Source of the DNA: an uncultured Thermoplasmata archaeon | Lineage (GTDB): Archaea; Thermoplasmatota; Thermoplasmata; Lutacidiplasmatales; UBA184 | Reading direction: 5' to 3' | DNA: 64,000 nt | Assembly: GCA_963715645.1 (NCBI GenBank) | Contig: OY970259.1 | Coordinates: forward strand, 71,841-135,840 | Shown here: piece by piece, positions 1 to 64,000 of the stretch | How the letters are laid out: each line of letters opens with the position of its first letter | How positions within the stretch are numbered: position 1 is the first letter of the stretch | Program-made: the position numbers and the translations under genes | Notes under the pieces: model-generated | Database searches by the model: none | The model's input: only the letters and a program-made list of their open reading frames with translations | What the model was told of the DNA's origin: nothing

Positions 1-87
1 CCTTCTGGAGCCATCCGCGGACCCGCACGCTCCGTCCCACCGCCTCGGGACGGAACACCCGGGCGACCGGCTCGAAGGCCGTCGAGC

Positions 88-399
88 TCACTGGTACTCC
101 CGCCACTTGTGCCCGCACTTCGTGCATTCGAAGATGCGGGTCTCCGGTTCGTCCGAGCCGCGGGTCTGACGCAGCACGTAGTAGGCGGTCCCGTTGTCGC
201 ATTTGGGGCAGACCTCGGCGGCCGTCGGGAGGGTCGCGACCCGCGCGCCCTCCACGACCGCGACCTCCCGTCCCTTCGGGGTCGAGCGGCCGACTTCCAC
301 GCCGCGACCGAGCGGGACGGTGGTTCCACACCCCTTGCATCGCCAGACCCCCATCGGGCGGTCCGGCTGCATGGAGCGCTTGCAAACAGGGCAGAACAT
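88..399 (-). CDS. tfs: Transcription factor S (TFS) / RpoM-type zinc-ribbon protein
   Basis: 103-aa ORF. N-terminal ribbon CPVC..CKGC and C-terminal TFIIS-type ribbon CPKC..CTKCGHKW, with acidic loop RGSDEPET, as in archaeal TFS. Confidence 0.85.
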   Translation of the reverse strand: MFCPVCKRSMQPDRPMGVWRCKGCGTTVPLGRGVEVGRSTPKGREVAVVEGARVATLPTAAEVCPKCDNGTAYYVLRQTRGSDEPETRIFECTKCGHKWREYQ

Positions 400-466
400 A
401 GAGGAGGCCCTCTAGCGGGCGGACGCTATTTTACCCTTGGCGGGCGCGCGGCCCCCTCGAGGCGTC

Positions 467-1880
467 CTACCCGATCATCTCTTCGGGCGACGCCGAGCTC
501 GACGGCGGAGCGTTGGGCGGTGCGACGCTCAAGGGAAGAGGGGAGGGTTTCGCGCCGGGGGCGAGGAGCTGGCGGATATGCTCCGTCCGCCGGGCAAGGT
601 CCTCCTTCGTGCCGATGTCGTGCCGGACGTAGTACTTCCCCTTCACGAACTTGAGCGCCGCCTCGACACGGGTCCCGGCCTCGTGGATGGCACTGGCCTC
701 CCCCGCGATCGCGATCCCCCGCGAGTTCGAGAGCCGCACCTGGCCGGGGCCTAGCTCCTCGACGCTCCCGAAGAAGACGTGGAGGCCGGCGGACTCGATC
801 GCCGATGCGTCGATTCTCGAGGGTGCCCCCCGCCTGCGGTCGGTCCCCGTACCCGGGGGGCACGAGATACTTGACGACCGTCGCCCGGAGGCGGAACCGG
901 ACCAGGTTCGGGTCGACGCGCCCGTGGGCGACCCCGAGGAGGAGCTCGGCGAAGTTTCCCTCCTCGTACAAGGTGAGCGCATTGATCCCTTCGGGGTCCC
1001 CGAACCGGGCGTTGTACTCGAGGAGGAGCGGCCCCCGGGCGGTCAGCATGAACCCGCCGTACAGGATCCCCCGGTACGAAAGTCCCTCCGACCGCAGGGC
1101 GGCCACCGTCCGCTCCATGACGGAGAGCGCCTCGTTCCGCGCCGAGGCCGAGAGGAACGGGAGCAGGTGGTCGCGCTGCGAGTACGAGCCCATGCCGCCG
1201 GTGTTGCCTCCGCGGTTCCCCTCCTGCGCCCGCTTGAAGTCCTGCACCGTGGGCATCGGGTAGATCCCCGAGTCGGTCACGAAGGACATCTGGCTGAACT
1301 CCTCGCCGTCGAGCTTCTCCTCGAGGAGCACCGAGCCCCCCTGGACGAGCAGCGACTTCGCGTACGTCGCCCCCTCCTTCGGCTCCACGAAGTCGGAGCC
1401 CTGCACCCACACCCCCTTACCGGCCGTGAGCCCGCTCGGTTTCACGACGAACGGCGCGCCCCCGAACTCCGCGACCGCCCGGTCGACGTCGTCCACGGAC
1501 GCAGGGATGACGAACTTTGGCTGGGCCGCGATGCCGTGGCGGGCGAGCAGCTCCCGGCAGTATCGTTTCGAGGACTCGATGCGAGCGGCCGTCTGGTTGG
1601 GACCCACGGTAGGGATGTTGGCCGCGCGCAACGCGTCGGCCACTCCCGCCGCGAGCGGAGCCTCGGGACCGATCACCGCCGCGTCGGGCCGGTGGGCGCG
1701 GGCGAACTCGACGATCCGGACCTTGTCGACCGGGTCGACCCGGGTCGACGCGGTGGCCAGGTGCTGGAGGCCCGGGTTCGCGTTCGAGCTCGCGACCAGG
1801 ATCTCCGCGTTCGCCTTCGCGAGAGCGGCCGCGATCGCGTGCTCGCGGGCCCCCCCTCCCACGACCAAGAACCGCATCAT
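467..1880 (-). CDS. purD: Phosphoribosylamine--glycine ligase (PurD), frame broken once in this assembly
   Basis: MMRFLVVGGGAREHA.., GNTGGMGSY, EYNARFGDPE in ORF 426..1952. The C-terminus (..RLSNSRGIAIAGEASAIHEAG..KGKYYVRHDIG) continues in ORF 467..982. The switch maps to a C6 run at 826-831; five C would restore the frame. Start taken at MMRF. Confidence 0.85.
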
Positions 1881-1900
1881 CGGCCCGGGAGGCAGGGCGG

Positions 1901-1908
1901 GATATATC
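1901..1908 (-). promoter_or_regulatory. TATA-like element (GATATATC) about 25 nt upstream of the purD ATG
   Basis: Only AT-rich octamer in the GC-rich purD/rpoL divergent spacer. Its distance to the start codon fits an archaeal leaderless or short-leader promoter. Confidence 0.3.
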
Positions 1909-2065
1909 GGGTTCGCGCGACCGCGGCTCGGGGTCCCGGGCCGAGGCGCCACCGGGCGTTCGACGCGGGCTGGGAGCGAGCCGCCGACCGGCTCGCCTCC
2001 TCGATGGGCTTCGCTCCGCCACCCTTAAGAACCGAGCTCAGGTGGGCCGTCTCCCGAGGCCCGAG

Positions 2066-2353
2066 ATGGAGATTCGCGTCGTGGAGAAGGAGCACGACCT
2101 GCTCCGCGTGGAGTTCCCGAGGGGGGAGGAGACACTCCTGATCCCCCTGGTGGAATCTCTGCAAAAGGAAGAGAAGGTCGTGGAGGCCCGCTACTACCTG
2201 GGCCACCCGTACCTGGACCGCCCCACCCTCCTCCTCCGGACGAAGGGCGAGAAGCCTCAGCAGGTCCTCAAGCGGGTCCTGAAGGACCTCGCCGACCTGT
2301 ACGGCGACCTCCTCACCGATTTCGAGAAGAAAGCCGACAAGGTGAAGGCGTAG
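2066..2353 (+). CDS. rpoL: DNA-directed RNA polymerase subunit L (Rpo11)
   Basis: MEIRVVEKEHDLLRVEFPRGEETLLIPLVESL..ARYYLGHPYLDRPTLLLRTKG matches the archaeal Rpo11/RpoL pattern. ATG at 2066 lies inside listed ORF 2042..2353. Confidence 0.8.
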   Translation: MEIRVVEKEHDLLRVEFPRGEETLLIPLVESLQKEEKVVEARYYLGHPYLDRPTLLLRTKGEKPQQVLKRVLKDLADLYGDLLTDFEKKADKVKA

Positions 2354-2366
2354 GGACCGCGAGCCC

Positions 2367-3032
2367 ATGTTGAAGGAGTGCGCCCAGCACGGCTTTTTCC
2401 GGGCGGAGGTGTGCCCGGTCTGCGGGCAGGCCGGCCGTTTCCTGATGAACGACCGGGAGCTCGACCACCTCGGTCGGGTACTCACCGGCATCCTGCGTCA
2501 CTTCCCCGACCGCTACGGACTCGAGATGGAATCCCATGGATGGGTCTCCTTGCCGGCGATCGTGCGGGCGGTCTCCCAGAAGCACCCGGCCTACCACTGG
2601 CTGCGCGTGATGCACCTGGTCGCGATCGCGGAGACGGACGCCAAGGGTCGCTACGAGGTCCGCGACGAGCGGATCCGGGCGACGTACGGACACACCGTCG
2701 ACGTGGAGCTCGACCTCCCGACCGAGAACATCCCCGACCGCCTCTTCTTCCCCGTCACCCCGGACGAGGCCGCGATCGTCCTCGAGGTCGGCCTGAAACC
2801 GTCGGACCGGAAGAGGGTCCACCTCTCGAAGACCGCGGAGGACGCCCGCGCGGCGGGCAGCGTGCGGACCCCCGACCCCGTGATCCTGACGGTCGACACC
2901 CAGAAGGCCCGCAGCGGAGGGCTGGTCATCATGCGAGCCGGGAAGACCGTCTACCTCGTGGACCAGGTTCCCGCCGAGTATCTCTCGCGCCACGATGCGG
3001 GTCCGACCGCCTCGAGCGACGGGGCGCCGTAG
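2367..3032 (+). CDS. kptA: RNA 2'-phosphotransferase (Tpt1/KptA family) with N-terminal zinc ribbon
   Basis: 221-aa ORF. LGRVLTGILRHFPDRYGLEMESHGWV.., RYEV..RIRATYGHT, VHLS motifs typical of Tpt1/KptA. N-terminal C..H..CPVC. Confidence 0.75.
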   Translation: MLKECAQHGFFRAEVCPVCGQAGRFLMNDRELDHLGRVLTGILRHFPDRYGLEMESHGWVSLPAIVRAVSQKHPAYHWLRVMHLVAIAETDAKGRYEVRDERIRATYGHTVDVELDLPTENIPDRLFFPVTPDEAAIVLEVGLKPSDRKRVHLSKTAEDARAAGSVRTPDPVILTVDTQKARSGGLVIMRAGKTVYLVDQVPAEYLSRHDAGPTASSDGAP

Positions 3033-3061
3033 CGGCGCTCCCGGACGGGCCAGGTCGGGGC

Positions 3062-3685
3062 TCAGCCGAACCCGTCGTCCCCGACGTTGGACTCGTAGAC
3101 CGTGGTGATGTAGGCCTCTACCGAGAGGTGCGTCGACGGGGGGTACGGGTTCGTGAAGACGAAGGTGAACGTATCCGTGTACGGAGCGGAGAAGACGATC
3201 AGGCCCGAGGCCGCCGGCCCGGCCGACCACTGCGGCGCGGGGTCCTGGCCGGTCAGGAACTGGACCCATTGGGTCGAGTTGTAGACCGCGACCCCCAGGT
3301 TCGTGCCTGCGGGGTCGGTCGTCGTGAAGTTCCCCTGCACGTAGTCTCCGCCCGTGATCTCGCCCGAGATGACGGTGAAGTTCCCCGCTCCGATCGTGTA
3401 GCTTCCCGAGGTCGTGAGCGGGTCCGGGACGTTCGGCGGGCCTGTGAGCACCAGGGAGAGCATCGTGTAGGCGAGTCCGACGGCCACCGCCACCACGATC
3501 AGGGTCCGCAGGAGGTTCAGGGTCTGGAGCCGCCGCCGCACGCGTCCGCGAACCTTGGGGAGCTCGACGGAGGCGATCGGCTCCGGCGCCCCGCACTCGG
3601 GACACATCGCGGCGCCGGGAGGCACGGCCACCGCGCAGAATCGGCAGGCACCCCAGGTGCGGTCGGGGACCGGAGATCCGGGCAC
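3062..3685 (-). CDS. Hypothetical membrane-anchored protein with N-terminal zinc ribbon and Thr/Asn-rich ectodomain
   Basis: CRFC..CPEC ribbon, one hydrophobic helix (LLRTLIVVAVAVGLAYTMLSLVL), then a beta-rich domain with N-x-S/T sequons (NFT, NFT, NST). No family recognised. Confidence 0.55.
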   Translation of the reverse strand: MPGSPVPDRTWGACRFCAVAVPPGAAMCPECGAPEPIASVELPKVRGRVRRRLQTLNLLRTLIVVAVAVGLAYTMLSLVLTGPPNVPDPLTTSGSYTIGAGNFTVISGEITGGDYVQGNFTTTDPAGTNLGVAVYNSTQWVQFLTGQDPAPQWSAGPAASGLIVFSAPYTDTFTFVFTNPYPPSTHLSVEAYITTVYESNVGDDGFG

Positions 3686-3751
3686 GGTGCGGGGTAAGCC
3701 CGGCCGACGCCTTTTGGGGTTTCGTACGAACCCGCCGGGGGGTTCGGGGAC

Positions 3752-5222
3752 CTACCGCCGTCCGCCGCCCAGTTGCACGAGGACGTTCTTGCGGCGGGTG
3801 TACGCCTCACGGCCCGGGAACTCTGCTCGAACCCGAGGCCGCTCCCCTTGACGCCCCCGAACGGGGTCTGCGGGTAGGTGGTCGGGGATTCGTTGACCAC
3901 GACCATCCCCGACTGGAGACGACGCGCGACCGTGTGGGCGGTCCCGAGGTCGCGGGTCCAGACGGCGGCCAGGAGCCCGTAGGGCGAATCGTTCGCCATC
4001 CGGAGCCCCTCTTCGAGGTCCGAGAAGGAGTGGATGACCAGGACCGGGCCGAGATCTCCTCCTTCACCGCCCGCGACTCGGGCGGGACGTCGGCGAGGAG
4101 CGTGGGACGGACGAAGTTGCCGGCCCGGAGCGGTTCCTCCGTGGCCCGGGCGCCGCCGGCGACCACGGAGCCCCCGTCGGACTTGGCCGCGTCGATGTAC
4201 CCGAGGACCGTCTCGACCTGGGCGGCAGAGACGAGCGGCCCCATCTCGACGCCGTCGGCGACCCCCGGGCCGAGCTTGAGGCGCTCGGCGATCGTGCGGA
4301 CCTTCTCGACGAGGGGAGCGCGGACGCTCTCCTGGACCAGGAGGCGCGAGGCGGCCCAGCACATCTGGCCCGCGTTGCCGAAGATCCCGTAGCCGATCGC
4401 CTTCGCGGCCCGGTCGAGATCCGCATCCGCCAGGACGAGGACCGGCCCCTTTCCTCCGAGCTCCAGGGTCGTCGGGAGCAGGCGACGGGCGGCCAGCACC
4501 GCCAGTCGCTGACCGACTTCGCCACTTCCCGTGAAGGTCACCGACCCACATCGAGGGTCCTCGATGAGGGCCTCGCCTACCTCCGACCCGTTGCCGAGCA
4601 CGACGTTGAGGATCCCGTCGGGAATCCCCGCCTCTTTGGCGAGGCGGGCGAAGGAGACGGCAGTGAGCGGCGTGAGACTCGCCGGCTTCAGCACGACCGC
4701 ATTCCCGGCGGCCAGGGCCGGGGCGACCGAGCGCACGGCGAGCAGCAACGGATAGTTCCAGGGCGCGATGTGCACCGTCACGCCGTACGGCTCGCGCAGC
4801 GTGTAGTCGAACCGGCTCCCCGGCACAGGGACCGTCTCGCCCTCGACCTTGTCCGCGAGCCCGGCGAAGTACTCGAGGCTCCGGACGACGAACGCCATGT
4901 CGCCCCGCGACTCGCGGAGAGGCTTGCCCATGTTGAGGGTCTCCAGGCGGGCGAAGCGCTCCGCGTCCGCTTCGAGGAGTCCGGCGAGCTTCCAGAGGGC
5001 CTTGGCCCGGCGGGCGCCGTCATCCTGCGCCCACGGGGACTCCCGAAACGCCTTCTCGGCGGTCTCCATCGCCGCCCGCGCGTCCTCGCGCGTGCCGATG
5101 GCCACGTCGGCGAGGGGGCTGTTCGACGCCGGGTCGAGGAGCGTGCGGCGCTCTCCCGTCGCGCCCGGGACATCCTTGCCACCGATGAAGAGGTCGAATG
5201 CGCGCTCGACGGTCGCCGCCAT
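3752..5222 (-). CDS. NAD(P)-dependent aldehyde dehydrogenase, two frame breaks in this assembly
   Basis: ALDH motifs (VHIAPWNYPLL, VVLKPASLTP, TLELGGKGP) in ORF 3807..5222. EEIFGPVLVIHSF..PFGGVKGSGLG continues in ORF 3517..4551 after a break near 4050 (atc-tc-ggc where atc-ttc-ggc is expected). The tail EFPGREAYTRRKNVLVQLGGGRR* is in a third frame after a break near 3820. Confidence 0.8.
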
Positions 5223-5250
5223 GGTACGCCGTTCGAGCGCGACCGAGGAC

Positions 5251-6474
5251 TTAGCGATTCGCGTGACCCGGCTCGAGGATATCGTAGGTTCTCCCCTTCC
5301 AGGCGATCGGCTGCCTTCGGGCCCCGCGGACCAGGGAGGTCGCGACGAGCACCAGGTAGTAGCCGACGGCGACCGGATAGAGGAGGCCGTAGACGGCCGG
5401 GGCGCCGACCCCGTGGGCGAAACCGACGTGCTTGCCGAAGAGCGCGACCCAGAGGAACGCGCCGATTCCGGTGAGGAGGAGCGAGCCGGTCAGAATCCCC
5501 ACCGGCAGGACCAGGAGCGGCAGGAGGAACAGACCGACCAGCCCCGCGAGGAAGCCGACCATCCGAGGTGCGGAGAACTCGGACCCGTGGACGTTCTTGA
5601 GCAACCCTTCGAACATCTCGGAAGGGGTGCGGTACATGCGGGTGGTCGCGAGCTCCGGAGCGTGGGCGATCCGCAGCCGCGCGCCGGCCGTCCGGAGGCG
5701 CCGGGCCAGCACGACGTCCTCGAGGACGTAGGAACGGATGGCCGAGTGGCCGCCCACGCGTTGGTAGGCCTCCCGTCGAACCAGCAGGAATTGCCCGTTG
5801 GCGATCGCCGATCTCGAGGTATCGCGATTGGTCCGAGGCGCTCGGAAGTAGGTGAGGACCATCTGGGTGAAGAACGGCATCACGAGGCGCTCCCAGAATC
5901 CGACCATCTCCACCTTCGGGGAGATCGAGGCGAGGTCGACGTGCTCCGATTCGGCCCATGTCACGACGGTCCGGACCGCTGCGGGGTGGGTCCGGACGTC
6001 GGCGTCGAGGAAGAGCAACCACTCCCCTCCGGTCGACCGCGCCCCCGTCCAACACGCCCAGTTCTTGCCCACCCACCCCCGGGGCAGAGGATCCTCATCG
6101 ATCCGACGCACCCGCGGGCTCCGGGCATCCGCGACCGCCCGGCTTCCGTCCGTCGAGCCGCCGTCGACCACGACGATCTCCAGGTTCGGGTAGTCCTGGG
6201 CGAGGAGCGCGTCGAGGGTCGCGGGCAGGTCGGCCTCTTCGTTCCGTGTCGGGATCACGATGCTGACCCGGACCCCCGAGACGGGTCCGGGCGGTGCGGG
6301 GCGGAGCTCGGGCATCGCGTAGGCCAGCACGATCGCCGCGCCCTGATAGAGGAGGACCACCACCGAAGCGAGGAGGAGGGCGACGACCGCCCAGAGGGGG
6401 AGCATCCCCCCTCGTAGCCACCCTTTGATAAAGCCGTGGCCGCTCGGCGCTCTGGAGCCGTCCGCCGATGCCAA
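5251..6474 (-). CDS. Family-2 glycosyltransferase with C-terminal membrane domain
   Basis: VSIVIPTRNEE..LEIVVVDGGSTDGS..LFLDADV (GT2 DxD core), followed by several hydrophobic helices. Confidence 0.75.
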   Translation of the reverse strand: MASADGSRAPSGHGFIKGWLRGGMLPLWAVVALLLASVVVLLYQGAAIVLAYAMPELRPAPPGPVSGVRVSIVIPTRNEEADLPATLDALLAQDYPNLEIVVVDGGSTDGSRAVADARSPRVRRIDEDPLPRGWVGKNWACWTGARSTGGEWLLFLDADVRTHPAAVRTVVTWAESEHVDLASISPKVEMVGFWERLVMPFFTQMVLTYFRAPRTNRDTSRSAIANGQFLLVRREAYQRVGGHSAIRSYVLEDVVLARRLRTAGARLRIAHAPELATTRMYRTPSEMFEGLLKNVHGSEFSAPRMVGFLAGLVGLFLLPLLVLPVGILTGSLLLTGIGAFLWVALFGKHVGFAHGVGAPAVYGLLYPVAVGYYLVLVATSLVRGARRQPIAWKGRTYDILEPGHANR

Positions 6475-8076
6475 CCGTCGAGCACCCGCGGAATCCGGCC
6501 CGGAGTCCTCGAGGAGCGCGAGTACCAGGCCGCCGTCGCGGCGACGGCGGTCGACGCGAACACCTTGGTCGTCCTGCCGACCGGGCTCGGCAAGACGGCG
6601 ATCGCTCTGCGGGTGGTCGCCGAGTACCTACGACGAGCCCCGACCCAGTCGGTCCTCTTCCTTGCACCGACCCGGCCGCTGGTCGTCCAGCACGCGACGA
6701 GCGTGGCCCGGTCGGTCTTCTCGCCGGAGCCGATCACGCTCACCGGAGCCATTCCTCCGGAGCGGCGGACCGACCTCCTGCATCCGCCCCAGGTCATCGT
6801 GGCGACCCCGCAGGTGGTGGCGAACGACCTCCGGGACGGGGCCTTCCCACTCACTACCTTCTCGCTGATCGTCTTCGACGAGGCCCACCGAGCCGTGGGG
6901 GACTATCCGTACGTGGCCATCGGACGCGCGAACCAGGCGGGGCCGCGCGCCCGCGTGCTGGCGATGACCGCCTCGCCGGGGGGCCGGGAGGCGCGGATCC
7001 GGGAGGTCTGGACCAACCTCGGGATCGAGCGGTTCGAATACCGAACGGAGCGCTCCCCCGACGTGAGCCCCTACCTGCATGGGATCGGCGTCGAGACGGT
7101 CACGGTCCCGCTTCCCCCCGAGCTCGAGGAGATCCGCATCCTCCTCCGCACCGTTGTCCAGCGGCAGCTCGACGCCCTACGGAAGCTCGACCTCCTCCCC
7201 GCGGGGGTCGAGGCCGGCCGGCGCGCGCTCCTCGAGCTGGGAAGCCGGCTCCATCGACAGATCGAGGTCGACCGACGGCAGGGGTCGACCGGCGGCGCCC
7301 GCCTGTGGGCGGCGGTGACGGCCCAGGCGGCCGCGATGAAGGCGATGCACGCCCTGGAGCTCGGCGAGAGCCAGGGAGTTGAGGCGTTGCGGGAATACCT
7401 CCTTCGCCAAGCCCCGCCGGACGGACGCCGGGTCTCCCCGGCGACCCGGGCCTTCCTCACCGACCCGGACCTGGTCGAAGTGCGTCGCCGGCTCGTCGCG
7501 AATCCGCTCGAGCACCCGAAGATCGCGCGGGCGGTCGGCATCGTCGTCGAGGAGCTGCGCGCGAACTCGGGCGCACGGGTGATCGTGTTCTCGCAGTACC
7601 GCGACACCGTCGACCGGCTGGTCGAAGAGCTCGACCGGCTCGGCGACCCGGCGGTTCGTCCCGCCCGGTTCGTGGGGCAAGCCTCCCACGGGAGCGACCC
7701 CGGGCTCTCCCAGAAGGAGCAGGTCGGCCTGCTTGACCGGTTCCGCACCGGAGCAATCAACTGCCTCGTGGCGACCTCCGTGGCCGAGGAAGGACTCGAC
7801 ATCCCCGCGACGGACCTCGTCGTCTTTTACGAACCGATACCGGACGTGATCCGGACGATCCAGCGGCGGGGCCGCACCGGCCGGGCGAGGACCGGCCGCG
7901 CCGTCGTCCTCGTCGCCGAAGGGACCCGCGACGTCGGTCTGAATCGCGGGGCCCTCGGGCGGGAGCGGAGGATGCACGAGATGCTCGAGCGGGTCCAGGC
8001 GACCCTCTCCCAGGGAGAGTCGCTCAAGCCGCCGGAGCGAGCGCGGGTCCAGCGGATCCTCACGGAGTTCGACTGA
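6468..8076 (+). CDS. hef: Hef/FANCM-type superfamily-2 helicase, helicase domains only, one frame break near the start
   Basis: VLPTGLGKT, VFDEAHRAVG, SVAEEGLDIP, QRRGRTGR. The probable ATG at 6468 (MPTVEHPR) is one frame off the main ORF 6436..8076. The break maps to aa at 6492-6493 (cgg-a-atc-cgg). No ERCC4/XPF nuclease domain follows. Confidence 0.7.
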
Positions 8077-8098
8077 AGGATTCGACGAGGGGGGAAGG

Positions 8099-8500
8099 TT
8101 ACCGACCGGTGCTCCCGAAACCGCCCGACCTCGACGCCTGGGGAGCGACCGTTCCTTCTTCGAACCGGAGCGGCAGGTCCTCGACCAGGCGGAGCTGGGC
8201 GATCCGGTCCCCGGCCTCGATCCGGTAGCTTCCCGGGAAGAGGTACGTGAGCGGTACCTTGACCTCTCCCGAATAGTCGTGGTCGATTGTACCGGGAGCG
8301 TTGACCATCAGGACGCCCTTCGTGCTGAGACCGCTCCGGGGCCGTACCTCGAGAAACGTGCCCGCCGGGCATCGGACCTTCAGCCCGGTCCGGACGAGGC
8401 TGACCTGGCCGGCGACGAGCACCACCTCCTCGGCGGCGCAGAGGTCGAGGCACGCCGAACCGTGGGTCGCTCGGTACGGGAATCCGGGCGCTCGGGGCAT
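8099..8500 (-). CDS. dut: dUTP diphosphatase (dUTPase)
   Basis: 133-aa ORF with SACLDL, RPRSGL, GTIDHDYSGEV and C-terminal SRSGGFGSTG motifs of trimeric dUTPases. Confidence 0.85.
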   Translation of the reverse strand: MPRAPGFPYRATHGSACLDLCAAEEVVLVAGQVSLVRTGLKVRCPAGTFLEVRPRSGLSTKGVLMVNAPGTIDHDYSGEVKVPLTYLFPGSYRIEAGDRIAQLRLVEDLPLRFEEGTVAPQASRSGGFGSTGR

Positions 8501-8567
8501 CCCCCAGCCGTTCGACCACGACGGTCCGATCCGGGGGGGCCACCCGGAGGGGAGTGCCTCGGCGTCT

Positions 8568-9299
8568 TTACGGTTCTCGTCGCGTCGGGGGGGGCGGGGC
8601 CCCTGCCTCCGCGACCGTGCCCTCCGCGGAGAGCCAGCGGACGACCAGCCGTCCCTCGGCCCGTCGGAGGATCTTTCCGAGGGCGGGAGGACTGCGGCCG
8701 CTCTGGCGGGCCATCCGGGTGAGGGTGACGCGACGCGGGACGGCGTAGTAGCCGAGCACCCAGGCGCGGGCGAGCAGCTCGGCCTGAAGGGGAGTGAGCA
8801 ACGGGACTCCTTCGGCGAGGTAGGGCCGGCCGGAGGTACGGATCACCCGGTAGGGGAACTCCTCCCGGTCGAGGCGCCGGAGCACCCGGCGGATGGCCCG
8901 TTCGTCCCCGCGGAACGAGGCGATCACCTTGTCCGGAGTAAGGCGGAAAGGAGCGGTCGGCGAGATCTCCCCACCGGCGAGCGAGAGAAGACGGCGGAGC
9001 CGCTCGGGGTTTCGCTGCCGGACGAGCACGACGTAGTCCCGGGTCCGGGGCCGTCGCTCGACGAGTTCGAAGCTCTCGAGGCCGTAGAGCGCTCGGATGC
9101 GGCGCGATTCCCGTTCGAGTTCGAGAGCGGTCCGCAGCGGCCCCTTCCGACGCACCCGGAGCAGCTGCAGCCGCCACCCCTGCTCGAGCCGAAGCGTCTC
9201 GAGCAGCTCGACCTCCTCGTACTTGACGAAGAGGCCCGGGGGGATCACGCCGAGGAGGGCGAGGTCCTGGGTCCGGAATTCGAGCGTGATCGACTGCAT
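8568..9299 (-). CDS. HTH_10 (Bat/DmsR-type) transcriptional regulator
   Basis: C-terminal LTPLQAELLARAWVLGYYAVPRRVTLTRMARQSGRSPPALGKILRRAEGRLV matches the archaeal HTH_10 domain. Start taken at MQSITLE (ATG 9299) inside listed ORF 8568..10238. Confidence 0.65.
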   Translation of the reverse strand: MQSITLEFRTQDLALLGVIPPGLFVKYEEVELLETLRLEQGWRLQLLRVRRKGPLRTALELERESRRIRALYGLESFELVERRPRTRDYVVLVRQRNPERLRRLLSLAGGEISPTAPFRLTPDKVIASFRGDERAIRRVLRRLDREEFPYRVIRTSGRPYLAEGVPLLTPLQAELLARAWVLGYYAVPRRVTLTRMARQSGRSPPALGKILRRAEGRLVVRWLSAEGTVAEAGAPPPPTRREP

Positions 9300-9368
9300 G
9301 CGGACCGTGCGCTCCAGGTTCCCTGCTGAACCAGGGTCCCCCCCGGTCCGGGGTTTAATAAGCGCGCG

Positions 9369-10866
9369 GTGTCGGAGTCGGCCGTGACGTTCCGCTCGCT
9401 CGGGGAGTTCCTGACCGCCCTCGAAGGTCGGGGGGACCTGGTCCGGATCCGGACGCCGGTCTCGCGGGACCTCGAGATCGCCGAGGTCACGCAGCGGACC
9501 TTGCGGGCCGACGGCCCCGCCCTCCTCTTCGAGAACGTGCCCGGTGCAACGATGCCGGTCGTCACCAACCTGTTGGGCTCGGCTCGGCGGATCGCCCTGG
9601 CCCTGGACGCGACCGACGTGGACCAGGTCGCACGGCGGGTCGAGAAGCTCGTCCGACTCCGCCCCCCCGCGGGGATGGTCGGGGCGATCCGGGACCTCGG
9701 CGGGACAATCGACATGCTCCAGACCCTTCGTTCCCTCGCCCCCAAGCGGGTCCGCTCGGGACCGTGCCAGGAGGTCGAGGAGACCTCCGTGAACCTCGAC
9801 CGGCTCCCGATCCTGAAGTGCTGGCCGAAGGACGGAGGCCGGACGGTCACCTTCCCGGTGGTGATCACCAAGGACCCGGAGACCGGAGAGCAGCACACCG
9901 GGATCTACCGGCTCCAGCAGTACGGACCCGACACGCTGGGGATGCACTTCCAGGTCCACCGGGTCGGTGCGAACAACTATCGCAAATGGTCTGCCCGAGG
10001 GGAGAGGATGCCCGTGGCCGCCGTGATCGGCATCGACCCGGCGACGGTGTTCAGCGGCCTCGCCCCGGTCCCCGAGGGGATCTCGAACTTCGTCTTTGCC
10101 GGCTTCCTGCGCTCGGAGCCGGTCGAGCTGGTCCCGGCGCGTTCGGTCGACCTCGAGGTGCCCGCCCAGGCGGAGCTCGTGCTCGAGGGGTACGTCGACC
10201 CCGCCGAGCGAAAGGTGGAGGGCCCGTTCGGGGACCACACCGGCTGACTACTCGGCCCCCGAGCCCTTCCCGGTCCTCCACGTCACCCGGATCACGCGTC
10301 GGGAGCGACCCGTCTACCTCGGTACGGTGACCGGAAAGCCGCCGACCGAGGACTCGGTGCTCGGGAAGGCGGTCGAGCGGATCTTCCTCCCCGTGATCCG
10401 GCTCGTCCTGCCGGAGATCGTCGACATGAACCTCCCCCAGGAAGGGCTGTTCATCAACGTCGGGATCTTCTCGGTCCGCAAGCAGTATCCGGACCATCCC
10501 CGCAAGGTCATGCACGCCCTCTGGGGCCTCGGCCAGATCATGTTCATTCGGTACCTCATCGTCGTCGACGACGACGTCGATGTCCACGACCTGTCGGAGG
10601 TCCTCTACCGGGTCGGGCTCCAGGCTGACCCCGAGCGCGACCTCGAGTTCGCCCGTGGGCCGGTCGACCAGCTCTCGATCTCGAACGCCGTTCCGAACCT
10701 CGGCGGGAAGGTCGGGATCGACGCCACACGCAAGCGACCCGAGGACGGGTTCCCCCGCCCGTGGCCCGAGGAGATGGTCTCCGACCCGGGAGCCGCCGAG
10801 GCCGCGGCGCGGACGATGCGAGCGGACCCGGTGCTTGCGGCTCTCCTCCCCCGTCCCAAGCCGTGA
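9369..10866 (+). CDS. ubiD: UbiD-family (prenyl-FMN dependent) decarboxylase, one frame break
   Basis: N-terminal half ends ..EGPFGDHTG*. The C-terminal half (YSAPEPFPVLHVTRITRRERPVY..GKPPTED..) is in ORF 10096..10866. Removing g at 10246 restores the family motif GDHTGYY. Confidence 0.85.
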
Positions 10867-11898
10867 CGGAGGCGACTCCCTCGCCGGGAGGGGTCCGGGA
10901 GCTCGGCCGGTTCCTCGAGATCCAGAACCTCGGACTGAACCTCGCCTTCGCGGTCGCGTTCCTGCTGCTGGCCGCCAATGGGTGGCCGTCCCTGTGGACC
11001 GCCTTCCTGGTCGTCGTCGCCTTTGTGGGGGCCCGCAATGCCGGGCACAGCTTCAACCGCTGGGCCGACCGCGAGTTCGACGCGAAGAACCCCCGCACCC
11101 AACGACGAGCGATCCCCTCCGGACAGCGGTCGCCGGGCTCGGCGCTCGCGCTGGCGGCGGGGAATGGCGCCCTCCTGGTCGTCGCTGCCTATCTCCTGAA
11201 TCCGCTCGCCTTCGTGCTCGCTCCGGTAGCCCTCGTGTTGATCTTCGGCTACAGTTACACGAAGCGGGTCACCTCGCTCACCACGCCCTTTCTCGGCCTC
11301 GTCCAGGCGATCACCCCGGCCGCTGCGTTCATCGCCGTTCGGGGGACCCTCCCGCTTCCCTGTACTCGCCGCCGTCGGAGGGCTGCTCGCTTGGGGGACC
11401 GCCTTCGAAACGATCCACAGCCTCGGGGATGTCGAGAGCGACCGGGCGCTCGGCCTCCGGTCGTTGCCGGTCCGCATCGGGGTGCCCGCCTCGGTCCGAG
11501 CGGTCCCGCTCCTTCATGCGGCGGCCCTGGCCATGCTCGCGCTGTTCGGCCTCTTCCTCCACCTGCGGGTCGCGTACTTCATCGCGCTCGTTCTGATGGG
11601 GGGACTGGTCGCGGTAACGGACCGAACGGTGGCCCGCGAACCGACGGCGCCCCGCTCCCCCTTCCGGTGGCACTTCGCGATGGCCGCACTCTTCCTGGTC
11701 GGAGTGGGTCTAGCGCCGTTCGGTACCGATAGGCCCGGCGCTCGGCCTCCCCTAGTCGGCGCGCGCCGAGAGAGGCGGCCTCGCCTCGGTGAGCTAAAGT
11801 GTCCGGCCCCCTCCGGCAGGCGGACCCATGCCGCAGGTGATGATCGGCCTCTCGGCCCGCGACTACCGGACGACGAACGAGGTCTGGCGGCTGGCTAA
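10863..11898 (+). CDS. ubiA: UbiA-family aromatic prenyltransferase, one frame break, 3' end uncertain
   Basis: GTG overlaps the ubiD stop (GTGA). NAGHSFNRWADREFDAKNPRTQRRAIPSG is the UbiA Asp-rich motif region, with multiple TM helices. The frame switches near 11350-11360 to ..LAWGTAFETIHSLGDVESDRALGLRSLPV.. (second motif). The tail after about 11760 may not be translated. Confidence 0.75.
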
Positions 11899-12184
11899 GC
11901 GCCATCTGAACCCGGCCGTGCGGCGACGGATCGGCTGGCGTGGCCGCTCTAGCTTCCTCCGCCAGCTGATCCTGTACGGGTTCGAGAAGGCGAGCGAGAA
12001 CCCGGGCGGATTCCTCCGGGCGGTCCGGGATCTGCACGACCCCTTGTTCGGGAAGCGCGGGAGGTCCGAAGCGGGGGCGGACCGCCGGGAGTCCCTGGTT
12101 CCCACCTGGGAGGCGTTCTTCTCCGTGGCCACCGAGCCGACCCGACCCCGCGGCCGGCCCGCGAAGCCCCGGTCGTCCGAGTGA
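11828..12184 (+). CDS. Hypothetical small protein, possible ribbon-helix-helix DNA binder
   Basis: 118-aa ORF. The N-terminal beta-strand-like QVMIGLS followed by helical segments is RHH-like. Its stop overlaps the next gene (GTGA). No family recognised. Confidence 0.4.
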   Translation: MPQVMIGLSARDYRTTNEVWRLAKRHLNPAVRRRIGWRGRSSFLRQLILYGFEKASENPGGFLRAVRDLHDPLFGKRGRSEAGADRRESLVPTWEAFFSVATEPTRPRGRPAKPRSSE

Positions 12185-12216
12185 GCACGCTGGGTCACCC
12201 GGGAGAGGAACGAGAC

Positions 12217-14077
12217 ATGCGCTCGGTCGAGCGGTTGGAAGGTCTGGCTCTCGTCGGCCGGGCGACCCTCGGTGGGCTTTCGCTCCCCCTACCGGGCCTC
12301 TTGGAGAGCCGGACCGAGGCAGCGGAGCCCCCGGGCCTCTCGCTCCGTTCGGTCGAGGCGCCGCTCGCCCAGCGTCACCTTCGCATCTCCGACGGCACCT
12401 CGACGCTCGACATCGAATTCCCGGTCCCGTCTCCCGAGGTGGTGGGGCCCCCGGGGGGAGTGGTCCTCGCCGGTCCGGGGACGCTCCTCGTCCGCCCTCC
12501 CTTTCCCCCCACCTCCCCGGCCCCGGGCCGGTTCGCGCGCCCGAGCTCCTGGTCTGGGGCAATGCCCGCGCCCTCTGGGCGGAGGGACTTCCGTTCATCC
12601 AGGCCCTCCGGGAACTGCGCACGACGTTCGGGGCCGGCCCGGTGCTGTGGGCCCCGCGGGTCGCCCTGCCCCACCGCATCCCGCTGCTCTGCTATCTCGG
12701 AGTGGAGCTGACCGACTCCACCGAGGGACAGATCGCCGCCGCCCGGGGCGAGGACCCTCGACCCCACCCTCGGCGTGACCGACCGCACCGTCGCGCGAGC
12801 GGAGGGACGCTGCCGTTGTGCGGCGTGCACCGCCGAGCCGCCGGGTTCGCTCGAGGCCCATACCGCCGAGGCCTACCGGGAGGCGCTCGCCGAGACCCGG
12901 ACGGCCGCCCGGACCGCCGCTCCGGGAGCTTGTCGAGTCGCGGCTCGCGGCCGAGCCGGCGTTGGCCGAGCTGCTCCGGTACGCGGACCGGGAGCTAGCC
13001 GGGCTCCTCGAAGAGCGGACGCCGGTCACCGGGAGTGGGTCCCATACCTACGTCCTCCTCGAGTCCCACCGTCGGCCGGAGATGGTCCGGTTCCGCCGAC
13101 GCCTAAGGGAACGTTACGCTCCCCCACCGTCCAAGTCGGTCCTCCTCCTGGTCCCGTGCTCTCGAACGAAGCCGTACCGCTTCTCCCGGAGCCATCGCCG
13201 CTTCGCGAGCGCTCTCGAAGGGCTCTCTCCCCTCGAGCGCGTCCACCTCGTCTCCGTGAGCTCGCCGATCGGGCTCGTTCCGCGGGAGCTCGAGGACGTG
13301 CCTCCCGCCCGCCACTACGACATCCCGGTCACCGGCGACTGGGAAGAGCGGGAACGGACGGTGGTGATCGAGGGCCTCCGTCACTTCGCGGTCTCGGGTC
13401 ACTACCGGTCGGCCGTCGTCCATCTCGACCCCGAAGAGTACCGGTTCCTGCGAGACGCCTGGCCCGTCGGGCTGCCGGCGCGGTGGACCCTCTCCGGCGA
13501 CCGCACGACCTCCCGGGAGGCCCTTGATGCCCTGCGGAGCGCGATAGGTGAGGCCCTCGCTGCGGAGCGGCCGGTTGCGGGAGGCCCGCTCGCGGTGGTC
13601 CGGGAGGAGCTGCACGAGGTCGCCGCGGTCCAGTTCGGCCGGAGCGCCGCGGACCGCCTCTTCACCGGACCCATCCGTCTCGCCGGACGCCCGTGGTTCC
13701 AGCGGCTGACCGACGGCCGCACGGACCTCGCGACCCTGCGGGAGGAGCGAGGGCTCTTCCACCTGACGGTCGCGGGCGCTCGTCGACTTTTCCCCGACCC
13801 CCCCCTATGGGTCGCCGTGGACCCGGCGCTGCCTCTGACCGGGGACCTGTTCGTGCCGGGCGTGCGCGCAGCGGATCCGGGAATCCGCGCCGGGGACTCG
13901 GTCCTCCTCCTCCGGGAAGGGGCCCTCGCGGGCGTGGGGGAGGCCGCGCTGCCCGGCCGCTTGATGGTCGAGCTGCGGCGCGGGGTTGCGGTCCGGGTGC
14001 GTCACCGGGAGCATGCGGCGACCGACACGCCCATCACCGAGCAAGGTCCTCCGTCGACACCAGGGCCGGTCGTCTAG
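12217..14077 (+). CDS. arcS: Archaeosine synthase ArcS-like protein (TGT-like N-domain, DUF5591-type core, C-terminal PUA), at least three frame breaks
   Basis: Pieces lie in four frames: ..VLWAPRVALPHRIPLLCYLGVELTDS (TGT-like), RCRCAAC zinc motif, LRELVESRL, LLLVPCSRTKPY (DUF5591 hallmark), and a PUA-like end GDSVLLL..GVGEAALPG. Breaks near 12505-12540, 12745-12755 and 12905-12920. GGGAGAGG lies 8 nt before ATG 12217. Confidence 0.6.
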
Positions 14078-14135
14078 GGGTGAGGACGCCGCGCTTACAA
14101 CGCGGAGATTGGCGGTTCGAATCCGCCCCGGCCCA
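14063..14135 (+). tRNA. tRNA-Val (anticodon TAC)
   Basis: Hand-folded cloverleaf: acceptor GGGCCGG/CCGGCCC, D arm GTCT-AGGGGTGA-GGAC, anticodon arm CCGCG-CTTACAA-CGCGG, T arm GGCGG-TTCGAAT-CCGCC, discriminator A. No encoded CCA. Confidence 0.9.
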
Positions 14136-14146
14136 CTCGACCGACG
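14132..14146 (+). repeat. Direct repeat copy 1 (CCCACTCGACCGACG) overlapping the last 4 nt of tRNA-Val
   Basis: Exact 15-mer repeated at 14959-14973. Read directly from the sequence. Confidence 0.85.
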
Positions 14147-14244
14147 GAGGGCATCCCCCCCACTCCGCTACGGGGGATGCTCACCATCGCGGGACCATGG
14201 CGTCGCCTACGCGCAGTACTTTCAACAGGAATCGCTCCGGACGA

Positions 14245-14835
14245 CTATGGGCCTTCTAGGACCACGGGTGATGTAACCGTAACAGTCTCGTTCGTGGCTT
14301 GCTCATCAACGACAACTAAGGCCCAGGTTGCGACGGGCAGGACCCCCAAATCGCTGGTGACGTTGATCGGTAGTGAGGATAGGTTGATTGTCACGGCCGA
14401 GGAGAACGTAGTGTTCCAAGTCCCCCAGGGCGGAGGGTTGAATGGTGCCGGGCACGGGTGGACGAATCCGGTCAATTGTATCTCCAATTCACACGCCCAA
14501 ACGGATGGCAGCACCCAGACCGAAGAAGGACCTTTGACCTCTAGGCTCCCTGAGATTCTTGAGCGCCCGGTCACATTCAGAGGAATCCAAGCAGCACCTG
14601 CCATCGAACATGAGTACTCGGTGCCCCCCGCGACCTGAGTAATGTTACACCACGTGGAGGGCGGGGTAAGCAGCCAGCTCCTCCCCTGAGGCTCGACGAC
14701 GAATGCAGAATGGCTCTGACGCGGTTGAGACTCCAGGGAAAATCCAGCCAGCAACAGGCCAGTTGAGAGGCCAAGGATTAGCACGACAACCCTCCATCTA
14801 GCGGGAGTCTTCAGAACCGGGAAGCGTCCCGTCAT
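14245..14835 (-). CDS. Hypothetical secreted/membrane-anchored glycoprotein-like protein in a low-GC insert
   Basis: 196-aa ORF. N-terminal hydrophobic anchor RWRVVVLILGLSTGLLLAGF and six N-x-S/T sequons (NIT, NVT, NTT, NLS, NVT, NET). Preferred over overlapping + strand ORF 14177..14638, which lacks such features. Confidence 0.5.
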   Translation of the reverse strand: MTGRFPVLKTPARWRVVVLILGLSTGLLLAGFSLESQPRQSHSAFVVEPQGRSWLLTPPSTWCNITQVAGGTEYSCSMAGAAWIPLNVTGRSRISGSLEVKGPSSVWVLPSVWACELEIQLTGFVHPCPAPFNPPPWGTWNTTFSSAVTINLSSLPINVTSDLGVLPVATWALVVVDEQATNETVTVTSPVVLEGP

Positions 14836-14958
14836 GGAACCCCTGCGGGCAATCCCTCAGCGCTCCACTCGCGATGAACGTAACTGACAAGGTGAGCGGA
14901 CCTCGAAGCGGCCCAACAACGGACGGGAAATGCGCCGTTCGGGTGACCGGAGATGCCC

Positions 14959-14973
14959 CCCACTCGACCGACG
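14959..14973 (+). repeat. Direct repeat copy 2 (CCCACTCGACCGACG)
   Basis: Exact copy of 14132-14146, located 124 nt upstream of the insert ORF start. Confidence 0.85.
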
Positions 14974-15160
14974 CCCGACCCCGGGGCCTCGTGGGCCAGG
15001 GGTGGCGGCGCTCGAGGCGCCCGGTCACGATGAGCCAGCACCGACCCGAACGGGCGCCGAGCCCGGGCCTCCCGACGGCCGCTCCCAGTCGGTCGGAGAG
15101 GATGCGTCTCCCCGGGGGGCCGGTGGGGCCGCCCCGAACTCCGAGACCTCGGGGCGCGCG

Positions 15161-16456
15161 TCAGGCTCGCCCCGACCCAGCGGGGGGGAGTGGAGCCACG
15201 ACCTCACCGCCAATCTCCTCGGGCGGCCGAAGGCGGCGGAAACGGGAGTAGACCGCGACATCGTAGCCGATCTTGACGCACCCCGCGAGCGCGAAGGGGG
15301 CGGCGACCCACGGCCCACCCGCCGCGAGGAACGACCCGGTGACCGGCGCACCGAACGCCTGGCAGCTCCGGGCCGCGGTGGTGTAACCGGCCGCGGCGGC
15401 GCGGTCCCCGGGCGGAACGACCGCCTGGGTGTACGACTGGCGCGTGGGGACATCCATCTGAGAGAGCGTGGCCCGTGCGACCCAGAGGACGGACGCGATC
15501 ACGAAGGACGGGGCGAACACGACGAGGATGAGGAAGACGTTCGACGGAATGTGGCTGAAGACCATGGTGTTGACGAGACCGAACCGCCGGGCCAGCGGCG
15601 CGGCCAGAACGAGAGAGGCCCCGGCGGCCAGATTGCTGAGAAAGAAGACGAGCCCGAGCTGGTCGACCCCGGGGTGGAACTGGGTCGAGAAGTAGTAGAC
15701 GACGAGGCTGTTCACGATGAGTCCGCCGGCGAAAGCGTCGACGGAGAACAGCGCCGAGAGAGCGTAGACGACCGGCCGGCTCGGCGGCGAGAGCGGAGAG
15801 GGCCGCTCCCGCGCCGCGAGGCGGTCCACGTCGCTCGAAAGACCCCGATACAGGGGGACGAGAGCGAGACCGAGGAGAGCGTAGAAGAGGAGCGCGGCGT
15901 CGTGCGGGCCCGGAGGAAGCCCCACGACCGTCGGTCCGCGGAGCGAGGTGAGCGGACCGGCCGCGAGGGCGCCCACGGCGACCCCCACGTACCCCAGCAG
16001 GTTGTAGAGGGCGTAGGTGTGTGTTCTCCCCTGGTCCGCCGTCGTTCCCGCGAGAGCGGCCTGCTCAAGGGCGCCCAGGGGGCTCACGTCAGCCCCCCCG
16101 GCCACGATCCCGCCCAACAGGAGAGCCCCGATCAAGAGCGCGGGGTTCGCGATGTCGACCCAGAGGATCCCGCCCCCGAGGGCAAGCGCGGCGGCGGACA
16201 CCACCAAGGTCGATCGACGACGCCAATGCGCTTCGATCCGAGGCACCGCGATGGCCCAGGCCGCGGCTCCCCCCAGCGCGAGACCGAGAATGATGCCGAT
16301 GGCGAAGGACGAGTAACCCACCCCGGTGAGGTCGAGGGCGATCACGATTGAGAGGGCGCCGGCGCCGAAGCCCCGGGCCATCCGGGTCCCCATCAGCAGA
16401 AGGCGGTCCCGCCGCACCGACACCCCTGCCGAGCCGGGCGTGCCGTTCGCGGTCAT
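15161..16456 (-). CDS. Major facilitator superfamily transporter
   Basis: 431-aa ORF with about 12 hydrophobic segments and Gly/Ala-rich helices typical of MFS. No frame break. Confidence 0.75.
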   Translation of the reverse strand: MTANGTPGSAGVSVRRDRLLLMGTRMARGFGAGALSIVIALDLTGVGYSSFAIGIILGLALGGAAAWAIAVPRIEAHWRRRSTLVVSAAALALGGGILWVDIANPALLIGALLLGGIVAGGADVSPLGALEQAALAGTTADQGRTHTYALYNLLGYVGVAVGALAAGPLTSLRGPTVVGLPPGPHDAALLFYALLGLALVPLYRGLSSDVDRLAARERPSPLSPPSRPVVYALSALFSVDAFAGGLIVNSLVVYYFSTQFHPGVDQLGLVFFLSNLAAGASLVLAAPLARRFGLVNTMVFSHIPSNVFLILVVFAPSFVIASVLWVARATLSQMDVPTRQSYTQAVVPPGDRAAAAGYTTAARSCQAFGAPVTGSFLAAGGPWVAAPFALAGCVKIGYDVAVYSRFRRLRPPEEIGGEVVAPLPPAGSGRA

Positions 16457-16538
16457 CGTACCCTCGGTTCGGCCGGACGCGCCCCCGCCTCGACCAAGAG
16501 CGTCGGTGGGACGGTGGGTTCGATGCTGCCCCGTGCCA

Positions 16539-17012
16539 CTATCTGGACCCGCCTCCCGTATGCTCGAGCTTCCCTCCTCGTTCGACCTTCCACCGGCAGT
16601 AGGCGTAGAGCGCGTCGTAAAGCGGGAACTGGAGGCGTTGGTTCTCTAGGTCGTCGCGGGCCAGCATTCGGAAGCCGGTTGCGGCCGCCTCAAGTCCCCC
16701 CGCTTCGAGCTCCCGGCCGGAGCCGCCGTCGGCCACTCGCACGATCTTCGCGAGGGCGAGCAGGGCCGGGTCCGTGAGCTTGTACTTCCGTATGATCGCG
16801 TCAAAGCTCACGTACTCCGTGCCTTGCTCTTCGTAATGGTGGAGCTCCGCCCCGGGCGTGTCGAACGGGATGGCTCCCTCTCGCTCGGCCACCTCCATCA
16901 CGTTCTCCTTGGGTACGTAGAGAAATTCCGCGGAGGGGTCGACGAACTTCCGGATCAACCACGGGCACGCGATCCGGTCCACTCTCGCCTTCTCCCGGGT
17001 CACCCACTTCAT
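16539..17012 (-). CDS. ChrB C-terminal (chromate-resistance) domain protein
   Basis: MKWVTREKARVDRIACPWLIRKFVDPSAEFLYVP..AIPFDTPGAEL..SFDAIIRKYKLTDPALLALAKIVRVAD matches the Chrome_Resist/ChrB domain pattern as I remember it. Confidence 0.7.
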   Translation of the reverse strand: MKWVTREKARVDRIACPWLIRKFVDPSAEFLYVPKENVMEVAEREGAIPFDTPGAELHHYEEQGTEYVSFDAIIRKYKLTDPALLALAKIVRVADGGSGRELEAGGLEAAATGFRMLARDDLENQRLQFPLYDALYAYCRWKVERGGKLEHTGGGSR

Positions 17013-17068
17013 GACGGGACCTCGGCGGAGCGCACTGCGGGCCGGCTCATGAGGATACCATCGGGGGA

Positions 17069-17833
17069 CTAGGCACGAAGAGGACCCCGCGAGGCGGTGG
17101 CGGGGCTCGCCGAAATGATGCTGAGCGCGCTTCGGCGGGAGGCGGGGTGCGATCCGACCCCCCGAGTACGGTCAGGTCCGAGCTCGCGGCGGCCGCTGGG
17201 TCTCGCCCGCCCCACGGGGACCCGTCGGAGCACGACGTACGTGAACGGTTGACGGACCCCCCACGGGGTTCGATGACTCTCCCGGAGCTCCCGGACGAGA
17301 GCGAATCCCGGCGCGAACTCCGCCTCGAGCTTCCTACCGTCGTATCGGACCACGTCGAGGCCGCTACACTTTTCCGGCCCATCCAACGCAAAGGTGGCGA
17401 GCACGAGATGGCCTCCGAGGGGGACGGTCCGTTGAGCCAGATCCACGTACGCTCGTCGGTCCTGGGGGTCGGTGAGGAAGTGAAAGACCGCCCGGTCGTG
17501 CCACACGTCGAATCGGCCCAGGCGATCGATGGTGGTGACGTCCGCGTCGATCCGACGGACGCCCGGAACACCGGCGTTCGACCGATGCTGCCTTGAACGG
17601 AGTGCCGCGTCCGCGATGTCGACAACGGTAACGCCCCTGAACCCCCTCTGGCTCAGTCTCGCGGCGAGAGAGGAGGTGCCTCCGCCGATGTCGATGATGC
17701 GATCCTTCAAGGTCGCAAGGTCTCGAATCAGACGCAACGACAGAACCGGTTCGCCCTGATACCAGCTCAATTCGTCCTCGGCCTTGGTCCGATAGATGGA
17801 CTCCCAGTGCTGCCGGCGAGGTACCGCTGTCAA
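17069..17833 (-). CDS. Class I SAM-dependent methyltransferase
   Basis: WESIY..SWYQ.. N-terminus and motif I IIDIGGGTSSLAARL, then VTVVDIADAAL. The Arg-rich tail after about residue 205 may be non-native. Confidence 0.75.
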   Translation of the reverse strand: MTAVPRRQHWESIYRTKAEDELSWYQGEPVLSLRLIRDLATLKDRIIDIGGGTSSLAARLSQRGFRGVTVVDIADAALRSRQHRSNAGVPGVRRIDADVTTIDRLGRFDVWHDRAVFHFLTDPQDRRAYVDLAQRTVPLGGHLVLATFALDGPEKCSGLDVVRYDGRKLEAEFAPGFALVRELRESHRTPWGVRQPFTYVVLRRVPVGRARPSGRRELGPDRTRGVGSHPASRRSALSIISASPATASRGPLRA

Positions 17834-18025
17834 GGATTGGGCCAGGGACCTTCCCCGCTACAGCAGGGAGCAAAGCTACCCCTCCGTTCTCGATAACTGC
17901 GTCGATTGGCCATGAGTTCGGCCGGGGGCTTGCCCGTCGTCCGGCCAGACGCGAGAACCTGCCTATCGGCCTCGCGGCGGGGGGGCGTTCACGGGACCGC
18001 AGGTTCGACCGTCGGCATCCTGCGT

Positions 18026-18199
18026 CTAACCCGCCGGCCTCCGCTTGATCGCAATCCGCGGTCGGGTTGCCGGGACCCCGGGCTCAGATCGAGTCCGCCG
18101 GGGGCAGGCCGGGCAGCAGGCGCGTTGGACCGAGCAGCAGGCACAGCACTTGCAGCAGCTGGAGCAGGCGCAGCACGCACACGCGAGTTCGGGCGGCAT
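18026..18199 (-). CDS. Putative 57-aa cysteine-rich (metallothionein-like) small protein, not in the supplied ORF track
   Basis: My translation: MPPELACACCACSSCCKCCACCSVQRACCPACPRRTRSEPGVPATRPRIAIKRRPAG*. 13 Cys in residues 7-32 as CxC/CC/CxxC motifs, no aromatics or His, ATG start preceded by GAGGGGGTG. 47 of 57 codons end in G/C. Caveat: the antisense + frame shares the same wobble positions and also stays open (Gln-rich). Confidence 0.35.
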   Translation of the reverse strand: MPPELACACCACSSCCKCCACCSVQRACCPACPRRTRSEPGVPATRPRIAIKRRPAG

Positions 18200-18548
18200 C
18201 ACCCCCTCATGAACCCTACGAGTTCATCTCACCTTCGAGGGATGTCCTTGGGGCCGTTCCCCGGGCGTAGCACGCGGGGCGGCCGACCGGGGGCACGCAA
18301 AGACCTGATGGAAGCTCCCCGTTGTCGAGCAACGGCCCTGGGGCGGCGGGAACCGATTCGAAGCCGGTCTCGCTGTCGTTGCGCGATGCGAAGCCGTTTC
18401 CGTCTACCTCGGGGGGGCGGTGTTGCGATCGGTCCTTGGCCGACTTACTCGGGCCCGGCACCCGCGAGCTCGGGGCTCGAGCCTCCTTCGGCACCCTCGC
18501 CGTGTTCCCCCGGCCCCGCGGACCCCCCCTCCTCCGCTCGACACGGAT

Positions 18549-20588
18549 ATGAGGGGGTCCGCCTCCCTCTCGCGAGACGTTCCGACTTCGATGATCGACC
18601 GAACCGTATCCTCGGAGGAGGGGGGCTTTCCCTGGACGCTCTCCGCGGAGGACCTTCGCCGGACGGCGGGGGACGTGGTCCGCGAGGCGACGGAACGGCT
18701 CGATGCCCTCGTCCTCTCCCCGGACCCCCCCACGCCCGAGAACTTTCTCAAGCCCCTCGACCGGATCCTCCTGCGCGTACGGGACCTCGGCAATTACGGG
18801 AACTTTCTCTTCGCGGTCCACCCGGAGCTCGCCCTCCGGACCGCCGGCCGAGAAGCCTCCGAGGCGGCCGATCGGTTCTTCAACGCCTACCGCATCGACG
18901 ACCGCGTCTACCGAGCGCTCCAGGCGCTCGACCTCGCGGCGGGAGACTCGACGACCCGCTTTGCGGTCGAACGGATGCGACGGGAGATGCGCCGCTCCGG
19001 AGTCGAGAAGGACCCGGAGAGCCGCGCTCGGCTGGTGGCGCTCAATAACCTGATCGACCGGATCGCCAACCAGTACAACGAGAACATCGCCCGGCAGGAG
19101 CGCTCGGTCGAGGTCGACGGAGCGCAGGGCCTTCGGGGCCTTCCGCCGGACTACGTCGCGAGCCACCCCCCGGACCCAGGAGGGAAGGTCCGCATCACGA
19201 CCAAGTATCCGGACTACCACCCGATCATGGCCTACGCGGAGGACGGAGAGGTGCGTCGCCAGCTCCTCGCGGCATTCATGAACCGCGCCTACCCCGACAA
19301 CGTCGGAGTCCTCGACCAGCTCCTCCAGGAGCGCCACGAGCTGGCCAAGGCGCTCGGATACCCGACGTACGCGGCGTTCGCGCTCGAGGACAAGATGATC
19401 GAGCGGCCCGAGGTCGCCCGGACGTTCCTCGCCCGGGTGGCGGAGCGGGTCCGCGAGCCGGCGGCCCGTCACATGGTACGCCTGCTCGAGCGGAAGCGGG
19501 AGGACGAGCCGGCCGCCTCCCGGGTGGAGCTGTGGGATGCGAGCTTCTTCGGCCAGGGATACTACGACCACAAGATCCTCGTGGAGCAGTATGGGGTCGA
19601 CACCAAGCGGCTGCGCGATTACCTTCCGTACCAGCAGGTCCGGGACGGACTCTTCGCGCTCTGCGAGGAGCTCTTCGGCATCCGTTTCCAGCGGATCGAG
19701 ATCCCGAACCTCTGGCACCCGACCGTCGAGGTGTACGACGTGACGGAGGAGGGGCGTCCCCTCGGCCGCTGCTACCTCGACCTCGTCCCCCGGGACGGGA
19801 AGTACAATCACGCGGCCTGCTTCAGCGTGCGCGAAGGGCTCGGGGAGGTTCAACTGCCCCAGGCGGCCCTCGTCTGCAACTTCCTCGACCCGGCCACCCC
19901 GATCGCCACGGCACGGATGCAGTACATGGACGTCGTCACGTTCTTCCACGAGTTCGGCCACCTCCTCCACTCCCTGTTCTCCGGCCACGGACCGTGGGTG
20001 TACACCTCGATGTCCTTCGTGGAGTGGGATTTCATCGAGGCCCCCTCTCAGCTCTTCGAGGAGTGGGCGAGGGACCCGGCCACGCTCGCGCGGTTCGCGC
20101 GCAACCCCGACACCGGAGAGACGGTCCCGGCGGACCTCCTCGCCCGGCTGAAATCCTCCCAGGCGTTCGGCCGGGCCCACGGCTGGCTCCGGCAGGTGGC
20201 GCTGGCGGCCATCTCGCTCGAGCTGTACGACCGCGACCCCGCAGGGCTCGAGACGACTGCCTTCTTCCGGGAAGTGTACCAGCGGTACGTCCCCATGCCC
20301 CTGGAGCCGGAGTATCATCCCCAGGCCTCGTGGGGGCACCTCACCGGGTATTCCGCCTTCTACTACACCTACGTCTGGTCGCTCGTCATCGCTCGGGACC
20401 TCCTGCGGCCGTTCCTGGAGAAAGGGAACCTCACCGACCCCGAGACCGCGGCCCGCTACGCCCGCGAGATCCTTCGGCCCGGCGGCCAGCGTCCGGCGGC
20501 AGACCTCGTCCGCGCCTACCTCGGTCGGGAGTTCAATTTCGAGGCGTTCGAAGCGTGGGTCCAGGCGGACACCCCCCCTCCGCCGTGA
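18549..20588 (+). CDS. M3-family zinc metallopeptidase (thimet oligopeptidase / oligopeptidase A-like)
   Basis: HEFGH zinc motif in FFHEFGHLLHSLF, downstream EAPSQLFE, length about 680 aa. Start taken at ATG 18549 inside ORF 18420..20588. Confidence 0.85.
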   Translation: MRGSASLSRDVPTSMIDRTVSSEEGGFPWTLSAEDLRRTAGDVVREATERLDALVLSPDPPTPENFLKPLDRILLRVRDLGNYGNFLFAVHPELALRTAGREASEAADRFFNAYRIDDRVYRALQALDLAAGDSTTRFAVERMRREMRRSGVEKDPESRARLVALNNLIDRIANQYNENIARQERSVEVDGAQGLRGLPPDYVASHPPDPGGKVRITTKYPDYHPIMAYAEDGEVRRQLLAAFMNRAYPDNVGVLDQLLQERHELAKALGYPTYAAFALEDKMIERPEVARTFLARVAERVREPAARHMVRLLERKREDEPAASRVELWDASFFGQGYYDHKILVEQYGVDTKRLRDYLPYQQVRDGLFALCEELFGIRFQRIEIPNLWHPTVEVYDVTEEGRPLGRCYLDLVPRDGKYNHAACFSVREGLGEVQLPQAALVCNFLDPATPIATARMQYMDVVTFFHEFGHLLHSLFSGHGPWVYTSMSFVEWDFIEAPSQLFEEWARDPATLARFARNPDTGETVPADLLARLKSSQAFGRAHGWLRQVALAAISLELYDRDPAGLETTAFFREVYQRYVPMPLEPEYHPQASWGHLTGYSAFYYTYVWSLVIARDLLRPFLEKGNLTDPETAARYAREILRPGGQRPAADLVRAYLGREFNFEAFEAWVQADTPPPP

Positions 20589-20641
20589 CCCGCGTCATCC
20601 GCCGGTCCGAGGCAGCACCGGCCTCGACATGTACCTATGAT

Positions 20642-20679
20642 AGTAAATATAGTCTAAATGGAAATACTATATATTTACT
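20642..20679 (+). promoter_or_regulatory. AT-rich inverted repeat plus TATA box upstream of the phoU-like gene
   Basis: AGTAAATATAGT (20642-20653), 12-nt spacer, ACTATATATTTACT (20666-20679). The arms are reverse complements apart from one extra TA. TATATATTT lies about 25-30 nt before ATG 20699. It is a striking AT island in GC-rich DNA. Confidence 0.5.
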
Positions 20680-20698
20680 GAGGCGGCTGGTTCCTTCG

Positions 20699-21757
20699 AT
20701 GACGAAGAAGGAGAGCCCCGGGCGGTCGACGCCCGCTGCCGCAGGGCCGGGGGTCCGGCGGCTCGCGCCACCCGACCCCAGGACGACCGAGAGGTTCGCG
20801 AACGAGAGGACCGAATCGACGGCGGCGCAGCGTTCACCCTGCACGTGGGTGCGGGGGACCTCCCCGAGCACCTCTTTCGCCGGCTGCTCGGCGCCTACCT
20901 CGCCGGGGCCCGGGAGTTCGTGATCCGGGAACGCACGACGTCGTCCTCCCAGACCCGAGAGGTCGTCCGGAGTTTCTGTCGACGCACGCGCCAGCCCGAA
21001 GTGGTCTCGGACGAGGGCGGCGTCCTCCGGCTCCAGGACCTGGCCTTCGAGAGCCCGGTCTCGCTGGACCGACGGCTCGACCGGATGGGCCATCTCGTCG
21101 TGGACTTTCATCGCGAGGCGGTCGCCTCCTGGCAGGGCCTTCCCCTCGGGGAGGATGGCTACTGGGAACACCGGGACGACGGAGATCGACCGGGAGGCCT
21201 GGTACATTCAGCGGGTCGCCTCGCTCCGCCTGGCGGCGGACCGGCCCCCCCCGAGCCTCCTCGCCGCGTGGACGGTCGCTCGCAGCCTCGAACGGATCGC
21301 GGACCATGCGGTGCTCCTCGGCACGGTGGGCCCCCGGCTCGTTGCGCTCCCCAACGGCCTCGGACCTGCGACCCCTCTGCGGCAGTTCCACGCCCAGGCG
21401 ATGGAACATCTGGAAGGGGTCCTCGGGGCTAGCGACCCGGACGTCGCGAACGGCCTCCTCGACACCGGGGAGGCGCTGATCGGCTCCGGCACCACGCTCG
21501 CAGACCGGCTGCTGCCCGGGGTGGGCAACGGCTCCATGCCGCCCGCTACCGCGGCCGCGGTCGCCCGGCTCCTGGAGTCGATCGGGCGTACAATCGCCTA
21601 CGCCCAGGACATTGCCCAGGTCGTCCTGGACCGCCCCGGGCCCTGGCTCCGCCCTTCGAGTCCGGCCACTTCCCTCCGGTCGCTCCCCTCCCGGGGCCTC
21701 GGAACCGAGCGGAGCGACCGCTCGCGAGAGCGTTTAGTCACCCCGTTCGTTCCGTGA
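20699..21757 (+). CDS. phoU: PhoU-family phosphate regulator homologue (archaeal type), at least two frame breaks, N-terminus unresolved
   Basis: ..AFTLHVGAGDLPEHLFRRLLGAYLAGAREFVIRE.. and ..EIDREAWYIQRVASL..VARSLERIADHA..IGRTIAYAQDIAQ (two PhoU repeats). ATG 20699 is in a different frame from the first repeat (break about 20760-20800). Second break about 21170-21185. Confidence 0.65.
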
Positions 21758-21772
21758 CCCGGGAGCCCCCGC

Positions 21773-22297
21773 ATGCCCTCGATGCCCCACGGCGTCCGCC
21801 TCGTGGTCGTCCGTCACGGCCCGGCCACCGAGCGGGACCCCGTTCGGTGGCCGGACGATGCCCGACGGCCCCTGACCCCCGAAGGGGCGGCCCAGACCCG
21901 CAGGGCGGCCAAAGGGCTCGCTCGCTACGTGGGGAAGGTCGACCGGCTGGTGACGAGCGGGGCCGTCCGCTGTCGGGCCACGGCCCAACTCCTCCGGCTC
22001 GCCCTCAAGGACCCGCCGGGCGTCGAGGTCTGGAGAGAGCTCGGTCCCGGCCAGCTCGCGCCTCCCATCCTGACTCGCCTTGCCCGCACGGCCCGCTCGG
22101 GTCAGCAGGTCCTGGTCGTCGGCCACGACCCTACGCTCACCGAGCTGCTGGGCATCGCCCTCATCGGGGAGGGGACCCCGTTCGTGCGAATGGGAAAGGG
22201 GGCCGCGGTCTGCCTCGAGTTCCCGCGGGGGGTTCGTCCCGGGGCCGGCGTGCTCCGCTGGCTGGCTACCCGGAAGCAGCTTTCCCGGGCGGGATAG
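21773..22297 (+). CDS. Histidine-phosphatase superfamily protein (SixA-like phosphohistidine phosphatase)
   Basis: 174-aa ORF. LVVVRHGPA (RHG motif) and VLVVGHDPTL (second catalytic His region). Its size matches SixA. Confidence 0.65.
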   Translation: MPSMPHGVRLVVVRHGPATERDPVRWPDDARRPLTPEGAAQTRRAAKGLARYVGKVDRLVTSGAVRCRATAQLLRLALKDPPGVEVWRELGPGQLAPPILTRLARTARSGQQVLVVGHDPTLTELLGIALIGEGTPFVRMGKGAAVCLEFPRGVRPGAGVLRWLATRKQLSRAG

Positions 22298-23030
22298 CGG
22301 CCGGCGTCACCTTCGGGGCTCTGGGGAACCGGACCCGACGGCGACCGGGCCGGTAGAGCGGCTCGACCAGCGCTCGTACGTCGACGTCGACCTGCTCCGG
22401 GTGACGGTTCGCGTCGACGAAATGGAAGCCGTAATCGCGGGCCATCCACTCGAACTCGGCGGCCAGCTTCTCCTGGTACAGGAAGAAGCTCTCGAAGAGG
22501 TCGCGGGAGAGCGAGAGGTCCATCCCCGACTCCCAGTAGTCGAGGCTCCCGTACTTTCCGATCGCCCGGTGGAGGAGGATATCGGGACGCGCGTCGAGGA
22601 AGAGGACCAGGTCCGGGACGAAGGCGAACCCGTAGAGGCGGCGCGCCCAGTCCCGGGAGGCACCCCGGACGATCGCCCGGGCCATGAGAGTGTAGATGTA
22701 CCGGTCGGCGAGCACCGTGCTTCCCGCCGAGAGCGCCGGGACGATCTTGTTCTCGAGCTGGTCGCCGAAGTCCGCCGCGTAGAGGAGCGCCATCGTGGTC
22801 GCTCCGAGCGTGTGGCCCTGCTTGGCCCGGTCGATCTCCTCGCTCACGAGCGTGGAGCGGCGGAGGCCGGTATCCACGACCGCGTGTCCCTGGATCTCGA
22901 GCCACTCTTTCAACAAGGCGACCTCGGTCGAGCGGCCCGAGCCGTCGGCTCCCTCGATGACGATGAGCCGGCCGATGAGCTTCTCCGAGGGCAGCCCCGG
23001 CAACGGGGTCCCGTACGTGCTAGAGGTCAT
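22266..23030 (-). CDS. Thymidylate-kinase-like P-loop protein B (Walker A Lys replaced by Arg)
   Basis: LIVIEGADGSGRST (GK[ST] becomes GRST), LADRYIYT (DRY motif), and an insertion YWESGMDLSLSRDL shared with the upstream paralogue. Its ATG overlaps the upstream stop by 11 nt. Confidence 0.7.
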   Translation of the reverse strand: MTSSTYGTPLPGLPSEKLIGRLIVIEGADGSGRSTEVALLKEWLEIQGHAVVDTGLRRSTLVSEEIDRAKQGHTLGATTMALLYAADFGDQLENKIVPALSAGSTVLADRYIYTLMARAIVRGASRDWARRLYGFAFVPDLVLFLDARPDILLHRAIGKYGSLDYWESGMDLSLSRDLFESFFLYQEKLAAEFEWMARDYGFHFVDANRHPEQVDVDVRALVEPLYRPGRRRVRFPRAPKVTPAAIPPGKAASG

Positions 23031-23721
23031 GCATCAACGTCTCCATCGTCGGAAAGCCGCTCAGGACCGGACGGACGATCGCCCGCAATTCGGTCTGGAT
23101 CGCCTCGACCGGACGGGTGGAATCGATGACCGTCATCCGGTCCTGGACCGAGATCCGGTCGTATTCGCGCTTCAGGCGGCCCTGGAAACGCTCGTAGCTG
23201 TCGTGCAGGTCGTCGGAGAGGCCCATGTCCATGCCGGCCTCGTAGTAGTTGATCTTGAGCCGGGAGGCGATCTTTCGCTGGAGGGTGACGCGGACCGGTA
23301 CGCGGAAGTAGAACGCAACGTCGGGGGTCGGGGCGAACGAGTAGATCATGCGGACCCACCCCGGGTCGCACCCCCGGGCGGCGTCACGGACGAACGCGGT
23401 GAAGGAGTACCGGTCGCAGACGACCACGTAGCCGGCGCGGAGCGGCGGGAGGATCTTGCGGTCGAAGCGGTCGGCGAAGTCGGTCGCGTGCAGGAGCGAG
23501 AAGGTCGTCGGGGTCAGCAGGCCCTTCTTCTTGCCGCGACGAATGGTGTTCGAGACCAGCTCGGAAGAGTTCCACTCGGTCTGGAAGACGCGGTAGCCTT
23601 GGGCGGCCAGCCACTTGGCGAGCAGGGCGGCCTGGGTCGACTTTCCGCTGCCGTCGAGCCCCTCGAAGACGAACAGCCGACCCGGATACCCGTGCTTGGG
23701 CGAGGGAACCTCACGATTCAC
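23020..23721 (-). CDS. Thymidylate-kinase-like P-loop protein A (canonical Walker A)
   Basis: LFVFEGLDGSGKST, VCDRYSFT (DRY), insertion YYEAGMDMGLSDDL. Its GTG start lies 11 nt inside the end of the ppx ORF. Confidence 0.7.
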   Translation of the reverse strand: MNREVPSPKHGYPGRLFVFEGLDGSGKSTQAALLAKWLAAQGYRVFQTEWNSSELVSNTIRRGKKKGLLTPTTFSLLHATDFADRFDRKILPPLRAGYVVVCDRYSFTAFVRDAARGCDPGWVRMIYSFAPTPDVAFYFRVPVRVTLQRKIASRLKINYYEAGMDMGLSDDLHDSYERFQGRLKREYDRISVQDRMTVIDSTRPVEAIQTELRAIVRPVLSGFPTMETLMHDL

Positions 23722-25322
23722 GGACCCGGACCTCCACGTCGAACGCGCGCTCGAGGATCTTCGCGGCCTTCTCCCCCAGCTTGCCCGGCAGGGCGGTACC
23801 GGTCGGTGGAGAAAAGGCTAGGCCGACCGCGTGGCCGTCCCCGGAAGCCGAGAAGCGTGGGCGGAACCCGGCGACCAGTTCGGCCAGCCCCACGACCGCA
23901 CCGAGCTTACGGGCGAGGTCGAGGTCGTCCGTCGAAACGATCGGCTGGAACTCCTTCTTCCACTCCGAGGGGAGCGGTCCGCCCTCGTGGACATACGCGG
24001 CCATCGAAGCCAGCAGGATCTCCTCGTTGGTTCAGTCCGAGGATCGGGTAGTTCTGGATGAGGTAGGCCGAGTGACGAGCATGACGCCAGAGGTCGATGG
24101 CGGTCCCCGCGTCGTGCATCCCGCTCGCGACGCGGACGGCGAGCTCCTCGCTGGGCCCCCAGCGCTGCCGTTCGGCGAGCACCTGGAACAAGCCCATCGC
24201 GGCCTCCGTCACCTCCCGGCCATGCTCGACGTCGAAGCGGAACGACTCGGCGGCGGCGGCGACCGAGCGTTCGGCCAGCTCCACGGCCCGCGCGGGAAGC
24301 TTGGCTCCGACCGCCTCGAGCGCGATGCCCTCCCGGATACCGGTTCCGGAGACGTTGATCTGTTCGGCATGGGTCACCCGGAGGAGCTCCTGGAGGACGA
24401 CGATCCCCGCGAGCACTACGTCGGCGCGGTCGCTGCCGATGCCCGGGACCGCACGCCGCTTGTCGGCGGCCATCTCGCCCAGCAGTTCCCCGAGCGCCTC
24501 GACGTCGTGGTCGAACAGCGGGTAGCCGTGGACGCGACCAATCGGCCATTCCCGGAAATCGATGGCGGCGCGGGCCAGCGACCGGACCGTCCCCCCGACG
24601 GCGTAGACCCCGTGGGATTCCGAGCGGAACGCCTCGAAGGTGGAGTCCAAGGTCTCGCGGACGTGGTCCCGGAGCTCCTCCCATTCTCGCTTCTTCGGCG
24701 GGTCGTGCTCGAGGAACCGTTGACTCAGCCGAAGCACGCCGAGCGGCAGGCTCACCGAGTTCCGAAGAGCCCCTCGATGGACTTCGACCAGTTGGAGCGA
24801 CCCACCTCCGAGGTCGCAGACGATGTCGTTATGGAGCTCCCAGGCGCTCGCCACGCCGAGGTAGGCATACCGGGCCTCCTCGACACCCGAAATGGTGCGC
24901 AGGAGAAGGCCCGTGCTCCGTTCGACGGCGCGGACGAACTCGGCGCCGTTCGGGGCATCCCGCACGGCGCTGGTTGCGACCGCGAGGGTCCGCGGGACCT
25001 CGAGGGTCCGGACCAGCCGGGCGAACCGACGGAGGCCGGCCACTCCCCGCTGGACCGCCTCGTCCGACAGCCGGCCCTCGGGGTCCGTACCCAGCCCGAG
25101 CCGGGGGACTTCCTTGGCCTCGTAGACCGCACGGACGGTTCCGGCGTGCGAGGCTTCGAAGACCACGAAACGAGCCGTGTTCGACCCGACGTCGATCACG
25201 CCGAATCTGACGGCCCGACCGAGGGAGCGTTCGGTCGTCTCCCCGGCGCGTTTCCGCCGAGCGGGACCGCTCCACACCGGCGCATGGGGGCCGCCACTAT
25301 TACATGCTCGCCCGATGGGCAT
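23711..25322 (-). CDS. ppx: Ppx/GppA-family exopolyphosphatase, one frame break, start uncertain
   Basis: FGVIDVGSNTARFVVFE, AVATSAVRDA.NG, DLGGGSLQL (ASKHA phosphate loops) and a C-terminal HD-like region. The last ~95 aa (ILLASMAAYVHEGG..) lie in ORF 23711..24004 after a 1-nt insertion near 24030. ATG 25322 is the nearest upstream Met. Confidence 0.8.
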
Positions 25323-25374
25323 CGGAAAGGTATTACCCTCGTCCCCGGGTGTCCCCACCCCCTCCGAGTCGACC

Positions 25375-26259
25375 ATGTCTGCCCCCTCCCCCACGAAGAC
25401 CGAAACCGCTCCCGAGACCGTCGAGCTGGGGCGGGTGTTGGAGGCCCGAGTGGGCGAGACCCTGCGAGACGTGGACCGATTGGTCGAGAATCCCCATTCG
25501 AGCCCCGAAACGTTGCACCGACTCCACCGCGACCTTCGCCGACTCCGGGTCGGCCTGGGGGTATGGACGCGGGCTAGCTCCCGAGGGCGCCAGGCCGCCC
25601 TGCGAGCCTACGACCGTCGGCTCAAACGCCTCGCCCGTCTAGTCGGGGGCGTCCGCGACCGGGACGTCGCGCTTGCGCTCCTCGCCGACGCCCCCAAGGA
25701 CCTGCCCTCCCGGGAGCGCCGCGCGCTCCGACGCCTGCAGTCGCACCTGACCGATGACGCCCGCATCGGGAGGGAGCTCGTCCGCGCCTCGCTCCGGGCC
25801 GAACGGGACCTCGGACTGTTCGAGGGGATCCGGGCGGGCTTTCACACGCTCCCCTCGGCGCGCCGGGCCCAGGCCCTGGGACGCTACCTGGAGGAAGTTC
25901 ACCAAGAGGGTCAGGAGGCGGTCCGGGCGGCGCATCGCAAGGCGCGCCGGAAACCCACCTCCCGACGACTCCATCGGCTGCGGATCCGGGTCCGGAGCTG
26001 GCGGCACTTGTCCGACCTCGCCTCCGCCATCGACCCGAGCTATGGTCGACCCCAAGCTCGTCCCCTCCGCTCCCTGCAGGACCGCCTCGGACGCCTGCAC
26101 GACCTCGACGTCGTGGAGGACCTGACCGCGGCGTCCGCGCCTCCAACGTGGAATCGAGCGATCCGGAAGGAGCGGCGGCGGCAGCAGCTCAAGCTGGTGC
26201 GTTCGCTCCGATCGAGCCACTGGCGGGAGATGGTCCCGCCCGGGCTCGCCTCGGCATAG
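25375..26259 (+). CDS. CHAD-domain protein (polyphosphate-granule associated domain)
   Basis: All-helical, His/Arg-rich repeats LHRLHRDLRRLR, LHRLRIRVRSWRHL, LQDRLGRLHDLDV typical of CHAD. Divergent from ppx. Start taken at MSAPS (25375). Confidence 0.6.
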   Translation: MSAPSPTKTETAPETVELGRVLEARVGETLRDVDRLVENPHSSPETLHRLHRDLRRLRVGLGVWTRASSRGRQAALRAYDRRLKRLARLVGGVRDRDVALALLADAPKDLPSRERRALRRLQSHLTDDARIGRELVRASLRAERDLGLFEGIRAGFHTLPSARRAQALGRYLEEVHQEGQEAVRAAHRKARRKPTSRRLHRLRIRVRSWRHLSDLASAIDPSYGRPQARPLRSLQDRLGRLHDLDVVEDLTAASAPPTWNRAIRKERRRQQLKLVRSLRSSHWREMVPPGLASA

Positions 26260-26602
26260 ACGGGGAGCCGCCCCCGTCGGCGGAGGACGAGATCCGGGAC
26301 ATCGCCCCGAGGCCACGGGACGGCGCCGCAGCGAGCTCCTCGCCCAGGGTCGGGGGCTCCGATTACGGGTGTGCGGTGGTGCGGGGCGGCCCCTCGCTCG
26401 AGCATCGAGCTGGGCAACTTCGAGCCAACCTCCTGACGACGCAGGGGTCCGGCCGCCCCGACCGCGTCTCCCCGCGCGCGCGATGCGAGACCCTCGACGA
26501 ACGCGCGCGGGTCGTTCCCGGTGTCGAGGGGGTCTGCTCCCCTGCGGGTGGATGCAAACCCTTAACGGAGGTTGCCCCGGTTTCCCGTCCGCGGAGTTCG
26601 AC

Positions 26603-27350
26603 ATGTCCCCTCGCGAGCCGGACCCAAAGTACCTCGAGCCGTTGCTCGGGGTCGTTTTCGACCTCGACGGGACGCTCGTGCTCTCCCACCACGATTTCGT
26701 GCGAATGCGACAGAACCTGATCCGGATCGCCGAGAAGTACGGGGTCGTTCCGGGTCACCTGTCCCTCGACGACCCGATCCACCGGACCGTCGAGAAAGCC
26801 CGCGAGGAACTGCGGACCACCGGCGCCGGACGGGAACGTCTTCCGGTTCGAGGCCGAATACCACAAGACGATCGACGCGATCGAGATGGAAGCGCTCCCA
26901 CGGACCGTCGTGCGTCCGGGCGCCGCGCCCCTGCTGAAGGCGCTCACCGACCGGGGGTTCCGGACCGGAGTGCTCACGCGCAGCTCCGAGGCGTTCGCCC
27001 GAGGAGCCCTCCTGCGCACCGGGCTGGCGCCCTTCTTCTCTTACCTCCGAACCCGCAGCACCCCCGGGCCCGCGAAGCCATCGCCGGAGTCGCTGCTCGC
27101 GCTCCTGCGAGAGATGGAGGTCCCAATCGACCGGGCGGTGTTCGTCGGGGACCACCTGATCGACGCGGAATGCGCGACCGCCGCCCGGGTTCGCTTCTAC
27201 GCGGTGCTTCCCGACCCCTCCGAGGCGACCGGGTCGACCCAGAGCGAGGCGCGGTTCCTCGCAGGCGGAGCGGCGGCGGTCGCCAAGGACCTCCCGACGC
27301 TCGCCCGTCAGCTGGACGTCACCCTCCCCCGGACCCTTACCTCGCGGTAG
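26603..27350 (+). CDS. HAD-superfamily phosphatase (phosphoglycolate-phosphatase-like), one frame break
   Basis: VVFDLDGTLV (motif I), GVLTRSS (motif II), VFVGDHLIDAE (motif IV). Break at gg 26828-26829; removing one g gives ..TTGADGNVFRFEAEYH... Confidence 0.7.
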
Positions 27351-27359
27351 ACGAGGGCC

Positions 27360-28355
27360 TTACAGGTAGTCGGCGTAGGCATGGATCACGGCCCGCTCGG
27401 CGGTCGCCCACGCCTCCGGGATCTGGTTCCATCCGTTCCGCTGGTCGCCCACGCAGTAGAGGCCGGGGATTGGCCTCCCCGTCGTCTCCGAGAGCGCCCG
27501 GCAATCCTCGTCGGTCACGACAAAGCCTTCCGCGTCGAACCGACACCCGAGCGCGCGGGGGATCTCCTGGTGGAGGTCGTACCATCCGAGGGCGCTGAAC
27601 CCCCGGTCGTAGGACCGGTGGCTTCCGTCGGCGAACCTCACGCCGAAACGCTGCTCACGGATCTCGTCGAAACCGACGACCGCCGGTTCGACGGCCGTAA
27701 TGTGAGCCTCGGCGAGCGCGGCCCGCAGGCTGGTCGCCTCGAGCTCCGACGCTCCCTCGAGCAGCGGGTGGCCGTGGGTGAGCATCTCCACTGACGAGGG
27801 ATGAAAGTGCAGCAGGTCGAGTGCGGTGCGGGCGGCGAACGGGTCGTGTCCTAGCACCGCCACGCTCTTTCCTCCCAGCGTGTGCCCGTCGCACAGGATG
27901 CAGAACTCGACCAGGGCCTGGTTGGCCCAGGGGAAGATCGGTTTGATCTCGCCTCCGATCTCGAGCATGCGGTCGACCACCCCCATCGCCAGGACGACCG
28001 CGCGGCCTCGGGCGACCAGGCTCTGCTTCAGCCATTCGAACGGGACGCGGTAACCGCCTTCCGTCGCCTCGACGCGGAGGGCGGTGGCCGGGGAGAAGTA
28101 GCTCACCCACTCGCCGACCTTCCGCACGGCCTCGACCTGACGGTCGAGCAGGACGTGGCCCGAGACCCCCTCGGGGAAGCCCGGAATGTTGTCCATGACC
28201 GGAGCGTAGAAGGAGCGGCTGAACTTCGGCCCTCGGTCGATCAGGGCTGCGGAGTGCTCGAGCAGCGCGGCCTTGAGGGCGGCCTGGAGCCCGGCATGGC
28301 CTCCGCCGACCACGACGAGGTCGTACGACTCCTTCAGCCGTGGGAAGCCCGGCAC
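27360..28355 (-). CDS. Thioredoxin-reductase-like FAD/NAD(P) oxidoreductase
   Basis: YDLVVVGGGHAGLQAA (FAD GxGxxG), redox-type CILCDG (compare CATCDG of TrxR), VAVLGHD second dinucleotide fold, and C-terminal GLYCVGD. Confidence 0.65.
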   Translation of the reverse strand: MPGFPRLKESYDLVVVGGGHAGLQAALKAALLEHSAALIDRGPKFSRSFYAPVMDNIPGFPEGVSGHVLLDRQVEAVRKVGEWVSYFSPATALRVEATEGGYRVPFEWLKQSLVARGRAVVLAMGVVDRMLEIGGEIKPIFPWANQALVEFCILCDGHTLGGKSVAVLGHDPFAARTALDLLHFHPSSVEMLTHGHPLLEGASELEATSLRAALAEAHITAVEPAVVGFDEIREQRFGVRFADGSHRSYDRGFSALGWYDLHQEIPRALGCRFDAEGFVVTDEDCRALSETTGRPIPGLYCVGDQRNGWNQIPEAWATAERAVIHAYADYL

Positions 28356-28536
28356 GGGGTCGTCACCGCGTCGGGGGATTTGATGACGGTGGGCCGTGGG
28401 GTAGCTGGGAGCGGCGCGGGCCGGCTCGAATCTCCCCAGAGGGGGGCGTCCCTGTCCGCTGTGCCGAGGCGTCTCGCTCTGCGGAAAGTTCGCGGCACAG
28501 CTCGACCGCGCCCGGGATCTCCCCTAGACGGACTCC

Positions 28537-29892
28537 TCAATCTCTCCGACCTGAGGGGTCCCGGCCGAGCCGGTCGGCTACCGTAGCGAGGATCTCGAGG
28601 TGGCGGTCGACGTCGGCCGCGGTGTGCTGGACCGAGAGGGTCCACTGCTCGTCGGGCCCCGTGCCCGAGGGGATCAACCCCCGGTTGAGGCAGAGGTAGT
28701 AGTACAGCATCGAGCGGTCGCCGTCGACCGTCAGGAAGTCCCGCCAGTTCCGCACCGGGTGGTCCGCGAAGTAGACGGTCCCCGAGACTCCGTCCGCGCA
28801 GACGTTGGCCGTGACCCCGGCGTCGTCGAAGACCTCGGCATACCCCTTGGCAAGGCGGTCGTTGAGCCGCGTCGAGCGTTCGATCCCTTCCTCCGTGAGG
28901 ATGTGCTCGAGCGACGCGAGGCACGCCGTCATCGCGAGCGGGTTCGAATTGTAGGTGCCCGCGTGGGCGACCTTCCTCGGGCCTACCTCGTCGAGGATGC
29001 CGGGTCCGGCAGCGATCGCGGAGAGCGGAACCCCGCAGGCGATCGACTTGCCGAGCGTGATCAGGTCCGGTCGCACCCCGACCCGCCCCGCCCCTCCGTG
29101 CACGTACTTCGCCCCGGTCTTGATCTCGTCGAGGATCAGCAGCGCCCCGAGCGCGTCGCAGAGTTCCCGCAAGCCGGGGAAGAACCCCTCGTCCGGAAGA
29201 ATGAACCCCATGTTCATCGGGATCGGCTCCGCGATGATCGCCGCCAGGTCGTCCTTGTGCTCCCGCGCGATCCGGCGCGTGGCCTCCAGGTCGTTGAAGG
29301 GGGCGACGAGGGTCCGCTCGCTCACTTCGCTCAGGATCCCGGGGGACGCCGGTGCCGAGGCCGGATGCTCCTTCGGCCCCGCCACCTCGGCCCGGGGCTT
29401 GACCCCGACCAGCAGCGTGTCGTGCGAGCCGTGGTAGCAGCCTTCGAACTTGAGAATGTACCGCTTCTTGGTGTAGGCCCGCGCGAACCGGGTCGCGTGG
29501 TGCGTCGCTTCGAGGCCGGTCGTGCTGAAGCGGACCTTCTCCATGCCGTAGCGCCGGCACACCCGTTCGGCGACCTCGGGGGTTCGTTCCCATTCGTAGC
29601 CGTACACGCTCCCACGCTCGAGCTGTCGGGAGAGCGCCTCCACGAGTTTCGGATGGGCATGGCCGCTCTGGAGCGACCCGAAGGCCATGTTGAAGTCGAG
29701 GTACTCGTTCCCGTCAGCGTCCCAGAGGCTCACCCCTTTGGCGCGCTGGACGTAGAACGGGTACGGCTCCAGGAAGCGGTAGTTGGAGTGGACCCCGAGC
29801 GGGCTCCACCGGCGGCCCATCTCCCACAGCTCCTGGGAGCGCGGGGTCCGGACCGCGTACTCCGCGAAAGCTTCCTTGAACCGTGGATCCAT
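28537..29892 (-). CDS. Class-III (PLP) aminotransferase, glutamate-1-semialdehyde-aminomutase-like
   Basis: DADGNEYLDFNMAFGSLQSGHAHP, FSTTGLEATHHA, LILDEIKTG, LITLGKSIACG (PLP Lys). Start at MDPRFKE (29892) inside ORF 28537..30147. Confidence 0.8.
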   Translation of the reverse strand: MDPRFKEAFAEYAVRTPRSQELWEMGRRWSPLGVHSNYRFLEPYPFYVQRAKGVSLWDADGNEYLDFNMAFGSLQSGHAHPKLVEALSRQLERGSVYGYEWERTPEVAERVCRRYGMEKVRFSTTGLEATHHATRFARAYTKKRYILKFEGCYHGSHDTLLVGVKPRAEVAGPKEHPASAPASPGILSEVSERTLVAPFNDLEATRRIAREHKDDLAAIIAEPIPMNMGFILPDEGFFPGLRELCDALGALLILDEIKTGAKYVHGGAGRVGVRPDLITLGKSIACGVPLSAIAAGPGILDEVGPRKVAHAGTYNSNPLAMTACLASLEHILTEEGIERSTRLNDRLAKGYAEVFDDAGVTANVCADGVSGTVYFADHPVRNWRDFLTVDGDRSMLYYYLCLNRGLIPSGTGPDEQWTLSVQHTAADVDRHLEILATVADRLGRDPSGRRD

Positions 29893-30048
29893 GTCCTTGT
29901 CCTCCCCCGGCAAGGCCCTCCGGCCCCGCCGACGGGGCTCTGAGGGGGAAGGGTTACAAAAGTCCCCCCGGGGAATGGGAGATTCGTCAATTGTCGGACC
30001 CCTCCCCGCGAGCGTCATTACCCGGAGCGGTTCGGGGGACGGGAGTCC

Positions 30049-31497
30049 GTGGGCGGGGTCATCGATCTCGAGAACTTCGTAGCGGGAGAGTGGGTCCGCC
30101 CCCTCGGACCTGGGCGTCTCGACGTCCCCGACCCCTCCGACGGCCATCTGCTGGCCCGGGTGCCTCGCACCGAAGCGGCGGAGGTCGATGTTGCCGTACG
30201 AGCCGCTCGGAAGGCGTTCCCCACGTGGCGGGACGTCCCCGTCGCCGAACGCGCCCGCCGGATCCTGGCCCTGCGGACGCTGTTGGAGGAGCAGGCGGAG
30301 GAGCTCGCGACGAGCATCTCCCGCGAGAACGGAAAGACGCTGGACGAGGCCCGAGGCTCGGTTCGGAGAGGCATGGAGGCCACCGAGTTCGCCGCCTCCG
30401 CCCCCACGACCCTCCAGGGGGCGTTCCTCGAGGACGTCTCCCGAGGGGTGGACACGACCCTGATCCGTCAGCCCCTCGGGGTGGTCGTCGGGATCACCCC
30501 GTTCAACTTTCCGCTCATGATCCCGCTCTGGATGGGGCCGCTCGCCCTCGTCTGCGGCAACTCGTTCATCCTGAAGCCCTCCGAGCGGGTCCCGCTCTCC
30601 GCGACGTTGCTCACCCGGCTCATCGCAAGGGCGGGCTTCCCGCCCGGGACCTTCACCCTACTCCACGGGGATGCCACCACGGTCGACGCGCTCCTCAGCC
30701 ACCCGGAGGTGGATGCCGTCTCCTTCGTCGGCTCCGCGCCCACCGCCCGGCACGTCTACACGACGGCCGCTTCCCACGGTAAGCGAGTCCAGGCGCTCGC
30801 CGGGGCGAAGAACCACCTGCTCGTGATGTCCGATGCCGACCTCGACCGCACGGTGCCTGCGGTCATCTCGAGCGCCTTCGGCCAGGCGGGAGAGCGGTGC
30901 CTCGCCGGTAGCGTCGTCGTCGCGGTCGGACCCGGGGCGGATCGGCTCGTTGACCGCCTGGCGGAGGCTGTGCGGAAGCTCCCGGTCGGACCGAGCGGCG
31001 ACCCGGCGACCGTGGTGGGACCGGTGATCCGCGCCGAGCACCGGGACCGGGTGCTCCAATGGATTAGGGACGGCGAGGCGGGCGGAGCCGTGGTCGTGGC
31101 CCGCGGGTCGATCCCGACCGGCTCCGACGGCTTCTACGTCGCCCCCGTCCTCTTCGACCGAGTACGACCGGAGATGTCGATCGCCCAGGAGGAGGTCTTC
31201 GGCCCGGTGCTCGCCGTGGTCCGCGTGGGCACGCTGACTGAGGGGATCGAGCTCGCGAACCGCTCCCGGTTCGGCAACGCGGCGGCGATCTTCACGCGGG
31301 ATGGCGGCGCCGCGCGCGCCTTCGTCCACGGGATCGAAGCCGGCATGGTCGGGGTCAACGTGGGAGTGCCGGCGCCGGCGGCTTACTTCCCGTTCGTCGG
31401 CTGGAAGGGCTCGTTCTACGGGGACCTGCACGCGAGCGGGCGGGACGCGGTGGACTTCTACACGCGGAAGAAGGTCGTCACGAGCCGCTGGTTCTAA
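30049..31497 (+). CDS. mmsA: CoA-acylating methylmalonate/malonate-semialdehyde dehydrogenase
   Basis: ALDH core (ITPFNFPLMIP, FILKPSERVP, GERCLA catalytic Cys) plus the MMSDH-type C-terminus FPFVGWKGSFYGDLHASGRDAVDFYTRKKVVTSRWF. Intact. Confidence 0.75.
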   Translation: MGGVIDLENFVAGEWVRPLGPGRLDVPDPSDGHLLARVPRTEAAEVDVAVRAARKAFPTWRDVPVAERARRILALRTLLEEQAEELATSISRENGKTLDEARGSVRRGMEATEFAASAPTTLQGAFLEDVSRGVDTTLIRQPLGVVVGITPFNFPLMIPLWMGPLALVCGNSFILKPSERVPLSATLLTRLIARAGFPPGTFTLLHGDATTVDALLSHPEVDAVSFVGSAPTARHVYTTAASHGKRVQALAGAKNHLLVMSDADLDRTVPAVISSAFGQAGERCLAGSVVVAVGPGADRLVDRLAEAVRKLPVGPSGDPATVVGPVIRAEHRDRVLQWIRDGEAGGAVVVARGSIPTGSDGFYVAPVLFDRVRPEMSIAQEEVFGPVLAVVRVGTLTEGIELANRSRFGNAAAIFTRDGGAARAFVHGIEAGMVGVNVGVPAPAAYFPFVGWKGSFYGDLHASGRDAVDFYTRKKVVTSRWF

Positions 31498-31503
31498 CCT
31501 CGG

Positions 31504-32880
31504 TCAGGGCGGGGTTCCGCCGCGGACCTCGGCGTCGGCCACGGCGAGCGCCCGGTCGAGGACGTCCAGTCCATGGTCGAGCTCCTCCCGCGTCACGATC
31601 AGGGGCGGGGCGATCACGAGGTGCGAGACCCACGCGACGCAGAACACTCCCTCCTTCATCATCGCCGCGGCCACCTGTTCGGCGACCAGGGGGCGCCCGG
31701 CGAGCTTGTCCTCCTCGGTGTTGAAGGGGAGACGGGTCGCACGGTCCCGGACGAGCTCGACGGCCGCGAAGAGGCCGAGCCCGCGGACCTCGCCGACCGA
31801 CGGATGTCGCGCTTCGATCTCCCGAAGGCGGCGGAGCAGGTACTCGCCGTCCCGGCGGGACTTCGCGAGGAGGTCGAGGCGACGGTACTCTCCGATCGCC
31901 GCCACGGCGGGGGCGAGCGTGAGCGGGTGGGCCTCGTAGGTGTGCCCGTGGGGGAAGTAGCGGTCCCGGAAGACGTCGTGGAGGGAGGAGGTCGTGGCGG
32001 TCAGCCCGAGAGGGATGTGCGCGCCCGTGATCCCCTTCGCGGTCGTGAGGAGGTCCGGCTCGACCTTCCAGTGGTCGACCGCGAACCACTCGCCGACCCG
32101 GCCCCAGCCGGTCATCACCTCGTCGGCGATGAGGAGGACGCTGTGCCGGCGGGTGATCTCGCGGATCCGCGGGAGATACTCCGGCACCGGTACGATCACT
32201 CCGTTCGTGCCGACCACCGGCTCGAGGATCATCGCCGCGACGTTGCCCTCCCGTTCGAGTTGCCGGTCGACGTAGTCGGCGCAGGCGACCCCGCAGGAGG
32301 GGTACGTGAGCCCGAACGGACAGCGGTAGCAGTAACAGTCGGGCGCAAAGACGGTCCCAGGAACCGTCTGGAGGCCTTCGACCGGACGTCGTCGAGGGTC
32401 GCCGGTCACGGAGATCGACGCGGCGGTGGCACCGTGGTAGGATCGGTAGCGGGAAAGGACCTTGGTCCGTCCCGTCGCGACGCGGGCGATCTTGAGCGCG
32501 GCCTCGTTGGCTTCGGTCCCCGAGGTGCTGAAGAAGAACCGGTTCAGGCCGTGCGGTAGGACCTGGAGAAGGGCCGAGCTCAGGTGGGCGCGGGCCTCGG
32601 TGGCGAATCCTGGCGCCGCGTAGGAGAGCACGCGCGCCTGGGCTGCGATCGCTTCGACGACCGCCGCGTTCGCATGGCCGAGGTTGGTGGCCATCAGCTG
32701 GGAGGAGAAGTCGAGGTAGGCGCGGCCCTTGTCGTCCCAGAACGTTGAGTCTTTGGCCCGGGTCACCACCAGCGGGTTCCATCCGCCTTGGCGCCGCCAG
32801 GTAACGTAGTTCGTTTCCCGCACGACCTGGCGAATGGCATCCCCGTCCACCGAGGGGGCCTTGGGGTCAGGGTCGGTCAT
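31504..32880 (-). CDS. Class-III omega-aminotransferase (beta-alanine/taurine:pyruvate type)
   Basis: FSTSGTEANEAALK, LIADEVMTGWGRVG, LLTTAKGITG (PLP Lys), HGHTYEAHP. Start at MTDPDPK (32880). Confidence 0.8.
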   Translation of the reverse strand: MTDPDPKAPSVDGDAIRQVVRETNYVTWRRQGGWNPLVVTRAKDSTFWDDKGRAYLDFSSQLMATNLGHANAAVVEAIAAQARVLSYAAPGFATEARAHLSSALLQVLPHGLNRFFFSTSGTEANEAALKIARVATGRTKVLSRYRSYHGATAASISVTGDPRRRPVEGLQTVPGTVFAPDCYCYRCPFGLTYPSCGVACADYVDRQLEREGNVAAMILEPVVGTNGVIVPVPEYLPRIREITRRHSVLLIADEVMTGWGRVGEWFAVDHWKVEPDLLTTAKGITGAHIPLGLTATTSSLHDVFRDRYFPHGHTYEAHPLTLAPAVAAIGEYRRLDLLAKSRRDGEYLLRRLREIEARHPSVGEVRGLGLFAAVELVRDRATRLPFNTEEDKLAGRPLVAEQVAAAMMKEGVFCVAWVSHLVIAPPLIVTREELDHGLDVLDRALAVADAEVRGGTPP

Positions 32881-33763
32881 GTCCGGTCCGAGAGCGTCGC
32901 CCTTTAAGACGGTCGTCCGCCGGCCTCGTCGATGCGAACAGGCGGCCGGCGTTGCCGCCGAGGATGGCCGCTCGGTCCTCCTCGGAGATCTCGAGGCCTT
33001 GGACGAGCGCGACGGACGTGGCCAGGGACTCGAGGGGCCAGTCCGACCCGTACAGGATGCGGGCCGCGGAACCGATGGTGTCGACGGCGGCCTGCAGTAC
33101 CGCCCGGGCGCGGGCGACCCCCCGCTCGAAGTAAGGGGTCGTGGGATGGGCCAGGAGGCCGGAGGTGTCCGCGTAGACGTTCTCGTTCTTGTAGACCAGC
33201 TCCGCGGCTTCCTCCACCCAGGGGTTCCCAAAGTGGCAGAGGACGAATCGGACGTCACGGTGACGCACCGCGACCTCGTCGACCTCAATCGGTCGCGCGA
33301 ACTTGAGGAGGCCGTTCGGCGCGAGGGTGTCGCCCTGGTGGATCATCACCGGGAGGCGATGCCGTGCGGCGTACTGGTACACGGGTTCGAGGGCGGGGTC
33401 GTGCGGGTAGAAGGGATGGTACCCCGGGAAGAGCTTGATCGCGGCGAGGTCCGGAACTGCCTCCCAACCCGCCACCACGGCCTCCACGGACTCGCGCCCG
33501 GGATTGGGAAAAGCGGTGGCGACCGGCCGCAGACGACCTCCACTGGCGTGCGCGTGCTCCACCGATTCCCGGAGCGACTCGGCGGGGGTGGGGCCCTCGT
33601 AGACGGGGAGGAGGAGGCCGGAGGTGATGCCCGCCGCATCCATCTCCGCCAGGAGCCCGCGGACGGTGTAGTCGAGGTCCGCACGGTAGCCGGTCCGGGG
33701 CAGGTCCGGCCACCAGCGCGAGAGGTGCAGGTGGACGTCGACGGTCGGGGGGGCCTCGGGCAT
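32867..33763 (-). CDS. Amidohydrolase-2 family metal-dependent hydrolase (TIM barrel)
   Basis: VDVHLHLS (HxH), MIHQGD, VLCHFGNPW, YGSDWP motifs. Its 3' end overlaps the downstream aminotransferase start by 14 nt. Confidence 0.7.
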   Translation of the reverse strand: MPEAPPTVDVHLHLSRWWPDLPRTGYRADLDYTVRGLLAEMDAAGITSGLLLPVYEGPTPAESLRESVEHAHASGGRLRPVATAFPNPGRESVEAVVAGWEAVPDLAAIKLFPGYHPFYPHDPALEPVYQYAARHRLPVMIHQGDTLAPNGLLKFARPIEVDEVAVRHRDVRFVLCHFGNPWVEEAAELVYKNENVYADTSGLLAHPTTPYFERGVARARAVLQAAVDTIGSAARILYGSDWPLESLATSVALVQGLEISEEDRAAILGGNAGRLFASTRPADDRLKGRRSRTGHDRP

Positions 33764-33860
33764 CTCCTCTACGCGGGAGAGAGCCGAGGGGGGTCCATAA
33801 CCCGTCCGGTGGTCGTCCTAGCTCTGATATGGGCCTGTTCCCGTAACCCGGGGGGGTTGG

Positions 33861-35372
33861 ATGAGCGACACTTCGGAGTCCGGCAGCTACCTCGACGCGC
33901 CCAAAATTGTCCACCCGCCGCCCGGCCCGCGTTCCCGGGAGCTGCTGGCCGAGCAGGCAAAATGGGAGACCGACGCGGTCTCCTACTCGCACTACTTCCC
34001 CATGGCGATCCGGTCAGCGCGCGGCGCGACGGTCGAGGACGTCGACGGCAATCGGTACATCGACTGGGTGGCGGGCATCTCGGTGCTCAACCTGGGCCAT
34101 CAGCACCCGAGGCTCGTGGCCGCGCTCGCGGGGCAGAGCCGGGAGCTCTGGCACTCCCTGGAACTCCCCACGGAGGCCCGGATTCGATTCCTCAAGGAAC
34201 TGGAGGACGCGCTCCCCGGTAGCCTCCGGAACCACGCGAGGATCTTCTTCACCGTGACCGGCGGGGATGCGGTCGAGACCGCCGTCCAGCTCGCGGACTT
34301 TGCCAAGGGCCGCCACGGCACGATCGCGTTCTCCGGCGCCTACCACGGCGTCCACGGGGGGGCCGTCCACCTGACCAGCGGGAGCCGCTACCACACGACG
34401 ACGCCCTTCGCCGGGAGCCACGTCGTTCGGGTGCCCTACCCGGACCCGTACCGCCCGGTCCTGGGGGCGGACGCCGGAGCGGCGGGAACGATCGCCTATC
34501 TCGAGCACCTCGTGAACGACCCGGCCTCGGGCGCGGACAAGGTCTCGGCGGTCCTGGTCGAGCCAATCCTTGGCGAGGGCGGCTACGTCGTGCCGCCGGA
34601 CGATTTCCTGCCCTCGTTGCGCGAGTTCTGCAACCGCCACGACCTTCTCCTGATCGCCGACGAGATCCAGACCGGGCTCGGACGGACCGGCCGGATGTGG
34701 GCCGTCGAGCATGCCGGGGTCACGCCGGACATCCTGTGCATCGCGAAAACGATCGGGGGCGGCATCCCCCTCTCGGTCGTGGCGTACCGCAAGGACCTGG
34801 TCCCCGAGCTCCCGCGCGGGTTCCACATCGGGACCTACCGGGGGAATCCGCTCGCGCTCGCGGTCGGGACCGAAGTGCTCCGGGTCCTTCGAGAGGGCGA
34901 CCTCCTCCACCACACTGCCCATCGAGGCGCCGCGCTGGTGGAGCGGTTCCGGGCCATGGGAGAGCGCCATCCTTCGATCGGGAACGTTCGTGGCAAGGGG
35001 TTCATGATCGGGGTGGAGTTCGTCCAGAACCGGGCGACCCGCCTCCCGTGGGGGGACCGGGCGAAGGCGATGCGCTCGGCCCTGTTCGCGCGCGGGGTGC
35101 TCATGCACACCGCCGGCGCGTGGGACCAGGTGCTCCGGTTCATGGCCCCGCTGGTTATCGAGAACGAGCTCCTGGAGCGGGGCCTCGCCGCCTTCGAGGA
35201 TTCGCTCGACTCCCTGGACGGTACGGGGGAGAATCCCCCCATCCGCTCCGTCCCCCACGCGCCAACCGCCACGGGGTGGCGGCCCATCGGGGACCCCGGA
35301 CTCGGTCATCCCGGCCCGCCCGCAACGCCGGGCCCCTACCCGATCACGGGAACCGACGAAGAGACGCGGTAA
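33861..35372 (+). CDS. Class-III aminotransferase, 4-aminobutyrate (GabT)-like
   Basis: DVDGNRYIDWVAGISVLNLGHQHP, FTVTGGDAVETA, EPILGEGG, LIADEIQTGLGRTG, ILCIAKTIGGG (PLP Lys). Intact, with a Pro-rich tail. Confidence 0.8.
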   Translation: MSDTSESGSYLDAPKIVHPPPGPRSRELLAEQAKWETDAVSYSHYFPMAIRSARGATVEDVDGNRYIDWVAGISVLNLGHQHPRLVAALAGQSRELWHSLELPTEARIRFLKELEDALPGSLRNHARIFFTVTGGDAVETAVQLADFAKGRHGTIAFSGAYHGVHGGAVHLTSGSRYHTTTPFAGSHVVRVPYPDPYRPVLGADAGAAGTIAYLEHLVNDPASGADKVSAVLVEPILGEGGYVVPPDDFLPSLREFCNRHDLLLIADEIQTGLGRTGRMWAVEHAGVTPDILCIAKTIGGGIPLSVVAYRKDLVPELPRGFHIGTYRGNPLALAVGTEVLRVLREGDLLHHTAHRGAALVERFRAMGERHPSIGNVRGKGFMIGVEFVQNRATRLPWGDRAKAMRSALFARGVLMHTAGAWDQVLRFMAPLVIENELLERGLAAFEDSLDSLDGTGENPPIRSVPHAPTATGWRPIGDPGLGHPGPPATPGPYPITGTDEETR

Positions 35373-35379
35373 CCGGCCC

Positions 35380-36871
35380 CTAGGGGTTCGCGTAGTTCAC
35401 CGAGATCAGCTTGACCTCGGTCATCTCTTCCATCGCGTACCGGAGCCCTTCGCGACCGAGTCCGCTCTCCTTGATCCCGCCGAACGGGAGGGCATCCCAC
35501 CGCAGGTTCGTCGGGTCGTTGAGGTGCACGCCGCCGGCTCGGATCCGCTTCGCAAGCGAGAAGCCCTTGGCGATGTCGCGCGTGTACACCGCGGCCTGAA
35601 GGCCATACGGAGTGCTGTTGGCGATCCGGACGGCGTCCTCGAGCGACGAGAAGCGGAGGATGGGGGCGACCGGCCCGAACGGCTCCTCGCGGACCACGCG
35701 CGCGTCCTCGGGCACCGCGTCCAGGACGGTCGGAAGGTAGAAGTTCCCCTCCTTCCGGTCCTCCGGTCGCCGGCCGCCCGGCGAGCACCTTGGCCGACCT
35801 GTCACGGGCCTCCCGGACGAGCGCTTCGACCCGCTCGAGCGCGGCCACGTCGACCAGGGGACCGACCTCGGTCGCCTCCTCCCACGCGGGGCCGACCCGG
35901 AGGGTCCGGGCCCGTTCGGCGAGGTCCGTCGCGAACCGGTCCGCGATCCCCTCTGCGACGAGGAACCGCTTCGAGGCGGTGCAAACCTGGCCGGAGTAGC
36001 TGAAGATCCCGCGAGCGGCCGCCTCCACCGTCGAGGCGAGGGGAGCGTCGTCCAGCACCACGAACGGGTCGAGGCCCCCCATCTCGAGGATCACGCGTTT
36101 GGCGTGTCGGCCGGCCCGTTCCGCGATCCCCTTCCCGACCTCGGTCGAGCCGGTGAAGGTGATCGAGCCGGGTGCGAGGATGCTCGACCAGGGCGCCTCC
36201 CACGCTCCCCCCGGGGCCGGTCACGACGTTGAGAACCCCCCCCGGCAGCCCGGCGGCCGCGAGATGCTCGGCGAGCCGGAACGCCGTGAACGGCGCCGCG
36301 CTCGTCGGCTTCACGACGACGGGGTTGCCGGCCGCGAGCGCGGGCGCGACCTTGTGGGAGAGCAGGTTCAACGGGAAGTTGAACGGGCCGATCGCGACCA
36401 CGACCCCAATCGGGTCGCGGACCGAGAAGAGGAACCGGTGCTCGTTCCCCGCGGGTCGCTCGTAGGCGTCCGCGGGGAAGCTCTCGCCGCCCAGATGCCG
36501 GACCTCCTCGGCGGCCAGACGGTACACCCCGACCGCGCGGTCGACCTCGACCCGGGCGTCGACGATCGGTTTCCCGACCTCGTGCGCGATCAGGTTGGCC
36601 AACGTCTCCCGGTCGGCCGCGAGCCGGTCCGCGGTCGCCCGGAGGATCCGGGCGCGCTCGTGACCCGGGGTCGAGCCCCAGCTCTCCTCGCGCTCGGCGG
36701 CCGGCGTCGACCGCGGCGTTCGCCTCCTCCGTAGAGGCCACGGGAGCCTCTCCGATCGGGCGACCGGTCGACGGGTCGACCACCGGGACGTAGCGGCCGC
36801 TCGCCGGGGCTTGGCGGGTGCCCCCAATCCAGAGCGCGCCGCGGCCGGAGTCTCGGGATCCCAGCGGTCAC
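35380..36871 (-). CDS. Aldehyde dehydrogenase, three to four frame breaks
   Basis: Consecutive pieces in ORFs 36091..36783, 35802..36827, 35336..36094 and 35380..35805: VAIGPFNFPLNL, VVVKPTSAAP, ITFTGSTEVG, ILEMGGLDP, SGQVCTASKR, EEPFGPV, PFGGIKESG. Breaks near 36700, 36165 and 35780, all consistent with 1-nt insertions. GTG 36871 as the start needs one more break. Confidence 0.75.
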
Positions 36872-36878
36872 GTGGCGA

Positions 36879-38370
36879 CTACCCCGGGTCCCCGTAGACG
36901 GTGTAGTGCCAGCCCTTGCGGGCCTGGCCGGTCAGGTCGACGTAGATGTTCTTTACGACCGTGTAGTCGTTCAGGGAGTCCGTCCCGAGGTCCTTCCCGA
37001 ACCCGGACTGCTTGACGCCGCCGTGCGGGGTCTCGGAGCCGAGCGGGAGGTGGTCGTTGACCCAGACGTCACCGAAACGGAGGGCGTGTGCCGCTTTGAT
37101 CGCCGTCCGCAGGTCGTTGGTCCAGACGCTCCCCGCGAGCCCGTACTCGACCCCGTTCGCCACCTCGATCGCCTCATCGAACGTCGAGAACTCGAGGACG
37201 TCCAGGACCGGGCCGAAGACCTCCTTCTGGGCGATCGTCATGTCCGGCGCGACCTGGTCGAAGACCGTTGGGGCGACGAAGGACCCTTGCGGAAACTCCT
37301 TCGGGGGCTCGGAGGTCCCCGCCACGAGCTTCGCGCCCTCCTCCCGGCCCTTCTCGATGAACCCGAGCACGTGCTGCTGATGGGTGCGGTGGACGAGCGG
37401 GCCAAGGTCGGTCGACCGGGAGAGAGGGTCCCCGACCCGGACGATCCGGACCCGCTCCAACAGATGCGTCAGGAAGCGAGCGCGGACGTTCCGGTGGACG
37501 ATGAGCCGGGTCGCGGCCGTGCAATCTTGCCCGCCGTTCACGAACCCGGCGACCATCGCACCCTCGACGGAGGCCGCAAGGTCCGCGTCCTCGAACACGA
37601 TGAACGGGGCCTTTCCTCCCAGCTCGAGCTGGACCCGCTTCACGGTTCCGCTGGCCGCCTCCATGATCTTCGGCCGGTGGCAGTGTCCCCGGTGAGGGAG
37701 ACCAGGTCGACCTTTGGGTTCCGGGAGAGCTCGTCCCCGACCTCTCCCCCGGTCCGGTGATGACGTTGAGCGCGCCCGGCGGCAGGCCGGCCTCCGCGAA
37801 CACCCGTCCCAGCTCCAGGCTCGTGAGCGGGGTCCAACTGGCCGGCTTGAGGATGACCGTGTTCCCGGTGATCAGCGCGGGGCCGATCTTCCAGACGGCC
37901 ATCATCACCGGGTAGTTCCACGGGGTGATCGACGCCACGACCCCGACGGGTTCCCGACGGAATATGGTGGTCCCGTCCCCCGTGAACTCGCCCGGGCTCT
38001 TCGCGTCCATCGTGCGCCCGGCGCCGGCGTAGAAGATGAGGTTGTCAATGGAGAAGGGCAGGTCCGCGTCCGCCGCCTGCTTGATCGTCTTGCCCTGGTT
38101 GCGACTCTCGAGCGCGGCCAGCGTCGGGAGCCTCTGCTGCAGGAGCTGGGCCGCCTTGAGGAACACCTCGCCCCGGACCCGGGGGGGCGACTTCGGCCAG
38201 GGACCCCGGTCGAACGCCTGACGCGCCGCATCGATCGCCCGACGAGCATCTTCGCGGGCGCCCCGCGGCACGGAGTCGATGGTCGCGCCGTCGAACGGGC
38301 TGGTCACTGGGGTCGTCGCCTCGCTGTTCGCCGCCACCCATTCGCCCGCAATCAGCATCTTTTGGACCAT
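36879..38370 (-). CDS. Aldehyde dehydrogenase (aminobutyraldehyde/betaine-aldehyde DH-like), two frame breaks
   Basis: SITPWNYPVMM, VILKPASWTP, then GEVGDELSRNPKVDLVSLTGDTATG in ORF 37640..37921, then QLELGGKAP, GQDCTAATR, KEVFGPV, PHGGVKQSGFG in ORF 36879..37664. Breaks at the C5 run 37746-37750 and tt 37668-37669, both consistent with deletions. Confidence 0.8.
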
Positions 38371-38512
38371 GGACGCCCCCCGTAGGGGCAAAACCCGGAC
38401 CGGCTCAATAGCGTGCCGCAGGGGACCCGCCGCGTCCCGCGACGTTGTATCATGGTATACCTTATCAGGGAGGAGTCGGTCCTACGCCTCGCCCTTTCGG
38501 GGGGGCGGTTCG

Positions 38513-40440
38513 ATGCGACCTCAGACCAGAAACATCGTGGTGATCGTCATCGCGGTTGTGATCGTCGTGGCCGGGATCGGGGCGTACTTCGTCCTCCGGC
38601 ACTCCACGACCTCGAACTGCGGACCCAACCAGACCGCCTACATCTGCATCGACCAAGCGGAGATCCCCGATTCGTTGGACCCCGCCTTCACGTTCACCAC
38701 TCCAGGATGGGCGGCGGTCCAGCAGGCCTACCAGGGCTTGGTGAATTACAACGGCTCGAGCGTCGTCAACTTCTCCGGGGTACTCGCCTCCAGCTGGACG
38801 CAGTCGTACGACCCTAGCACCAACGCCTCGACCTTCACGTTCGAGCTACGACCGGGGGTCGTCTTCTCTAACGGCGACCCGTACAACGCCTACGTCCAGT
38901 GGTACAGCCTCTACCGGACCCTCGTGATGAGCCAGGGACCTCAGTTCATCCTGGAACAGAACTTCTTCTCGACGAACTTCAACGCCTCGGGCCCGCTCAG
39001 CTACTACTCCCCGAAGGCCGACTCGGTCGCCGCGAACACCACCCTGACCAACGACCTCAATTCCTGGAACTTCGACACCCCCACCCTGGCCGAGATCCAG
39101 CAGATGGAGATGCCGAACCAGTCGTTCCAGGTCGTCAACAACGAGTCGATCGCGCTCAACCTGGGGTATGGCTACCTCGCCACCAACTACACCTACTTCC
39201 TCGCCTCCCTCGCCGCCCCCGATTCGTATGCGGTCGACCCGACGTGGGTCGACCAGCACGGCGGCGTACAGGTCGGAGCGGTCAACGATTACCTCGCAAC
39301 CAATGCGATGGGCACCGGACCGTACGTGATCCAGGGGTACAACGGGATCGGAGGGGGTGGCTACACACTCCAACCGAACTCCAAGTACTGGGGCGCTGCG
39401 GCGTACAAGGCCGCGCCGTGGAACATCAACCTCGCAGCGGGGAACACCTCGGTCGAGGTGATCTTCCAGGACACGATCGACATCACCACCAACGACCTCA
39501 TCACCGGGCAAGTCCAGGGTGCTTCGTTCGCCTACGTCGGCCCCTCCACCATCCAGCAGCTGGAGGGCCACTCGAACCTCGTCGTGCAGGCGTTGCCCAC
39601 CATCTATGGCGCGACCAGTGGCTCTTGGTGGATCTACCTCAACGCGAGCGTCGCCCCCTTCGACAACCTGTCGGTCCGCGAGGCGATCACGCACGCGATC
39701 AACTACAATCAGATCATCCAGGAGGCGTTCGGCGGCTACGCAACCCAGTGGGTCGGCCCCGTACCTCCGGCCTACCCGTACAACAACAACCTCACGGCCA
39801 AGGAGCCGTACTATCAGTACAACCTTCCGCTCGCCCAGAAAGAGATCGCGGATTCCCCGTGCGCGGCTTCCGCGTGCAAGAGCAACGCGATCAACTACAT
39901 GTACCTCAATGCCGGAGCAGATTGGGTCGACACCTCGTTGCTGCTTGAATCGGACCTGGCGGCGATCAACATCACGATCACCCCGGTCGGGGTCAGCCTG
40001 GCCCAGTTGATCTCGGAACAGGGCCGCGACTCGAGCGGGGCGTGCGTTTCCTCGACGAACGCGAACGGCGGTCCGTTCTTCATGGGCCAGGAGTTCTACA
40101 CGTCGGACTACATCTCGCCGGACGACTGGACGCAGAATGACTTCGTCAGTTCGGGGAGCGCGAACGCGTGCATGGCCGGCTACAACAGCGTGGCTTCGCC
40201 GAACTGGAACTGGTCGATCTACAACCTGACGTATCTCGCCGCCAGCGATTCCAACGCGGCCGACCTCACCAACTACTACACGAACATGACCCAGCTGCTC
40301 TACAACAACTACACCGACATCTGGCTCGTCGTACCGACCGCCTTCGCGGTGTATCCTCGAGCCTGCGCGGCTTCGTCCAGAACCCCATGGCGAGCGCCGA
40401 GCCGTTCGCGATCGGGTTCAACACCCAGTGGTTGAGCTAG
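38513..40440 (+). CDS. ABC transporter substrate-binding protein, family 5 (peptide/opine/nickel type), one frame break near the 3' end
   Basis: N-terminal membrane anchor IVVIVIAVVIVVAGIGAYFVL, DSLDPA.., a large ectodomain with many N-x-S/T sequons. The end ..SSLRGFVQNPMASAEPFAIGFNTQWLS* lies in ORF 40168..40440 after a break near 40354. Confidence 0.75.
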
Positions 40441-40467
40441 CGGCCCGCCGAGGGCAGGGACCCTAGG

Positions 40468-41533
40468 TCACCCCGACACGGCCGGCGGGACCGCCTCCGG
40501 GCCCGTGGCGAGGAGCGTCTCGGGTGCGATGTCCCGGACCTCCTCGGCGCGGTGGCAGGCCACGAGACGGTCCCCCAGCCCCGGGACGGTCGCGAGCGGC
40601 GGGTACTCCACGCGGCACCGGTCGATGACGAAGGGGCACCGGGGGGCGAACCGGCATCCCGGCGGCGGGTCGACCAGGGAGGGGATGTCGCCCCCGATCC
40701 GGTACCGGGTGCGCCGCCGTCTTGGGTCGGGCATCGGCACCGCCGCAAGGAGCGCCTTGGTGTACGGATGGACCGGCCGCTCGAGGACCTCCCGGACCAT
40801 CCCGTGCTCCACGATCCGCCCGAGGTACATCACCGCTACCCGGTCCGCGACGTACCGGACGGCGGCCACGTTGTGCGTGATGAGCAGGTAGGCGATCCTC
40901 CGCTCCCGCTGCAGGTCCACGAGCCGGTTCAGGATCTGGGCCTGAACGGCGACGTCGAGCGCGCTGGTGGGCTCGTCGAGCACGATCAGGCGGGGGCTTA
41001 CCGAGAGGGCGCGAGCGAGGGAGAGACGCTGCCGGCCCCCGCCGGAGAACTCGTGGGGGTACTGCTCCAGGCAGTCGGGAGGTAGTCCGACGCTGGGGAG
41101 GAGCGCTCGGACGCGTTCGCGGACCTCCGACCGCCCCAGGCCCTCCTGCGCCCGGAGCGGCTCCCCCACGATCTGCCAGACCCTGAGCCGGGGGTCGAGG
41201 GAGCCGACCGGGTCCTGGAACACGATCTGTACGTTGCGGCGCCAGGTCCGCAGCTCCGTCCCCTTCAGCTCGGTGATATCCTGGCCGGCGAAACGGATGA
41301 CGCCGCCTGTCGGCGCGAGGAGCCGCGCGATCAACCAGCCGAGCGTGGTCTTCCCGGAGCCGGACTCGCCGATGAGACCGACGGTCTCCCCTTCGTTGAC
41401 CGTGAGCGTGACCCCGTCCACCGCGTGAACCGAGCGGGCTTCGCTTCGGGCCAGGGTCTCGGTGAGGCTGCGGGTGATCGGGAAGAACTTCTCGAATCCC
41501 CCCGGTCTCGAGGAGCGGGGTCGGAGCGCTCAT
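40468..41533 (-). CDS. ABC transporter ATP-binding protein (OppF/DppF type), one frame break
   Basis: GESGSGKTT, LSGG-type FSGGGRQR, VLDEPTSALD and C-terminal oligopeptide-type Cys motif GCRFAPRCP. The N-terminus MSAPTPLLET.. is one frame off; the break is at the C6 run 41498-41503. Its ATG overlaps the upstream stop (ATGA). Confidence 0.8.
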
Positions 41534-42687
41534 GGGAGGCCGGGGACCTCCGCGGCGAAGTAGCAGGCGCTCCGGTGGATCCCGTCCGCCTCCGCGGGCG
41601 CGTTCGGGTCGACCGGCGCGAGCGGCGGGGCCGTTCCCCGGCAGACCTCCTGGGCGAGGACGCATCGGGGGTGGAACCGGCATCCGGGAGGCGGGCGCGA
41701 GAGGTTCGGGACCCCGCCCGCGATCGAGCTCAACGGACCCTCGGCCTTGTACCGGGACGGGGCCGCCTTGAGCAGCGCCTTCGTGTAGGGGTGGTGCGGA
41801 GAGCGGAACACGTCCGCCACCGGACCGTACTCGACGATCCGCCCGGCGTACATGACCCCTACCTCATCGGCGGTCTCCGCGATCACTCCCAAGTCGTGGC
41901 TGATGAACAGGATCGCGGTGCCGACCTCGTCGATCAGCTCCTTCATGAGGGTCAGGACCTGCGCTTGGATCGTCACGTCCAGCGCGCTGGTCGGCTCGTC
42001 GGCGATCAAGAGCGACGGGCGTTGACTGAGGGCCATTGCGATCATGATCCGCTGCCGCATCCCCCCCGAGAGCTCGTGCGGGTAGAGGTTGAGGATCGTT
42101 TCCGGGTCGTTGATCCGGACCAGGCGCAGGTAGTCCAGCACCTCATTGCGGTAATCGGAACGTGACTGCAGGCGCTCGCGGACCGCCTCGCCCGCCGCGC
42201 CGTCGGGGACGAGCGGCCGGGAGAGGGAGCCCGCGACCGTGGCCCTGATCGCGGGCTTCGAATAATCGAACGGCTCGCTCCCGCCCTGGAACGACCGCAC
42301 CCAGCCCATCTCGCGGAAGTGCCGGATCTGGATCGATTCGGAGATCTGGTCGAAGACCCGGAACGCCGGGTTGAGCGAGTTGAGCGGCTCCTGAAAGATC
42401 ATCCCGATGCCGGTGCCTCGCACCATCGGCAGCTTCCGTTTCGGAACCCGGACGAGGTCGGTGCCCCGGAAGACGATCGAGCCCGAGCCGATCGTCGCGG
42501 GGGGCTCGGGGAGGAGACGGGGGATGGCTTGGGCCAGCGTGCTCTTCCCGCATCCGGTCTCGCCGACAATCCCGATCACCTGCCCGGGACGGATCCGCAG
42601 CGAAACGTCGGAGACGGCCTGGAAGACCCCGGCCCCGACCGTGTAGGTGATCGAGAGGTGCTGGATCTCGAGGACGGGCTCGGTCAC
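41530..42687 (-). CDS. ABC transporter ATP-binding protein (OppD/DppD type)
   Basis: GTG 42687 gives MTEPVLEIQHLSITY.., GETGCGKST, LSGGMRQR, IADEPTSALD, GCRFHPRC. It lies in frame with the upstream permease in the listed 731-aa ORF. Confidence 0.75.
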   Translation of the reverse strand: MTEPVLEIQHLSITYTVGAGVFQAVSDVSLRIRPGQVIGIVGETGCGKSTLAQAIPRLLPEPPATIGSGSIVFRGTDLVRVPKRKLPMVRGTGIGMIFQEPLNSLNPAFRVFDQISESIQIRHFREMGWVRSFQGGSEPFDYSKPAIRATVAGSLSRPLVPDGAAGEAVRERLQSRSDYRNEVLDYLRLVRINDPETILNLYPHELSGGMRQRIMIAMALSQRPSLLIADEPTSALDVTIQAQVLTLMKELIDEVGTAILFISHDLGVIAETADEVGVMYAGRIVEYGPVADVFRSPHHPYTKALLKAAPSRYKAEGPLSSIAGGVPNLSRPPPGCRFHPRCVLAQEVCRGTAPPLAPVDPNAPAEADGIHRSACYFAAEVPGLP

Positions 42688-43725
42688 GAGACCCCCCGAG
42701 CGTCGACGGCCCCGACGGGGGCGGCCGGTACGGGCTCCGGCGACGCCGCGGAAGCCCCTGCCGAGCGTACTCTCGGCCGGGGGGTCGTGGGTACCGGTGC
42801 TCCGTACGAACGCGCGGCGAGTGCGCGGGTCGAGGATGTCTCGCAGGCCGTCGCCGAGCAGGCTGAATGCGAGGACGGTCACGAAGATCGCCGCGCCGGG
42901 GCCGAGCACCAGCCACGGGTAGATGTTCGCCGAGCCGCCGGACTGGTAGAAGGCGAGCATGGCCCCCCACTCCGGCTGGGGTCCGGGGTAGCGGCTCGCG
43001 ATGCCGATGAACCCGATCGTCGAGTAGGTGACGAGGACCGTGCCGATGTCGAGCGTGAAGTAGACGACGATCGGCTCGAGGATGTTCCGCAGTACGTGGC
43101 GGAGGAGGATGCGGTTCTCCCGGACCCCTGCGGCCCGCGCCGCGGCCACGTAGGGCAGGTGCTTGACCGCGAGGACCTCGCCTCGTACGAGGCGGACGTA
43201 GAACGGCCACCAGGTGATGGTGATGGCGAGCGCGGTCGGCCCGACCCCGAGCCCGAGGATGCGAGTGAGCGCCAGCGCGAGGATCAAGCTGGGGAAGGAG
43301 AGGAAGACGTCGGTGACGCGCATGATCGTCACGGAGGTTGCCCCGGAAATGGTACCCGGGGTGTCGTAGAATCCCGCGATGAGGCCGAGCGCCCCTCCGA
43401 TCAGGAGCGCGCTACCGGCGATCGCGACGCCGATCCCGAGGTCGAGCGGGAGAGCATACATCACGTTCGAGTAGATGTCGTAGCCGAGGTTGTCGGTCCC
43501 GAGCGGATGGTGCCAGGACGGGGCCGCATTGCGCGCCACGGTCTGCTGCTGAGGTCCGAAGGGGATCAGGACGTGGGGCGCGACCAGGACCACCAACGCG
43601 GTGACGCAGATCAGCGCGACCAGCAGGAAGCCGAACAAGGAGAGGGGGTTGGCCCGAAGCACTCGCCAGAAGACGAGGAGGCGTCCATCGGGACGAGGCG
43701 CCGCCGGCCGACCGGACGCCGTCAC
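42684..43725 (-). CDS. ABC transporter permease (OppC/DppC type), 3' end uncertain
   Basis: HPLGTDNLGYDIYS.., EAA-loop region AARAAGVRENRILLRHVLRN, ends ..LRDILDPRTRR. It is followed by an Arg-rich ~50-aa linker that reads through into the ATPase. A TGA overlapping GTG 42687 exists one frame off. Confidence 0.7.
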
Positions 43726-43731
43726 GCGCCG

Positions 43732-44777
43732 CTACCTCCAGTCGACCCTCGGGTCGAGGATCCCGTAGAGAATGTCCGCGACGAGGTTCGCCACCACGAC
43801 CGCGATCGCGAAGATGATCACGACGGCCACCGCGCCGTCGAAGTTCGGCGTCGAGCTGCCGCCCCCGACCGCGGTGTAGGCGTACTGGCCGATCCCCGGC
43901 CAGTCAAACACCTCCTCGATGACCACCGTACCGGCCAGCAGGCCACCGGCGGTGAGACCCAGCACCGTGGTCGTGCTGATGAGGGCGTTCCGCAGGGCGT
44001 GCTTGTACAGGACCCAAAAGTCGCTCAGTCCCTTCATCCGGGCCGAGCGGACGTAGTCGAGCGGGAGCACTTCGAGCATGGAGGAGCGGGTCATCCGGGT
44101 CGCGATGCCCATATTGATGAACGCGAGGACCGCGGCGGGCATGATCAGGTGCTGCATCGCGTCGACGGTGTACGGGAGGTTCCCCGCGAGGATCGCATCG
44201 AGGACCGACATGTGGGTGTACTGCGTGAAGGGGGGACGACCGTCGAGTACTCGCCCCGGGTCGGTAGGCCGAGGTACGGACCGAGGAACACCGCGGCCAA
44301 GACGGCGCCGAGGTAGGTCGGGGTCGCCCATCCGCTCAGATAGAAGATCCGGACCAGGTGGTCCCCCCACCGCCCGCTGTAGCGAGCGGCGATGACCCCC
44401 ATCGGGATCCCGATGACCACCATGAGGAACAGCGCCGCCAGGACGAGCTCGACGGTCGCCGGGAGGGCCGCCGCGATCGTGGGGTAGACCTGGACGCCCT
44501 GGATCGATTGGCCCCAGTTCCCCTGGAGGAGCGTCGTGACGTACTGGACGAACTGCGTGGTGATCGGCTGCCCGTACTTCGCGTTGCAGTTCGCGATCGT
44601 GGAGGCGCCGGCCTTGGGATACCACTCGTTGCAGATGCCGGTCAGCTTGAGGTGCGTGACGAAGAACGTGAGAACGATGACCCCGATGAGGACGGGAATG
44701 AGTTGGAGCAGGCGCTTTAGGACGAAGATGAAGAGATCGCTCGCACTTCGGCCCACTCCCACCCCCCTAGGTGGCAC
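43732..44777 (-). CDS. ABC transporter permease (OppB/DppB type), one frame break
   Basis: FIFVLKRLLQLIPVLIGVIVLTFF.. N-terminus in ORF 44145..44777. EAA region SARMKGLSDFWVLYKHALRNA and end ..ILDPRVDWR in ORF 43732..44625. The break is at the G6 run 44230-44235. Confidence 0.8.
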
Positions 44778-44849
44778 GCGCCGGAGCGGCCGCCATCCCT
44801 CCCGCGAGCCTGTCCGGGGTATTAACCCAGCGACTGAGCCCGGTCCTGC

Positions 44850-46506
44850 CTACGGAAGGTAGTCGCGCGGCAGGGTCTTCAGCTCCGTGAACGTCTCGTG
44901 GATGACCGAGATGAATTTCTCGATGTCCTTGTCCGTGTGGGCGCTCGAGAAGGTGATCCGCTCGTAGTTGTCCGGGTGGATGTAGATCCCCTTGTCCAGC
45001 AACAGCTGGTGGTGGCGGAGATAGAGGTTCCAATCGATCTGGAGCGATTCCCGGTAGTTCTGGATCTTCTTGCGTCGGGTGAAGAAGAACTGCAGCATTC
45101 CGTTGACCGACTGAACGAGGACGTTGACCTTCGTATCCCGTGCCGCTTCCTCGATCCCCTTCTCGAGCCGTTGGGTCATCCGGTCGAAGCGGGCGTAGAG
45201 GTCCTCGCCCCCTCGGTGGAGCATCTTGAGGTTCGCGAGCGCGCCCGCGAGGGAGAGGTTGTTGGCGAAGTAGGTGCCGCCGAAGGAGATCCGCCCCGGG
45301 GCGATCAGTTCCATGTACTCGTTCTTCCCCGATACGGCGGAGATCGTCACCCCGCCCCCCAGCGCTTTCGCCCAGCAGGAGATGTCCGGCTCGAACCCCG
45401 TAGAGGGCCTGGGCACCGCCCGGCGCGACGCGAAAGCCGGTGAAGACCTCGTCAAAGATGACGAGCAGCTCGTTCTGGTGCGCGATCTCCACGAGCCGCT
45501 TCAGGTAGTCGGGGAGGGGGGGATCACCCCGGAGTTCGCCATGATCGGTTCGAGGATCACGGCCGCGAGCCGGTCCCGGTAGCGGCGGACCATGCGCTCG
45601 AACGAGGTGAGCGAGTTGTACTGAGCGACCATCACGTAGTCGGTGACCCCGGGAGGGATCCCGGCCGAGTTCGGGAGGGGGCGGGGGTACTGGTCGAGCC
45701 CGGCGACGATCGGTGGGGCCTCGGCGCTGATCAGTGCGTAGTCGTGCTGACCGTGGTAGTGGCCCTCGAACTTCAGGATCGCGTCCTTCCCCGTGACCGC
45801 GCGCGCGATGCGGATGGCGTTCATCGTCGCGTCGGAGCCGTTCGAGCAGAACGCCACCCGCTCGGCGGTCGGGACCATCTTCTGGAAGAGGATGGCGAGG
45901 TCGATCTCGAGCGATGTCGGGGCGGCGAAGTGGAGCCCGAGCTCGGCCCGCTCCTGGATCGCCTTGACCTGCTCGCGCGGCGCGTGTCCGTTGATGAGGC
46001 AGCCGTAGGCGAGGTTGAAGTCGAGGTATTCGTTCCCGTCCTCGTCCCAGATCCGAGGGCCCTTGCCCGCGGCGATGAACGGCGGACACGGGTCATACGA
46101 GCGCGACCCGGATGAGCGAGCTCGAGGAGTTCGGGATGTGCTTCTTTCCTTCCTCGAAGAGGCGGGCGCTCTTCTTCAGTTTCGGGACGAGGCGCGCGAT
46201 CGAGATCGGCAGCGGCTGGACCTCCGAGTCCGGGGCCTCTGGCGCGACGGGAGCCGCTTCCTTCGGTTCGCGGTTCTCCTTCGACTCCTTTTCCTTGGGC
46301 TCGGCTTTCTCCCTCGGCTCCGCCTTCTCCTTCGCGGGGGCCGCCGGCCCGCCCTCGGGAGCAGGAGCGGTAGGATGGGTGCTGACCTCGCCCCCGCTCG
46401 CGCGAGCCGGGGTTAGGCGCTCGCCCCGGGAGGTACGGTCCGGGCCGTCCTCGGGCTCGCTCGAGCCAGTGAGGGGGGCGGGTTCCATGTCCGCCATAGG
46501 TACCAC
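44850..46506 (-). CDS. Class-III aminotransferase (GSA-aminomutase-like) with ~95-aa Glu/Lys/Pro-rich N-terminal extension, three frame breaks
   Basis: KSARLFEEGKKHIPNSSSSLIRV (HemL-like N-motif) in ORF 46093..46506. WDEDGNEYLDFNLAYGCLINGH, CSNGSDATMNA in ORF 45501..45878. VIFDEVFTGFR in ORF 44767..46089. ISCWAKALGGG (PLP Lys) in ORF 44850..45455. Breaks near 46100, the G7 run 45516-45522, and about 45393. Confidence 0.75.
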
Positions 46507-46537
46507 ATCGAGGTGCGAACTTGCGACCCGGTGGTGG

Positions 46538-46547
46538 CTATATATAG
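46538..46547 (-). promoter_or_regulatory. Palindromic TATA box CTATATATAG 32-41 nt upstream of ATG 46506
   Basis: Sole AT-rich decamer immediately upstream of the extended aminotransferase ORF. It supports use of the long N-terminal form. Confidence 0.45.
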
Positions 46548-46675
46548 ATGGCTGGGGAGCTGAACAGGATTTAGGTTTCTCAATCCGAAGCGAACGGTGC
46601 TACAGAGCGAGCATTAGGTGGTCGAAATACTGCAATTATGTGGTGGTGTTCTGCTCCAAACGACCGAAAGCGCTC

Positions 46676-46682
46676 AAAAAAA
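46676..46682 (-). terminator. Oligo-T (T7 on the minus strand) archaeal-type terminator after the saccharopine-dehydrogenase-like gene
   Basis: A7 on the plus strand, 18 nt downstream of the stop at 46700-46702. Oligo-T tracts are the known archaeal termination signal. Confidence 0.45.
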
Positions 46683-46699
46683 CCTATCCAAGCCTCCTG

Positions 46700-47890
46700 C
46701 TAGTCGGTCAGAGCCGGCGACAGGGGAGCCTCGGGCGGTACGATCGCTGTTTCGATGCCCCGCTGCTTCAGCGCGGCTCGGAAAGGCCCCGCCGGGATGC
46801 ACCGCTCGGGAGGTACGACCCCCTTCACGCTCACCCGGCCCGTCGCGATGAGCTCAGCCCCGATGGCGCCGGCCACACCGACCGCGTATTCGGTAACCGT
46901 CAGGTTCCAGTCCGGGCGGGGAGGGAATCGGGCGAATGCGTGGCGGACGATGGGACGCCCTCCCTGGGTCCCGCGAACCTCGATGTCGCAGACCTCCCAG
47001 TCATGGATCGTAACCCCCTCGGGGGCGCCGAGGAGCTTCTCGCGCTTCAGGAGGGAGAGCGTAAAGTCGCGGGGCACCACGGGCTGCCCCTTCACGTCGA
47101 CCGGACGGTCCGATGCGAGACCGAGCAGCGCCATCGTCCGGAGGAGCTCGATCCCCGGGCCGCCCTCCTTCCACTCGCAGCGTTGGATCCCCTTCGACCG
47201 GAGGCTGTCGGGGAGCGTCGCGGGCTCGGAGTGCAGGGTCCGATAGACCCGGGTACGGCCGACGGGGGACGGAAAGTCGTACTCCTCCGCCCCGCTCATC
47301 GCGGGGTGGTCGTGGTAGGCTCCATTCTCGAAGACGACCGCGGGCAGGACCATCTCGTCGAGGAAGGTGCTCGGCGACCAGGTAAAGACGATCTCGGGCC
47401 CTTGGACGGTCAGATCGCGCCAGCCATCGCGGATGACCAGCGAGTCGACCCGGTCGAGGTCCTGCGTCGCCTCCATCGCGAGGATGTTCGACACCCCGGG
47501 CACCTGTCCCAGCCCGGGGATCGCGAGCTGGCCGGCGGACCGGGACCTCTCATCCAAGGCGAGCTGGCGCCGGGTCATGTGGAACAGTCCACCGAAGTCC
47601 AGGTACGGGACCCGGGCCTCGAACGCCGCCTCCATGACGGCGAGATTGAAGGTGTACTGCACCGCGTTCACGCAGACGGCGGCCCCTTTCAGGAGGTCGA
47701 CGAGCGCGGGCCGGTCGCGCACATCGAGGGTCGCGGAACGCGCTCTGGGTCCGGCCGCCTTCGCGGCCTGGCTCGCCAGCGTCGGGTCGAGGTCCGCGGC
47801 GACCACCTCGTCGAACACGCCCGAACTGGCGAGGTCCCGCACGGAACATCGCCCGGTCAGGCCTCCACCGCCCAGCACTACGACCCGCAT
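46700..47890 (-). CDS. Saccharopine-dehydrogenase-like NAD(P) oxidoreductase (family includes homospermidine synthase / carboxy(nor)spermidine dehydrogenase)
   Basis: MRVVVLGGGGLTG Rossmann N-terminus, VCVNAVQY, PYLDFGG, IPGLGQVPGVSN. 396 aa, intact. Confidence 0.65.
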   Translation of the reverse strand: MRVVVLGGGGLTGRCSVRDLASSGVFDEVVAADLDPTLASQAAKAAGPRARSATLDVRDRPALVDLLKGAAVCVNAVQYTFNLAVMEAAFEARVPYLDFGGLFHMTRRQLALDERSRSAGQLAIPGLGQVPGVSNILAMEATQDLDRVDSLVIRDGWRDLTVQGPEIVFTWSPSTFLDEMVLPAVVFENGAYHDHPAMSGAEEYDFPSPVGRTRVYRTLHSEPATLPDSLRSKGIQRCEWKEGGPGIELLRTMALLGLASDRPVDVKGQPVVPRDFTLSLLKREKLLGAPEGVTIHDWEVCDIEVRGTQGGRPIVRHAFARFPPRPDWNLTVTEYAVGVAGAIGAELIATGRVSVKGVVPPERCIPAGPFRAALKQRGIETAIVPPEAPLSPALTD

Positions 47891-47932
47891 CGTCCGTCTC
47901 CGCGGTCGGGAGCCGGCGGGGCTATAGGAGGG

Positions 47933-48550
47933 TTAGGGGCGGGAACGGGCGCCCTTCCGGCGGTCGGGCCGGGGGCTTGGCACCGGAGGCTCCGGCGCCG
48001 GGAGGTCCGGCGACGGGGCCGCCGGCGCCGGAGCCGCCGGGGTCCCTCCCTCTGCGTTCTTCGTGCGGTTCCATAGGTCTCGGAACGTCTCGAAGTGCCG
48101 CAGGAAGGCGTCGTTCCGACGCAGGTCCTCGAGCTCGCCGAGCGCGATCTCGAGGAGCGCTTTGGAGGTCTTGTCGCCGGCCTCGGCACGGATCAGGTAG
48201 ACGCAGAGCACCTGGTAGTGCGGGAGGACGTAGGCGTCCGGGCGGGGGGTGCTCATGTCCCCCTTCCGGGGACGGTATATCCGCTCGACCGGAACCGCCG
48301 CGGCAACCGCCTTCCGATGCGAGAACCCGAAGTATCTGCCGGGGCCCAGGATGCGGGTCACCTCTCGGACGTTGCCGTTCAGGTTGTTGGAGAGGCGGTC
48401 GCACTCGTGCCAGCACCAGAGACCGAACCCGTAGTCCCCCTCTTGGTAGGCCTCCCAGGCGGAGCCGTAGAGCCGGCGCTCCTTCTCCTCCATCGAAGCG
48501 TCGACGGGCAGGGCGGCTCGCCAGTCCGAGACCAGTAGGTCCACCCGCAT
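47933..48550 (-). CDS. Hypothetical protein with Pro/Ala-rich C-terminal tail
   Basis: 205 aa from ATG 48550 (inside ORF 47933..49045): ..YGSAWEAYQEGDYGFGLWCWHECDRLSNNLNG..YVLPHYQVLCVYLIRAEAGD... No family recognised. Embedded in the catabolic gene string. Confidence 0.45.
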   Translation of the reverse strand: MRVDLLVSDWRAALPVDASMEEKERRLYGSAWEAYQEGDYGFGLWCWHECDRLSNNLNGNVREVTRILGPGRYFGFSHRKAVAAAVPVERIYRPRKGDMSTPRPDAYVLPHYQVLCVYLIRAEAGDKTSKALLEIALGELEDLRRNDAFLRHFETFRDLWNRTKNAEGGTPAAPAPAAPSPDLPAPEPPVPSPRPDRRKGARSRP

Positions 48551-48621
48551 CGACGGGGAGAACTCCTTCTGCTGGGGTACCTCCGAGGGTCCGGGCACGA
48601 CCCGTCCATCGCTCGACGGGC

Positions 48622-50205
48622 TTAGATGGTTGTGGGGTCCCGAGGCACGGCGCGGTCGAACACGCAGGCTCCGGCAAGCCAGGTCTCCCGAACAGCTGCC
48701 GCCCCTCGGCCGATAGCCGCCGCGAGGCTCTGGGCCTCCAGAATCACGAGGTCGGCCCGCGCGCCGGGCGCGAGCGAGCCGAGCTCGGGGTCCCCGAGCG
48801 CGCGACCGGCGTTCGCGGTGAAGAGGTCGAGCGCCTGGAACGGGGAGAGGGCCTCTTCCGCGATGGGATTCGCGGACCCCCCGCCCGGGGAGGTTCGGGA
48901 TACGGCCGCAGCCATCCCTCGCCAGGGATCGGGGGGGTCGTACGGGGCGTCGGTCGAGCCGACGAGATGGTGACCCCGGTCGGTCAGCGTGCGAAAGGGG
49001 TAGGCCCAACGGACCCGGGACGGTCCCAGCCGCTGGGCGAGCCACTCGTCACTCCAGACGAACCCGGGCTGGACCACCAGGATGGGGCGGACCCGGTCCA
49101 GGAGGGGAAAGATGGAGGGCGGAACGAGCGAGGCATGTTCGATCCGTGGGAACCTCGGAGCGTGGGCACCGAGCCGGTCGAGCGCCCGGAGCGTTTCGGT
49201 CAGACCGCGGTCCCCAATCGCGTGCACGGCCGCTTGGTGGCCCTCGTGGGCGCATCGCTCGAAGAGGTCGACGAGCTCGGGCTCCCGCGTCACCGGGATC
49301 CCCGAGTCGGTCGGAAGGTCGGTGTACGGTTCCTCGAGCCAGGCCGTTCGAGGACCGAACGCCCCGTCCACGAACGCCTTGACCCCGACCAGGGAGACGT
49401 AATCGTCGGGTCCGGGAGGCCCCCAGTCGGACGGGGCGAACTCCCGCCACCGGCCCGCCCGGGCGTAGCAGCGCACCCGAACCGACGGGGGTTCGGCTTC
49501 GAATTGGGCCCGTATCGCGCGTAGCTCCTCGGGGACCGTGCTCATCGACGCGACCGTCGTAACGCCCAGGGAGTTCGCGATCCGAACGGTCCTACCGATA
49601 GCGGCGGGTTCGGGAGGGTGGGCGCCCCCCGTGAGCTGCCGGACCGGGGTCAGCGCCGTCTCGTAGACCATCCCGTTGAGGGAGCCGTCCGATGCTCGTC
49701 CGAGGCGGCCTCCCGGTGGGTCCGCTGCCCGTTCGAGATACCCGGTGGCCTCGAGCGCCGCCCGGTTCAACACGGCCCCGTGGCCGCTCACGTGGTAGAG
49801 GACCGCCGGCCAATCCGACACGGCGCGCTCCAGGTCCCCAGCGGTGGGTTCCCGCCGTTCGGCGAACTGTTCCACCGACCAGCCGTCCCCGGTCACCGGG
49901 CCGTGCGGATGACCCGCAGCCCATGTCCCGAGCCGATCGACCAGCTCTCGGATCGAGCGGACGTCGCGCAGCGACAGACCCTCCCGGGCCCGCGTGAGCT
50001 CCGCGAGGTGCAGATGGGCGTCAATCAAGCCGGGGATGACCAGGCGGCCCTGGAGGTGGATGACCTCGACGCCCGTTGGGCTCGCTCGGAGGGCCTCCGC
50101 CGCGCTCCCGGCGACGACGACCCGGCCGCCCTCGAGGACCAGGGAGTCGACCGTCCGTGAGCCGGTGAGGATCCGACCCCCGGAGAAGCGGCAGCTCTCG
50201 GTCAT
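48622..50205 (-). CDS. Amidohydrolase-3 family metal-dependent hydrolase
   Basis: N-terminal beta-sandwich then PGLIDAHLHL (HxH), AVHAIGD, IEHASL, GSTDAP. 527 aa, intact. Confidence 0.75.
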   Translation of the reverse strand: MTESCRFSGGRILTGSRTVDSLVLEGGRVVVAGSAAEALRASPTGVEVIHLQGRLVIPGLIDAHLHLAELTRAREGLSLRDVRSIRELVDRLGTWAAGHPHGPVTGDGWSVEQFAERREPTAGDLERAVSDWPAVLYHVSGHGAVLNRAALEATGYLERAADPPGGRLGRASDGSLNGMVYETALTPVRQLTGGAHPPEPAAIGRTVRIANSLGVTTVASMSTVPEELRAIRAQFEAEPPSVRVRCYARAGRWREFAPSDWGPPGPDDYVSLVGVKAFVDGAFGPRTAWLEEPYTDLPTDSGIPVTREPELVDLFERCAHEGHQAAVHAIGDRGLTETLRALDRLGAHAPRFPRIEHASLVPPSIFPLLDRVRPILVVQPGFVWSDEWLAQRLGPSRVRWAYPFRTLTDRGHHLVGSTDAPYDPPDPWRGMAAAVSRTSPGGGSANPIAEEALSPFQALDLFTANAGRALGDPELGSLAPGARADLVILEAQSLAAAIGRGAAAVRETWLAGACVFDRAVPRDPTTI

Positions 50206-50268
50206 CGGTCCGACGGGAGTGGTACCGCCGGCGGCAGAAAGCGGGCGCGGACGGCGGTCCCGAGCGGC

Positions 50269-51732
50269 CTAGACGTCGAGGTACCGGTAGAACTCGTACG
50301 GGTGGGGCCGCAGGTTCAGCTCGAGCTGCTCCTCCCGCTTGAGCTCGATGTACGTGTCGAGGAGCGAATCGGCGAACGCAGGCTTCAGGAAGGCCCGGTC
50401 CGATTCGAGGCAGTCGAGGGCCTCGCCCAGCGACCCCGGAAGCTCCCGGATCCCGCGTTGCTTGCGCTGGGCGACCGTGAGCTTGTAGATGTTCTCGTCG
50501 ACCGGCGGAGGCGGTTCGATCTTGCGCTTGATGCCGTCGAGGCCCGCGAGGGCGAGAGCGGCTTCGGTCAGGTAGATGTTCGCGGCCGAATCGGGGGTGC
50601 GGTACTCGAGCCGCTTTGCGGCGGGTCGTCCCTTGTGGTAGAACGGGACCCGAACGCTCGCGGAGCGGTTCGCCTTGCTCCAGGCGATGAAGACCGGGGC
50701 TTCGTAGCCCGGCACGAGGCGCCGGTAGGAGTTCGTGATCGGGTTCGTGATGGCGCACAGGGAGCGCGAGTGCGCGAGCAGGCCTCCGACATAGTACCGA
50801 CAGACCTGGCTGACCTCGGCATACGGGTCGCTCTCGTCGTAGAAGGCGTTCTTTCCCTTCGACCAGATCGATTGGTTGGTGTGCATGCCGATCGCGTTGT
50901 CGCCGTAGATGGGTTTCGGCATGAGGCAGCCGACCTTCCCGTGGCGGTGGGCCACGTTCTTGATCACGTAGCGGATGTCCTGGATGTGGTCGGCCGTCGG
51001 GACGAGCTCGTCGAAGTGGAGGTTCAACTCGGCCTGCGCGCTGGTCGCCACCTCGTGGTGGTGGGCGTCCATGGTGATGTGGAAGTCGTCGGTGAGAATG
51101 TTCGCCATCTCGGCGCGCAGCCCGAGGGTCGAGTCGGTGGGAGGGCTCCGGTGGTACCCTTCCTTGAAGCGGACCGTCGAGCTGACCGGGCCGGTCTGCC
51201 ACGGAGCCTCGGATTGGTGGAGCAGGTAGCCGGCGCCGGCCCACGGGTCTCGAACCCCCTGGGCGGAGGGGATCAGCTCGATCGAATCGAAGATGAAGAA
51301 CTCGATCTCGGGGCCCCAGTAGGAGGTGTCATAGCCGGCGCTGGCGAGGACCTCCTCGGTCTTCCGAGCCACGGCCCGGGGGTCGTGGTCGTAGGGTTGG
51401 TACGAGGCGCCCAGCCGGACGTCGCAGATGAATCGGACCGTCCCACCGGCCTCGGGGTTCCACGGGATCGAGGCGAGGGTGCTCGGGTCCGGCACGAGCA
51501 ACATGTCGGACTCGAAGATCTCCCGGAACCCGCGCACGGAGGAACCGTCGAGCTTCGGGACGCCCGAGGCGAACGACTCCGCGTCGAGCGTCTCGAGGGG
51601 CACGTCGACCTGATTGAACCCCCCGAAGACATCCGTGTAGAACAGCTGCACCCATCGGACCTTCTCGGTCTTCAGCTTCGCGAGGGCCGCCTCTCCGTCG
51701 TTCTCCTTCGTCCGCTTCTTCACCGGTGACAT
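50269..51732 (-). CDS. glnA: Glutamine synthetase family ligase (type I; GlnA or gamma-glutamyl-amine synthetase)
   Basis: FTDVFGG-type beta-grasp (LFYTDVFGGF), GPEIEFFIFD, HHHEVATSAQAEL, KPIYGDNAIGMHTNQS, NSYRRLVPGYEAP, RSASVRVP. ATG 51732 preferred over TTG 51747. Confidence 0.8.
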   Translation of the reverse strand: MSPVKKRTKENDGEAALAKLKTEKVRWVQLFYTDVFGGFNQVDVPLETLDAESFASGVPKLDGSSVRGFREIFESDMLLVPDPSTLASIPWNPEAGGTVRFICDVRLGASYQPYDHDPRAVARKTEEVLASAGYDTSYWGPEIEFFIFDSIELIPSAQGVRDPWAGAGYLLHQSEAPWQTGPVSSTVRFKEGYHRSPPTDSTLGLRAEMANILTDDFHITMDAHHHEVATSAQAELNLHFDELVPTADHIQDIRYVIKNVAHRHGKVGCLMPKPIYGDNAIGMHTNQSIWSKGKNAFYDESDPYAEVSQVCRYYVGGLLAHSRSLCAITNPITNSYRRLVPGYEAPVFIAWSKANRSASVRVPFYHKGRPAAKRLEYRTPDSAANIYLTEAALALAGLDGIKRKIEPPPPVDENIYKLTVAQRKQRGIRELPGSLGEALDCLESDRAFLKPAFADSLLDTYIELKREEQLELNLRPHPYEFYRYLDV

Positions 51733-51770
51733 GGGTCCTCGCGTCAACCACCGGGTCCGGGTACATCAAC

Positions 51771-51785
51771 ATTCACCCGGTGAAT
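51771..51785. promoter_or_regulatory. Perfect 15-bp palindrome ATTCACC-C-GGTGAAT in the glnA/lrp divergent spacer
   Basis: Read directly. Lies 39-53 nt upstream of the glnA ATG and 62-76 nt upstream of the lrp ATG. An AT-rich stretch 51799-51838 follows. Confidence 0.4.
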
Positions 51786-51846
51786 CCGCGCGATTGTCCA
51801 ATTAACGACTCAATATCGTTATCTTCTATGGAATTAGACGCCTCTC

Positions 51847-52539
51847 ATGGGTCGTTCGTCCACTCTCGACGAGCTCGACCGAGCGCTCCTCACCGAGCTG
51901 AACATCGATGCCCGCCGTAGCCACCGAGAGCTGGCCCACCGATTGAAGGTCTCGCCGACGACCGTGAGCGCCCGGATCGGCCGGCTGGAGGCCCAAGGCG
52001 TCATCCGAGGCTACGTCCCGCTCCTGGACGAGGAGCTGCTCGGCTGGGACCTCTGGGCGGTGATCGGGATCTGGATCTCGAAAGGGCGGCTTCGGGAGGT
52101 CGAGGAGCGGCTGGCGCGAGACCCCCATGCCTACGCCATCTACGACGTGACGGGCGACACCGACGCGCTCCTGATCGGCCGCTTTCGGGATCGGCGCGAC
52201 CTCGACCGATTCGTGAAGCATGTCCTCCAGGACCCCTACGTAGAACGTTCGAACACCCAGGTCGTCCTGAACCGGGTCAAGGAAGACCGGCGGGTGCCGG
52301 TCCCCCTCCACCCGACCGAGCCGGGGCGGCGCGCCGGAGCCGTCGAGAGGTCGACGGGCCCTCCGAGCTCACGGGATCCCCCCGGTCGTCAGGAGACAAT
52401 ACGGGGCGGCGGGGGAAGGGGCTTCAGCTCGCCCCGAAGCAGCCCGAACAGGACCATGTCCATGCATCGACCCCGAACGCAGACCGCCTCACGTTCGCGT
52501 CCCTCCTCCACGAACCCGAGCTTCCGAAGTACCCGCTAG
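51847..52539 (+). CDS. Lrp/AsnC-family transcriptional regulator (domain ends near 52310; ORF tail probably spurious)
   Basis: LDELDRALLTELNIDARRSHRELAHRLKVSPTTVSARIGRLEAQGVIRGY (HTH_AsnC) plus a RAM-like domain ..AYAIYDVTGDTDALLIG..SNTQVVL. The last ~75 aa are antisense to the GNAT gene. Confidence 0.75.
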   Translation: MGRSSTLDELDRALLTELNIDARRSHRELAHRLKVSPTTVSARIGRLEAQGVIRGYVPLLDEELLGWDLWAVIGIWISKGRLREVEERLARDPHAYAIYDVTGDTDALLIGRFRDRRDLDRFVKHVLQDPYVERSNTQVVLNRVKEDRRVPVPLHPTEPGRRAGAVERSTGPPSSRDPPGRQETIRGGGGRGFSSPRSSPNRTMSMHRPRTQTASRSRPSSTNPSFRSTR

Positions 52540-53023
52540 TGAGCTCAGGTTCTGGTCCAGGGCCTGGGAGGCGACCCGGCGCATCCGCAGCGGTCCGAAC
52601 GCGGCCCGGCAGAGGAACCAGGACGCCTCGGTGGCGAATCCCTGGCCCCAGGTACCTCGGGTCGATCCAGTAGGAGAGACTTTCGACCTTTCGCCACGTC
52701 CAGTCCAATCCCCGGAGCCCGACCCGTCCGATGCACCCGCCGTCCCCGCGGAGGATGACGGAGAGGGAGAGGTGTTCCCCCTGGTGGTACTCCCGGAGCG
52801 TTCGTGTGACCATCCGCAGTGGGTTCTCCATCTCGGCCCGGGGGTGCAAAGGGGCCCCATGGGCCCGGGCGGTCCTGGGGTCCCGGAAGCTCCGCTTGAG
52901 GTCGGGGACGTCGCGTCGTGATGGGAGGCGAAGGAGGAGTCGCGGCGTCTCGAGAGGAAGGGCCAGTCGCGCGAGGTCGCCGACCCCCTTCACCATGGGC
53001 GGCAGAGGTTCCGCGCTCGACAT
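52389..53023 (-). CDS. GNAT-family N-acetyltransferase (RimJ/RimL-like), two frame breaks
   Basis: ETPRLLLRLPSRRDVPDL.., IGRVGLRGLDW, WIDPRYWGQGFATEA (after a break near 52655), RVLRKLGFVEEGRERE..DMVLFGLLRGE (after a break near 52545). Start at MSSAEP (53023) is tentative. Confidence 0.65.
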
Positions 53024-53368
53024 ACGGCTAACGGGTCCACGACGTCGGACCAAGGCGAGAGGCGCTTCGGAAGGCTCCTGAATCGCCGGGCCCGAGGGAA
53101 CCTGGATGACCCGGCGAGCCGGCGGGTCCTTCGAGCCCCTCCCCCAACAATCGGAGACGGACGAACTCCCCGTCGCGACGGCCGTCGGGCGGCTGTGCTC
53201 CAGGAGGAGTTCCTCGGCGAGCTCGAGGACTCCCTTCCCGAGCATGGCGGAACCGCCTCCGGCAGGGAACTCTGGTTCCCTCCCACGACCTCCCGATCCG
53301 GGTGGAGAGAGCGCGATCGGGGTAACGGCTATGAGCGCGGCCGCTCCATCGCTCCTTCCGAGGAGTCC

Positions 53369-54199
53369 ATGGACTGGGGGCTTGCGAACCGGATGCACCG
53401 GATGTTCACTCCTGCGACCCGCAACACGGTGATGCTGGCGGTCGACCACGGCTATTTCATGGGACCGACCCACCGTCTGGAGGACGCGGGGGCCACGATC
53501 GCGCCACTCCTACCGTACGCGGACGCCATCGCGTTGACCCGCGGCATCCTCCGACGTACGGTCCCTCCCACCTCCCAGACCCCGATCGTGCTCCGCGTAT
53601 CGGGCGGGGTCACGGTCCTGCAGGACGACCTCTCCCACGAAGCGGTCACGACCTCGATGGTCGAGGCGACGCGCCTGAACGTCTGCGCGGTCGCGCTCAG
53701 CGTGTTCGTCGGTGCCCCGCACGAACACGATTCGCTCGTGCACCTCGGCGAACTCGTGAACCAGGGTGAACAGGCCGGCATGCCCGTGATGGCGATCACC
53801 GCCGTCGGCAAGGAGCTCGAGAAACGGGACGCCCGGTATCTCGCGCTAGCCTGCCGGGTCTCCGCCGAGCTGGGGGCGCACATCGTCAAGACGTACTACT
53901 GCGACGGATTCTCGAAGGTGGTCGAGGGTTGCCCGGTTCCTATCGTGGTGGCGGGGGGCCCGAAGCTCGATAGCGACCGTGCCGCGCTGGAGCTCGCTCG
54001 TCACGCGATCGACCAGGGCGCGCACGGGATCGATATGGGCCGCAACATCTGGCAGTCCGAGCATCCGGTCCCGATGCTCAAGGCTCTTCGGGCGATCGTG
54101 CACGAGAAGGCAACGGTCGGCGAGGCGATGGACGTCCTTGCCGCCGAGAAGGGGCGGGGTGCGGGCTCGCGTTCCGCGCGTCGTCCCCAATCATCTTAA
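53369..54199 (+). CDS. DhnA-type class I aldolase family protein (FBP aldolase / ADH synthase / LsrF-like)
   Basis: MLAVDHGYFMGP, VALSVFVG, HIVKTYY (Schiff-base Lys region), IVVAGGPK, GIDMGRNIWQ. Start at MDWGL (53369). Confidence 0.7.
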   Translation: MDWGLANRMHRMFTPATRNTVMLAVDHGYFMGPTHRLEDAGATIAPLLPYADAIALTRGILRRTVPPTSQTPIVLRVSGGVTVLQDDLSHEAVTTSMVEATRLNVCAVALSVFVGAPHEHDSLVHLGELVNQGEQAGMPVMAITAVGKELEKRDARYLALACRVSAELGAHIVKTYYCDGFSKVVEGCPVPIVVAGGPKLDSDRAALELARHAIDQGAHGIDMGRNIWQSEHPVPMLKALRAIVHEKATVGEAMDVLAAEKGRGAGSRSARRPQSS

Positions 54200-54224
54200 G
54201 CCGGACCTCGCTCGGCCCGCTCGC

Positions 54225-54309
54225 GCGGGGATTGCCAAGCTTGGCCAAAGGCGCCAGATTCAGGGTCTGGTCCCGTAGGGGTTCGTGGGTTCAAATCCCT
54301 CTCCCCGCA
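54225..54309 (+). tRNA. tRNA-Leu (anticodon CAG), long variable arm
   Basis: Acceptor GCGGGGA/TCCCCGC, D arm GCC-AAGCTTGGCCAAA-GGC, anticodon arm CCAGA-TTCAGGG-TCTGG, variable arm CCC-GTA-GGG, T loop TTCAAAT. One T-T mismatch in the T stem (GTGGG/CCCTC). Confidence 0.85.
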
Positions 54310-54560
54310 TCGAACTGATAGAAGGCGCTCTCGACAAAGCCGGTGGGGCTCGAGTCCCTGATCTGCGCAAGCCCGGGTCGAAACCGAGGGGCGGGCTCGG
54401 TCGGGTGCGCCACAACGGGTAACTGCCCCCGGTCCCGTGCCGTCGACCCCTCCATGCGGACAACGTCAACCCCCTCGAAGACCGCACCGTCGTGGTGCAT
54501 GCGCTTCCCGTGGCTGCCTTGCGACCCCCCGCGACGGGAGCGCCCGGGACGGGAGCGACG

Positions 54561-55402
54561 ATGAGGGTGAGACCGGACGGGTCCCCGCCGGGACCGCTAC
54601 CGCACCTGGTAGCGCTCGCGGTCGACCTCGACGGGACCCTGCTGCCCCCGGGGGGGACGTCCCTCGGCCCAGCTTCGAAGCTGCTGGCGGCCGTGCAGCG
54701 AATGGGGTTGAAAGCGATCCTCATCTCGGGGCGGGATACCCATGGCTGGCTGCGCTCGCGAGGAACCTCGGGTCCCTCGATGCATTGGTGGCAGAGAACG
54801 GAGCGGTGGTCGAGGTTCCGGTCGGGGGTCACCTCAAGGTCGTGGGACGAGCAACCGCTGCCCGGGTGCGCCGACGCCTCGCGGAGGCACCGTGGGCGAA
54901 CGCCGAATACGGTGACGTGGTGGTATCCATACCGCGACCGATGGGACGTCGGGTCGGCCGACTCGTTCGTGGCCTCGGGGTCCACCTTGTCCCGAACGGC
55001 GACCGTGTCATGGTCCTGCCCGCGGGCGTGTCGAAGGCGACGGGAATGAAGCTCGCGCTTCGCGCGCTGGACCTTGACTCCCGCTCCTTCGCAGCGATCG
55101 GCGATGGGGAGAATGACCTTCCGCTCCTCCGCGCCGCCCAGCTCTCCGGGGCCGTGAGCAACGCCCATCCCCGAGTGGTCGCGACCGTGGACTACGTATG
55201 TCGGACCCCCTTCGGAGACGGGGTGGAGGAATTCGTCCGAGGACCGCTCGCCCACTACCCGGCTCTCGGCCCTTCTTCCCGGAGACGTGGGTCCGGGTCC
55301 TCCCGGCGGGGGCCCTTTCGAGGACCATCTCGGGAACTCGCGGCGAGAAGACTCGGGAGTCCCCGCGCCGGCCGTTCGGACCGGGTCGACGCGACGCACT
55401 AG
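54561..55402 (+). CDS. HAD-IIB (Cof / sugar-phosphate phosphatase type) hydrolase, one frame break
   Basis: LAVDLDGTLL (motif I), ILISGR (motif II) in ORF 54492..55049. MVLPAGVSKATG.. and AAIGDGENDLPLL (motifs III/IV) in ORF 54437..55402. Break in the G run near 54733-54736. The Arg-rich tail is doubtful. Confidence 0.7.
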
Positions 55403-55539
55403 GAGAGGTTGATTAGCACCGCGGCGCCTAGCTGCACCTCCCGGCGAGGAGCCCGGAGCCGGAGCTCCCCGACGGCGAAGGGCCTCGGCCCAGGACCACG
55501 GAACACCTACGACGAAATCACGCACGAACGGGAGGGAAC

Positions 55540-56916
55540 TTGGAGAAAGTCAACGTCTGCATCAACAGCCAGACGCCCCTCCTTCAGTTCCTTTCCCCAC
55601 CCGACGGTTCGGCCGTGCCCACGTGGGGCACCACCGTCAACCTGGACGACCTCCACGAGGGGGTGGACTACCGGTTCTCCCCTGGAGGGGTGACCCGGAT
55701 GGTCTATCCGCTGGTTCGGAGACTTCTCGCCCAGGGAATCCTCGATCAGACCCATTGGGTCTCGCTGAACCCGGTAGGTCCACGGACGGTCAGGGCGGAC
55801 GGACTAACCCTGCACAACGTCGCGCTCGGGCCTCAGCGGATGGGCGGGTACGGGAAGACGAAGGAAGCGATCTGGTCGACCGTTCATGGCCTCGGCGTTC
55901 GCGAGTCGGTGGACGACCTCTTCTGGAGCGAGGAGTTCGTTGAGTACGCCTTCTACAACCGAACCACCTCTGAGCGGATCCGCAGGCTGGATGCCCAGGC
56001 CGACTTCGACCTGTTCTACATCCACGACTTCCAACAGATGCCGGTCGGGCAGATGCTCGACTCGCTGAAACCGAAGATTTTTCGCTGGCACATCCCGTTC
56101 GATGCGGCGCGGATTCCCGATAATTGGAGGGCGCGGTTCGTGGAGTACCTCGACAGCTACGACGTGGTCGTGGTGAGCTGCGAACGGTACCGCGCGGGCC
56201 TCAAGAGGCTCGGCTATCGAGGGAAGTCGCTCCGCCTGTACCCGTACCTCGACCCTCGAGAGTACCGCCGACCCGCGAAGCGGGAGGTGGCGACGACCTG
56301 CGCCCGCTGGGGAGTGCGCCCGAACGAGCGTCGTCGTGCTGGTGGTCGCCCGGATGGACCCGGCGAAAGCGCACGACCGGGCAATCCAGGCGGTCGCTCG
56401 CCTCGCTCCGAGGTACCCGCGCCTGCGTCTCGTGCTCATCGGGAACGGGAGCTTCTCCGGCGCCACGGGCGGCCTCGGGCTCTCCAAGGCCGCCCAGTGG
56501 CGGGCCCACCTCGAGGCGGAGGCCGTGCGACTCGGGGTCCGGGAGCGCGTGATCTTCCCGGCCACGTTCCTCAGGATGCCCTGGACTGTTTCTACGAGCG
56601 CTCGCTCTTCACCCTGCTGCCGTCGGTCAACGAGGGATTCGGCCTCGTGGTCGTCGAGAGCTGGCTCCACCGTCGGCCCGCCCTCGTCACCGAACGCGCG
56701 GGGATCGCCGAACTCATCGAGGACGGGAGAAACGCTATCCTCTTCGACCCGGACGACATCCCGACCCTGGCCCGGAAGATGCGCAGGCTACTCGACGACC
56801 GCGGCGAGCTGGCGGGGCGGCTCGCGCGCAATGCGACCGTCACCGCCCGCGAATGCTCGATCGACCTCGCGGCCCGAGCGGAGGCGAAGTTGATGGCGGA
56901 GGTCCTCGAGGCGTAG
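55540..56916 (+). CDS. GT4-family glycosyltransferase, TreT/trehalose-synthase-like, two frame breaks
   Basis: TTG start preceded by GGGAGGGA. FYIHDFQQMPV..IFRWHIPFD (compare HD..W.CHID of TreT-type enzymes), VARMDPAKA, LLPSVNEGFGLVVVESW (E-x7-E region). Breaks near 56328 and 56560. Confidence 0.65.
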   Translation: MEKVNVCINSQTPLLQFLSPPDGSAVPTWGTTVNLDDLHEGVDYRFSPGGVTRMVYPLVRRLLAQGILDQTHWVSLNPVGPRTVRADGLTLHNVALGPQRMGGYGKTKEAIWSTVHGLGVRESVDDLFWSEEFVEYAFYNRTTSERIRRLDAQADFDLFYIHDFQQMPVGQMLDSLKPKIFRWHIPFDAARIPDNWRARFVEYLDSYDVVVVSCERYRAGLKRLGYRGKSLRLYPYLDPREYRRPAKREVATTCARWGVRPNERRRAGGRPDGPGESARPGNPGGRSPRSEVPAPASRAHRERELLRRHGRPRALQGRPVAGPPRGGGRATRGPGARDLPGHVPQDALDCFYERSLFTLLPSVNEGFGLVVVESWLHRRPALVTERAGIAELIEDGRNAILFDPDDIPTLARKMRRLLDDRGELAGRLARNATVTARECSIDLAARAEAKLMAEVLEA

Positions 56917-56917
56917 C

Positions 56918-57784
56918 ATGTTCGGGTTACCGGATTGGACGACCCCGTATCTCTTCGCCGCGATCATCCTTGCCCTGACCTGGCTGGTCGCATGGGTCGC
57001 GAGCCTCGCGCTTCGCGGACTGATGAGTCAGAGCCCCCCGCAAGTGGCGGCAGGGGCCCGGCGCCTGGGCGTGATCGTGGTCTGGCTCGTGGGGATCCTC
57101 CTTGCCGTCCAGGAGGTCGGGGTCAGCATCGAGATCCTCCTCCTCGTAGTGGGTCTCTTTGCGATCACCGCCATGATCGCTCTGCGGATCCCGCTCGAGA
57201 ACGTCGGCGCCAAGTACTTCTCGGACGTCTACAGCCCGTTCAAGGTGGGCGACTCGATCGAGGTGGGGGGGTACTCCGGCAAGGTCATCGAGATCAATGC
57301 GATGACCACCATCCTCCTCTCCGAGGACGACCGGCTGGTGGCCCTTCCGAACTCCCTGCTGCTCAAGGAGACCCTCATCAACGCCTCGCCGCACGCCTGG
57401 AAGGAGCTCACGATCCCGATCTCCCTACCGGCGAACGTCGACATCGCTCCGCTGGAGAGCGAGATTCTGAAGAGCCTGGCCAAGCTGCGGGCTCGCCTGG
57501 ACAAACGCTTTCCACCGGTCCTCGCGACGAAGGCGCGGACCGCGGAGTCGACCGACCTCGTCCTGACGGTGATGATCCGCCGGCCTGAGGAGCGGGACGC
57601 GCTGCTCCTCGAGGTGAACAAGCGGGTCCACGACGCGAATCCAGGGGACCCGAGTTCGAGGGAGCGCGACGCCGACCGTTCCCCCAGAGGGTGCCGCGAA
57701 ACACTGAGCGCACCGTTCGCTTTCAGAATCGGGCGTGACGACGCGACCGGGGCCGCTTCGGGGGTTGGACGGACCTCACGGTAG
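56918..57784 (+). CDS. mscS: Small-conductance mechanosensitive channel (MscS family)
   Basis: Three N-terminal TM helices, then PFKVGDSIEVGGYSGKVIEINAMTTILLSEDDRLVALPNS (MscS beta-domain signature). ATG lies 1 nt after the GT4 stop. Confidence 0.75.
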   Translation: MFGLPDWTTPYLFAAIILALTWLVAWVASLALRGLMSQSPPQVAAGARRLGVIVVWLVGILLAVQEVGVSIEILLLVVGLFAITAMIALRIPLENVGAKYFSDVYSPFKVGDSIEVGGYSGKVIEINAMTTILLSEDDRLVALPNSLLLKETLINASPHAWKELTIPISLPANVDIAPLESEILKSLAKLRARLDKRFPPVLATKARTAESTDLVLTVMIRRPEERDALLLEVNKRVHDANPGDPSSRERDADRSPRGCRETLSAPFAFRIGRDDATGAASGVGRTSR

Positions 57785-58143
57785 GGCCCGCGCCGGAAGG
57801 GAAGTGGTCCGCGACCGCCCCTTCGGGAGCCCCTAGGGTCGTGGGCGCGGGGCCAGTTCAACGGGGGTGAATGATCCCGCCGGGGTGGCCCCACCGAGAG
57901 AAGACTCGGAGGGGGCTTCGGCCTCCGGGGCGGCGTGCGGAACGGGGTCGACGACGCAGGCGGTTCAGCCGGTCGCGCGGTCCGGGCAGGAGCCGGCAGG
58001 AGGGACGTTCGACAATCGTGGGAGTTTCGTGGGGTCATTTCGTTCCCCGCTTCGGCAATCGCCGGGGGCTCGTCCTATCGTTGGACAAACCTTCATCCCC
58101 CCTCCCGCGGAACGAGAATCGGTGATGCCGAAAGGGACGAACC

Positions 58144-58389
58144 ATGGCAGAAATGTGTTCAAGCTGCGGATGCTACTTCGCCTCTCCCGCCGAGCTCCTC
58201 ACGCACGCGCGAAAGTCGCACGCACCGGGCGACACGACATCGAGCCTGGCCATGAATCCCGCGAGCCGAACGCCCGGGGTGACCTGCGCGATGTGCGGGC
58301 GTACGTTCGCAACCCCGGAGCGTCTTGCGGCGCATGCCTTGCACCCGCATCCCACTCCTCGGCCGTTCGGGCGGCCCACGAGGTCGTAA
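58144..58389 (+). CDS. Small protein with two classical C2H2 zinc fingers
   Basis: 81 aa. CSSCGCYFASPAELLTHARKSH and CAMCGRTFATPERLAAHALHPH both fit C-x2-C-x3-F-x5-L-x2-H-x4-H. Confidence 0.65.
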   Translation: MAEMCSSCGCYFASPAELLTHARKSHAPGDTTSSLAMNPASRTPGVTCAMCGRTFATPERLAAHALHPHPTPRPFGRPTRS

Positions 58390-58487
58390 TGTACGGTCTC
58401 TCGTCCGTCGTCAGCGTGCGATGCCGCCGGGAGGCGTGAGCCCCGGCTCGCGAGTCGGGAAGAGCGGAGAGACCGAGGGAACGACCT

Positions 58488-58715
58488 ATGGTGGATCTCT
58501 GCCCAATATGTCGGAGGTCGTTCGACTCCACGTCGGCGGTCCTGTCGCACATGGCCAAACTACATCCGACCCAGAGCTCGGAGGCGGGTCGAGGCGATTC
58601 GTTGGTGTCGGGGCCTGTCGGCCTCGCGTGCCCCGATTGTGGCCAGAGGTTTTCGGCCGAGGTGGAACTCGCGCTCCACAACGCCCGGCTTCACCCGGCC
58701 CTGCGGCGATTGTGA
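58488..58715 (+). CDS. Small protein with two classical C2H2 zinc fingers (paralogue of 58144..58389)
   Basis: 75 aa. CPICRRSFDSTSAVLSHMAKLH and CPDCGQRFSAEVELALHNARLH fit C-x2-C-x3-F-x5-[LV]-x2-H-x4-H. GAGGGA lies upstream of the ATG. Confidence 0.65.
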   Translation: MVDLCPICRRSFDSTSAVLSHMAKLHPTQSSEAGRGDSLVSGPVGLACPDCGQRFSAEVELALHNARLHPALRRL

Positions 58716-59013
58716 CGTGGGAGCCGATACCCCCGGCGGTCCCCTCACAGCCCTGCGCCGGCCCCTCGGAAGGGTGTCCGCGGCCCCGGCGAGGTCGCAA
58801 CGAGCGCGGGCTCCCTCGCTCCGTTCGTTGTCCGCTCAGCCCTGCTCCGCGCGAATCCGCGCGGGCGGTTAGACCCTCCATCGAGAGCCAGCAGGAGACC
58901 CCCCGGGTCTTGGCCTCCATCGGCAACGTATTTGGCACCGTCTTCGCTGGGGGGCCGTGACCCTGCAACGCGGCGCTCCCGTGGCGGGATGAGGTGACCC
59001 GCCGATTCATCGG

Positions 59014-60667
59014 ATGACCCCTCACCCCAACTCCGACCGGTCCCCGTTAGGTGTCCGCGAGGCGCAAGCTCCGCCAATCCGCGTCACGGGGCCCCCTTCA
59101 CCCCATGACGATGAAGTGCTGACGCCCGCGGCGCTCGAGTTCGTCGGGGAACTTCACGTTCGGTTCGAGTCCCGCCGGCAAGAGCTTCTGCGACAGCGCG
59201 GCACCTTTCGCGCGATCCTCGAGGCGGGAGGTCTCCCCGACTTTCCCCGCGAGACGCAGCCCATCCGGACATCGGCCTGGAGGGTCGCCGCAGCGCCGGC
59301 CGACCTCGCCGACCGCCGCGTGGAGATCACCGGACCCACCGACCGGAAGATGGTCATCAATGCCCTCAACTCGGGCGCTCGGGTCTACATGGCCGACTTC
59401 GAAGATGCGCACGCCCCGACCTGGACCGGAACCGTGGTCGGTCAGGTCAACCTCCAGGACGCCGTCCGCCGGCGGATCACGTACACCTCACCGGACGGGC
59501 ACGAGTATCGGCTTCGGGAACCGGTGTCGACCCTGATGGTCCGCCCACGAGGCTGGCATTTGGAGGAGCGCCACGTCACGGTCAGGGGCCGACCGGTCTC
59601 GGCGAGCCTCTTCGACTTTGCTCTGTTCTTCTTCCACAACGCGGTCGAGCTGGTGCGGCGGGGAACGGCCCCGTACTTCTACCTGCCCAAGTTGGAGCAC
59701 TATCTCGAGGCCCGGCTCTGGAACGACGTGTTCGTCGCCGCCCAGGAGAGGATCGGGATCCCGCGGGGAACGATCCGCGCGACCGTGCTCATCGAGACCC
59801 TCCCCGCCGCGTTCCAGATGGAGGAGATCCTCTACGAACTGCGGGAGCATTCCGCGGGGCTGAACTGCGGGCGCTGGGATTACCTGTTCAGCTTCATCAA
59901 GCAGTTTCGGAACGACCGGCGCGTCCGTTTTCCCGACCGGGACCGTCTGGCGATGAGCACGCCCTTCCTCACCGCGTACTCGCACCTGCTCATCCAGACC
60001 TGCCACCGTCGGGGGGCGCACGCGATGGGGGGGATGGCGGCCCAGATCCCCATCAAGGACGACCCGTCCGAGAACGCAGCGGCCATCGCCAAGGTGGTCG
60101 CCGACAAGGAGCGCGAGGTCCGCGCCGGTCACGACGGGACCTGGGTCGCGCACCCCGGCCTCGTTCCCGTGGCGATGGAGGTCTTCGACCGGGAGATGCC
60201 GAAGCCCAACCAGATCGAGGCTCCGCTGTCGAGCGAACTCATCGGGCCCCGCGACCTCCTGACCGTACCTCCCGGCCCCATCACGGCAGGCGGGGTCCAC
60301 CGGAACATCCGCGTGGCCTTCCTCTACCTGGAGTCATGGCTCCAGGGGATCGGGTGCGTTCCGATCGACCACCTCATGGAGGACGCCGCCACGGCCGAGA
60401 TCGCCCGCTCCGAGCTGTGGCATTGGGTCCACCATTCGGCCGCCCTCGACGATGGTCGGACGGTCGATGCCACCCTCTTCCGCGAGCTCCTCTCCTCCGA
60501 GATGCGGCTCCTGCGGGACCGTCGGGGACCTCGGGACCCGAGCCCGTCGAATCGACCGTGCGGCTCGGATCCTCGAGGAGGTCGTGCTGGGGCCGCAGTT
60601 CGAGGAGTTTATCACGAGGCGCGCGTACACTGAGTTGGGAGACGTTCCCGTCGGGAGCGGGGGATGA
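59014..60667 (+). CDS. aceB: Malate synthase (A-type), one frame break near the 3' end
   Basis: [66 protein letters not shown]. The tail ..[23 protein letters not shown].. lies in ORF 60452..60667 after a break near 60524. Confidence 0.85.
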
Positions 60668-61999
60668 CGAGCGCGGCGAGTTGGGAGCCCAAGGACCCAG
60701 AGCGGTGGAAGGGGATCGAACGTCCCTACCGTCCCGACGATGTCGAACGGCTCCGCGGCTCCGTTCGGGTGGCCAACACCCTCGCGGACCTCGGAGCCCG
60801 ACGCTTGTGGCGCCTGCTCCAGAGCGAGCCGTTCGTGGCGTCCCTCGGCGCGATGACCGGCACCCAGGCGGTCCAGATGGTCGCGGGCGGGCTCCCGGCG
60901 ATCTACGCGAGCGGCTGGCAAGTGGCGGCCGACGCGAACACCGCCTCCGAGACCTACCCGGACCAGAGCCTGTATCCCGCCGACAGCATGCCCACCCTCG
61001 TCCGCCGCATCAACAACGCGTTCCGCCGAGAGGACGAAAAGCAGCACGCGGCGGGGCGGGGCGAGGTCCATTGGTACACGCCGATCCTCGCCGACGCCGA
61101 GGCGGGTTTCGGCGGGACCCTCAACGTCTTCGAACTCACGCGCTCGCTGATCGAGCGCCGGCGCGGCGGGGCTGCATCTCGAGGACCAGCTCGCTTCGGT
61201 CAAGAAGTGCGGCCACATGGGCGGAAAGGTCCTCGTCCCCGCCCGCGAGTTCAACCAAAAGCTGTGGGCGGCGCGTCTGGCCGCCGATATCCTCGACGTC
61301 CCGACCGTCCTGCTCGCCCGGACCGACGCGCTCAGCGCGAAGCTGCTCACGAGCGATATCGACCCCCGGGACGCCCCGTTCCTCACGGGCAAGCGGACCC
61401 CCGAGGGGTTCTTCGAGATCACCGGCGGGCTCGATATGGCGATCGCGCGGGGACTGGCCTACGCCCCGTACGCCGACCTCCTCTGGTTCGAGACGGCCGG
61501 ACCCGACCTGGAGGAGGCGGAACGGTTCGCCCGCGAGGTCCACCGCGACTTCCCCGGAAAGTTCCTCGCCTACAACTGTTCGCCGTCCTTCAACTGGCGT
61601 AAGAAGCTGAAGCCGGAAGTGATCGCCGACTTCCAGACCACCATCGCCGAGATGGGCTACCGTTTCCAGTTCGTGACGCTCGCCGGTTTCCACGCGGTGA
61701 ATCTTTCGATGTTCAAGCTGGCGCGAGGGTACGCTCGGACGGGCATGGCGGCCTACACCGACCTGCAGGAGGAGGAGTTCCGGGCCGAGGAGGAAGGATA
61801 CTCCGCGGTCAAGCACCAGTCGTTCGTCGGGGCCGGCTATTTCGACGACGTGTCGCAGGTGCTCTCGGGAGGACTGACGACCACCCTCGCCATGGAAGGC
61901 TCCACCGAGAAGGAGCAGTTCGTCGACCGCGCCGGCTCGAAGAGCCGTGGGGCCGGGCCGACTCCCTCTCGTTCCGCCGCATCCTCCAAGTCCGCCTAG
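60664..61999 (+). CDS. aceA: Isocitrate lyase, one frame break
   Basis: ATG overlaps the aceB stop (ATGA). [21 protein letters not shown]. After removing c 61156 it reads [31 protein letters not shown] (KKCGH signature), NCSPSFNW. The second half is ORF 61217..61999. Confidence 0.85.
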
Positions 62000-62604
62000 G
62001 GGCTGGTCCGCTGCGCGACGGCCCCTCCCTTCCGAGGAGGGCCAGGCGCTCGGTCGCCCCGGCCCGCGCGCAGGTACTTCCGGATGCGGGCGAGGTTCTC
62101 GCCGGGCGGGCGGACTCCATCGACCGTAAGGATCGGTTCGTTCCAGGGCTCATACTCCCGCCGAACGACCTCCTCCCAGGTGGGCGAGGGCAACGGCGGC
62201 GTCGGGGGGAGGCGAGACTCCACCCGACGACGGTGCGCGGAGGGGTCGGAACAAACGACCTCGATGACGAATCGGCGCGCCGCGCACTCCTCCGCAAGCT
62301 CCCGCCACATTCGGCGGGCCGGCTCGACCCCGTTGACGGCATCGATGACCGCATCCCGAGGGAGGCGCAGGTGCTCCCGGGCGATGTCCCGCGCCGCAAG
62401 GTACACCGCGAGGCCGGTCTCGAACGAGCGAGTTAGCCCGGCTTCCACCAGCGCGGCCTCGATGGTGTCGACCCGAAGCCAGACGGCGTCGAGCCCCGCC
62501 ACCAGGTGACGCGCGAGCGTCGATTTTCCCGTTCCCGGGAGGCCGGCCATCACGATGAGCCGGGGCCGCCCGCGCCGGCGAGCGGCTCGACCGGGGCCGG
62601 GCAT
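61996..62604 (-). CDS. P-loop ATPase/kinase (AAA_33 / zeta-toxin-like fold)
   Basis: [16 protein letters not shown] Walker A, about 200 aa. Convergent with aceA (4-nt overlap). Confidence 0.55.
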
Positions 62605-62827
62605 TCCCGGGCCAGCTCGCAGGTCCTACTTGAGAGCGGGGGTGGGATGGGCGGTCCGAGCCGGACCGACGACGGGGGATCAACCTCGCCGGCTCGGGTC
62701 CCCCGCTTCGTGCACCCCTCCGAGCCCCCTTTCGGGATGGCCTTGGGTCTGCCCGAAGTCCGGACGACCCTTCCGTGTGAACCCGGGTTGAGGGAGGGCT
62801 TTCAAGCCCGCAGACCCACGCCACCTC

Positions 62828-64000
62828 GTGCGCGGTAAGGCCTCTCCTCGCCCCTCTCCGCCGGCCCGGGGTCCCCTCTCGGACCGACAACTCGTGCGGG
62901 AGCTCGAACGATTGCGGCGCCGCATGGTGGGGTTCGCATCCACGGCCGACCTCTCGCGGTTCGGAGCCGGTCGCGAAAGCGCCCGGAACCTCCTCCATTA
63001 CCTCGCGCTCCGCCGGCTCGACCTCCGCGGTCTCCAGCGGCGCTTGGCGGACCTGGGCCTCTCCTCGCTCGGGCGGGCGGAGGCGCACGCGTTGTACAAC
63101 CTCGACGCCGTCCTCGCACGCCTGAGTAGGAAGCGAGCGAGCGGAGCCTCGAGGGCCCCCGCCGCCCGGGAGCTGACCCCCCAGGAAGGGCGTCGCCTCA
63201 TCGACCGGCGCACGCGCCGCTTGCTGGGTCGTTCGCCCCGCGATCGGCGGACCCGCATCATGGTCACCCTGCCGACGGAGGCGGCGACCGACTACCCCCT
63301 GGTCCGTGACCTGGTGGCGGCCGGGATGGACGCGGCAAGGATCAACTGTGCCCACGACGACGAGACCCAGTGGACTCGGATGATCGCCCACGTCCGGCGA
63401 GCCGAACGCGCCCTCGGGCACTCCTGCCGCGTCGAGATGGACCTCGCAGGTCCGAAGCTCCGGACGGGACCCCTCCCCGCGGGACCGGCGGTGGTGAAGC
63501 TGCGCCCGCAGCGCGACGAATTCGGGCGGGTGGTCGCCCCCGGACGGGTGTGGTTGACCCCTGCCGAACGACCGACCCTCGCCCCGACCGGCGTCGACCC
63601 CGAGCTGAAGGTGGAGGGAGCCTGGCTGGCCCGCGTCGAAGTTCCCGGAGTCCTCTACCTGACTGATGCCCGGGGGGCCTCCCGCCAGCTCCGGTTGGTC
63701 CGCCGCCGTCGAGGCGGCTGCGAGGGCGAGGTCCGCAAGACGACCTACGTCAGCGAGACGACGGTGCTATGGGGGCGGGATCGACGGGGAAAGCGCACCT
63801 CGACCACCGCCGGGCCTCTGCCACGTAGCGAGGTCTCGATCCGCCTGAGAGTGGGCGATCACCTCCGCGTCACGGCGAGTCCTGAAGTGCGGCGCTCCCC
63901 CGTTCCCGGCGGGGACCTGCTCCGGAAGGCTCCCGAGGTCTCGTGCACCCTTCCGGCCGCCCTCTCGGGGGTCCGGGTCGGGCACCGGATCTGGTTCGAT
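62828..64000 (+). CDS. Divergent pyruvate-kinase-family protein with N-terminal extension (partial, runs off the window)
   Basis: Open frame to the window end, so it is absent from the ORF track. RIMVTLPTEAATDYPLVRDLVAAGMDAARINCAHDD..VEMDLAGPKLRTG parallels the PK motif KIVCTIGP..GMNVARLNFSHG..DL.GPKIR. Preceded by ~130 aa (..LLHYLALRRLDLRGLQRRLADLGLSSLGRAE..). Start GTG 62828, GTG 62894 or ATG 62924. Confidence 0.55.
   Translation, partial: MRGKASPRPSPPARGPLSDRQLVRELERLRRRMVGFASTADLSRFGAGRESARNLLHYLALRRLDLRGLQRRLADLGLSSLGRAEAHALYNLDAVLARLSRKRASGASRAPAARELTPQEGRRLIDRRTRRLLGRSPRDRRTRIMVTLPTEAATDYPLVRDLVAAGMDAARINCAHDDETQWTRMIAHVRRAERALGHSCRVEMDLAGPKLRTGPLPAGPAVVKLRPQRDEFGRVVAPGRVWLTPAERPTLAPTGVDPELKVEGAWLARVEVPGVLYLTDARGASRQLRLVRRRRGGCEGEVRKTTYVSETTVLWGRDRRGKRTSTTAGPLPRSEVSIRLRVGDHLRVTASPEVRRSPVPGGDLLRKAPEVSCTLPAALSGVRVGHRIWFD

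What the first reader, a model, noticed from the sequence alone, without database searches (positions are those of the whole stretch)
14132..14973. tRNA-Val 3' end duplicated as a 15-bp direct repeat flanking a low-GC single-gene insert
CCCACTCGACCGACG occurs at 14132-14146, where its first 4 nt are the last 4 nt of tRNA-Val. It occurs again at 14959-14973.

The ~810 bp between the copies is visibly less GC-rich than the surroundings (31/60 G+C at 14267-14326). It encodes only a 196-aa anchored, sequon-rich protein on the opposite strand. An imperfect hairpin (GGGCATCCCCC..GGGGGATGCTC, 14149-14181) sits next to the tRNA.

This is the att-site geometry left by tRNA-targeting integrative elements, but no integrase is present. 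It is therefore either a decayed remnant or a minimal cargo cassette.
Basis: seen in the sequence. Interest (0 to 1): 0.6.

Follow-up and report, generated by a model that had tools for sequence, protein, structure and literature searches.

The report
Casposon-style single-gene insert beside tRNA-Val
An 812-base piece of foreign DNA carrying one surface-protein gene sits just after a tRNA-Val gene of a soil archaeon, and its 15-base flanking duplication matches the footprint of Cas1-driven transposons (casposons) rather than ordinary integrases, although the insert encodes no enzyme of its own.

Summary
CCCACTCGACCGACG occurs only twice in the 2.18-Mb genome (14132-14146 and 14959-14973). The two copies bracket an 812-bp segment with 59.6% GC and GC3 of 0.64, against GC3 of 0.84-0.87 in the neighbouring genes. 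The segment carries one intact 196-aa gene that is absent from 36 congeneric species.

- Only 4-5 nt of the repeat lie in the tRNA. The other 10-11 nt are a trailer that differs in every congener I read, so the repeat reads as a target-site duplication.
- The insert ends carry a short inverted motif (GGGCATCCCC / GGAGATGCCC, empirical p about 0.001).
- Integrase-linked islands in the same genome have repeats lying 16-24 nt inside their tRNAs.
- A 15-bp duplication overlapping the tRNA end by 4-5 bp is the published footprint of family-2 casposons.
- A congener (G025) carries a 15.4-kb casposase element with a 15-bp duplication that also starts CCCAC, 9 nt after a T-loop-like motif.

G000 has no Cas1 or PolB. 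My best reading (about 50%) is a non-autonomous or deleted casposon-type cassette. The main rival (about 22%) is an integrase-element remnant. No empty site was found.

The parts
14063..14136 (+). tRNA-Val, anticodon TAC. This is the insertion target. Its T-arm and acceptor 3' strand (14111-14135) would act as the 'leader' next to the duplicated segment.
   Evidence: ARAGORN. Orthologous tRNA found in 49 of 61 related genomes. My cloverleaf count puts the discriminator A at 14135.
14132..14146 (+). Direct repeat copy 1 (tRNA-proximal), CCCACTCGACCGACG. Its first 4-5 nt are the end of tRNA-Val. The other 10-11 nt are a trailer that differs between congeners.
   Evidence: only two copies in the genome; the trailer differs in each of the seven congeners read.
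14147..14958 (.). The 812-bp inserted segment. GC is 59.6%; both ends are unique in the genome.
   Evidence: The same structure is present in three independent assemblies.
14149..14158 (+). Left terminal motif GGGCATCCCC, 2 nt from repeat copy 1. It is the inverted partner of the right terminal motif.
   Evidence: 9/10 complementary to 14949-14958.
14171..14181 (+). Internal third copy of the motif (GGGGGATGCTC).
   Evidence: I8. The 10-mer GGGGATGCCC with up to 1 mismatch occurs 3 times in 900 bp, against 0.247 per kb genome-wide.
14245..14835 (-). Cargo gene, 196 aa: N-terminal membrane anchor or signal, then a beta-sandwich ectodomain with 6 N-glycosylation sequons and 4 conserved cysteines. 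It belongs to a small uncharacterised family.
   Evidence: no Pfam or NCBIfam match. (6 close homologues; 48 clusters at E up to 1e-3). (AF2 model, pLDDT 77). (only weak jelly-roll, CBM and C1q-like fold matches). (GC3 0.635).
14949..14958 (+). Right terminal motif GGAGATGCCC, directly abutting repeat copy 2.
14959..14973 (+). Direct repeat copy 2 (distal). GC rises to 75-79% immediately after it.

Best explanation
The 812 bp at 14147-14958 are a horizontally acquired single-gene cassette. It entered the chromosome by a transposition-type reaction: staggered cuts 15 bp apart, followed by fill-in. The cuts were placed by the 3' end of tRNA-Val, so the first 4-5 nt of the duplicated segment are the last nt of the tRNA.

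This is the footprint of family-2 casposons, transposons integrated by a Cas1-type 'casposase'. I therefore read the insert as a non-autonomous casposon-type element. It could be a mini-element mobilised in trans, or a full element that lost its casposase and polymerase genes by internal deletion. It keeps short inverted ends (GGGCATCCCC / GGAGATGCCC) and carries one cargo gene.

The cargo encodes a membrane-anchored, probably N-glycosylated beta-sandwich surface protein. Its coding sequence resembles genes found in contigs of about 60% GC.

Shown:
- the insertion, its exact borders and its foreign composition;
- the duplication of trailer sequence that differs between congeners;
- the terminal inverted motif;
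- casposases in the genus, one with the same target geometry.

Inferred:
- that a casposase did the integration;
- that the enzyme came from a co-resident element that has since been lost, or acted in an ancestor;
- that the element is now immobile.
For: 1. The repeat is an exact 15-mer found only at these two places in the genome. It coincides with the GC step and with a GC3 of 0.635 against 0.84-0.87 in neighbours.
2. Ten to eleven of the 15 nt are trailer that differs in each of the seven congeners read. Matches in nearly all congeners end at or a few nt past the tRNA end. This points to a duplication made at insertion, not to pre-existing att homology.
3. The terminal inverted motif is 9/10, empirical P = 0.0014. 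The motif occurs three times in the insert against 0.22 expected.
4. Published casposon footprints match. In A. boonei the TSD is 15 bp and overlaps the tRNA-Pro 3' end by 5 bp; the target is the TSD plus the adjacent T-loop segment; only the 3'-terminal TCCCC of the TIR is needed; artificial mini-casposons integrate. In M. mazei the TSD is 14 bp and its first 4 bp are the last 4 bp of tRNA-Leu. Solo TIRs and remnants exist there.
5. Casposases exist in the genus. The Cas1-solo proteins of G032 and G025 match the M. mazei casposase structure 6OPM over their full length (E 3e-68 and 7e-68), against 1e-26 or weaker for CRISPR Cas1.
6. The G025 element has 40-nt TIRs at 90% and a weak PolB-like gene. 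Its 15-bp duplication CCCACCCACCTTGGG starts 9 nt after a TTCGAAT T-loop-like motif, at CCCAC. This is the same register and the same first 5 nt as here.
7. A second small insert sits at the same tRNA-Val position in G011: a 169-bp insert with a 16/18 repeat that starts at CCCAC. Its right end (CAACGGA...GGATGC) loosely resembles ours.
8. Integrase-type islands in G000 look different, with repeats 16-24 nt inside the tRNA.
Against: - G000 has no Cas1 and no PolB-like sequence. The Pfam Cas1 search and two protein searches with the G025 enzymes were empty.
- The inverted ends are only 10-12 nt. The motif is nearly palindromic, so the left end also resembles the right junction as a direct repeat, 14/17 (D7).
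- The ends do not resemble the G025 TIR.
- The left motif is offset 2 nt from the repeat.
- The ends are single-copy in the genome. No autonomous parent with GCATCC-type ends was found at tRNA-Val in the 29 congeneric loci fetched.
- The G011 repeat is 18 nt, not 15.
- No empty site or excised form was found.
- With a 2-nt gap, 9 of the 16 nt upstream of copy 2 match the tRNA T-arm. That would also fit a decayed longer att site.
Confidence: 0.5

Rival explanations
1. This is the remnant of a tRNA-targeting integrative element moved by a tyrosine (or serine) recombinase. On this reading the 15-mer is the att core shared by attP and attB. The inverted GGGGATGCCC-type motifs are recombinase-binding sites that flanked the core in attP. 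The integrase and most of the element were later deleted, leaving one cargo gene.
For: - tRNA 3' ends are the commonest integration sites, and this genome has at least seven tRNA-linked repeats and five tyrosine-recombinase genes.
- In the joined (attP-like) form, the motifs would lie as an inverted pair around the core plus a third copy, which is typical of recombinase sites.
- With a 2-nt gap, GCCCC and 9 of the 16 nt upstream of copy 2 match the tRNA (my reading).
- Small repeat-bounded segments also exist at tRNA-Leu, -Arg and -Cys.
Against: - Only 4-5 nt of the repeat are tRNA. The rest is non-conserved trailer, so attP would have had to match a sequence that differs in the congeners read.
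- The repeats at the same position in G011 and at the G025 casposon share only CCCAC. That is what a ruler-type duplication gives, not a conserved att core.
- The spacer between the inverted motifs would be 17 bp. By general knowledge, not tested here, tyrosine recombinases use 6-8 bp.
- The integrase-type repeats in this genome lie 16-24 nt inside tRNAs. Those at tRNA-Leu and tRNA-Arg continue as imperfect similarity beyond the exact core, which ours does not.
- No integrase fragment lies in or near the insert.
Confidence: 0.22
2. The cassette was inserted by some other transposition system that makes long target duplications. Candidates are an unidentified IS-family transposase acting in trans (a MITE-like element with cargo) or an as yet undescribed tRNA-end-targeting enzyme. 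No Cas1 would be involved.
For: - Terminal inverted motif plus a flanking duplication.
- No casposase in the genome.
- The ends are unlike the one casposon TIR known in the genus.
Against: - By general knowledge of IS families (not tested here), duplications of 15 bp are unusual, and none is known to be positioned 4-5 nt inside a tRNA 3' end.
- The only published systems with that exact footprint are casposons.
- The element is single-copy, unlike MITE families.
Confidence: 0.18
3. There was no insertion event. The 15-mer pair is a chance repeat in GC-rich DNA, and the 196-aa gene is an ordinary fast-evolving lineage-specific gene with atypical composition.
For: - About 4% of genomes like this would show an exact repeat of 15 nt or more within 1.5 kb of some tRNA end by chance.
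- About 5% of 800-bp windows in the genome are as GC-poor.
- The locus is identical in three assemblies and no empty site is known.
Against: - The repeat borders coincide with the GC step to within a few bases.
- The terminal inverted motif has P = 0.0014.
- The gene is absent from 36 congeners, while homologues of 49-66% identity sit in unrelated contexts, one of them a contig of about 60% GC.
- A second repeat starts at the same tRNA-Val nucleotide in G011.
- None of the 29 congeneric tRNA-Val loci gave an exact repeat of this kind at the tRNA end.
Confidence: 0.07

Closest known systems
AciBoo-C1, the family-2 casposon of Aciduliprofundum boonei (Beguin et al. 2016, PMC5137440; Beguin et al. 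2019, PMC6614799)
   Same: - 15-bp target duplication whose first 5 bp are the last 5 bp of a tRNA gene.
- The target is read from the adjacent T-loop segment.
- The element ends are C-rich at the 3' terminus (TCCCC there, GATGCCC here).
- Artificial 'mini-casposons' with only the ends and a marker gene integrate in vitro.
- From my own knowledge, not tested here: the host belongs to the same phylum-level group, Thermoplasmatota.
   Different: - AciBoo-C1 is an autonomous element encoding casposase, PolB, HNH and other genes, with a 37-bp TIR and tRNA-Pro as target.
- Our insert is 812 bp, has no casposase or polymerase, has 10-12-nt inverted ends, targets tRNA-Val, and carries a surface-protein gene.
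Methanosarcina mazei family-2 casposons (Krupovic et al. 2016, PMC4779613; Hickman et al. 2020, PMC6977970, structure 6OPM)
   Same: - 14-bp duplication whose first 4 bp are the last 4 bp of tRNA-Leu, while the rest of the duplicated segment is variable.
- Remnants and solo TIRs are left in genomes.
- The casposases of this genus (G025, G032) are full-length homologues of 6OPM.
   Different: - 14 bp rather than 15 bp; conserved CGCA start rather than CCCAC; 31-bp TIRs.
- The elements are autonomous. The described remnants are solo TIRs, not gene-carrying cassettes.
The 15.4-kb casposase element of congener G025
   Same: - Same genus.
- 15-bp flanking duplication starting CCCAC, exactly 9 nt after a TTCGAAT T-loop-like motif. 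This is the same register as our repeat relative to tRNA-Val.
   Different: - It encodes a casposase, a weak PolB-like protein, an RNase-H-like protein and a type I restriction-modification system, and has 40-nt TIRs (CGCTATAC...) unrelated to our GGGCATCC ends.
- It sits next to a tRNA-like 3' fragment that neither ARAGORN nor Rfam calls a tRNA.
tRNA-targeting tyrosine-recombinase integrative elements of archaea (for example the islands at tRNA-Thr and tRNA-Met of this same genome)
   Same: Foreign, GC-poor DNA next to a tRNA 3' end, bounded by a direct repeat.
   Different: - Those islands contain integrase genes, and their repeats lie 16-24 nt inside the tRNA.
- Ours has no integrase and a repeat that is mostly non-tRNA trailer.

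Membership tests
Casposon (Cas1-dependent self-synthesizing transposon), family 2 | Encodes a Cas1-type casposase | tested here: not met
   Nothing in the 812 bp. No Cas1 anywhere in G000 by Pfam PF01867 or by the G025 casposase as query.
Casposon (Cas1-dependent self-synthesizing transposon), family 2 | Encodes a family B DNA polymerase | tested here: not met
   No room in the insert. The G025 PolB-like protein finds nothing in G000.
Casposon (Cas1-dependent self-synthesizing transposon), family 2 | Terminal inverted repeats at the element ends | tested here: inconclusive
   9/10 inverted motif at the ends, P = 0.0014. But it is only 10-12 nt, nearly palindromic, and offset 2 nt on the left. 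Known TIRs are 31-40 nt or longer.
Casposon (Cas1-dependent self-synthesizing transposon), family 2 | Target-site duplication of 14-15 bp | tested here: met
   Exact 15-bp repeat, unique in the genome, made mostly of trailer that differs between congeners.
Casposon (Cas1-dependent self-synthesizing transposon), family 2 | Insertion at a tRNA 3' end, with the duplication overlapping the last 4-5 bp of the tRNA | tested here: met
   Overlap of 4 nt by cloverleaf count, or 5 nt by ARAGORN's end. The register is the same as in the G025 casposase element and as published.
Casposon (Cas1-dependent self-synthesizing transposon), family 2 | Integration actually catalysed by a casposase | not testable with these tools
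   Needs an in vitro or in vivo assay.
tRNA-targeting tyrosine-recombinase integrative element | Integrase gene at one end of the element | tested here: not met
   The five PF00589 hits in G000 are all more than 1 Mb away. None lies in 11000-19000.
tRNA-targeting tyrosine-recombinase integrative element | The att repeat is a copy of the tRNA 3' part carried by the element | tested here: not met
   Only 4-5 of 15 nt are tRNA. The integrase-type repeats in the same genome lie 16-24 nt inside tRNAs.
MITE (miniature inverted-repeat transposable element) | Short, non-coding and multi-copy, with TIRs and a TSD | tested here: not met
   It has TIR-like ends and a duplication. But it is single-copy and carries an intact, conserved gene.

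The most novel reading that the evidence does not exclude
The insert, together with the 169-bp insert at the same nucleotide of tRNA-Val in G011, belongs to a natural family of non-autonomous casposons. These would be enzyme-less cassettes with GCATCC-type ends that borrow a casposase in trans and ferry single genes (here a surface glycoprotein) between Thermoplasmata. The tRNA-Val 3' end would act like a CRISPR leader where such cassettes are deposited. On this reading, casposases capture and fix foreign genes in cells, a step between transposition and spacer acquisition.
Probability: 0.3. Interest if true: 0.7.

Novelty: new variant of a known kind. Interest (0 to 1): 0.5.

Why it matters
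Casposons are thought to be the ancestors of the CRISPR adaptation machinery, and so far they are described as large autonomous elements or dead remnants. In vitro, casposases integrate almost any DNA with the right few terminal bases, but the papers I could search do not describe natural enzyme-less cargo cassettes.

A single-gene cassette with a casposon footprint would show that these enzymes can fix foreign genes in a host chromosome. That bears on how archaea acquire surface proteins, and on how a transposase could turn into a 'DNA-capturing' immune integrase.

If the rival (integrase remnant) is right, the locus is an ordinary piece of genome decay.

Tried and rejected
- **Empty site in relatives.** The MFS gene to the right of the insert lies elsewhere in G007, G008 and G003. 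The tRNA-Val trailers and the MFS-distal flanks are not alignable between species. No comparison was possible.
- **Second repeat copies** within 10 kb of tRNA-Val in G007, G003 and G008: none.
- **JGI metagenome scan** with a degenerate pattern covering attL, attR, attB and attP: 8 hits, all unrelated chance matches and none near a tRNA.
- **Other assemblies of the same strain** (ERR11748454, SRR25213560): both occupied, 99.9% identical.
- **Cargo function.** No Pfam or NCBIfam hit. Fold search gave only weak matches, TM up to 0.39, to generic jelly-roll, CBM and C1q-like folds. The profile search found a small anonymous family; its hits in large proteins are short matches in Fn3-repeat proteins and probably spurious. 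No relative was found in GTDB representative genomes.
- **Homologue contexts** (L045, L046, L047): no tRNA, integrase or casposase nearby. By local BLAST, DNA similarity to the insert is confined to the coding sequence, window 14240-14805. This corrected my first impression from the global alignment.
- **TIRs of the casposase loci in G032 and G018:** not found within the fetched stretches.
- **Copies of the G025 TIR in G000:** only one doubtful relic.
- **Pattern search for the shared right-end motif in 61 genomes:** only G011 plus five hits that look random. My pattern also missed G000 itself, because I set the spacing one base too long.
- **Parent element with GCATCC ends at tRNA-Val in congeners:** none.

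Full report
**1. The observation**

The 15-mer CCCACTCGACCGACG is at 14132-14146 and 14959-14973. It occurs nowhere else in the 2,182,341-bp genome on either strand. ARAGORN places tRNA-Val(TAC) at 14063-14136. My cloverleaf count puts the discriminator at 14135, so the repeat overlaps the tRNA by 4-5 nt.

The 812 bp between the copies have 59.6% GC, against 67.6% for the genome and 72-79% in the flanks. The step falls at the repeat borders. GC3 of the single gene (14245-14835, minus strand, 196 aa) is 0.635, against 0.835-0.866 for its three neighbours.

Taken alone, an exact repeat of 15 nt or more within 1.5 kb of some tRNA end would arise by chance in roughly 4% of genomes like this one: 0.0013 per site over 33 tRNAs. 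The case rests on the coincidence of several features, not on the repeat alone.

**2. It is foreign and recent**

The protein has no paralogue in the genome and no homologue in 36 congeneric species.

In 5.8 billion proteins it has six relatives, at 49-99% identity. A profile search of 1.8 billion representatives finds 48 clusters, nearly all anonymous proteins of about 200 aa. The contig carrying the 66% homologue is about 60% GC throughout the 5 kb profiled, the same as the insert.

The homologues sit in unrelated, variable contexts with toxin-antitoxin genes, and without a tRNA, integrase or casposase. By local BLAST, DNA similarity to the insert is confined to the coding sequence, window 14240-14805. 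The roughly 100-150 bp at each end of the insert are therefore particular to this element.

Two other assemblies of the same strain (Logan ERR11748454 and SRR25213560) have the identical arrangement, with both repeat copies, at 99.9% identity. No empty site is known.

**3. Anatomy of the ends**

Directly inside the repeats lies an inverted motif. On the left it is GGGCATCCCC (14149-14158, 2 nt from copy 1). On the right it is GGAGATGCCC (14949-14958, abutting copy 2). The two are 9/10 complementary.

The 10-mer with up to 1 mismatch occurs three times in 900 bp, against 0.247 per kb in the genome.

One caution: the motif is nearly palindromic. As a result, the left end also resembles the right junction as a direct repeat, 14/17, including CCCACTC (D7). 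Both ends are single-copy in the genome.

**4. Why it is not an integrase att site**

G000 has many tRNA-linked repeats.
- The islands at tRNA-Gln (17.7 kb), tRNA-Thr (57.7 kb) and tRNA-Met (22.9 kb), and the small segment at tRNA-Cys (687 bp), have repeats lying 16-24 nt inside the tRNA.
- Tyrosine-recombinase genes lie beside tRNA-Thr and inside the tRNA-Met island.
- The small segments at tRNA-Leu and tRNA-Arg have repeats that continue as imperfect similarity well beyond the exact core. They have no inverted ends.

The tRNA-Val repeat differs in kind. It has sharp borders, only 4-5 nt of it are in the tRNA, and 10-11 nt are trailer.

That trailer is not conserved. In each of the seven congeners I read, the sequence after ...GGCCCA is different. 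In the genus-wide search, matches in nearly all congeners end at or a few nt past the tRNA end. An element-borne attP would have had to match a trailer not seen in any congener read. A duplication generated at insertion needs no such coincidence.

**5. The casposon footprint**

The published work gives a very specific geometry.
- The A. boonei casposon makes a 15-bp duplication that overlaps the tRNA-Pro 3' end by 5 bp. Its target is that 15 bp plus the adjacent 18 bp encoding the T-loop (PMC5137440).
- The M. mazei casposons make a 14-bp duplication whose first 4 bp are the last 4 bp of tRNA-Leu. Only those 4 bp are conserved (PMC4779613; PMC6977970).
- Only the five 3'-terminal bases (TCCCC) of the A. 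boonei TIR are needed for integration. One or two extra bases are tolerated, and artificial mini-casposons integrate (PMC6614799).

Our insert has a 15-bp duplication with a 4-5-bp overlap. Its right 3' end is ...GATGCCC. Its left (bottom-strand) 3' end is ...GATGCCCTC.

**6. Casposases in the genus**

G000 itself has no Cas1 or PolB-like sequence.

Three congeners (G032, G025, G018) have Cas1-solo genes of 396-399 aa. Those of G032 and G025 match the M. mazei casposase structure 6OPM over their full length, at E 3e-68 and 7e-68. CRISPR Cas1 proteins match at 1e-26 or weaker. These genes sit with an RNase-H-like gene, a large protein with a weak protein-primed PolB signal, and defence-type cargo.

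In G025 the element is delimited by 40-nt TIRs at 90% identity, 15.3 kb apart. It is flanked by the 15-bp repeat CCCACCCACCTTGGG. That repeat begins exactly 9 nt after a TTCGAAT T-loop-like motif, in a sequence 15/21 identical to the tRNA-Val T-arm and acceptor strand. This is the same register, and the same first five bases, as our repeat. That flank is not itself called a tRNA.

**7. A second small insert at the same nucleotide**

In G011 the tRNA-Val end is followed by CCCACCTATGCTCGCCTT. After 169 AT-richer non-coding bases comes CCCGCATATGCTCGCCTT, a 16/18 match.

The repeat again starts at CCCAC and again consists of that species' own trailer. The right end (CAACGGA...GGATGCAAG) loosely resembles ours (CAACGGA...AGATGCCC). 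This resemblance was noticed after the fact and is weak.

Three repeats share only the start at the tRNA end and have otherwise unrelated sequence. That is what a ruler-type target duplication produces.

**8. The cargo**

The AlphaFold model (pLDDT 77 overall, core 85-93) is a beta-sandwich behind a disordered N-terminal anchor. Fold searches give only weak jelly-roll, carbohydrate-binding-module and C1q-like matches, with TM up to 0.39.

Four cysteines and many Trp and Pro residues are invariant among the six homologues. I read it as a membrane-anchored, N-glycosylated surface protein of unknown ligand. This is inference only.

**9. Verdict**

That this is a genuine insertion with a target-type duplication I hold at about 85%. 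That a casposase made it I hold at about 50%.

The main weaknesses are these:
- there is no casposase in this genome;
- the ends are short and palindrome-like;
- no parent element has been found;
- no empty site has been found.

The integrase-remnant reading stays at about 22%. Another transposition system is at about 18%, and chance at about 7%; together with the 50% for a casposase these sum to 97%. The insert fails the membership test for 'casposon' (no Cas1, no PolB), but it works like one in every feature that sequence can show.

Noticed in passing
G000:C1 (whole genome; window = 71841-135840): 512605/513901, 1036126/1037038, 1599153/1599840, 883801/901501, 1832964/1890624, 2137016/2159901: Six further tRNA 3'-end direct repeats. 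Three are small segments: tRNA-Leu(CAA) 1.3 kb, tRNA-Arg(GCG) 0.9 kb, tRNA-Cys 0.7 kb. Three are large GC-poor islands: tRNA-Gln 17.7 kb, tRNA-Thr 57.7 kb with an adjacent tyrosine integrase, tRNA-Met 22.9 kb with an integrase inside. The repeats at Cys, Gln, Thr and Met lie 16-24 nt inside the tRNA; those at Leu and Arg overlap it by 13 and 15 nt.
   Followed up: partly
L068:2004-17429 (G025:C22, about 32003-47428): A 15.4-kb casposase-encoding element in a congener. It has 40-nt TIRs and a 15-bp duplication CCCACCCACCTTGGG next to a tRNA-like 3' fragment. Its genes include a casposase (6OPM-like), an RNase-H-like protein, a weak PolB-like 889-aa protein and a complete type I restriction-modification system as cargo.
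   Followed up: partly
L067 (G032:C3:17000-36999) and L069 (G018:C141:27000-43718): Two more 6OPM-like Cas1-solo loci in the genus, both with defence-type neighbours: AddAB-like helicase-nuclease in G032; SIR2-like, Cas4-like nuclease and HerA-like ATPase in G018. I could not find their TIRs or duplications within the fetched stretches.
   Followed up: partly
L036:1301-1506, minus strand (G011:C39): A 169-bp non-coding, AT-richer insert directly after tRNA-Val of G011. It is flanked by a 16/18 direct repeat that starts at the same CCCAC of the tRNA end. G011 has no Cas1 either.
   Followed up: partly
G000:C1:1215031-1215052, minus strand: A 22-mer matching the outer end of the G025 casposon TIR at 19/22. 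It is the only hit with up to 4 mismatches in the genome (a reversed-genome control gave none at up to 3). It lies inside a GC-poor island that also holds two integrase genes. It may be a solo casposon TIR relic.
   Followed up: partly
window 11361, 11723, 12525, 12757, 12917-12919, 18105: Single-base indels relative to the 99.86%-identical Logan contig L076. In L076 the DUF5591/PUA (ArcS-like) gene upstream of tRNA-Val is one 620-aa ORF, whereas the window gives 419 aa. The assembly therefore probably carries indel errors, which may explain its 54% completeness score despite being one 2.18-Mb contig.
   Followed up: partly
window 14110: T in the variable loop of tRNA-Val here, but C in both other assemblies of the strain and in most congeners. 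The ERR11748454 contig also has one G fewer in the D-loop G-run.
   Followed up: no
L039 about 8130-8160 (G007:C2, about 2146130): In G007 the orthologue of the MFS gene (window 15161-16456) ends next to a sequence that looks like another tRNA 3' end (GGGTTCAAATCCCGACCAGTCCATCA). This gene block may sit beside tRNA genes in more than one species.
   Followed up: no

What the first reader, a model, noticed from the sequence alone, without database searches (positions are those of the whole stretch)
18026..18199. Unlisted 57-codon ORF with 13 cysteines in 26 residues: candidate archaeal metallothionein-like peptide
The minus-strand ATG at 18199 opens MPPELACACCACSSCCKCCACCSVQRACCPACPRRTRSEPGVPATRPRIAIKRRPAG*, with the stop at 18026-18028.

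- Residues 7-32 are 50% Cys, arranged as CxC, CC and CxxC.
- There are no aromatic residues and no His, and a basic tail follows. These are the defining compositional criteria of metallothioneins.
- It is below the 60-aa cut-off of the ORF track and lies in a 700-bp stretch with no convincing gene.
- 47 of 57 codons end in G/C, Cys is encoded mostly by TGC, and GAGGGGGTG precedes the ATG.
- It is co-oriented with the ChrB-domain/MTase/MFS genes downstream.

Metallothioneins are essentially undescribed in archaea.

Caveat: the DNA is a GCA/GCT-rich low-complexity tract. The antisense frame (TTG 18045 to TGA 18212, QQARWTEQQAQHLQQLEQAQHAHA) shares the same wobble positions, so GC3 does not discriminate between the two readings.
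Basis: seen in the sequence. Interest (0 to 1): 0.7.

Follow-up and report, generated by a model that had tools for sequence, protein, structure and literature searches.

The report
Conserved 13-cysteine mini-gene beside a methyltransferase
A tiny, never-annotated gene in a soil-type Thermoplasmata archaeon encodes a peptide of about 38 residues with 13 invariant cysteines; it is conserved in four lineages directly upstream of the same methyltransferase gene, making it a credible and testable first candidate for a metallothionein-like metal-binding peptide in Archaea.

Summary
Orthologues lie immediately upstream of, and co-oriented with, the orthologous SAM-methyltransferase in three further contigs (L084, L207, L209).

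- **Conservation:** all four share the skeleton CxCCxCxxCCxCCACCSx3ACCPxCP.
- **Selection:** across the four, 40 of 87 core nucleotide columns vary, yet none of the 26 Cys-determining positions does (P~1e-9).
- **Frame:** the Cys frame has pN/pS 0.22 with saturated synonymous sites. Start and stop align, and the one indel is in frame.
- **Antisense frame:** the Gln frame has no start codon in two loci.

The "basic tail" is an artefact. A 99.86%-identical contig has G6 instead of G5 at 18100-18104, giving a 38-aa peptide (MPPELACACCACSSCCKCCACCSVQRACCPACPPADSI) with a short tail like the orthologues. The window shows similar frameshifts in ArcS and PhoU.

The peptide matches no Pfam, NCBIfam or PDB entry and none of ~15 billion predicted proteins.

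Its function is inferred. Most likely it binds thiophilic metals or metalloids, like a metallothionein, as an accessory to the methyltransferase. The main rival is a cysteine-sensing upstream ORF, which has weaker support. No metal binding or expression has been shown.

The parts
18101..18199 (-). Conserved part of the small ORF: ATG, a short N-terminus (M-P/S/T-x-E/Q), and the 13-Cys core ending in Cys-Pro (residues 1-33).
   Evidence: Translation. Orthologues in L084, L207 and L209 share an identical Cys skeleton. DNA conservation starts at the ATG and ends at the final CCN. pN/pS is 0.22 and 0 of 26 Cys-determining columns vary, P=1.2e-9.
18026..18100 (-). The 'basic tail' (RRTRSEPGVPATRPRIAIKRRPAG*) as it reads in the window. 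It is most likely not part of the real product.
   Evidence: It is lost when the run at 18100-18104 is G6, as in L081. Orthologue tails are 0-6 residues and not basic.
18100..18104 (.). G5 homopolymer. It is G6 in the 99.86%-identical Logan contig L081 and is probably an assembly under-call.
   Evidence: Other window/L081 indels frameshift ArcS and PhoU in the window, while L081 and relatives keep them in one frame.
18084..18086 (-). TGA stop used in the corrected (G6) reading, giving MPPELACACCACSSCCKCCACCSVQRACCPACPPADSI*.
   Evidence: This stop aligns with the L084 stop once one in-frame 12-nt indel is allowed.
17834..18083 (-). Non-conserved spacer of about 250 nt between the small ORF and the MTase start. 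It is lineage-specific.
   Evidence: The corresponding gap is 9 nt in L084, 22 nt in L207 and 0 nt in L209. No Rfam match at E<=1. Folding is no more stable than shuffles.
17069..17833 (-). Class I SAM-dependent methyltransferase (TTG start). It is the only conserved partner of the small ORF.
   Evidence: Pfam Methyltransf_25/11/12. Orthologues are 58-76% identical and share the same N-terminus. The best PDB match is only Rv0560c, E=2.9e-5.
16539..17012 (-). ChrB_C-domain protein, downstream in the same orientation.
   Evidence: Pfam PF09828, E=1e-41. ChrB_C also lies near the MTase orthologues in L082 and L206, which lack the Cys ORF.
15161..16456 (-). MFS transporter, same orientation. It is a neighbour specific to this lineage.
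   Evidence: Pfam MFS_1. It is absent from the other Cys-ORF loci.
14063..14136 (+). tRNA-Val(TAC), the left boundary of the variable genomic slot that holds the cassette.
   Evidence: Relatives L003, L004, L006 and L008 keep ArcS, tRNA-Val and the M3 peptidase but hold an ABC transporter in this slot.
18591..20588 (+). M3-family oligopeptidase, divergent from the cassette and the right boundary of the variable slot.
   Evidence: Pfam Peptidase_M3, E=4e-95. The 665-aa call in L081. Orthologues in 15 Thermoplasmata MAGs.

Best explanation
**Shown.** Window 18084/18101-18199 (-) is a genuine protein-coding small gene under purifying selection. Its product is 33-42 aa (about 38 aa here) with an invariant 13-Cys skeleton, CxCCxCxxCCxCCACCSx3ACCPxCP. 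It forms a two-gene cassette with a class I SAM-dependent methyltransferase. In three of four lineages the two ORFs are 0-22 nt apart, which implies co-transcription and probably translational coupling.

**Inferred.** The peptide acts as a product in its own right. It would be a metallothionein-like ligand whose vicinal and CxC thiolates wrap thiophilic ions (Cu(I), Zn/Cd, or metalloids such as As(III), Sb(III), Se or Te) into thiolate clusters, buffering or sequestering them. From general MT chemistry, 13 Cys would hold roughly 4 divalent ions, 6-8 Cu(I) or about 4 As(III).

It is an accessory rather than an obligate partner of the methyltransferase, because six of the ten closest MTase loci lack it. 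It travels within metal/metalloid-stress gene neighbourhoods.
For: **Coding**
- Four independent orthologues sit at the same position relative to the orthologous MTase.
- The ATG/GTG start and M-x-x-E/Q N-terminus are conserved. The stop aligns and the only indel is 12 nt, in frame.
- 40/87 core columns vary, split 10/7/23 by codon position.
- 0 of 26 Cys-determining columns vary (P=1.2e-9; P=2.9e-6 using only codon positions 1 and 2).
- pN/pS is 0.22 with pS 0.76. Four other frames give 1.3-2.0.
- The antisense Gln frame (0.35) has no start codon upstream of the core in L207 and L209, and its boundaries differ in every locus.

**Peptide-level function**
- The invariant non-Cys residues A16, S19, A23, P26 and P29 all show synonymous codon variation.
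- The core is intact in the window even though it lies about 250 nt from the MTase.

**MT-like composition**
- 31-39% Cys, no aromatic residues, at most one His.

**Genomic context**
- In L084 the cassette follows a 47-aa YHS-domain ORF. It lies between two genes JGI names 'P-type Cu+ transporter', near a CsoR-family gene.
- In the window it precedes ChrB_C and an MFS gene.
- MTase orthologues elsewhere sit beside ArsR-type HTH_5 regulators or ChrB_C.
Against: - There are no metal-binding, transcript or peptide data of any kind.
- There is no homology to any MT family, NCBIfam model or PDB chain, even at E<=10.
- The AlphaFold model is uninformative (pLDDT 61).
- The one invariant partner is a methyltransferase of unknown substrate, which a plain metal sponge does not need.
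- Carrier and non-carrier MTases do not differ systematically.
- Only four lineages are known, and six of the ten nearest MTase loci lack the ORF.
- No metal-sensing regulator is directly adjacent in the window.
- The taxonomic identity of L084, L207 and L209 is inferred only from the MTase clade.
- Its position as a tight upstream ORF also fits a regulatory leader.
Confidence: 0.5

Rival explanations
1. **Cysteine-sensing regulatory upstream ORF.** Ribosomes translating the 13 Cys codons would report Cys-tRNA supply, and by stalling or coupling would set translation or transcription of the downstream methyltransferase. This is how polycysteine leaderless short ORFs work in mycobacteria. On this reading the peptide itself has no function.
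For: - The ORF lies immediately upstream of and co-oriented with the MTase: 9, 22 and 0 nt gaps in L084, L207 and L209.
- It has five CC pairs.
- Its presence is patchy in front of an otherwise unchanged gene, as regulatory leaders often are.
- There is a precedent: Canestrari et al., bioRxiv 10.1101/834739. That paper also notes conserved non-Cys residues in some such ORFs.
Against: - The downstream gene is not recognisably involved in cysteine or sulfur metabolism.
- There is no conserved or unusually stable RNA structure. Z-scores are -0.8 to +1.5, and pairing of the MTase start with the Cys tract is 0.64/0.69 in two loci but 0.05/0.02 in the other two.
- The exact Cys spacing and five non-Cys residues are invariant despite synonymous change, which is more constraint than a codon counter needs.
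- In the window the ORF is about 250 nt from the MTase yet is intact.
- Leader-peptide attenuation has not been described in archaea (own knowledge).
Confidence: 0.2
2. **The peptide is a substrate or co-substrate of the methyltransferase.** It could be a minimal RiPP-like precursor whose thiols are S-methylated. It could also be a thiol platform that presents a bound metalloid to the enzyme for methylation, a 'split ArsM-like' system.
For: - The pairing with the MTase is invariant, and the two ORFs nearly overlap.
- The MTase has only one conserved Cys (GPExCSGL), so it could not chelate a metalloid by itself.
- It shows weak TPMT/TehB-type similarity.
- Vicinal Cys pairs are classic As(III) ligands, as in ArsD and tetracysteine tags (own knowledge).
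Against: - There is no leader-peptide region: only 5-9 residues precede the core.
- No maturase, protease or dedicated exporter is conserved nearby.
- The same MTase clade works without the peptide in six loci and shows no carrier-specific residues.
- The MTase substrate is unknown; the best PDB match is a small-molecule N/O-methyltransferase at E=3e-5.
Confidence: 0.1
3. **Not a gene.** The Cys frame is a by-product of a GCA/TGC-rich low-complexity tract, or the real coding frame is the antisense Gln-rich one.
For: - The tract is weakly repetitive (TRF period 9, score 35).
- The antisense Gln frame shares wobble positions and scores second best (pN/pS 0.35).
- (TGC)n-like tracts that give Cys-rich frames are very common in metagenomes: 120+ unrelated hits.
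- No gene caller ever called this ORF.
Against: - A diverged tract (75% nucleotide identity or less) keeps all 26 Cys-determining bases in four lineages (P~1e-9).
- The conserved block begins at the start codon and ends at the last Cys-Pro.
- The indel is in frame.
- The antisense frame has no start codon in two loci.
- The other frames show pN/pS above 1, and one contains a stop.
Confidence: 0.04

Closest known systems
Metallothioneins: operational class including the vertebrate alpha-domain (CCxCCP motif), fungal Cu-thioneins, and bacterial SmtA/BmtA and MymT
   Same: It is very small, 31-39% Cys, arranged as CC, CxC and CxxC, with no aromatic residues. Small Ala/Ser/Gly/Lys residues fill the gaps between Cys, and the Cys positions are invariant while the linkers drift. 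One locus is embedded in a copper-resistance neighbourhood.
   Different: It shows no sequence relationship to any Pfam or NCBIfam MT family or to any solved MT. It comes from an archaeon; the searched library has no paper using 'archaeal metallothionein', and reviews describe MTs as not widespread in prokaryotes. It is always paired with a SAM-methyltransferase, which no described MT is. Metal binding is untested.
Polycysteine leaderless short ORFs of mycobacteria (Cys-responsive attenuators; Canestrari et al., bioRxiv 10.1101/834739)
   Same: It is an unannotated short ORF with consecutive Cys codons directly upstream of an operonic gene, and it is missed by annotation pipelines.
   Different: Those ORFs precede cysteine-metabolic operons and act through a Cys-codon/RBS RNA duplex. 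Here the downstream gene is an MTase of unknown substrate, no conserved duplex is found, the Cys spacing and several non-Cys residues are strictly conserved, and the host is an archaeon.
ArsD-type metalloid chaperones and the Cys clusters of ArsM (own knowledge)
   Same: Vicinal Cys pairs act as soft-metalloid ligands. There is a functional association with a partner enzyme in detoxification gene clusters.
   Different: There is no homology, the peptide is far smaller, and the partner MTase lacks the conserved Cys set of ArsM, having a single conserved Cys. The association with arsenic genes is only indirect: ArsR-type HTH_5 genes lie next to MTase orthologues that lack the peptide.

Membership tests
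Metallothionein (operational definition) | Low molecular mass (<10 kDa) | tested here: met
   The four orthologues are 33-42 aa; the window copy is 38 aa after the G6 correction.
Metallothionein (operational definition) | High Cys content in CC / CxC / CxxC arrangements, with Cys positions conserved | tested here: met
   All four have 13 Cys (31-39%) in an identical skeleton, and 0 of 26 Cys-determining bases vary.
Metallothionein (operational definition) | Few or no aromatic residues and His | tested here: met
   No F, W or Y in any of the four. There is one His, in the variable N-terminus of L084 only.
Metallothionein (operational definition) | Binds several metal ions in metal-thiolate clusters | not testable with these tools
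   This needs ESI-MS, ICP-MS or spectroscopy of the expressed peptide. The AlphaFold model is low-confidence, as expected for an apo-MT.
Metallothionein (sequence families: Pfam PF00131, PF02069 and others; NCBIfam; PDB) | Detectable homology to an established MT family | tested here: not met
   No hit at E<=10 for any of the four peptides or for their profile. Only one spurious hit among 1.84 billion representatives.
Metallothionein (typical prokaryotic context) | Linked to a metal sensor or metal-resistance genes | tested here: inconclusive
   In L084 a YHS ORF is adjacent, with two Cu+-ATPases and a CsoR-family gene within 6 kb. The window has ChrB_C and MFS. L207 and L209 are too short to judge, and no regulator is directly adjacent.
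Polycysteine upstream-ORF attenuator | Short ORF with consecutive Cys codons immediately upstream of, and co-oriented with, the regulated gene | tested here: met
   The gaps are 0, 9 and 22 nt in three loci, but about 250 nt in the window.
Polycysteine upstream-ORF attenuator | Downstream genes belong to cysteine/sulfur metabolism | tested here: not met
   The downstream gene is a generic class I SAM-MTase with no Cys-pathway family match. Its neighbours are ChrB_C and MFS.
Polycysteine upstream-ORF attenuator | RNA duplex between the Cys-codon tract and the RBS of the downstream gene | tested here: inconclusive
   Pairing probability is 0.64 and 0.69 in L084 and L207, but 0.05 and 0.02 in L209 and the window. 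No fold is more stable than its shuffles.
Polycysteine upstream-ORF attenuator | Constraint limited to the Cys codons and RNA-level features | tested here: not met
   Five non-Cys residues are invariant while their codons vary synonymously.
RiPP precursor peptide | Leader plus core architecture, with an adjacent maturase, protease or exporter | tested here: not met
   Only 5-9 residues precede the core. No rSAM, YcaO, Lan or protease genes occur in any locus.

The most novel reading that the evidence does not exclude
The peptide and the methyltransferase form a two-component capture-and-methylate system for thiophilic metalloids (As, Sb, Se, Te). The 13-Cys peptide would supply in trans the thiolate binding platform that ArsM carries in cis. 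This would make it both the first archaeal metallothionein family and a new mode of biomethylation.
Probability: 0.12. Interest if true: 0.85.

Novelty: new variant of a known kind. Interest (0 to 1): 0.6.

Why it matters
Metallothioneins are well known in eukaryotes and in a few bacteria. The library searched here has no description of one in Archaea.

This work gives a concrete, evolutionarily validated candidate: four orthologues with an invariant Cys skeleton. It can be synthesised at 33-42 residues and tested directly for metal or metalloid binding.

Its obligatory pairing with a methyltransferase is unlike any described MT and hints at a link between thiolate capture and methylation.

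It also exposes a blind spot. The gene is missing from about 15 billion predicted proteins because it is short and low-complexity, so whole families of Cys-rich micro-proteins may be going unseen in MAG annotation.

Tried and rejected
1. **Protein-level homology searches with the peptide or its four-sequence profile.** I tried the word-indexed 5.8-billion-cluster search, exhaustive phmmer over 1.84 billion representatives, Pfam, NCBIfam and PDB. Nothing was found. The one hit, P0001, is not Cys-rich.
2. **Exact-sequence look-up of the ORF.** It is not on record.
3. **Synteny through the M3 peptidase in GTDB genomes.** The relatives lack the whole MFS/ChrB_C/MTase/sORF segment, so they gave no information on the ORF.
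4. **Metagenome scan with a Cys-skeleton DNA pattern.** A pattern including GCN...CCN anchors would have been better.
5. **Viral contigs with a specific pattern.** 0 hits.
7. **Known RNA, promoter or terminator in the intergenic region.** None found.
8. **Attenuator-type RNA structure.** No support.
9. **AlphaFold on the window peptide.** Low confidence and uninformative.
10. **Carrier-specific MTase residues.** None convincing.
11. **att-like repeats bounding the cassette.** None. Only a 15-nt repeat around the neighbouring ORF 14245-14835.
12. **SD motif as evidence of translation.** Rejected, because it is not enriched before real genes.
13. **Organism names for L084, L207 and L209.** None available.

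Full report
**Observation**

- It has 57 codons and 13 Cys, all within residues 7-32.
- It has no aromatic residues and no His.
- Cys is encoded by 11 TGC and 2 TGT.
- GC3 is 46/57.
- GAGGGGGTG lies directly before the ATG.

The ORF sits in a 757-bp interval without called genes (17834-18590). On one side is a class I SAM-methyltransferase (17069-17833, -, TTG start). On the other is a divergent M3 oligopeptidase (18591-20588, +). ChrB_C (16539-17012) and an MFS transporter (15161-16456) follow the MTase on the minus strand.

The organism is a high-GC (0.69) Thermoplasmata archaeon.
- An ArcS-type DUF5591/PUA gene and tRNA-Val lie nearby.
- The best M3-peptidase relatives are 15 Thermoplasmata MAGs, at up to 79% amino-acid identity.

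**Is it more than chance?**

Composition alone is weak evidence. A Cys-skeleton DNA pattern hit more than 120 unrelated (TGC)n-like tracts in metagenomes. Within this lineage, however, the ORF stands out.
- Cys is 0.9% of codons in the window's long ORFs.
- In 347 kb of this and related DNA read in six frames, nothing else exceeds 6 Cys in 26 residues.

**The window copy is frameshifted**

A Logan contig (L081, SRR25213560) is 99.86% identical to the window over 12.5 kb. Most differences are single-base homopolymer indels.
- Several of these indels split ArcS (620 aa) and a PhoU-like gene (352 aa) across frames in the window.
- L081 and three relatives keep both genes in one frame.
- One further indel lies inside the candidate: G5 at 18100-18104 is G6 in L081.

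With G6 the product is MPPELACACCACSSCCKCCACCSVQRACCPACPPADSI*, 38 aa, with the stop at 18084-18086. So the 'basic tail' is very probably an assembly artefact. The Cys core is unaffected.

**Finding orthologues**

Several routes failed.
- Protein databases hold nothing like the peptide.
- The peptidase-based syntenic loci did not help. In relatives the slot between tRNA-Val and the peptidase holds an ABC transporter instead of the MFS/ChrB_C/MTase/sORF segment.

The productive route was the MTase. It has many homologues, and I fetched the contigs of ten close orthologues (58-76% identity).

| Locus | Position | Peptide | Gap to MTase start |
|---|---|---|---|
| L084 | 5863-5991 | MPSEHGPGVACSCCSCSGCCGCCACCSVDRACCPTCPASLQG* | 9 nt |
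| L207 | 1870-1971 | MSAEIACACCSCSDCCRCCACCSVEQACCPTCP* | 22 nt |
| L209 | 207-326 | (GTG) MTDQRISCACCDCASCCKCCACCSAGEACCPTCPPKMAP* | 0 nt; TGA abuts the MTase ATG |

Each of these carries the Cys-rich ORF directly upstream of the MTase on the same strand. Six other MTase loci (L082, L083, L085, L206, L208, L210) have nothing Cys-rich upstream. In the MTase tree, carriers and non-carriers are interspersed in a star-like clade.

**Coding test**

DNA conservation begins at the start codon and ends at the last Cys-Pro codon, and the flanks cannot be aligned. After one in-frame 12-nt indel, start and stop align between the corrected window copy and L084.

Across the four 29-codon cores:
- 40 of 87 columns vary, distributed 10/7/23 over codon positions.
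- None of the 26 positions that determine Cys varies. The hypergeometric P is 1.2e-9, or 2.9e-6 when only first and second positions are considered.
- The Cys frame gives 74% amino-acid identity, pS 0.76 (saturated), pN 0.17 and pN/pS 0.22.
- Four other frames give pN/pS of 1.3-2.0, and one contains a stop.

It fails as a gene for two reasons.
- It has no ATG, GTG or TTG upstream of the core in L207 and L209.
- Its open stretch has different boundaries in every locus.

I therefore take the Cys frame as translated and under purifying selection (about 0.9 confidence).

The five invariant non-Cys residues (Ala16, Ser19, Ala23, Pro26, Pro29) each show synonymous codon variation. Selection therefore acts on the peptide sequence, not merely on the presence of Cys codons.

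**What it does (inference)**

*Metallothionein-like reading.* All sequence-level criteria for a metallothionein hold in the four orthologues: size, 31-39% Cys, CC/CxC/CxxC motifs and no aromatic residues. Context gives moderate support.
- In L084 the cassette directly follows an uncalled 47-aa YHS-domain ORF (Pfam 31.2 bits against a cut-off of 30.3).
- That cassette lies between two genes named 'P-type Cu+ transporter', near a CsoR-family gene.
- The window has ChrB_C and MFS.
- MTase orthologues elsewhere sit next to ArsR-type HTH_5 regulators, SRPBCC proteins or ChrB_C.

*The methyltransferase partner.* The only invariant partner is the MTase, and its substrate is unknown.
- The best PDB match is Rv0560c, E=2.9e-5.
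- There are weak TPMT/TehB-type matches.
- It has a single conserved Cys.
- Carrier and non-carrier enzymes do not differ systematically, so the peptide is an accessory.

My best reading (0.5) is a metal/metalloid-thiolate binding peptide co-expressed with the MTase.

*Main rival (0.2).* The ORF could be a cysteine-sensing upstream ORF like the mycobacterial polycysteine leaders. Against this:
- The downstream gene is not cysteine-metabolic.
- There is no conserved or unusually stable RNA structure, and RBS sequestration is inconsistent.
- The constraint extends to exact spacing and to non-Cys residues.
- The window copy is intact about 250 nt away from the MTase.

*Other rivals.* A substrate or metalloid-platform role for the MTase is possible but unsupported (0.1). 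A non-coding or antisense reading is essentially excluded (0.04).

- The basic tail is an artefact.
- The SD-like motif is no more frequent before long ORFs (5/36) than at random positions (19%).
- ChrB_C and MFS are not conserved partners.

No known RNA family, sigma-70-type promoter or intrinsic terminator lies in the interval. The AlphaFold model is low-confidence.

**Novelty**

The peptide belongs to no described family and is absent from about 15 billion predicted proteins. The searched literature has no paper using 'archaeal metallothionein'. It describes MTs as not widespread in prokaryotes, with only SmtA and MymT functionally studied among bacterial MTs as of 2020. I classify it as a new variant of a known kind: a metallothionein-like peptide with an unprecedented MTase partnership.

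**Limits**

- Only four lineages are known.
- There are no expression or binding data.
- The taxonomy of L084, L207 and L209 is inferred only from the MTase clade, whose named members are Thermoplasmata MAGs.

Noticed in passing
window 12217-14077 and 20821-21757: ArcS (DUF5591/TGT_C2/PUA) and a PhoU-like gene are split across two or three frames in the window by single-base homopolymer indels. They are intact (620 aa and 352 aa) in the 99.86%-identical contig L081 and in relatives. So the window assembly carries systematic indel errors.
   Followed up: yes
window 14137-18590, compared with L003, L004, L006 and L008: The segment between tRNA-Val and the M3 peptidase is a variable slot. Relatives hold an ABC transporter (ATPase plus permease) there. 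This genome holds an unknown 196-aa ORF, MFS, ChrB_C, the MTase and the Cys sORF.
   Followed up: partly
L084 5658-5801 (+): There is an uncalled 47-aa YHS/TRASH-type metal-binding ORF (MSKVKDPVCGMTIESTRAATHGSYGGQPVYFCSVSCRQTYEKTHKQD; Pfam YHS 31.2 bits) directly upstream of the Cys sORF. It is another small metal-related gene that the gene caller missed.
   Followed up: partly
window 17770-17833; L081 5417-5740: The public annotation of the MTase (P0002, 233 aa) starts 21 residues too late compared with orthologues; the true start is TTG at 17833. The Logan gene caller did not call the MTase at all and called an antisense 107-aa ORF instead.
   Followed up: yes
window 14132-14146 and 14959-14973: A perfect 15-nt direct repeat (CCCACTCGACCGACG) overlaps the 3' end of tRNA-Val and recurs 827 bp away, bracketing the unknown ORF 14245-14835 (-). 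It may be an att-like scar, but it is only borderline against chance (~0.1).
   Followed up: no
proteins P0037, P0052 and P0099: Some homologues of the MTase are fused to an OsmC-like (PF02566) peroxiredoxin-type domain. This hints that the enzyme family is linked to thiol or oxidative-stress chemistry.
   Followed up: no
window 18518-18562 and 18613-18625: A 19-nt imperfect inverted repeat (79% complementary, 7-nt loop) lies just upstream of the M3 peptidase start. A 13-nt perfectly complementary arm lies 76 nt further on, inside the gene's 5' end.
   Followed up: no
L210 1-25: The Logan contig begins with an Illumina adapter-like sequence (ACACGACGCTCTTCCGATCT), which indicates untrimmed adapter in that assembly.
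   Followed up: no
window 18206-18224 (-): A small palindrome, ATGAAC-N7-GTTCAT, lies immediately upstream of the sORF start. TCATGA also occurs upstream in L207 but not in L084. No conserved operator could be defined.
   Followed up: partly

Follow-up and report, generated by a model that had tools for sequence, protein, structure and literature searches.

A ppx-linked pair of thymidylate kinase-like genes in a Thermoplasmata archaeon as a candidate family-3 polyphosphate kinase

The window, a stretch of 64,000 nucleotides analysed as a whole, belongs to an archaeal lineage of ~70% GC within the Thermoplasmata, related to Ca. Lutacidiplasmatales (TMEG/UBA184). An exopolyphosphatase gene (ppx) and two thymidylate kinase-like genes, here called A and B, form what appears to be a polyphosphate kinase operon, which is flanked by SixA-like, CHAD and PhoU-like genes:

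20845 to 21757, plus strand: PhoU-domain protein gene, interrupted by a 1-nt insertion near 21182; N-terminus uncertain.
21773 to 22297, plus strand: SixA-like histidine phosphatase (Pfam PF00300, E=7.6e-10).
22266 to 23030, minus strand: gene B, predicted regulatory subunit of rPPK3 type, starting with ATG and 254 aa long; P-loop IEGADGSGRST with Lys→Arg (GSGRST), intact DRY, basic Pro/Arg-rich C-terminal tail.
23020 to 23030, minus strand: 11-nt overlap of the A stop and the B start, ATGACCTCTAG, with GGAG ~11 nt upstream of the ATG.
23020 to 23721, minus strand: gene A, predicted catalytic subunit of cPPK3 type; 233 aa, GTG start, P-loop FEGLDGSGKST (GSGKST), TEWNSS, KKKGLLTP and DRY, with the 15 family-invariant basic residues all present.
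23711 to 23721, minus strand: 11-nt overlap of the ppx stop and the A start, GTGAATCGTGA, with GGAGGT 9 nt upstream of the GTG.
23711 to 25275, minus strand: ppx, encoding an exopolyphosphatase with Ppx-GppA and domain III (Pfam PF02541 at E=1.8e-56; PF21447).
25276 to 25374, no strand: divergent intergenic region between ppx and CHAD, with two conserved AT-rich boxes.
25375 to 26259, plus strand: CHAD-domain protein (Pfam PF05235, E=1.8e-20), divergent from ppx.

The two 11-nt overlaps that chain ppx, A and B had been pointed out in the initial annotation, and both are present, in relatives as well: three of these (L001-L003) share the ppx/A overlap, and the A/B overlap measures 11 nt in most Thermoplasmata loci. 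Of 83 related loci, 81 contain the A-B pair and two end before B is reached, and the order of the two genes is strictly conserved. Upstream, a TAATAG box lies 21 nt from the ppx GTG and a GGTATTAC box faces CHAD; both boxes and their spacing are conserved in relatives, and they are putative archaeal TATA elements that may serve as promoters. The three genes are probably transcribed together from one promoter, and the two overlaps, each of which follows a Shine-Dalgarno-like motif, probably couple their translation. Judging from these overlaps, co-translation might keep A and B at a fixed stoichiometry.

The flanking genes are also found in relatives. The SixA-like gene is convergent with B, the 3' ends overlapping by 32 nt, and its product scores 66.5 bits on the NCBIfam model TIGR00249 (sixA), under the cut-off of 74.5. 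The CHAD protein, from a family that is associated with polyP granules, is 84% identical to its counterpart in L001 (tblastn). Orthologues of the PhoU-like protein give weak matches to PF01895 (PhoU), and the intact 339-aa orthologue of L001 splits over two frames here, 20752-21180 and 21089-21754 (tblastn). Across 58 Thermoplasmata loci, PPX adjoins the A/B pair in 57, and SixA-like, CHAD and PhoU-like genes are found in 52, 47 and 41, respectively; 37 of these loci have the full layout CHAD(-) PPX A B(+) SixA(-) PhoU(-). At least ~57 Thermoplasmata genomes at species level retain the ppx-linked pair in the same six-gene island, and relatives of cPPK3 are encoded by 413 species-level genomes overall. 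A PPK3 host would be expected to have a separate canonical tmk and usually no PPK1 or PPK2; no PPK1, PPK2 or second Tmk was found among the 52 ORFs scanned, out of many more in the window.

While the linkage of ppx to the pair stands, ppx does not form the single open frame from 25322 to 23711 that had been proposed, nor does it start at ATG 25322; the conserved start is GTG 25275 (MERSRSAE...). Two 1-nt insertions, at 25204/25205 and at 24024, break the gene and distribute it over three frames, so that in the ORF list one ORF of 495 aa stops at 23907 and the overlap with A lies on another, of 97 aa (23711-24004). Orthologues in relatives are intact, with 510-520 aa. Elsewhere in the window, a distant aminotransferase gene shifts frame beside a C7 homopolymer, and UbiD, aldehyde dehydrogenase and isocitrate lyase are present only as fragments. 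None of the five relatives in an alignment spanning the locus has either ppx insertion, and all 15 relatives listed, out of 48 matches, show the one at 24024 as a single gap. Since no relative has these insertions and similar isolated indels occur in neighbouring genes (at 21182 in the PhoU-like gene and at ~26825 in a HAD gene), the breaks are probably assembly errors. Alternatively, the frameshifts could be real and the locus decaying, with exopolyphosphatase lost and PPK3 kept, as the two uncompensated insertions in ppx beside intact A and B might suggest. We consider this improbable: unrelated neighbours and far-off genes carry similar indels, GC3 is high in all three ppx segments (0.81-0.84), the two larger segments retain 72-88% amino-acid identity to intact orthologues (tblastn), and with ~4 indels in 6.6 kb, their absence from the 1.46 kb of A and B is unremarkable (p about 0.4, an estimate).

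Pfam family PF02223 (Thymidylate_kin) is matched by both A (E=6.7e-25) and B (E=4.7e-20); at E≤0.01 the only other Pfam matches are weak, generic P-loop ones, and the PPK2 domain PF03976 is not matched by either protein. Both proteins match solved structures of the Tmk fold over their full length (phmmer), which predicts, from sequence only, that they adopt a dTMP-kinase fold. Among these structures, cPPK3 of S. tokodaii (PDB 2plr/5h70) is matched by A at E=1e-56 and by B at E=7e-37, the best canonical dTMP kinases reaching 2e-14 and 5e-12, respectively. The initial annotation had pointed to a heteromeric polyP kinase encoded beside ppx in Sulfolobus acidocaldarius, and such an enzyme, PPK3, has indeed been described, composed of the catalytic Saci_2019 and the regulatory Saci_2020 (Höfmann et al., J Biol Chem 2026, PMC12995831; preprint 10.1101/2024.08.28.610084). 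In that organism the operon reads sixA-ppx-cPPK3-rPPK3-CHAD, the complex is alpha2beta2, and the reaction strongly favours formation of ATP from polyP and ADP. Saci_2019 is reported to have PPK and not dTMPK activity, the dTMPK being the separate Saci_0893, and Saci_2020 was inactive alone and stimulated Saci_2019 (PMC12995831). A is 46% identical to Saci_2019 and B is 28% identical to Saci_2020.

Phylogeny and profile scores assign A and B to the two subunits of this enzyme. In a neighbour-joining tree of 60 sequences (200 bootstraps, two canonical Tmk as outgroup), the c-type sequences and Sulfolobaceae cPPK3 form one clade in 199 of 200 replicates, and the B-type sequences form one with Sulfolobaceae rPPK3 in 126 of 200 (63%), a moderate support given the method and the presence of only two outgroup sequences. 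The split from canonical Tmk is recovered in 199/200, and the Sulfolobaceae c and r proteins never group together (0/200). The cPPK3 HMM scores A above B (217.9 against 140.4), the rPPK3 HMM scores B above A (117.8 against 84.0), and Sulfolobaceae rPPK3 proteins score ~50 bits higher on a B-type than on an A-type HMM. By these sequence comparisons, A is the cPPK3 orthologue and B the rPPK3 orthologue. The proposal of a heteromeric polyP kinase is further supported by reciprocal best matches to Saci_2019 and Saci_2020 and by the conserved SixA, PPX and CHAD neighbourhood.

The motifs of A and B are consistent with one catalytic and one non-catalytic partner. As initially reported, A has a canonical Walker A motif and B has its lysine replaced by arginine; in A both K27 and the DRY arginine R104 are present. 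The arginine of B is found in 81 of 81 B orthologues from three phyla, never replaced by lysine, and among the 60 listed sequences distant B-type representatives have R, rarely C or S, at this position. Such a Lys→Arg exchange in Walker A is a classic substitution that leaves a protein competent for binding and dead for transfer. At 15 positions with ≥90% K/R conservation in 29 c-type sequences, A keeps all basic residues and B has lost seven (K65Q, K66G, R85Q, R88N, R95S, R140D and R154Y, in A numbering), which matches the published statement that positively charged cleft residues are conserved in cPPK3 and not in rPPK3 (PMC12995831). The same paper explains the inactivity of rPPK3 by replacement of the DRX arginine. 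ADRY is present in B and in all 25 non-Sulfolobaceae B-type sequences of the tree set, DGY only in the four Sulfolobaceae rPPK3, and DR[YF] is seen in most of the B-type representatives in a list of 60; loss of the DRX arginine therefore appears to be Sulfolobaceae-specific and not family-defining. An insertion absent from dTMP kinases had also been claimed for both proteins. This holds in part: the LID region is remodelled to Y[YW]E[AS]GMD, a change specific to PPK3, and ~10-15 residues are added further downstream. Together these do not amount to a clean insertion, and the sequence of Sulfolobaceae PPK3 differs there.

With the DRX arginine retained, the case for inactivity of B comes only from the Walker A exchange and the loss of basic residues. 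One could imagine A as a stand-alone polyP kinase and B as an independent enzyme or a polyP- or nucleotide-binding protein, possibly still catalytic, the more so as the published cause of inactivity does not apply to B, R110 (DRY), R118, R122 and R155, invariant in c-type subunits, are kept, and its identity of 67-89% across Thermoplasmata indicates strong purifying selection. Yet B is orthologous to a protein that is inactive alone and stimulates its partner, its P-loop never has lysine among the orthologues, the A-B order is conserved with the 11-nt overlap in most Thermoplasmata loci, and c and r are naturally fused in one protein (P0242), which supports a physical association between them; we thus regard independent action of A and B as quite unlikely. 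Least credible of all is that A and/or B are genuine dTMP kinases, tandem duplicates lying beside ppx by chance, as the PF02223 matches, the public naming of homologues as 'dTMP kinase' and the NCBIfam model TIGR00041 'dTMP kinase' (A 91.2 and B 81.7, cut-off 83.25) might suggest, because Saci_2019, reported as a PPK, scores 105.8 on this model, which thus has no power to separate PPK3 from Tmk, the cPPK3 structure beats any canonical Tmk by 25-40 orders of magnitude for both proteins, the pair is nearly always ppx-linked, and B has no Walker A lysine.

We are thus rather confident in reading the locus as a polyphosphate/phosphate-homeostasis island whose core ppx-cPPK3-rPPK3 operon encodes PPK3. 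According to this model, A would be the catalytic subunit, a P-loop enzyme of the dTMP-kinase fold that, by homology, reversibly transfers phosphate between ATP/ADP and polyP. B would be its paralogous non-catalytic partner, activating A within a heteromer by analogy with Saci_2020. With the Walker A exchange, the intact DRY and LID arginines and the strong purifying selection in mind, one may speculate further that in most of the PPK3 family, this locus included, the second subunit is no dead scaffold as in Sulfolobus but a nucleotide-binding pseudo-kinase that senses the ATP/ADP ratio and allosterically sets the direction of catalysis, and that PPK3 is the only polyP kinase in Lutacidiplasmatales-like Thermoplasmata. 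This extension is tentative and, on balance, doubtful; if true, energy buffering by polyP could be tested in an order of soil archaea that is abundant and uncultured.

The A/B pair belongs to an already-known enzyme family. PPK3 was described as having a 'narrow/patchy' range, mainly Sulfolobaceae and Nitrososphaeraceae plus a few bacteria (PMC12995831), and neither Thermoplasmata nor Thermoplasmatota is mentioned in the main texts of that paper and its preprint. The extension to a distant high-GC archaeal lineage, anticipated in the initial annotation, is supported, and PPK3 might fill a missing-PPK gap there; the numbers of Thermoplasmata genomes with the pair and of genomes with a cPPK3 relative indicate a family broader than described. 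Because all database copies of A and B homologues seen are named 'dTMP kinase' and NCBIfam 20.0 contains no PPK3 model, the predicted capacity for polyP synthesis is systematically missed in these soil archaea. Judged by sequence, the Walker A Lys→Arg exchange is the widespread signature of the regulatory subunit outside Sulfolobaceae, which matters both for annotation rules and for the mechanism by which r activates c.

Compared with the S. acidocaldarius enzyme, the locus described here likewise has two neighbouring paralogues of the dTMP-kinase fold that overlap each other and follow immediately after ppx, c then r, with SixA and CHAD genes nearby. A and Saci_2019 have in common the P-loop, TEWNSS, KKKxLLTP, DRY and the basic residues, and B and Saci_2020 share the rPPK3-specific TG[LI]xxS, DQxEN, YxxTL and the LD before the LID. 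B has DRY whereas Sulfolobaceae rPPK3 has DGY, and the P-loop has arginine in B and in the S. tokodaii and M. sedula proteins but lysine in Saci_2020 and the S. solfataricus protein. Here sixA and CHAD lie on the opposite strand, whereas in Sulfolobus they are co-directional, and the PhoU-like gene is additional; Ppx has ~520 aa with domain III here, against 411 aa in Sulfolobus. The basic Pro/Arg C-terminal tail of B is a further difference, and the host is a Thermoplasmata archaeon of mesophilic-soil type rather than a thermoacidophilic crenarchaeon.

The best solved-structure match for A (over its full length) and for B is STK_15430 of Sulfurisphaera tokodaii (PDB 2plr/4nzy/4rzx/5h70), deposited as a 'probable thymidylate kinase'. 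Its crystal structure is homo-oligomeric and contains the catalytic subunit only; we know of no structure of an r-subunit or of a PPK3 heteromer. STK_15430 has been treated as a cPPK3 homologue (PMC12995831).

The closest relatives outside Thermoplasmata are the PPK3 pairs of Nitrosotalea/Nitrososphaera (Nitrososphaerota) and Pyrinomonadaceae (Acidobacteriota), with 55-60% identity to A and 48-63% to B. In these pairs, too, the B-type protein combines GxGR[ST]T with DRY, the LID contains Y[YW]E[AS]GMD and the genes are ppx-linked. The gene order around them differs: in Nitrosotalea ppx/sixA are upstream on the opposite strand, and in Acidobacteriota ppx is downstream. Their A and B overlap by 4 nt or are separated by a short gap, compared with the 11-nt overlap here. 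Canonical Tmk (TIGR00041/PF02223) has the fold, superfamily, P-loop, DRY and LID arginines of A and B but is only ~32-33% identical, is not ppx-linked and lacks the basic cluster of cPPK3 (K64-K66, R85, R88, R95, R140 and R154, in A numbering). An analogous combination of active and degenerate P-loop kinase modules, the inactive one serving in oligomerisation or activation, occurs in two-domain class II PPK2 (for example P. aeruginosa PA3455); that enzyme, however, is of a different P-loop kinase family and converts AMP to ADP, and its modules are fused, whereas here they are encoded by separate genes.

On sequence evidence, the two thymidylate-kinase-like genes beside ppx, here called A and B, match the catalytic (cPPK3) and regulatory (rPPK3) subunits of PPK3, the heteromeric polyphosphate kinase of Sulfolobus acidocaldarius, by HMM, by neighbour-joining (NJ) clades and by motifs. 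The initial annotation, which had proposed a heteromeric polyphosphate kinase beside ppx, was thus right in its interpretation. The observations behind it hold for the two genes, their junctions and their P-loops, and fail for the state of ppx, which is not a single ORF. The features of the locus are as follows.

22266-23030, minus strand: B, 254 aa, ATG start, P-loop IEGADGSGRST (from the ORF listing)
23020-23721, minus strand: A, 233 aa, GTG start, P-loop FEGLDGSGKST (from the ORF listing)
Upstream of A: ppx (Ppx-GppA), PF02541 with E=1.8e-56, plus domain III
25276-25374, ppx/CHAD intergenic region: AT-rich box TAATAG/TATTAG, exactly 21 nt 5' of the conserved ppx GTG, kept in relatives
25276-25374, same region: second AT-rich box GGTATTAC/GGATTTAC, facing CHAD, kept in relatives

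Both A and B are matched by Pfam Thymidylate_kin (E=6.7e-25 and E=4.7e-20, respectively), their reading frames are intact in the window, and they are 35-50% identical to a protein of solved structure. The two overlaps first described are found as ATGACCTCTAG at 23030-23020 (A/B) and GTGAATCGTGA at 23721-23711 (ppx/A). Shine-Dalgarno-like motifs can be read 9 nt 5' of the GTG of A (GGAGGT) and about 11 nt 5' of the ATG of B (GGAG). Most Thermoplasmata loci have an 11-nt A/B overlap, and in Acidobacteriota and Nitrosotalea the two genes overlap by 4 nt or are separated by a small gap; the 11-nt ppx/A overlap also occurs in three related loci (L001-L003).

The enzyme type is already published. 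The work to which the initial annotation referred is that of Höfmann et al. (J Biol Chem 2026, PMC12995831; preprint 10.1101/2024.08.28.610084), which describes Saci_2019 (cPPK3) and Saci_2020 (rPPK3) as a heteromeric, reversible polyphosphate kinase favouring polyP + ADP -> ATP. Both subunits had earlier been annotated as dTMP kinases, their operon has the order sixA-ppx-cPPK3-rPPK3-CHAD, and the PPK3 family is placed within the dTMPK superfamily (PMC12995831). In the published SaPPK3 model a dimer of r subunits forms the core, flanked by c subunits. We compared the loci of S. acidocaldarius, S. tokodaii, S. solfataricus, M. sedula and one Nitrososphaera with 83 window-related loci. Trees came from our own numpy implementation of NJ with Kimura-corrected distances and 200 bootstraps. 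A matches PDB 2plr/5h70 (STK_15430) with E=1e-56, with canonical Tmks reaching 2e-14 at best, and is 46% identical to Saci_2019; the c-type clade is recovered in 199/200 bootstraps, and the Sulfolobaceae cPPK3 HMM gives A 217.9 bits and B 140.4. The signature TEWNSS / KKKxLLTP / DFADR / DRY is present in A, which also has a basic residue at all 15 positions where 90% or more of c-type subunits carry K/R. By these comparisons A is a cPPK3 orthologue.

B is likewise identified as the rPPK3 orthologue by its scores and residues. The Sulfolobaceae rPPK3 HMM gives B 117.8 bits and A 84.0, while for Sulfolobaceae rPPK3 the B-type HMM beats the A-type HMM by about 50 bits, and B and rPPK3 have the derived residues TG[LI]xxS, DQxEN and YxxTL in common. 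A scenario in which the pair arose by duplication once in Sulfolobaceae and again here, so that B would not be an rPPK3 orthologue, is rejected by these reciprocal scores and by the tree, in which the Sulfolobaceae c and r subunits group together in 0/200 bootstraps. The r-type clade appears in 126/200. Seven c-type basic residues are gone from B, in agreement with the remark that putative polyP-cleft residues are kept only in cPPK3 (PMC12995831). The NCBIfam model TIGR00041 'dTMP kinase' passes A (91.2) as well as Saci_2019 (105.8) at its cut-off of 83.25, and NCBIfam 20.0 (June 2026) holds no PPK3 model. The misannotation is therefore systematic, and automatic pipelines will go on naming PPK3 catalytic subunits dTMP kinase.

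The reading of ppx as one ORF from 25322 to 23711 has to be given up: the long ORF stops at 23907, and the overlap with A lies in a distinct 97-aa ORF that is read in a different frame. With the intact 520-aa L001 orthologue from a close relative as tblastn query, the gene is split over two frames near 24024-24031, and DNA alignment places a 1-nt insertion at 24024 (CGAGGAG in the window, CG-GGAG in relatives); a one-base gap stands opposite it in all 15 listed relatives, out of 48 matches, and in five aligned in full. A second 1-nt insertion at 25204/25205 (ATTCGG versus AT-CGG) is missing from all five relatives aligned. The ATG at 25322 is rejected as the ppx start, since in relatives the frame is interrupted by stops at that point, and the start that is conserved among them is a GTG 47 nt downstream (25275 in the window; MERSRSAE...).

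Across 20700-27400 and elsewhere, isolated and uncompensated 1-2-nt indels relative to aligned close relatives are dense (25204, 24024, 21182, ~26825, ~45510). The PhoU-like neighbour is disrupted by one extra nucleotide at 21182 and a HAD hydrolase gene by the loss of two at ~26825; in a class-III aminotransferase (~45510) the frame shifts beside a C7 run and is restored about 100 nt later. A programmed frameshift in ppx is rejected, as the five locus-aligned relatives have neither extra base and indels of this kind also occur in unrelated genes of the window. The window's indels look like the product of an error-prone assembly, not of biology. UbiD, aldehyde dehydrogenase and isocitrate lyase are found in the window only as fragments, UbiD in two overlapping ORFs and the other two as partial-domain pieces (9369-10866, plus strand; 35336-37664, minus; 60336-61999, plus); these breaks are probably further frameshifts of the ppx kind.

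CHAD and ppx point away from each other, and B and a His_Phos_1/SixA-like gene point towards each other. The order CHAD(-) PPX A B(+) SixA(-) PhoU(-) is found in 37 of 58 Thermoplasmata loci, and most of the others lack outer genes only, many of them because their contig stops short. PPX itself adjoins the pair in 57/58. The AT-rich box 21 nt 5' of the ppx GTG suggests a leaderless ppx-A-B transcript. One may propose that ppx, A and B would be co-transcribed and translationally coupled, and that their products would, by homology with SaPPK3, form A2B2-type heteromers in which A is activated by B. Such an enzyme would equilibrate ATP/ADP with polyP and serve chiefly to regenerate ATP at the expense of polyP when the energy charge is low, and the Ppx, CHAD, SixA-like and PhoU-like proteins, judged by family assignment, could complete a phosphate/polyP module.

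The GC content of the window is ~0.69-0.70, and the closest homologues of A (95-78% identity) all come from 'Thermoplasmata archaeon' MAGs. A genome scan finds a relative in 413 species-level genomes, of which the best ~57 are Thermoplasmata, including UBA184 and AcS/SubAcS MAGs; those MAGs belong to Ca. Lutacidiplasmatales (TMEG), with ~69% GC (PMC9287336). That paper and its supplements contain no ppk/ppx entries, the main texts of PMC12995831 and its preprint do not mention Thermoplasmata, and no publication linking PPK3 to Thermoplasmata came up in a literature search. A scan of 52 ORFs from the 64-kb window gave no hit to PPK1, PPK2 or a further tmk. The locus is a modest addition, an apparently new phylum-level host lineage for PPK3 with a highly conserved island.

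Elsewhere in the window, an archaeosine-synthase (ArcS)-like ORF (DUF5591 + TGT_C2 + PUA; 12818-14077, plus strand), an archaeal marker, overlaps the start of a tRNA-Val (14063-14136) by a few bases. Malate synthase followed by the isocitrate lyase fragment (59014-61999, plus strand) places glyoxylate-shunt genes in a Thermoplasmata genome. At least four class-III aminotransferases are unusually concentrated, together with aldehyde dehydrogenases, one saccharopine dehydrogenase and one amidohydrolase, in 28537-37664 and 44850-47890; an oligopeptide ABC transporter adjoins them at 38279-43725, and the whole may form an island for the catabolism of amines or amino acids.

That c-type and r-type subunits interact physically is supported by a natural c-r fusion, the distant representative P0242 (460 aa), which clearly joins a c-type and an r-type part and has a degenerate second P-loop (DYSGHYQ). 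Other long representatives are P0247, P0273, P0277, P0308 and P0354; single-chain proteins with two PPK3-like domains occur, and some chains as long as 1178-2575 aa contain one such domain. The C-terminus of B itself is a Pro/Arg-rich tail of 32 aa, EPLYRPGRRRVRFPRAPKVTPAAIPPGKAASG (22266-22361), with a net charge of +7, which might bind polyP or a partner. Thermoplasmata B tails are 28-32 aa long and Pro/Arg-rich, with a median charge of +4 among orthologues; the tail is absent from Nitrosotalea orthologues, and in Sulfolobaceae rPPK3 little sequence follows the kinase domain.

The inactivity of rPPK3 has been ascribed to a replaced DRX arginine (PMC12995831). All four Sulfolobaceae rPPK3 examined (L084-L087) have DGY, whereas B has DRY, as do 25/25 non-Sulfolobaceae B-type sequences of the tree set. 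The arginine that replaces the invariant Walker A lysine of B, pointed out in the initial annotation, is shared by all 81 B orthologues, which come from Thermoplasmata, Nitrososphaerota and Acidobacteriota; among the best 150 of the 50%-identity representatives the position is Arg in 77, Cys in 4, Ser in 1 and Lys in ~30, the c-type among the last. In P-loop enzymes a K→R change usually keeps nucleotide binding and abolishes transfer, so that B may have become a pseudo-kinase that still binds nucleotides. Sulfolobaceae rPPK3 are mixed at this position: S. acidocaldarius and S. solfataricus have Lys, S. tokodaii and M. sedula have Arg. The Walker A arginine is thus the general hallmark of the regulatory subunit, with DRX loss confined to the Sulfolobaceae rPPK3 examined, which modestly adds a corrected diagnostic for this subunit to the Sulfolobus description.

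Follow-up and report, generated by a model that had tools for sequence, protein, structure and literature searches.

Classical C2H2 zinc fingers form the largest class of transcription-factor domains in eukaryotes. In the window, i.e., the whole 64-kb stretch of Thermoplasmata DNA analysed here, the initial annotation had placed two short genes encoding such fingers directly upstream of aceB-aceA and had read them as candidate regulators of an unusual type. Are these genuine C2H2 proteins, what might they bind, and does their position connect them to the glyoxylate shunt?

Two tandem genes for zinc-finger mini-proteins

ORF1 (58144..58389, + strand, 81 aa) was supported by the list of open reading frames, by Pfam and by orthologues, and its tandem paralogue ORF2 (58488..58715, + strand, 75 aa) by Pfam and an orthologue in contig L016. 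Each encodes two C2H2 fingers, located by regular-expression scans on the + strand: CSSCGCYFASPAELLTHARKSH (58156..58221) and CAMCGRTFATPERLAAHALHPH (58285..58350) in ORF1, CPICRRSFDSTSAVLSHMAKLH (58500..58565) and CPDCGQRFSAEVELALHNARLH (58629..58694) in ORF2, the ligands of the latter two being kept in the L016 orthologue. Re-reading of the window confirmed both the ORF positions and the four finger sequences given initially. All four fingers matched the pattern C-x2-C-x3-F-x5-[L/V]-x2-H-x4-H, with Val at the conserved core Leu position in ORF2 finger 1, and satisfied the broader ligand pattern C-x2-4-C-x12-H-x3-5-H, the actual spacing being C-x2-C-x12-H-x4-H throughout. A six-frame scan of the window for C-x2-C-x12-H-x3-5-H returned four matches, all inside ORF1 and ORF2, against a chance expectation of 0.01 (mean of 100 composition-matched simulations). 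GC3 was 0.76 in both ORFs, a coding signal, and the two proteins are 29% identical end to end (pairwise E = 6e-9), bearing out the claim of tandem paralogy. We regard both as genuine coding sequences whose products are mini-proteins with zinc fingers. The linker between the fingers, previously put at ~25 aa, measures 21 residues from the last His of finger 1 to the first Cys of finger 2; in ORF1 it spans 58222..58284 (+ strand) and carries the motif S-L-x-x-N-P-A-S-x-T-P-G in the alignment of orthologues.

The assignment to the classical type stood as well, with scores above the Pfam gathering threshold: zf-C2H2 (PF00096) reached 33.0 bits for ORF1 and 33.8 bits for ORF2 (cutoff 25.2), and PF13894 32.2 and 32.7 bits, respectively, for the two window proteins (cutoff 27). 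Pfam zf-C2H2 matches above threshold were found in 21 of 21 family members. None of the Pfam matches of ORF1 or ORF2 at E <= 1 was a Ros/MucR model, and the NCBIfam model of HVO_0758 (NF041912) gave only 12 bits vs a cutoff of 70. AlphaFold2 predicted two beta-beta-alpha units in each protein: residues 3-4, 11-12, 46-47, and 54-55 are modelled as strands, residues 15-25 and 58-65 or 58-68 as helices. The pLDDT was 72-86 in the fingers and 71 overall for the ORF1 model, whose linker is predicted to be disordered (pLDDT <50 at residues 32-38). The closest structural matches of the models were classical DNA-bound C2H2 fingers, but weak ones, and the best PDB matches by sequence and structure were DNA-bound poly-finger proteins.

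A narrow family in uncultured Thermoplasmata

The ORF1 family, collected as 23 protein clusters plus genome and metagenome loci, is narrow, comprising ~25 sequence clusters. It was found only in GC-rich uncultured Thermoplasmata, every named source being a "Thermoplasmata archaeon", and is confined to a clade of such archaea from soil and peat, in which it is normally single-copy. Orthologues of ORF1 share 48-73% identity, nearly all have 81 aa, and their dN/dS of 0.12-0.23 points to purifying selection. All eight zinc ligands were retained in almost every member, so the Cys and His residues assumed from the start to be ligands are indeed conserved. In the 21-sequence alignment, C5, C8, F12, H21, and H26 of finger 1 and C48, C51, F55, L61, H64, and H69 of finger 2 were invariant; the core residues F12, L18, F55, and L61 were invariant or nearly so across the family, as were N38, P39, S41, and G45 of the linker among ORF1 orthologues. 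The variants P0021, P0022, and L009 have a single finger, finger 2 having been lost. As P0021, present on 17 contigs, represents one related sub-lineage, the two-finger design is not obligatory.

Members of the family already bear the name "C2H2-type zinc finger protein" at NCBI and JGI, and the description as an unusual type has to be softened accordingly. Searching the family profile with HMMER against 1.84 billion representatives yielded 50,017 matches dominated by eukaryotic poly-finger proteins; 149 of the top 150 were 581-4842 aa long, P0002 being the sole short relative. Swamped in this way, the search was uninformative on distant prokaryotic relatives. A viral origin was considered and rejected: two IMG/VR scans gave one spurious match without an ORF, and a PHROGs search produced matches only at E >= 2e-4.

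Relation to known zinc fingers

With the eukaryotic C2H2 fingers of PF00096 (TFIIIA, Zif268, Sp1/KLF), the window proteins share the ligand spacing C-x2-C-x12-H-x3-5-H, the Phe/Leu core and the predicted beta-beta-alpha fold. They differ in their small size (~80 aa, just two fingers), their archaeal host, the H-x4-H spacing throughout, and the small or acidic residues at the base-contact positions. Canonical arrays such as Zif268 or KRAB-ZNF proteins have TGEKP-like linkers of ~7 residues, whereas here 21 residues separate H26 from C48 and TGEKP is absent; the SLxxNPASxTPG linker of the ORF1 orthologues is itself not kept in ORF2.

Among prokaryotic counterparts, the bacterial Ros/MucR proteins are DNA-binding regulators with C2H2 ligands, as we read ORF1 and ORF2. 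The Ros finger is single, has ~9 residues from the Cys pair to the first His, and lies in a larger globular domain, unlike the x12 spacing and two fingers found here. Closer in context are the viral AFV1p06 and SSV B-129 (PDB 2LVH, 2WBT; PF22034), likewise small archaeal-context proteins with classical-type fingers. B-129 was among the matches of the PDB profile search, and, of the two window proteins, only ORF2 matched PF22034, its finger 1 scoring 25.5 bits, under the cutoff of 27. AFV1p06, which binds zinc and DNA (PMC3541406), differs from ORF1 and ORF2 in its single finger, its Glu as fourth ligand and a structural extension. Moreover, AFV1p06 and B-129 are virus-borne, whereas the ORF1 family is chromosomal, with conserved cellular synteny and no relative in IMG/VR.

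Haloarchaeal zinc-finger micro-proteins with C(P)XCG motifs (Brz, HVO_0758, HVO_2753) are likewise very small, with one or two zinc modules, but these are C4 or C3H zinc ribbons or knuckles without homology to the Cys2His2 beta-beta-alpha units described here. Brz positively regulates the adjacent bop gene, and deletion of several others led to stress-related phenotypes (PMC6562870, PMC10716476); stress adaptation, biofilm formation and swarming are affected, and the molecular mechanisms are unsettled (PMC6562870). U1-like or dsRNA-binding C2H2 proteins (PF12874, PF12171) resemble the window proteins in their long linkers and in the basic residues that separate the two His, and finger 1 scores close to threshold on their models; both scores nonetheless lie under the cutoff, and finger 2 is a generic one. 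The U1-like class also has a His spacing of x5, compared with x4 in the window proteins.

In 2013, UniProt held 278 archaeal examples of C2H2 fingers (PMC3541406), PF00096 proteins numbered 59 in a set of prokaryotic genomes (PMC7017128), and C2H2 fingers were termed "poorly characterized in archaea" (bioRxiv 10.1101/2025.07.27.667033). These sources agree with the earlier view of such fingers as scarce and little studied in prokaryotes; in cellular archaea they are likewise rare and almost uncharacterised, but already known. Of the archaeal examples cited here, only AFV1p06, a viral protein, has been studied biochemically.

A conserved cassette upstream of ORF1

A cassette of ~140 bp with three DNA boxes is conserved upstream of each ORF1 orthologue, even though synonymous sites are saturated. 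Box A (TTCGACAATCGTGG, 58008..58021, + strand), an invariant block in a 9-locus alignment, lies 123-136 nt before the ORF1 ATG. In 23 of 25 loci, the exact string TTCGACAATNGNGG precedes the zinc-finger gene, and in the window Box A is the sole match with <=2 mismatches. Box B (CGGCAATCGCCG, 58053..58064, + strand), defined by alignment of the loci, is near-palindromic, and in locus L024 it appears as the exact reverse complement (CGGCGATTGCCG). The conserved, A-rich Box C (TCGTTGGACAAACCTTCATC, 58078..58097, + strand), 47-66 nt before the ATG, had one match in the window vs 0.04 expected and is a candidate BRE/TATA promoter core. In most orthologues, a GGAGG-type ribosome-binding site follows Box C just before the ATG.

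The spacer of 98 nt between ORF1 and ORF2 (58390..58487, + strand) contains no copy of the upstream boxes, neither Box A nor Box B giving a match within it, and the two genes are probably co-transcribed. Relative to the 94-nt spacer of L016, conservation is confined to a stretch rich in purines and to GACCTATGGT, which surrounds the start codon.

Other readings of the cassette were rejected. A structured RNA or riboswitch is contradicted by RNAalifold, which predicted 5 pairs at -1.6 kcal/mol with no covariation, and by Rfam, where the conserved upstream region had no match at gathering thresholds and nothing beyond noise when these were relaxed to E <= 5. A general promoter motif of the genome does not fit the uniqueness of Box A and Box C in the 64 kb; 12-mers resembling Box B occurred there at chance rate only, and TTSGACAAW recurred once, ahead of the gene for glutamine synthetase. 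A repeat scan of 57700-59100 revealed only chance-level short repeats.

Candidate functions

We consider it somewhat more probable than the contrary that ORF1 and ORF2 are small zinc-dependent, nucleic-acid-binding regulators under a tightly controlled promoter, with targets other than aceBA and with ORF2 as a tandem duplicate. Each protein would be little more than two beta-beta-alpha C2H2 fingers joined by a flexible linker of 21 residues, and each finger would bind one Zn2+. The most plausible activity would be that of DNA-binding transcription factors. Expression may start from a tightly regulated, possibly autoregulated promoter, in which Box A and the near-palindromic Box B would serve as regulator-binding sites and Box C as the BRE/TATA core, the cassette ending in the ribosome-binding site. 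Several features speak against a DNA ligand. The canonical base-contact positions (-1, +2, +3, +6) are mostly small or acidic (S, A, E, T in ORF1 finger 1; T, E, R, A in finger 2), whereas base contacts in canonical arrays are made by Arg, Lys, Asn, Gln, His, or Asp; a typical contact residue occurs only at +3 of finger 2, which is R or E in the family. Furthermore, the TGEKP linker of DNA-wrapping arrays is missing, the two His are separated by four residues (H-x4-H) and not by three (H-x3-H), and the near-threshold matches to zf-met and zf-C2H2_jaz fit an RNA ligand equally well. As to autoregulation, the palindromic or near-palindromic Boxes A and B could bind a different, dimeric regulator.

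Among the alternatives, the most probable, though still unlikely, is that the fingers are of the RNA-binding U1/matrin or JAZ type and, instead of DNA, have structured RNA as their target or take part in ribosome or RNP biology. Proteins with dsRNA-binding C2H2 fingers have long flexible inter-finger linkers, as seen here, and the H-x-[RK]-K-x-H of finger 1 is similar to the basic GKKH with which U1-like fingers end. ORF1 finger 1 scored 20.5 bits on zf-met (PF12874, cutoff 21.2) and 20.2 bits on zf-C2H2_jaz (PF12171, cutoff 22.6), and at E <= 0.01 these models matched 9 and 14 of the 21 family members (best E-values 3e-6 and 3.7e-5); however, C2H2 sub-family models cross-match freely, so that sub-threshold scores discriminate poorly, and the top-scoring models were the generic DNA-type PF00096 and PF13894. 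The scarcity of Arg, Lys, Asn, and Gln at the base-contact positions would also suit RNA binding, as would the location of the gene directly upstream of rpl7ae-rps28e-rpl24e in one sub-lineage. This adjacency is limited to one sub-clade, with MFS and glyoxalase genes intervening in L008-L011, and is missing from the sub-clade of the window, and the window itself contains no L7Ae gene; we therefore rejected a ribosomal-operon linkage.

A more specific form of the DNA-binding reading, which we regard as speculative and a little less likely still, is that of a cellular, non-viral C2H2 transcription factor that binds Boxes A and B and governs an osmotic/trehalose regulon, with ORF2 as a neofunctionalised duplicate of altered specificity. 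The two-finger protein would bind Box A and Box B in its own promoter and, in one sub-lineage, the same elements before a gene for a membrane protein with four transmembrane segments. Genes of trehalose metabolism and osmotic stress (TreT, MscS, HAD phosphatase, GH15) recur among the neighbours, the genes downstream being variable, and in each of four distinct gene orders TreT and MscS were located within 0-5 kb of the zinc-finger gene. This cluster is the only recurrent neighbourhood, and its proximity may reflect inherited synteny only. In the 15 loci retaining finger 2, its position +3 (E vs R/Q/H/A) was perfectly correlated with the 3' end of Box A (GGGG vs GTGG); we rejected this covariation, since it is confounded by phylogeny and contradicted by the L010 copy of Box A before the membrane-protein gene. 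Were this specific form true, the family would offer a tractable minimal model of classical zinc fingers before their eukaryotic expansion.

It is improbable, finally, that these are protein-interaction or zinc-sensing/buffering micro-proteins with no nucleic-acid ligand, in which the finger pair packs as in the Zap1 ZF1-ZF2 zinc sensor. In keeping with such a role, the proteins contain little beyond two fingers, the conserved linker NPAS-TPG looks like a short linear motif for protein interaction, small or acidic residues occupy the canonical recognition positions, and haloarchaeal zinc-finger micro-proteins have pleiotropic phenotypes (PMC6562870). Zap1_zf1 (PF21816) matched 18 of the 21 members at E <= 0.01, but these matches are sub-threshold and of the cross-matching type (ORF1: 13.7 bits vs a cutoff of 27.2). 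In the AlphaFold2 models, the two fingers were not packed together (pTM 0.32-0.34) and the linker was disordered, and the net positive charge of ORF1 together with its basic C-terminal tail favours a polyanion as ligand.

No support for a link to aceB-aceA

The initial annotation had inferred a functional link from the position upstream of aceB-aceA, making both proteins dedicated transcriptional regulators of these adjacent genes of the glyoxylate shunt. ORF2 and aceB are indeed physically adjacent, co-oriented and separated by a gap of 298 nt, and ORF2, being lineage-specific, could in principle have been recruited locally. The lack of a clear + strand terminator between them also fits, although it stems from a scan for intrinsic terminators and sigma-70 promoters, which is uninformative for an archaeon. 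In contrast, tblastn and gene tables detected neither malate synthase nor isocitrate lyase in the fetched flanks of ~20 independent related loci. The single ORF2 orthologue locus (L016), whose fetched flanks also lack both enzymes, continues with a convergent tRNA-Arg and unrelated minus-strand genes. Boxes A-C do not recur upstream of aceB, a region that resembles none of the related loci, and in the assembly the reading frames of both aceB and aceA are broken by frameshifts. A frameshift also affects TreT; all three may be assembly errors or mark pseudogenes. The proposal is very improbable; ORF1 and ORF2 are most likely not dedicated regulators of aceB-aceA, and the adjacency, specific to the window, is probably a rearrangement.

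The ORF1/ORF2 locus shows signs of rearrangement: immediately before it, a membrane-protein gene is reduced to a remnant lacking its start.

As public pipelines already annotate this domain and the glyoxylate-shunt link fails, the immediate value of the finding is modest. The family is useful as a chromosomal, minimal two-finger protein under purifying selection, with a conserved promoter cassette that supplies concrete candidate DNA targets, and lets one ask whether archaeal fingers read DNA as eukaryotic ones do.

ORF2, a faster-evolving duplicate

The exact sequence of ORF2 is not on record, and used alone it found no match in an index of 5.8 billion proteins or in GTDB genomes. An orthologue was found in just one other contig (L016:682-909, 75 aa), with 45% identity (E 2e-15) and the same N- and C-termini. 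In the tree, the ORF2 clade forms a long branch outside the ORF1 orthologues, which would be consistent with a tandem duplication in the sub-lineage common to the window and L016. ORF2 evolves ~2.5x faster than ORF1, with dN of 0.55 vs 0.22 in the same genome pair and a dN/dS of 0.37. This rate, the loss of the linker motif conserved in ORF1, the absence of the gene from the sister lineages L017, L018, and L023 and the empty database searches could all be taken to mean that ORF2 is a decaying duplicate without a function of its own and that only ORF1 matters. We give this little credence: the frame is intact and has the identical length of 75 aa in two lineages with saturated synonymous divergence (dS ~1.5), all eight zinc ligands, both Phe and both termini (MVD.CP.C ... 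LRRL) are retained, dN/dS is still well under 1, and in-frame GC3 is 0.76-0.82. Likewise, ORF1 and ORF2 do not represent a single four-finger gene split by a frameshift, since the ORF1 orthologues share the stop after 81 aa and L016 has the same tandem two-gene layout as the window.

Two tandem genes encode classical C2H2 fingers

ORF1 (58144-58389, + strand, 81 aa) and ORF2 (58488-58715, + strand, 75 aa) are open frames, and the four finger sequences quoted in the initial annotation are exactly those that they encode. All fingers follow the pattern C-x2-C-x3-F-x5-[L/V]-x2-H-x4-H, and both proteins exceed the curated Pfam thresholds of PF00096 (33.0 bits for ORF1 and 33.8 for ORF2, vs 25.2) and PF13894 (32.2 and 32.7, vs 27). 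In a six-frame scan of the 64-kb window, the motif C-x2-C-x12-H-x3-5-H was found four times, always within ORF1 or ORF2; the chance expectation was 0.01 (mean of 100 dinucleotide-frequency-matched simulations). The initial description of two tandem genes with two C2H2 fingers each thus agrees with the open frames, motifs and Pfam scores, and the genes were rightly called tandem paralogues, because their products align end to end (29% identity over the full length, pairwise E = 6e-9). The inter-finger spacer is also present, at 21 residues slightly shorter than the ~25 aa proposed.

AlphaFold2 models computed with the family alignment consisted of two independent beta-beta-alpha units for each protein, in ORF1 formed by strands 3-4 and 11-12 with helix 15-25 (unit 1) and by strands 46-47 and 54-55 with helix 58-65 (unit 2). 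The fingers reached pLDDT values of 72-86, whereas the linker was disordered and of low confidence; the pTM was just 0.32-0.34 for ORF1 and ORF2, since the two finger units are not packed on each other. Foldseek and a PDB profile search pointed to classical DNA-bound fingers (SALL4, ZBTB24, Zif268, CTCF, ZNF568), with Sulfolobus virus protein B-129 lower down in the match lists. The Foldseek E-values were weak (~4e-3), which is not surprising for a model whose two units are only loosely tethered. Four defining features of classical C2H2 fingers are present, namely ligand pattern, hydrophobic core, profile score above threshold and predicted fold, and judged by these ORF1 and ORF2 fall within the classical C2H2 domain family.

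The two proteins belong neither to the canonical TGEKP array class nor to the viral AFV1p06/B-129 family (PF22034 below threshold, viral context absent), Ros/MucR (no profile match) or the haloarchaeal C(P)XCG micro-proteins. Archaeal C2H2 fingers are scarce and poorly characterised (PMC3541406, PMC7017128, bioRxiv 10.1101/2025.07.27.667033), and we came across no paper that deals with this Thermoplasmata family. A eukaryote-style finger in a prokaryote is a valid description but not a novelty: the kind is known, and annotation pipelines already label the family, NCBI and JGI naming ORF1 orthologues "C2H2-type zinc finger protein" where the source names them. Our analysis newly defines a narrow Thermoplasmata family and its one-finger variants, and adds the orthologue and faster evolution of ORF2 and a conserved promoter cassette.

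ORF1 orthologues and one-finger variants

A single-sequence search yielded three ORF1 orthologues and a profile search 23 clusters (48-69% identity, almost all exactly 81 aa); orthologues were present in three GTDB species representatives and, with identities up to 73%, on six metagenome contigs. In a 21-sequence alignment of the family the eight ligands, both Phe and L61 were invariant. Pairwise dN/dS ranged from 0.12 to 0.23, with synonymous sites near saturation, and the in-frame GC3 of the orthologues was 0.73-0.80 (window G+C ~69%). On this comparative evidence ORF1 is a real gene on which purifying selection acts. The nearby window genes TreT and MscS share 80-86% identity with their counterparts in uncultured "Thermoplasmata archaeon" MAGs, which identifies the host as an archaeon.

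Two proteins, P0021 (17 contigs) and P0022, keep finger 1 and carry a different, mutually conserved tail (PRRR..P.L..LP.VG..IRRA) in place of finger 2. The zinc-finger gene of GTDB locus L009 (8001-8225) is identical to P0021 and still has the conserved DNA element Box A upstream; no Cys/His motif was found in the other frames of these variants (L009, P0021, P0022). Because finger 2 is replaced in P0021 and P0022, and the orthologue in locus L022 is without the last His, finger 2 can evidently be lost in the family.

Evolution of the duplicate ORF2

For ORF2, neither a 5.8-billion-protein index nor the GTDB genomes yielded a relative, and an exact look-up was likewise empty. A tblastn search of all fetched loci located an orthologue as the tandem second gene (682-909, 75 aa) on L016, a contig from a JGI soil metagenome on which P0008, an ORF1 orthologue at 69% identity, is also encoded. 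The L016 gene matches ORF2 in length and at 45% identity (E = 2e-15), keeps all eight ligands, and has the N-terminus MVD.CP.C and the C-terminus LRRL in common with it. The protein searches missed it because the public gene call comprises just a 42-aa fragment (781-909), a case of small-protein under-annotation.

Between ORF2 and this orthologue dN/dS was 0.37 and dN 0.55, vs a dN of 0.22 for the ORF1 pair of the same two genomes. Ligands and length being kept at this higher rate, we consider it highly improbable that ORF2 is a decaying duplicate. Sister lineages (L017, L018, L023) had no second copy, and the most economical interpretation is that the gene was duplicated in the ancestor shared by the window and L016 lineages and has since evolved faster, though still under constraint. 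Neighbour-joining placed the two ORF2-type sequences together as a clade on a long branch, with all ORF1 orthologues outside it; ORF2 may alternatively derive from an older duplication with repeated loss. Apart from a purine-rich stretch and the start-codon context, the 98-nt spacer between ORF1 and ORF2 shares nothing with L016, and it contains none of the upstream boxes; the two genes are probably co-transcribed.

Genomic neighbourhood

In this part of the window the genes are, in order, amidohydrolase (-), glutamine synthetase (-), Lrp/AsnC (+), DeoC (+), tRNA-Leu, HAD (+), TreT (+), MscS (+), ORF1, ORF2, aceB, aceA and AAA_33 kinase (-). A role of the finger proteins in regulating aceB-aceA (malate synthase and isocitrate lyase), suggested by this adjacency, is not supported: both enzymes were absent from all ~20 related loci (tblastn with the window proteins), and the gene downstream of the ORF1 orthologue varied among these independent loci. 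Some loci had rpl7ae-rps28e-rpl24e, DUF6114 or convergent genes there; in others an MFS transporter preceded a glyoxalase, a 121-aa hypothetical preceded genes for ferredoxin and molybdopterin oxidoreductase, or a 59-aa ORF preceded HSP20. In L016 a convergent tRNA-Arg comes after the ORF2 orthologue. We therefore regard ORF1 and ORF2 as very unlikely aceBA regulators.

Recurrent neighbours were TreT, MscS, a HAD phosphatase and a GH15 glycosidase, located 0-5 kb upstream of ORF1 orthologues. Four or more arrangements of this trehalose/osmotic-stress cluster were seen, among them a divergent pair of TreT and the zinc-finger gene in L006 and L017; L012/L013 and L024 are without the cluster. Its recurrence could reflect a functional link or mere synteny inherited among relatives.

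At 57809-57960 (+ strand) lies a start-less remnant of a membrane-protein gene, recognised by homology to an intact 131/132-aa four-helix gene in relatives, which adjoins MscS in L014 and L017 and, in L012, lies divergently to the zinc-finger gene. The remnant comprises the upstream region and ~25 codons, the ATG being replaced, and its homology ends 48 nt before Box A. Immediately before the zinc-finger promoter there is thus a joint left by a deletion or rearrangement, and the locus in the window is itself rearranged. From amidohydrolase to DeoC, window positions 48622-54199 are syntenic with L012 1-4450; the segment from DeoC to the zinc-finger gene differs, the window having the trehalose cluster here and L012 instead Rieske, a protein with a guanylate cyclase domain (PF00211) and the membrane-protein gene.

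As assembled, three neighbouring genes are frameshifted. The middle section of TreT (55540-56916) is garbled, its true sequence being in another frame; a frameshift in aceB at ~60540 places the last ~35 residues of malate synthase in the frame of 60452-60667, and one in aceA at ~61170-61220 splits the isocitrate lyase Pfam match (60664-61602 and 61217-61999). Either an indel-prone assembly or pseudogenisation accounts for them. ORF1 and ORF2 appear intact compared with their orthologues.

Likely role of the finger proteins

With slightly better than even confidence, we read ORF1 and ORF2 as real C2H2 genes whose fingers would each bind one Zn2+ and whose products would be small nucleic-acid-binding regulators. 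Several features favour DNA as the ligand: DNA-binding fingers give the best profile and structure matches, the net charge of ORF1 is positive and its C-terminal tail basic, a basic pair is conserved between the two His of its finger 1, and AFV1p06, the only characterised archaeal relative in kind, binds DNA (PMC3541406). Caution comes from the canonical base-contact positions (S/A/E/T and T/E/R/A), the long, non-TGEKP linker, the x4 His spacing, and finger 1, for which the RNA-binding-type models zf-met and zf-C2H2_jaz give scores slightly below threshold. An RNA-binding role is accordingly conceivable though unlikely, and a role in protein-partner binding or zinc sensing somewhat less likely still.

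A conserved upstream cassette

The upstream regions of ORF1 orthologues are unalignable apart from three common blocks: Box A (58008-58021, TTCGACAATCGTGG), the near-palindromic Box B (58053-58064, CGGCAATCGCCG; exact reverse complement in L024) and Box C (58078-97, TCGTTGGACAAAnnTaCATCA; 47-66 nt before the ATG), the last in most cases with a GGAGG ribosome-binding site after it. In 23 of 25 loci an exact Box A (TTCGACAATNGNGG) precedes the zinc-finger gene; it is the sole window match at <=2 mismatches, and Box C is unique within the window. The cassette showed neither a conserved RNA structure nor an Rfam match. Box C would be the BRE/TATA core, since no other A-rich stretch lies at a suitable distance, with Boxes A and B as candidate regulator-binding sites, and the ORF1 promoter is regulated-looking. 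Boxes A and B may be bound by the zinc-finger protein itself, but their (near-)palindromic form would suit a dimeric helix-turn-helix protein equally well.

In the L001/L008-L011 sub-lineage the cassette (Box A, a Box B-like element and Box C) also precedes the 132-aa four-helix membrane-protein gene (L010 560-665, - strand; likewise in L001, L008 and L011). This suggests a small shared regulon in which the zinc-finger and membrane-protein genes are co-regulated; the window has no homologue of the membrane protein besides the 57809-57960 remnant. The conserved cassette supplies testable DNA targets.

Glu at helix position +3 of finger 2 (L001, L008, L021, L024) coincided with a Box A ending in GGGG, and Arg, Gln, His or Ala (11 loci) with one ending in GTGG, a correlation that is confounded by phylogeny and contradicted by the GTGG-type Box A before the L010 membrane-protein gene. 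A Box A/C-like element (TTGGACAATCGCGC) is located at 51788-51801 (- strand) of the window, within the only strongly A/T-rich stretch of the divergent intergenic region between the glutamine synthetase and Lrp/AsnC genes. TTSGACAAW occurs three times in the window vs 0.38 expected, and the element at 51788-51801 may be promoter-core-like rather than a specific operator.
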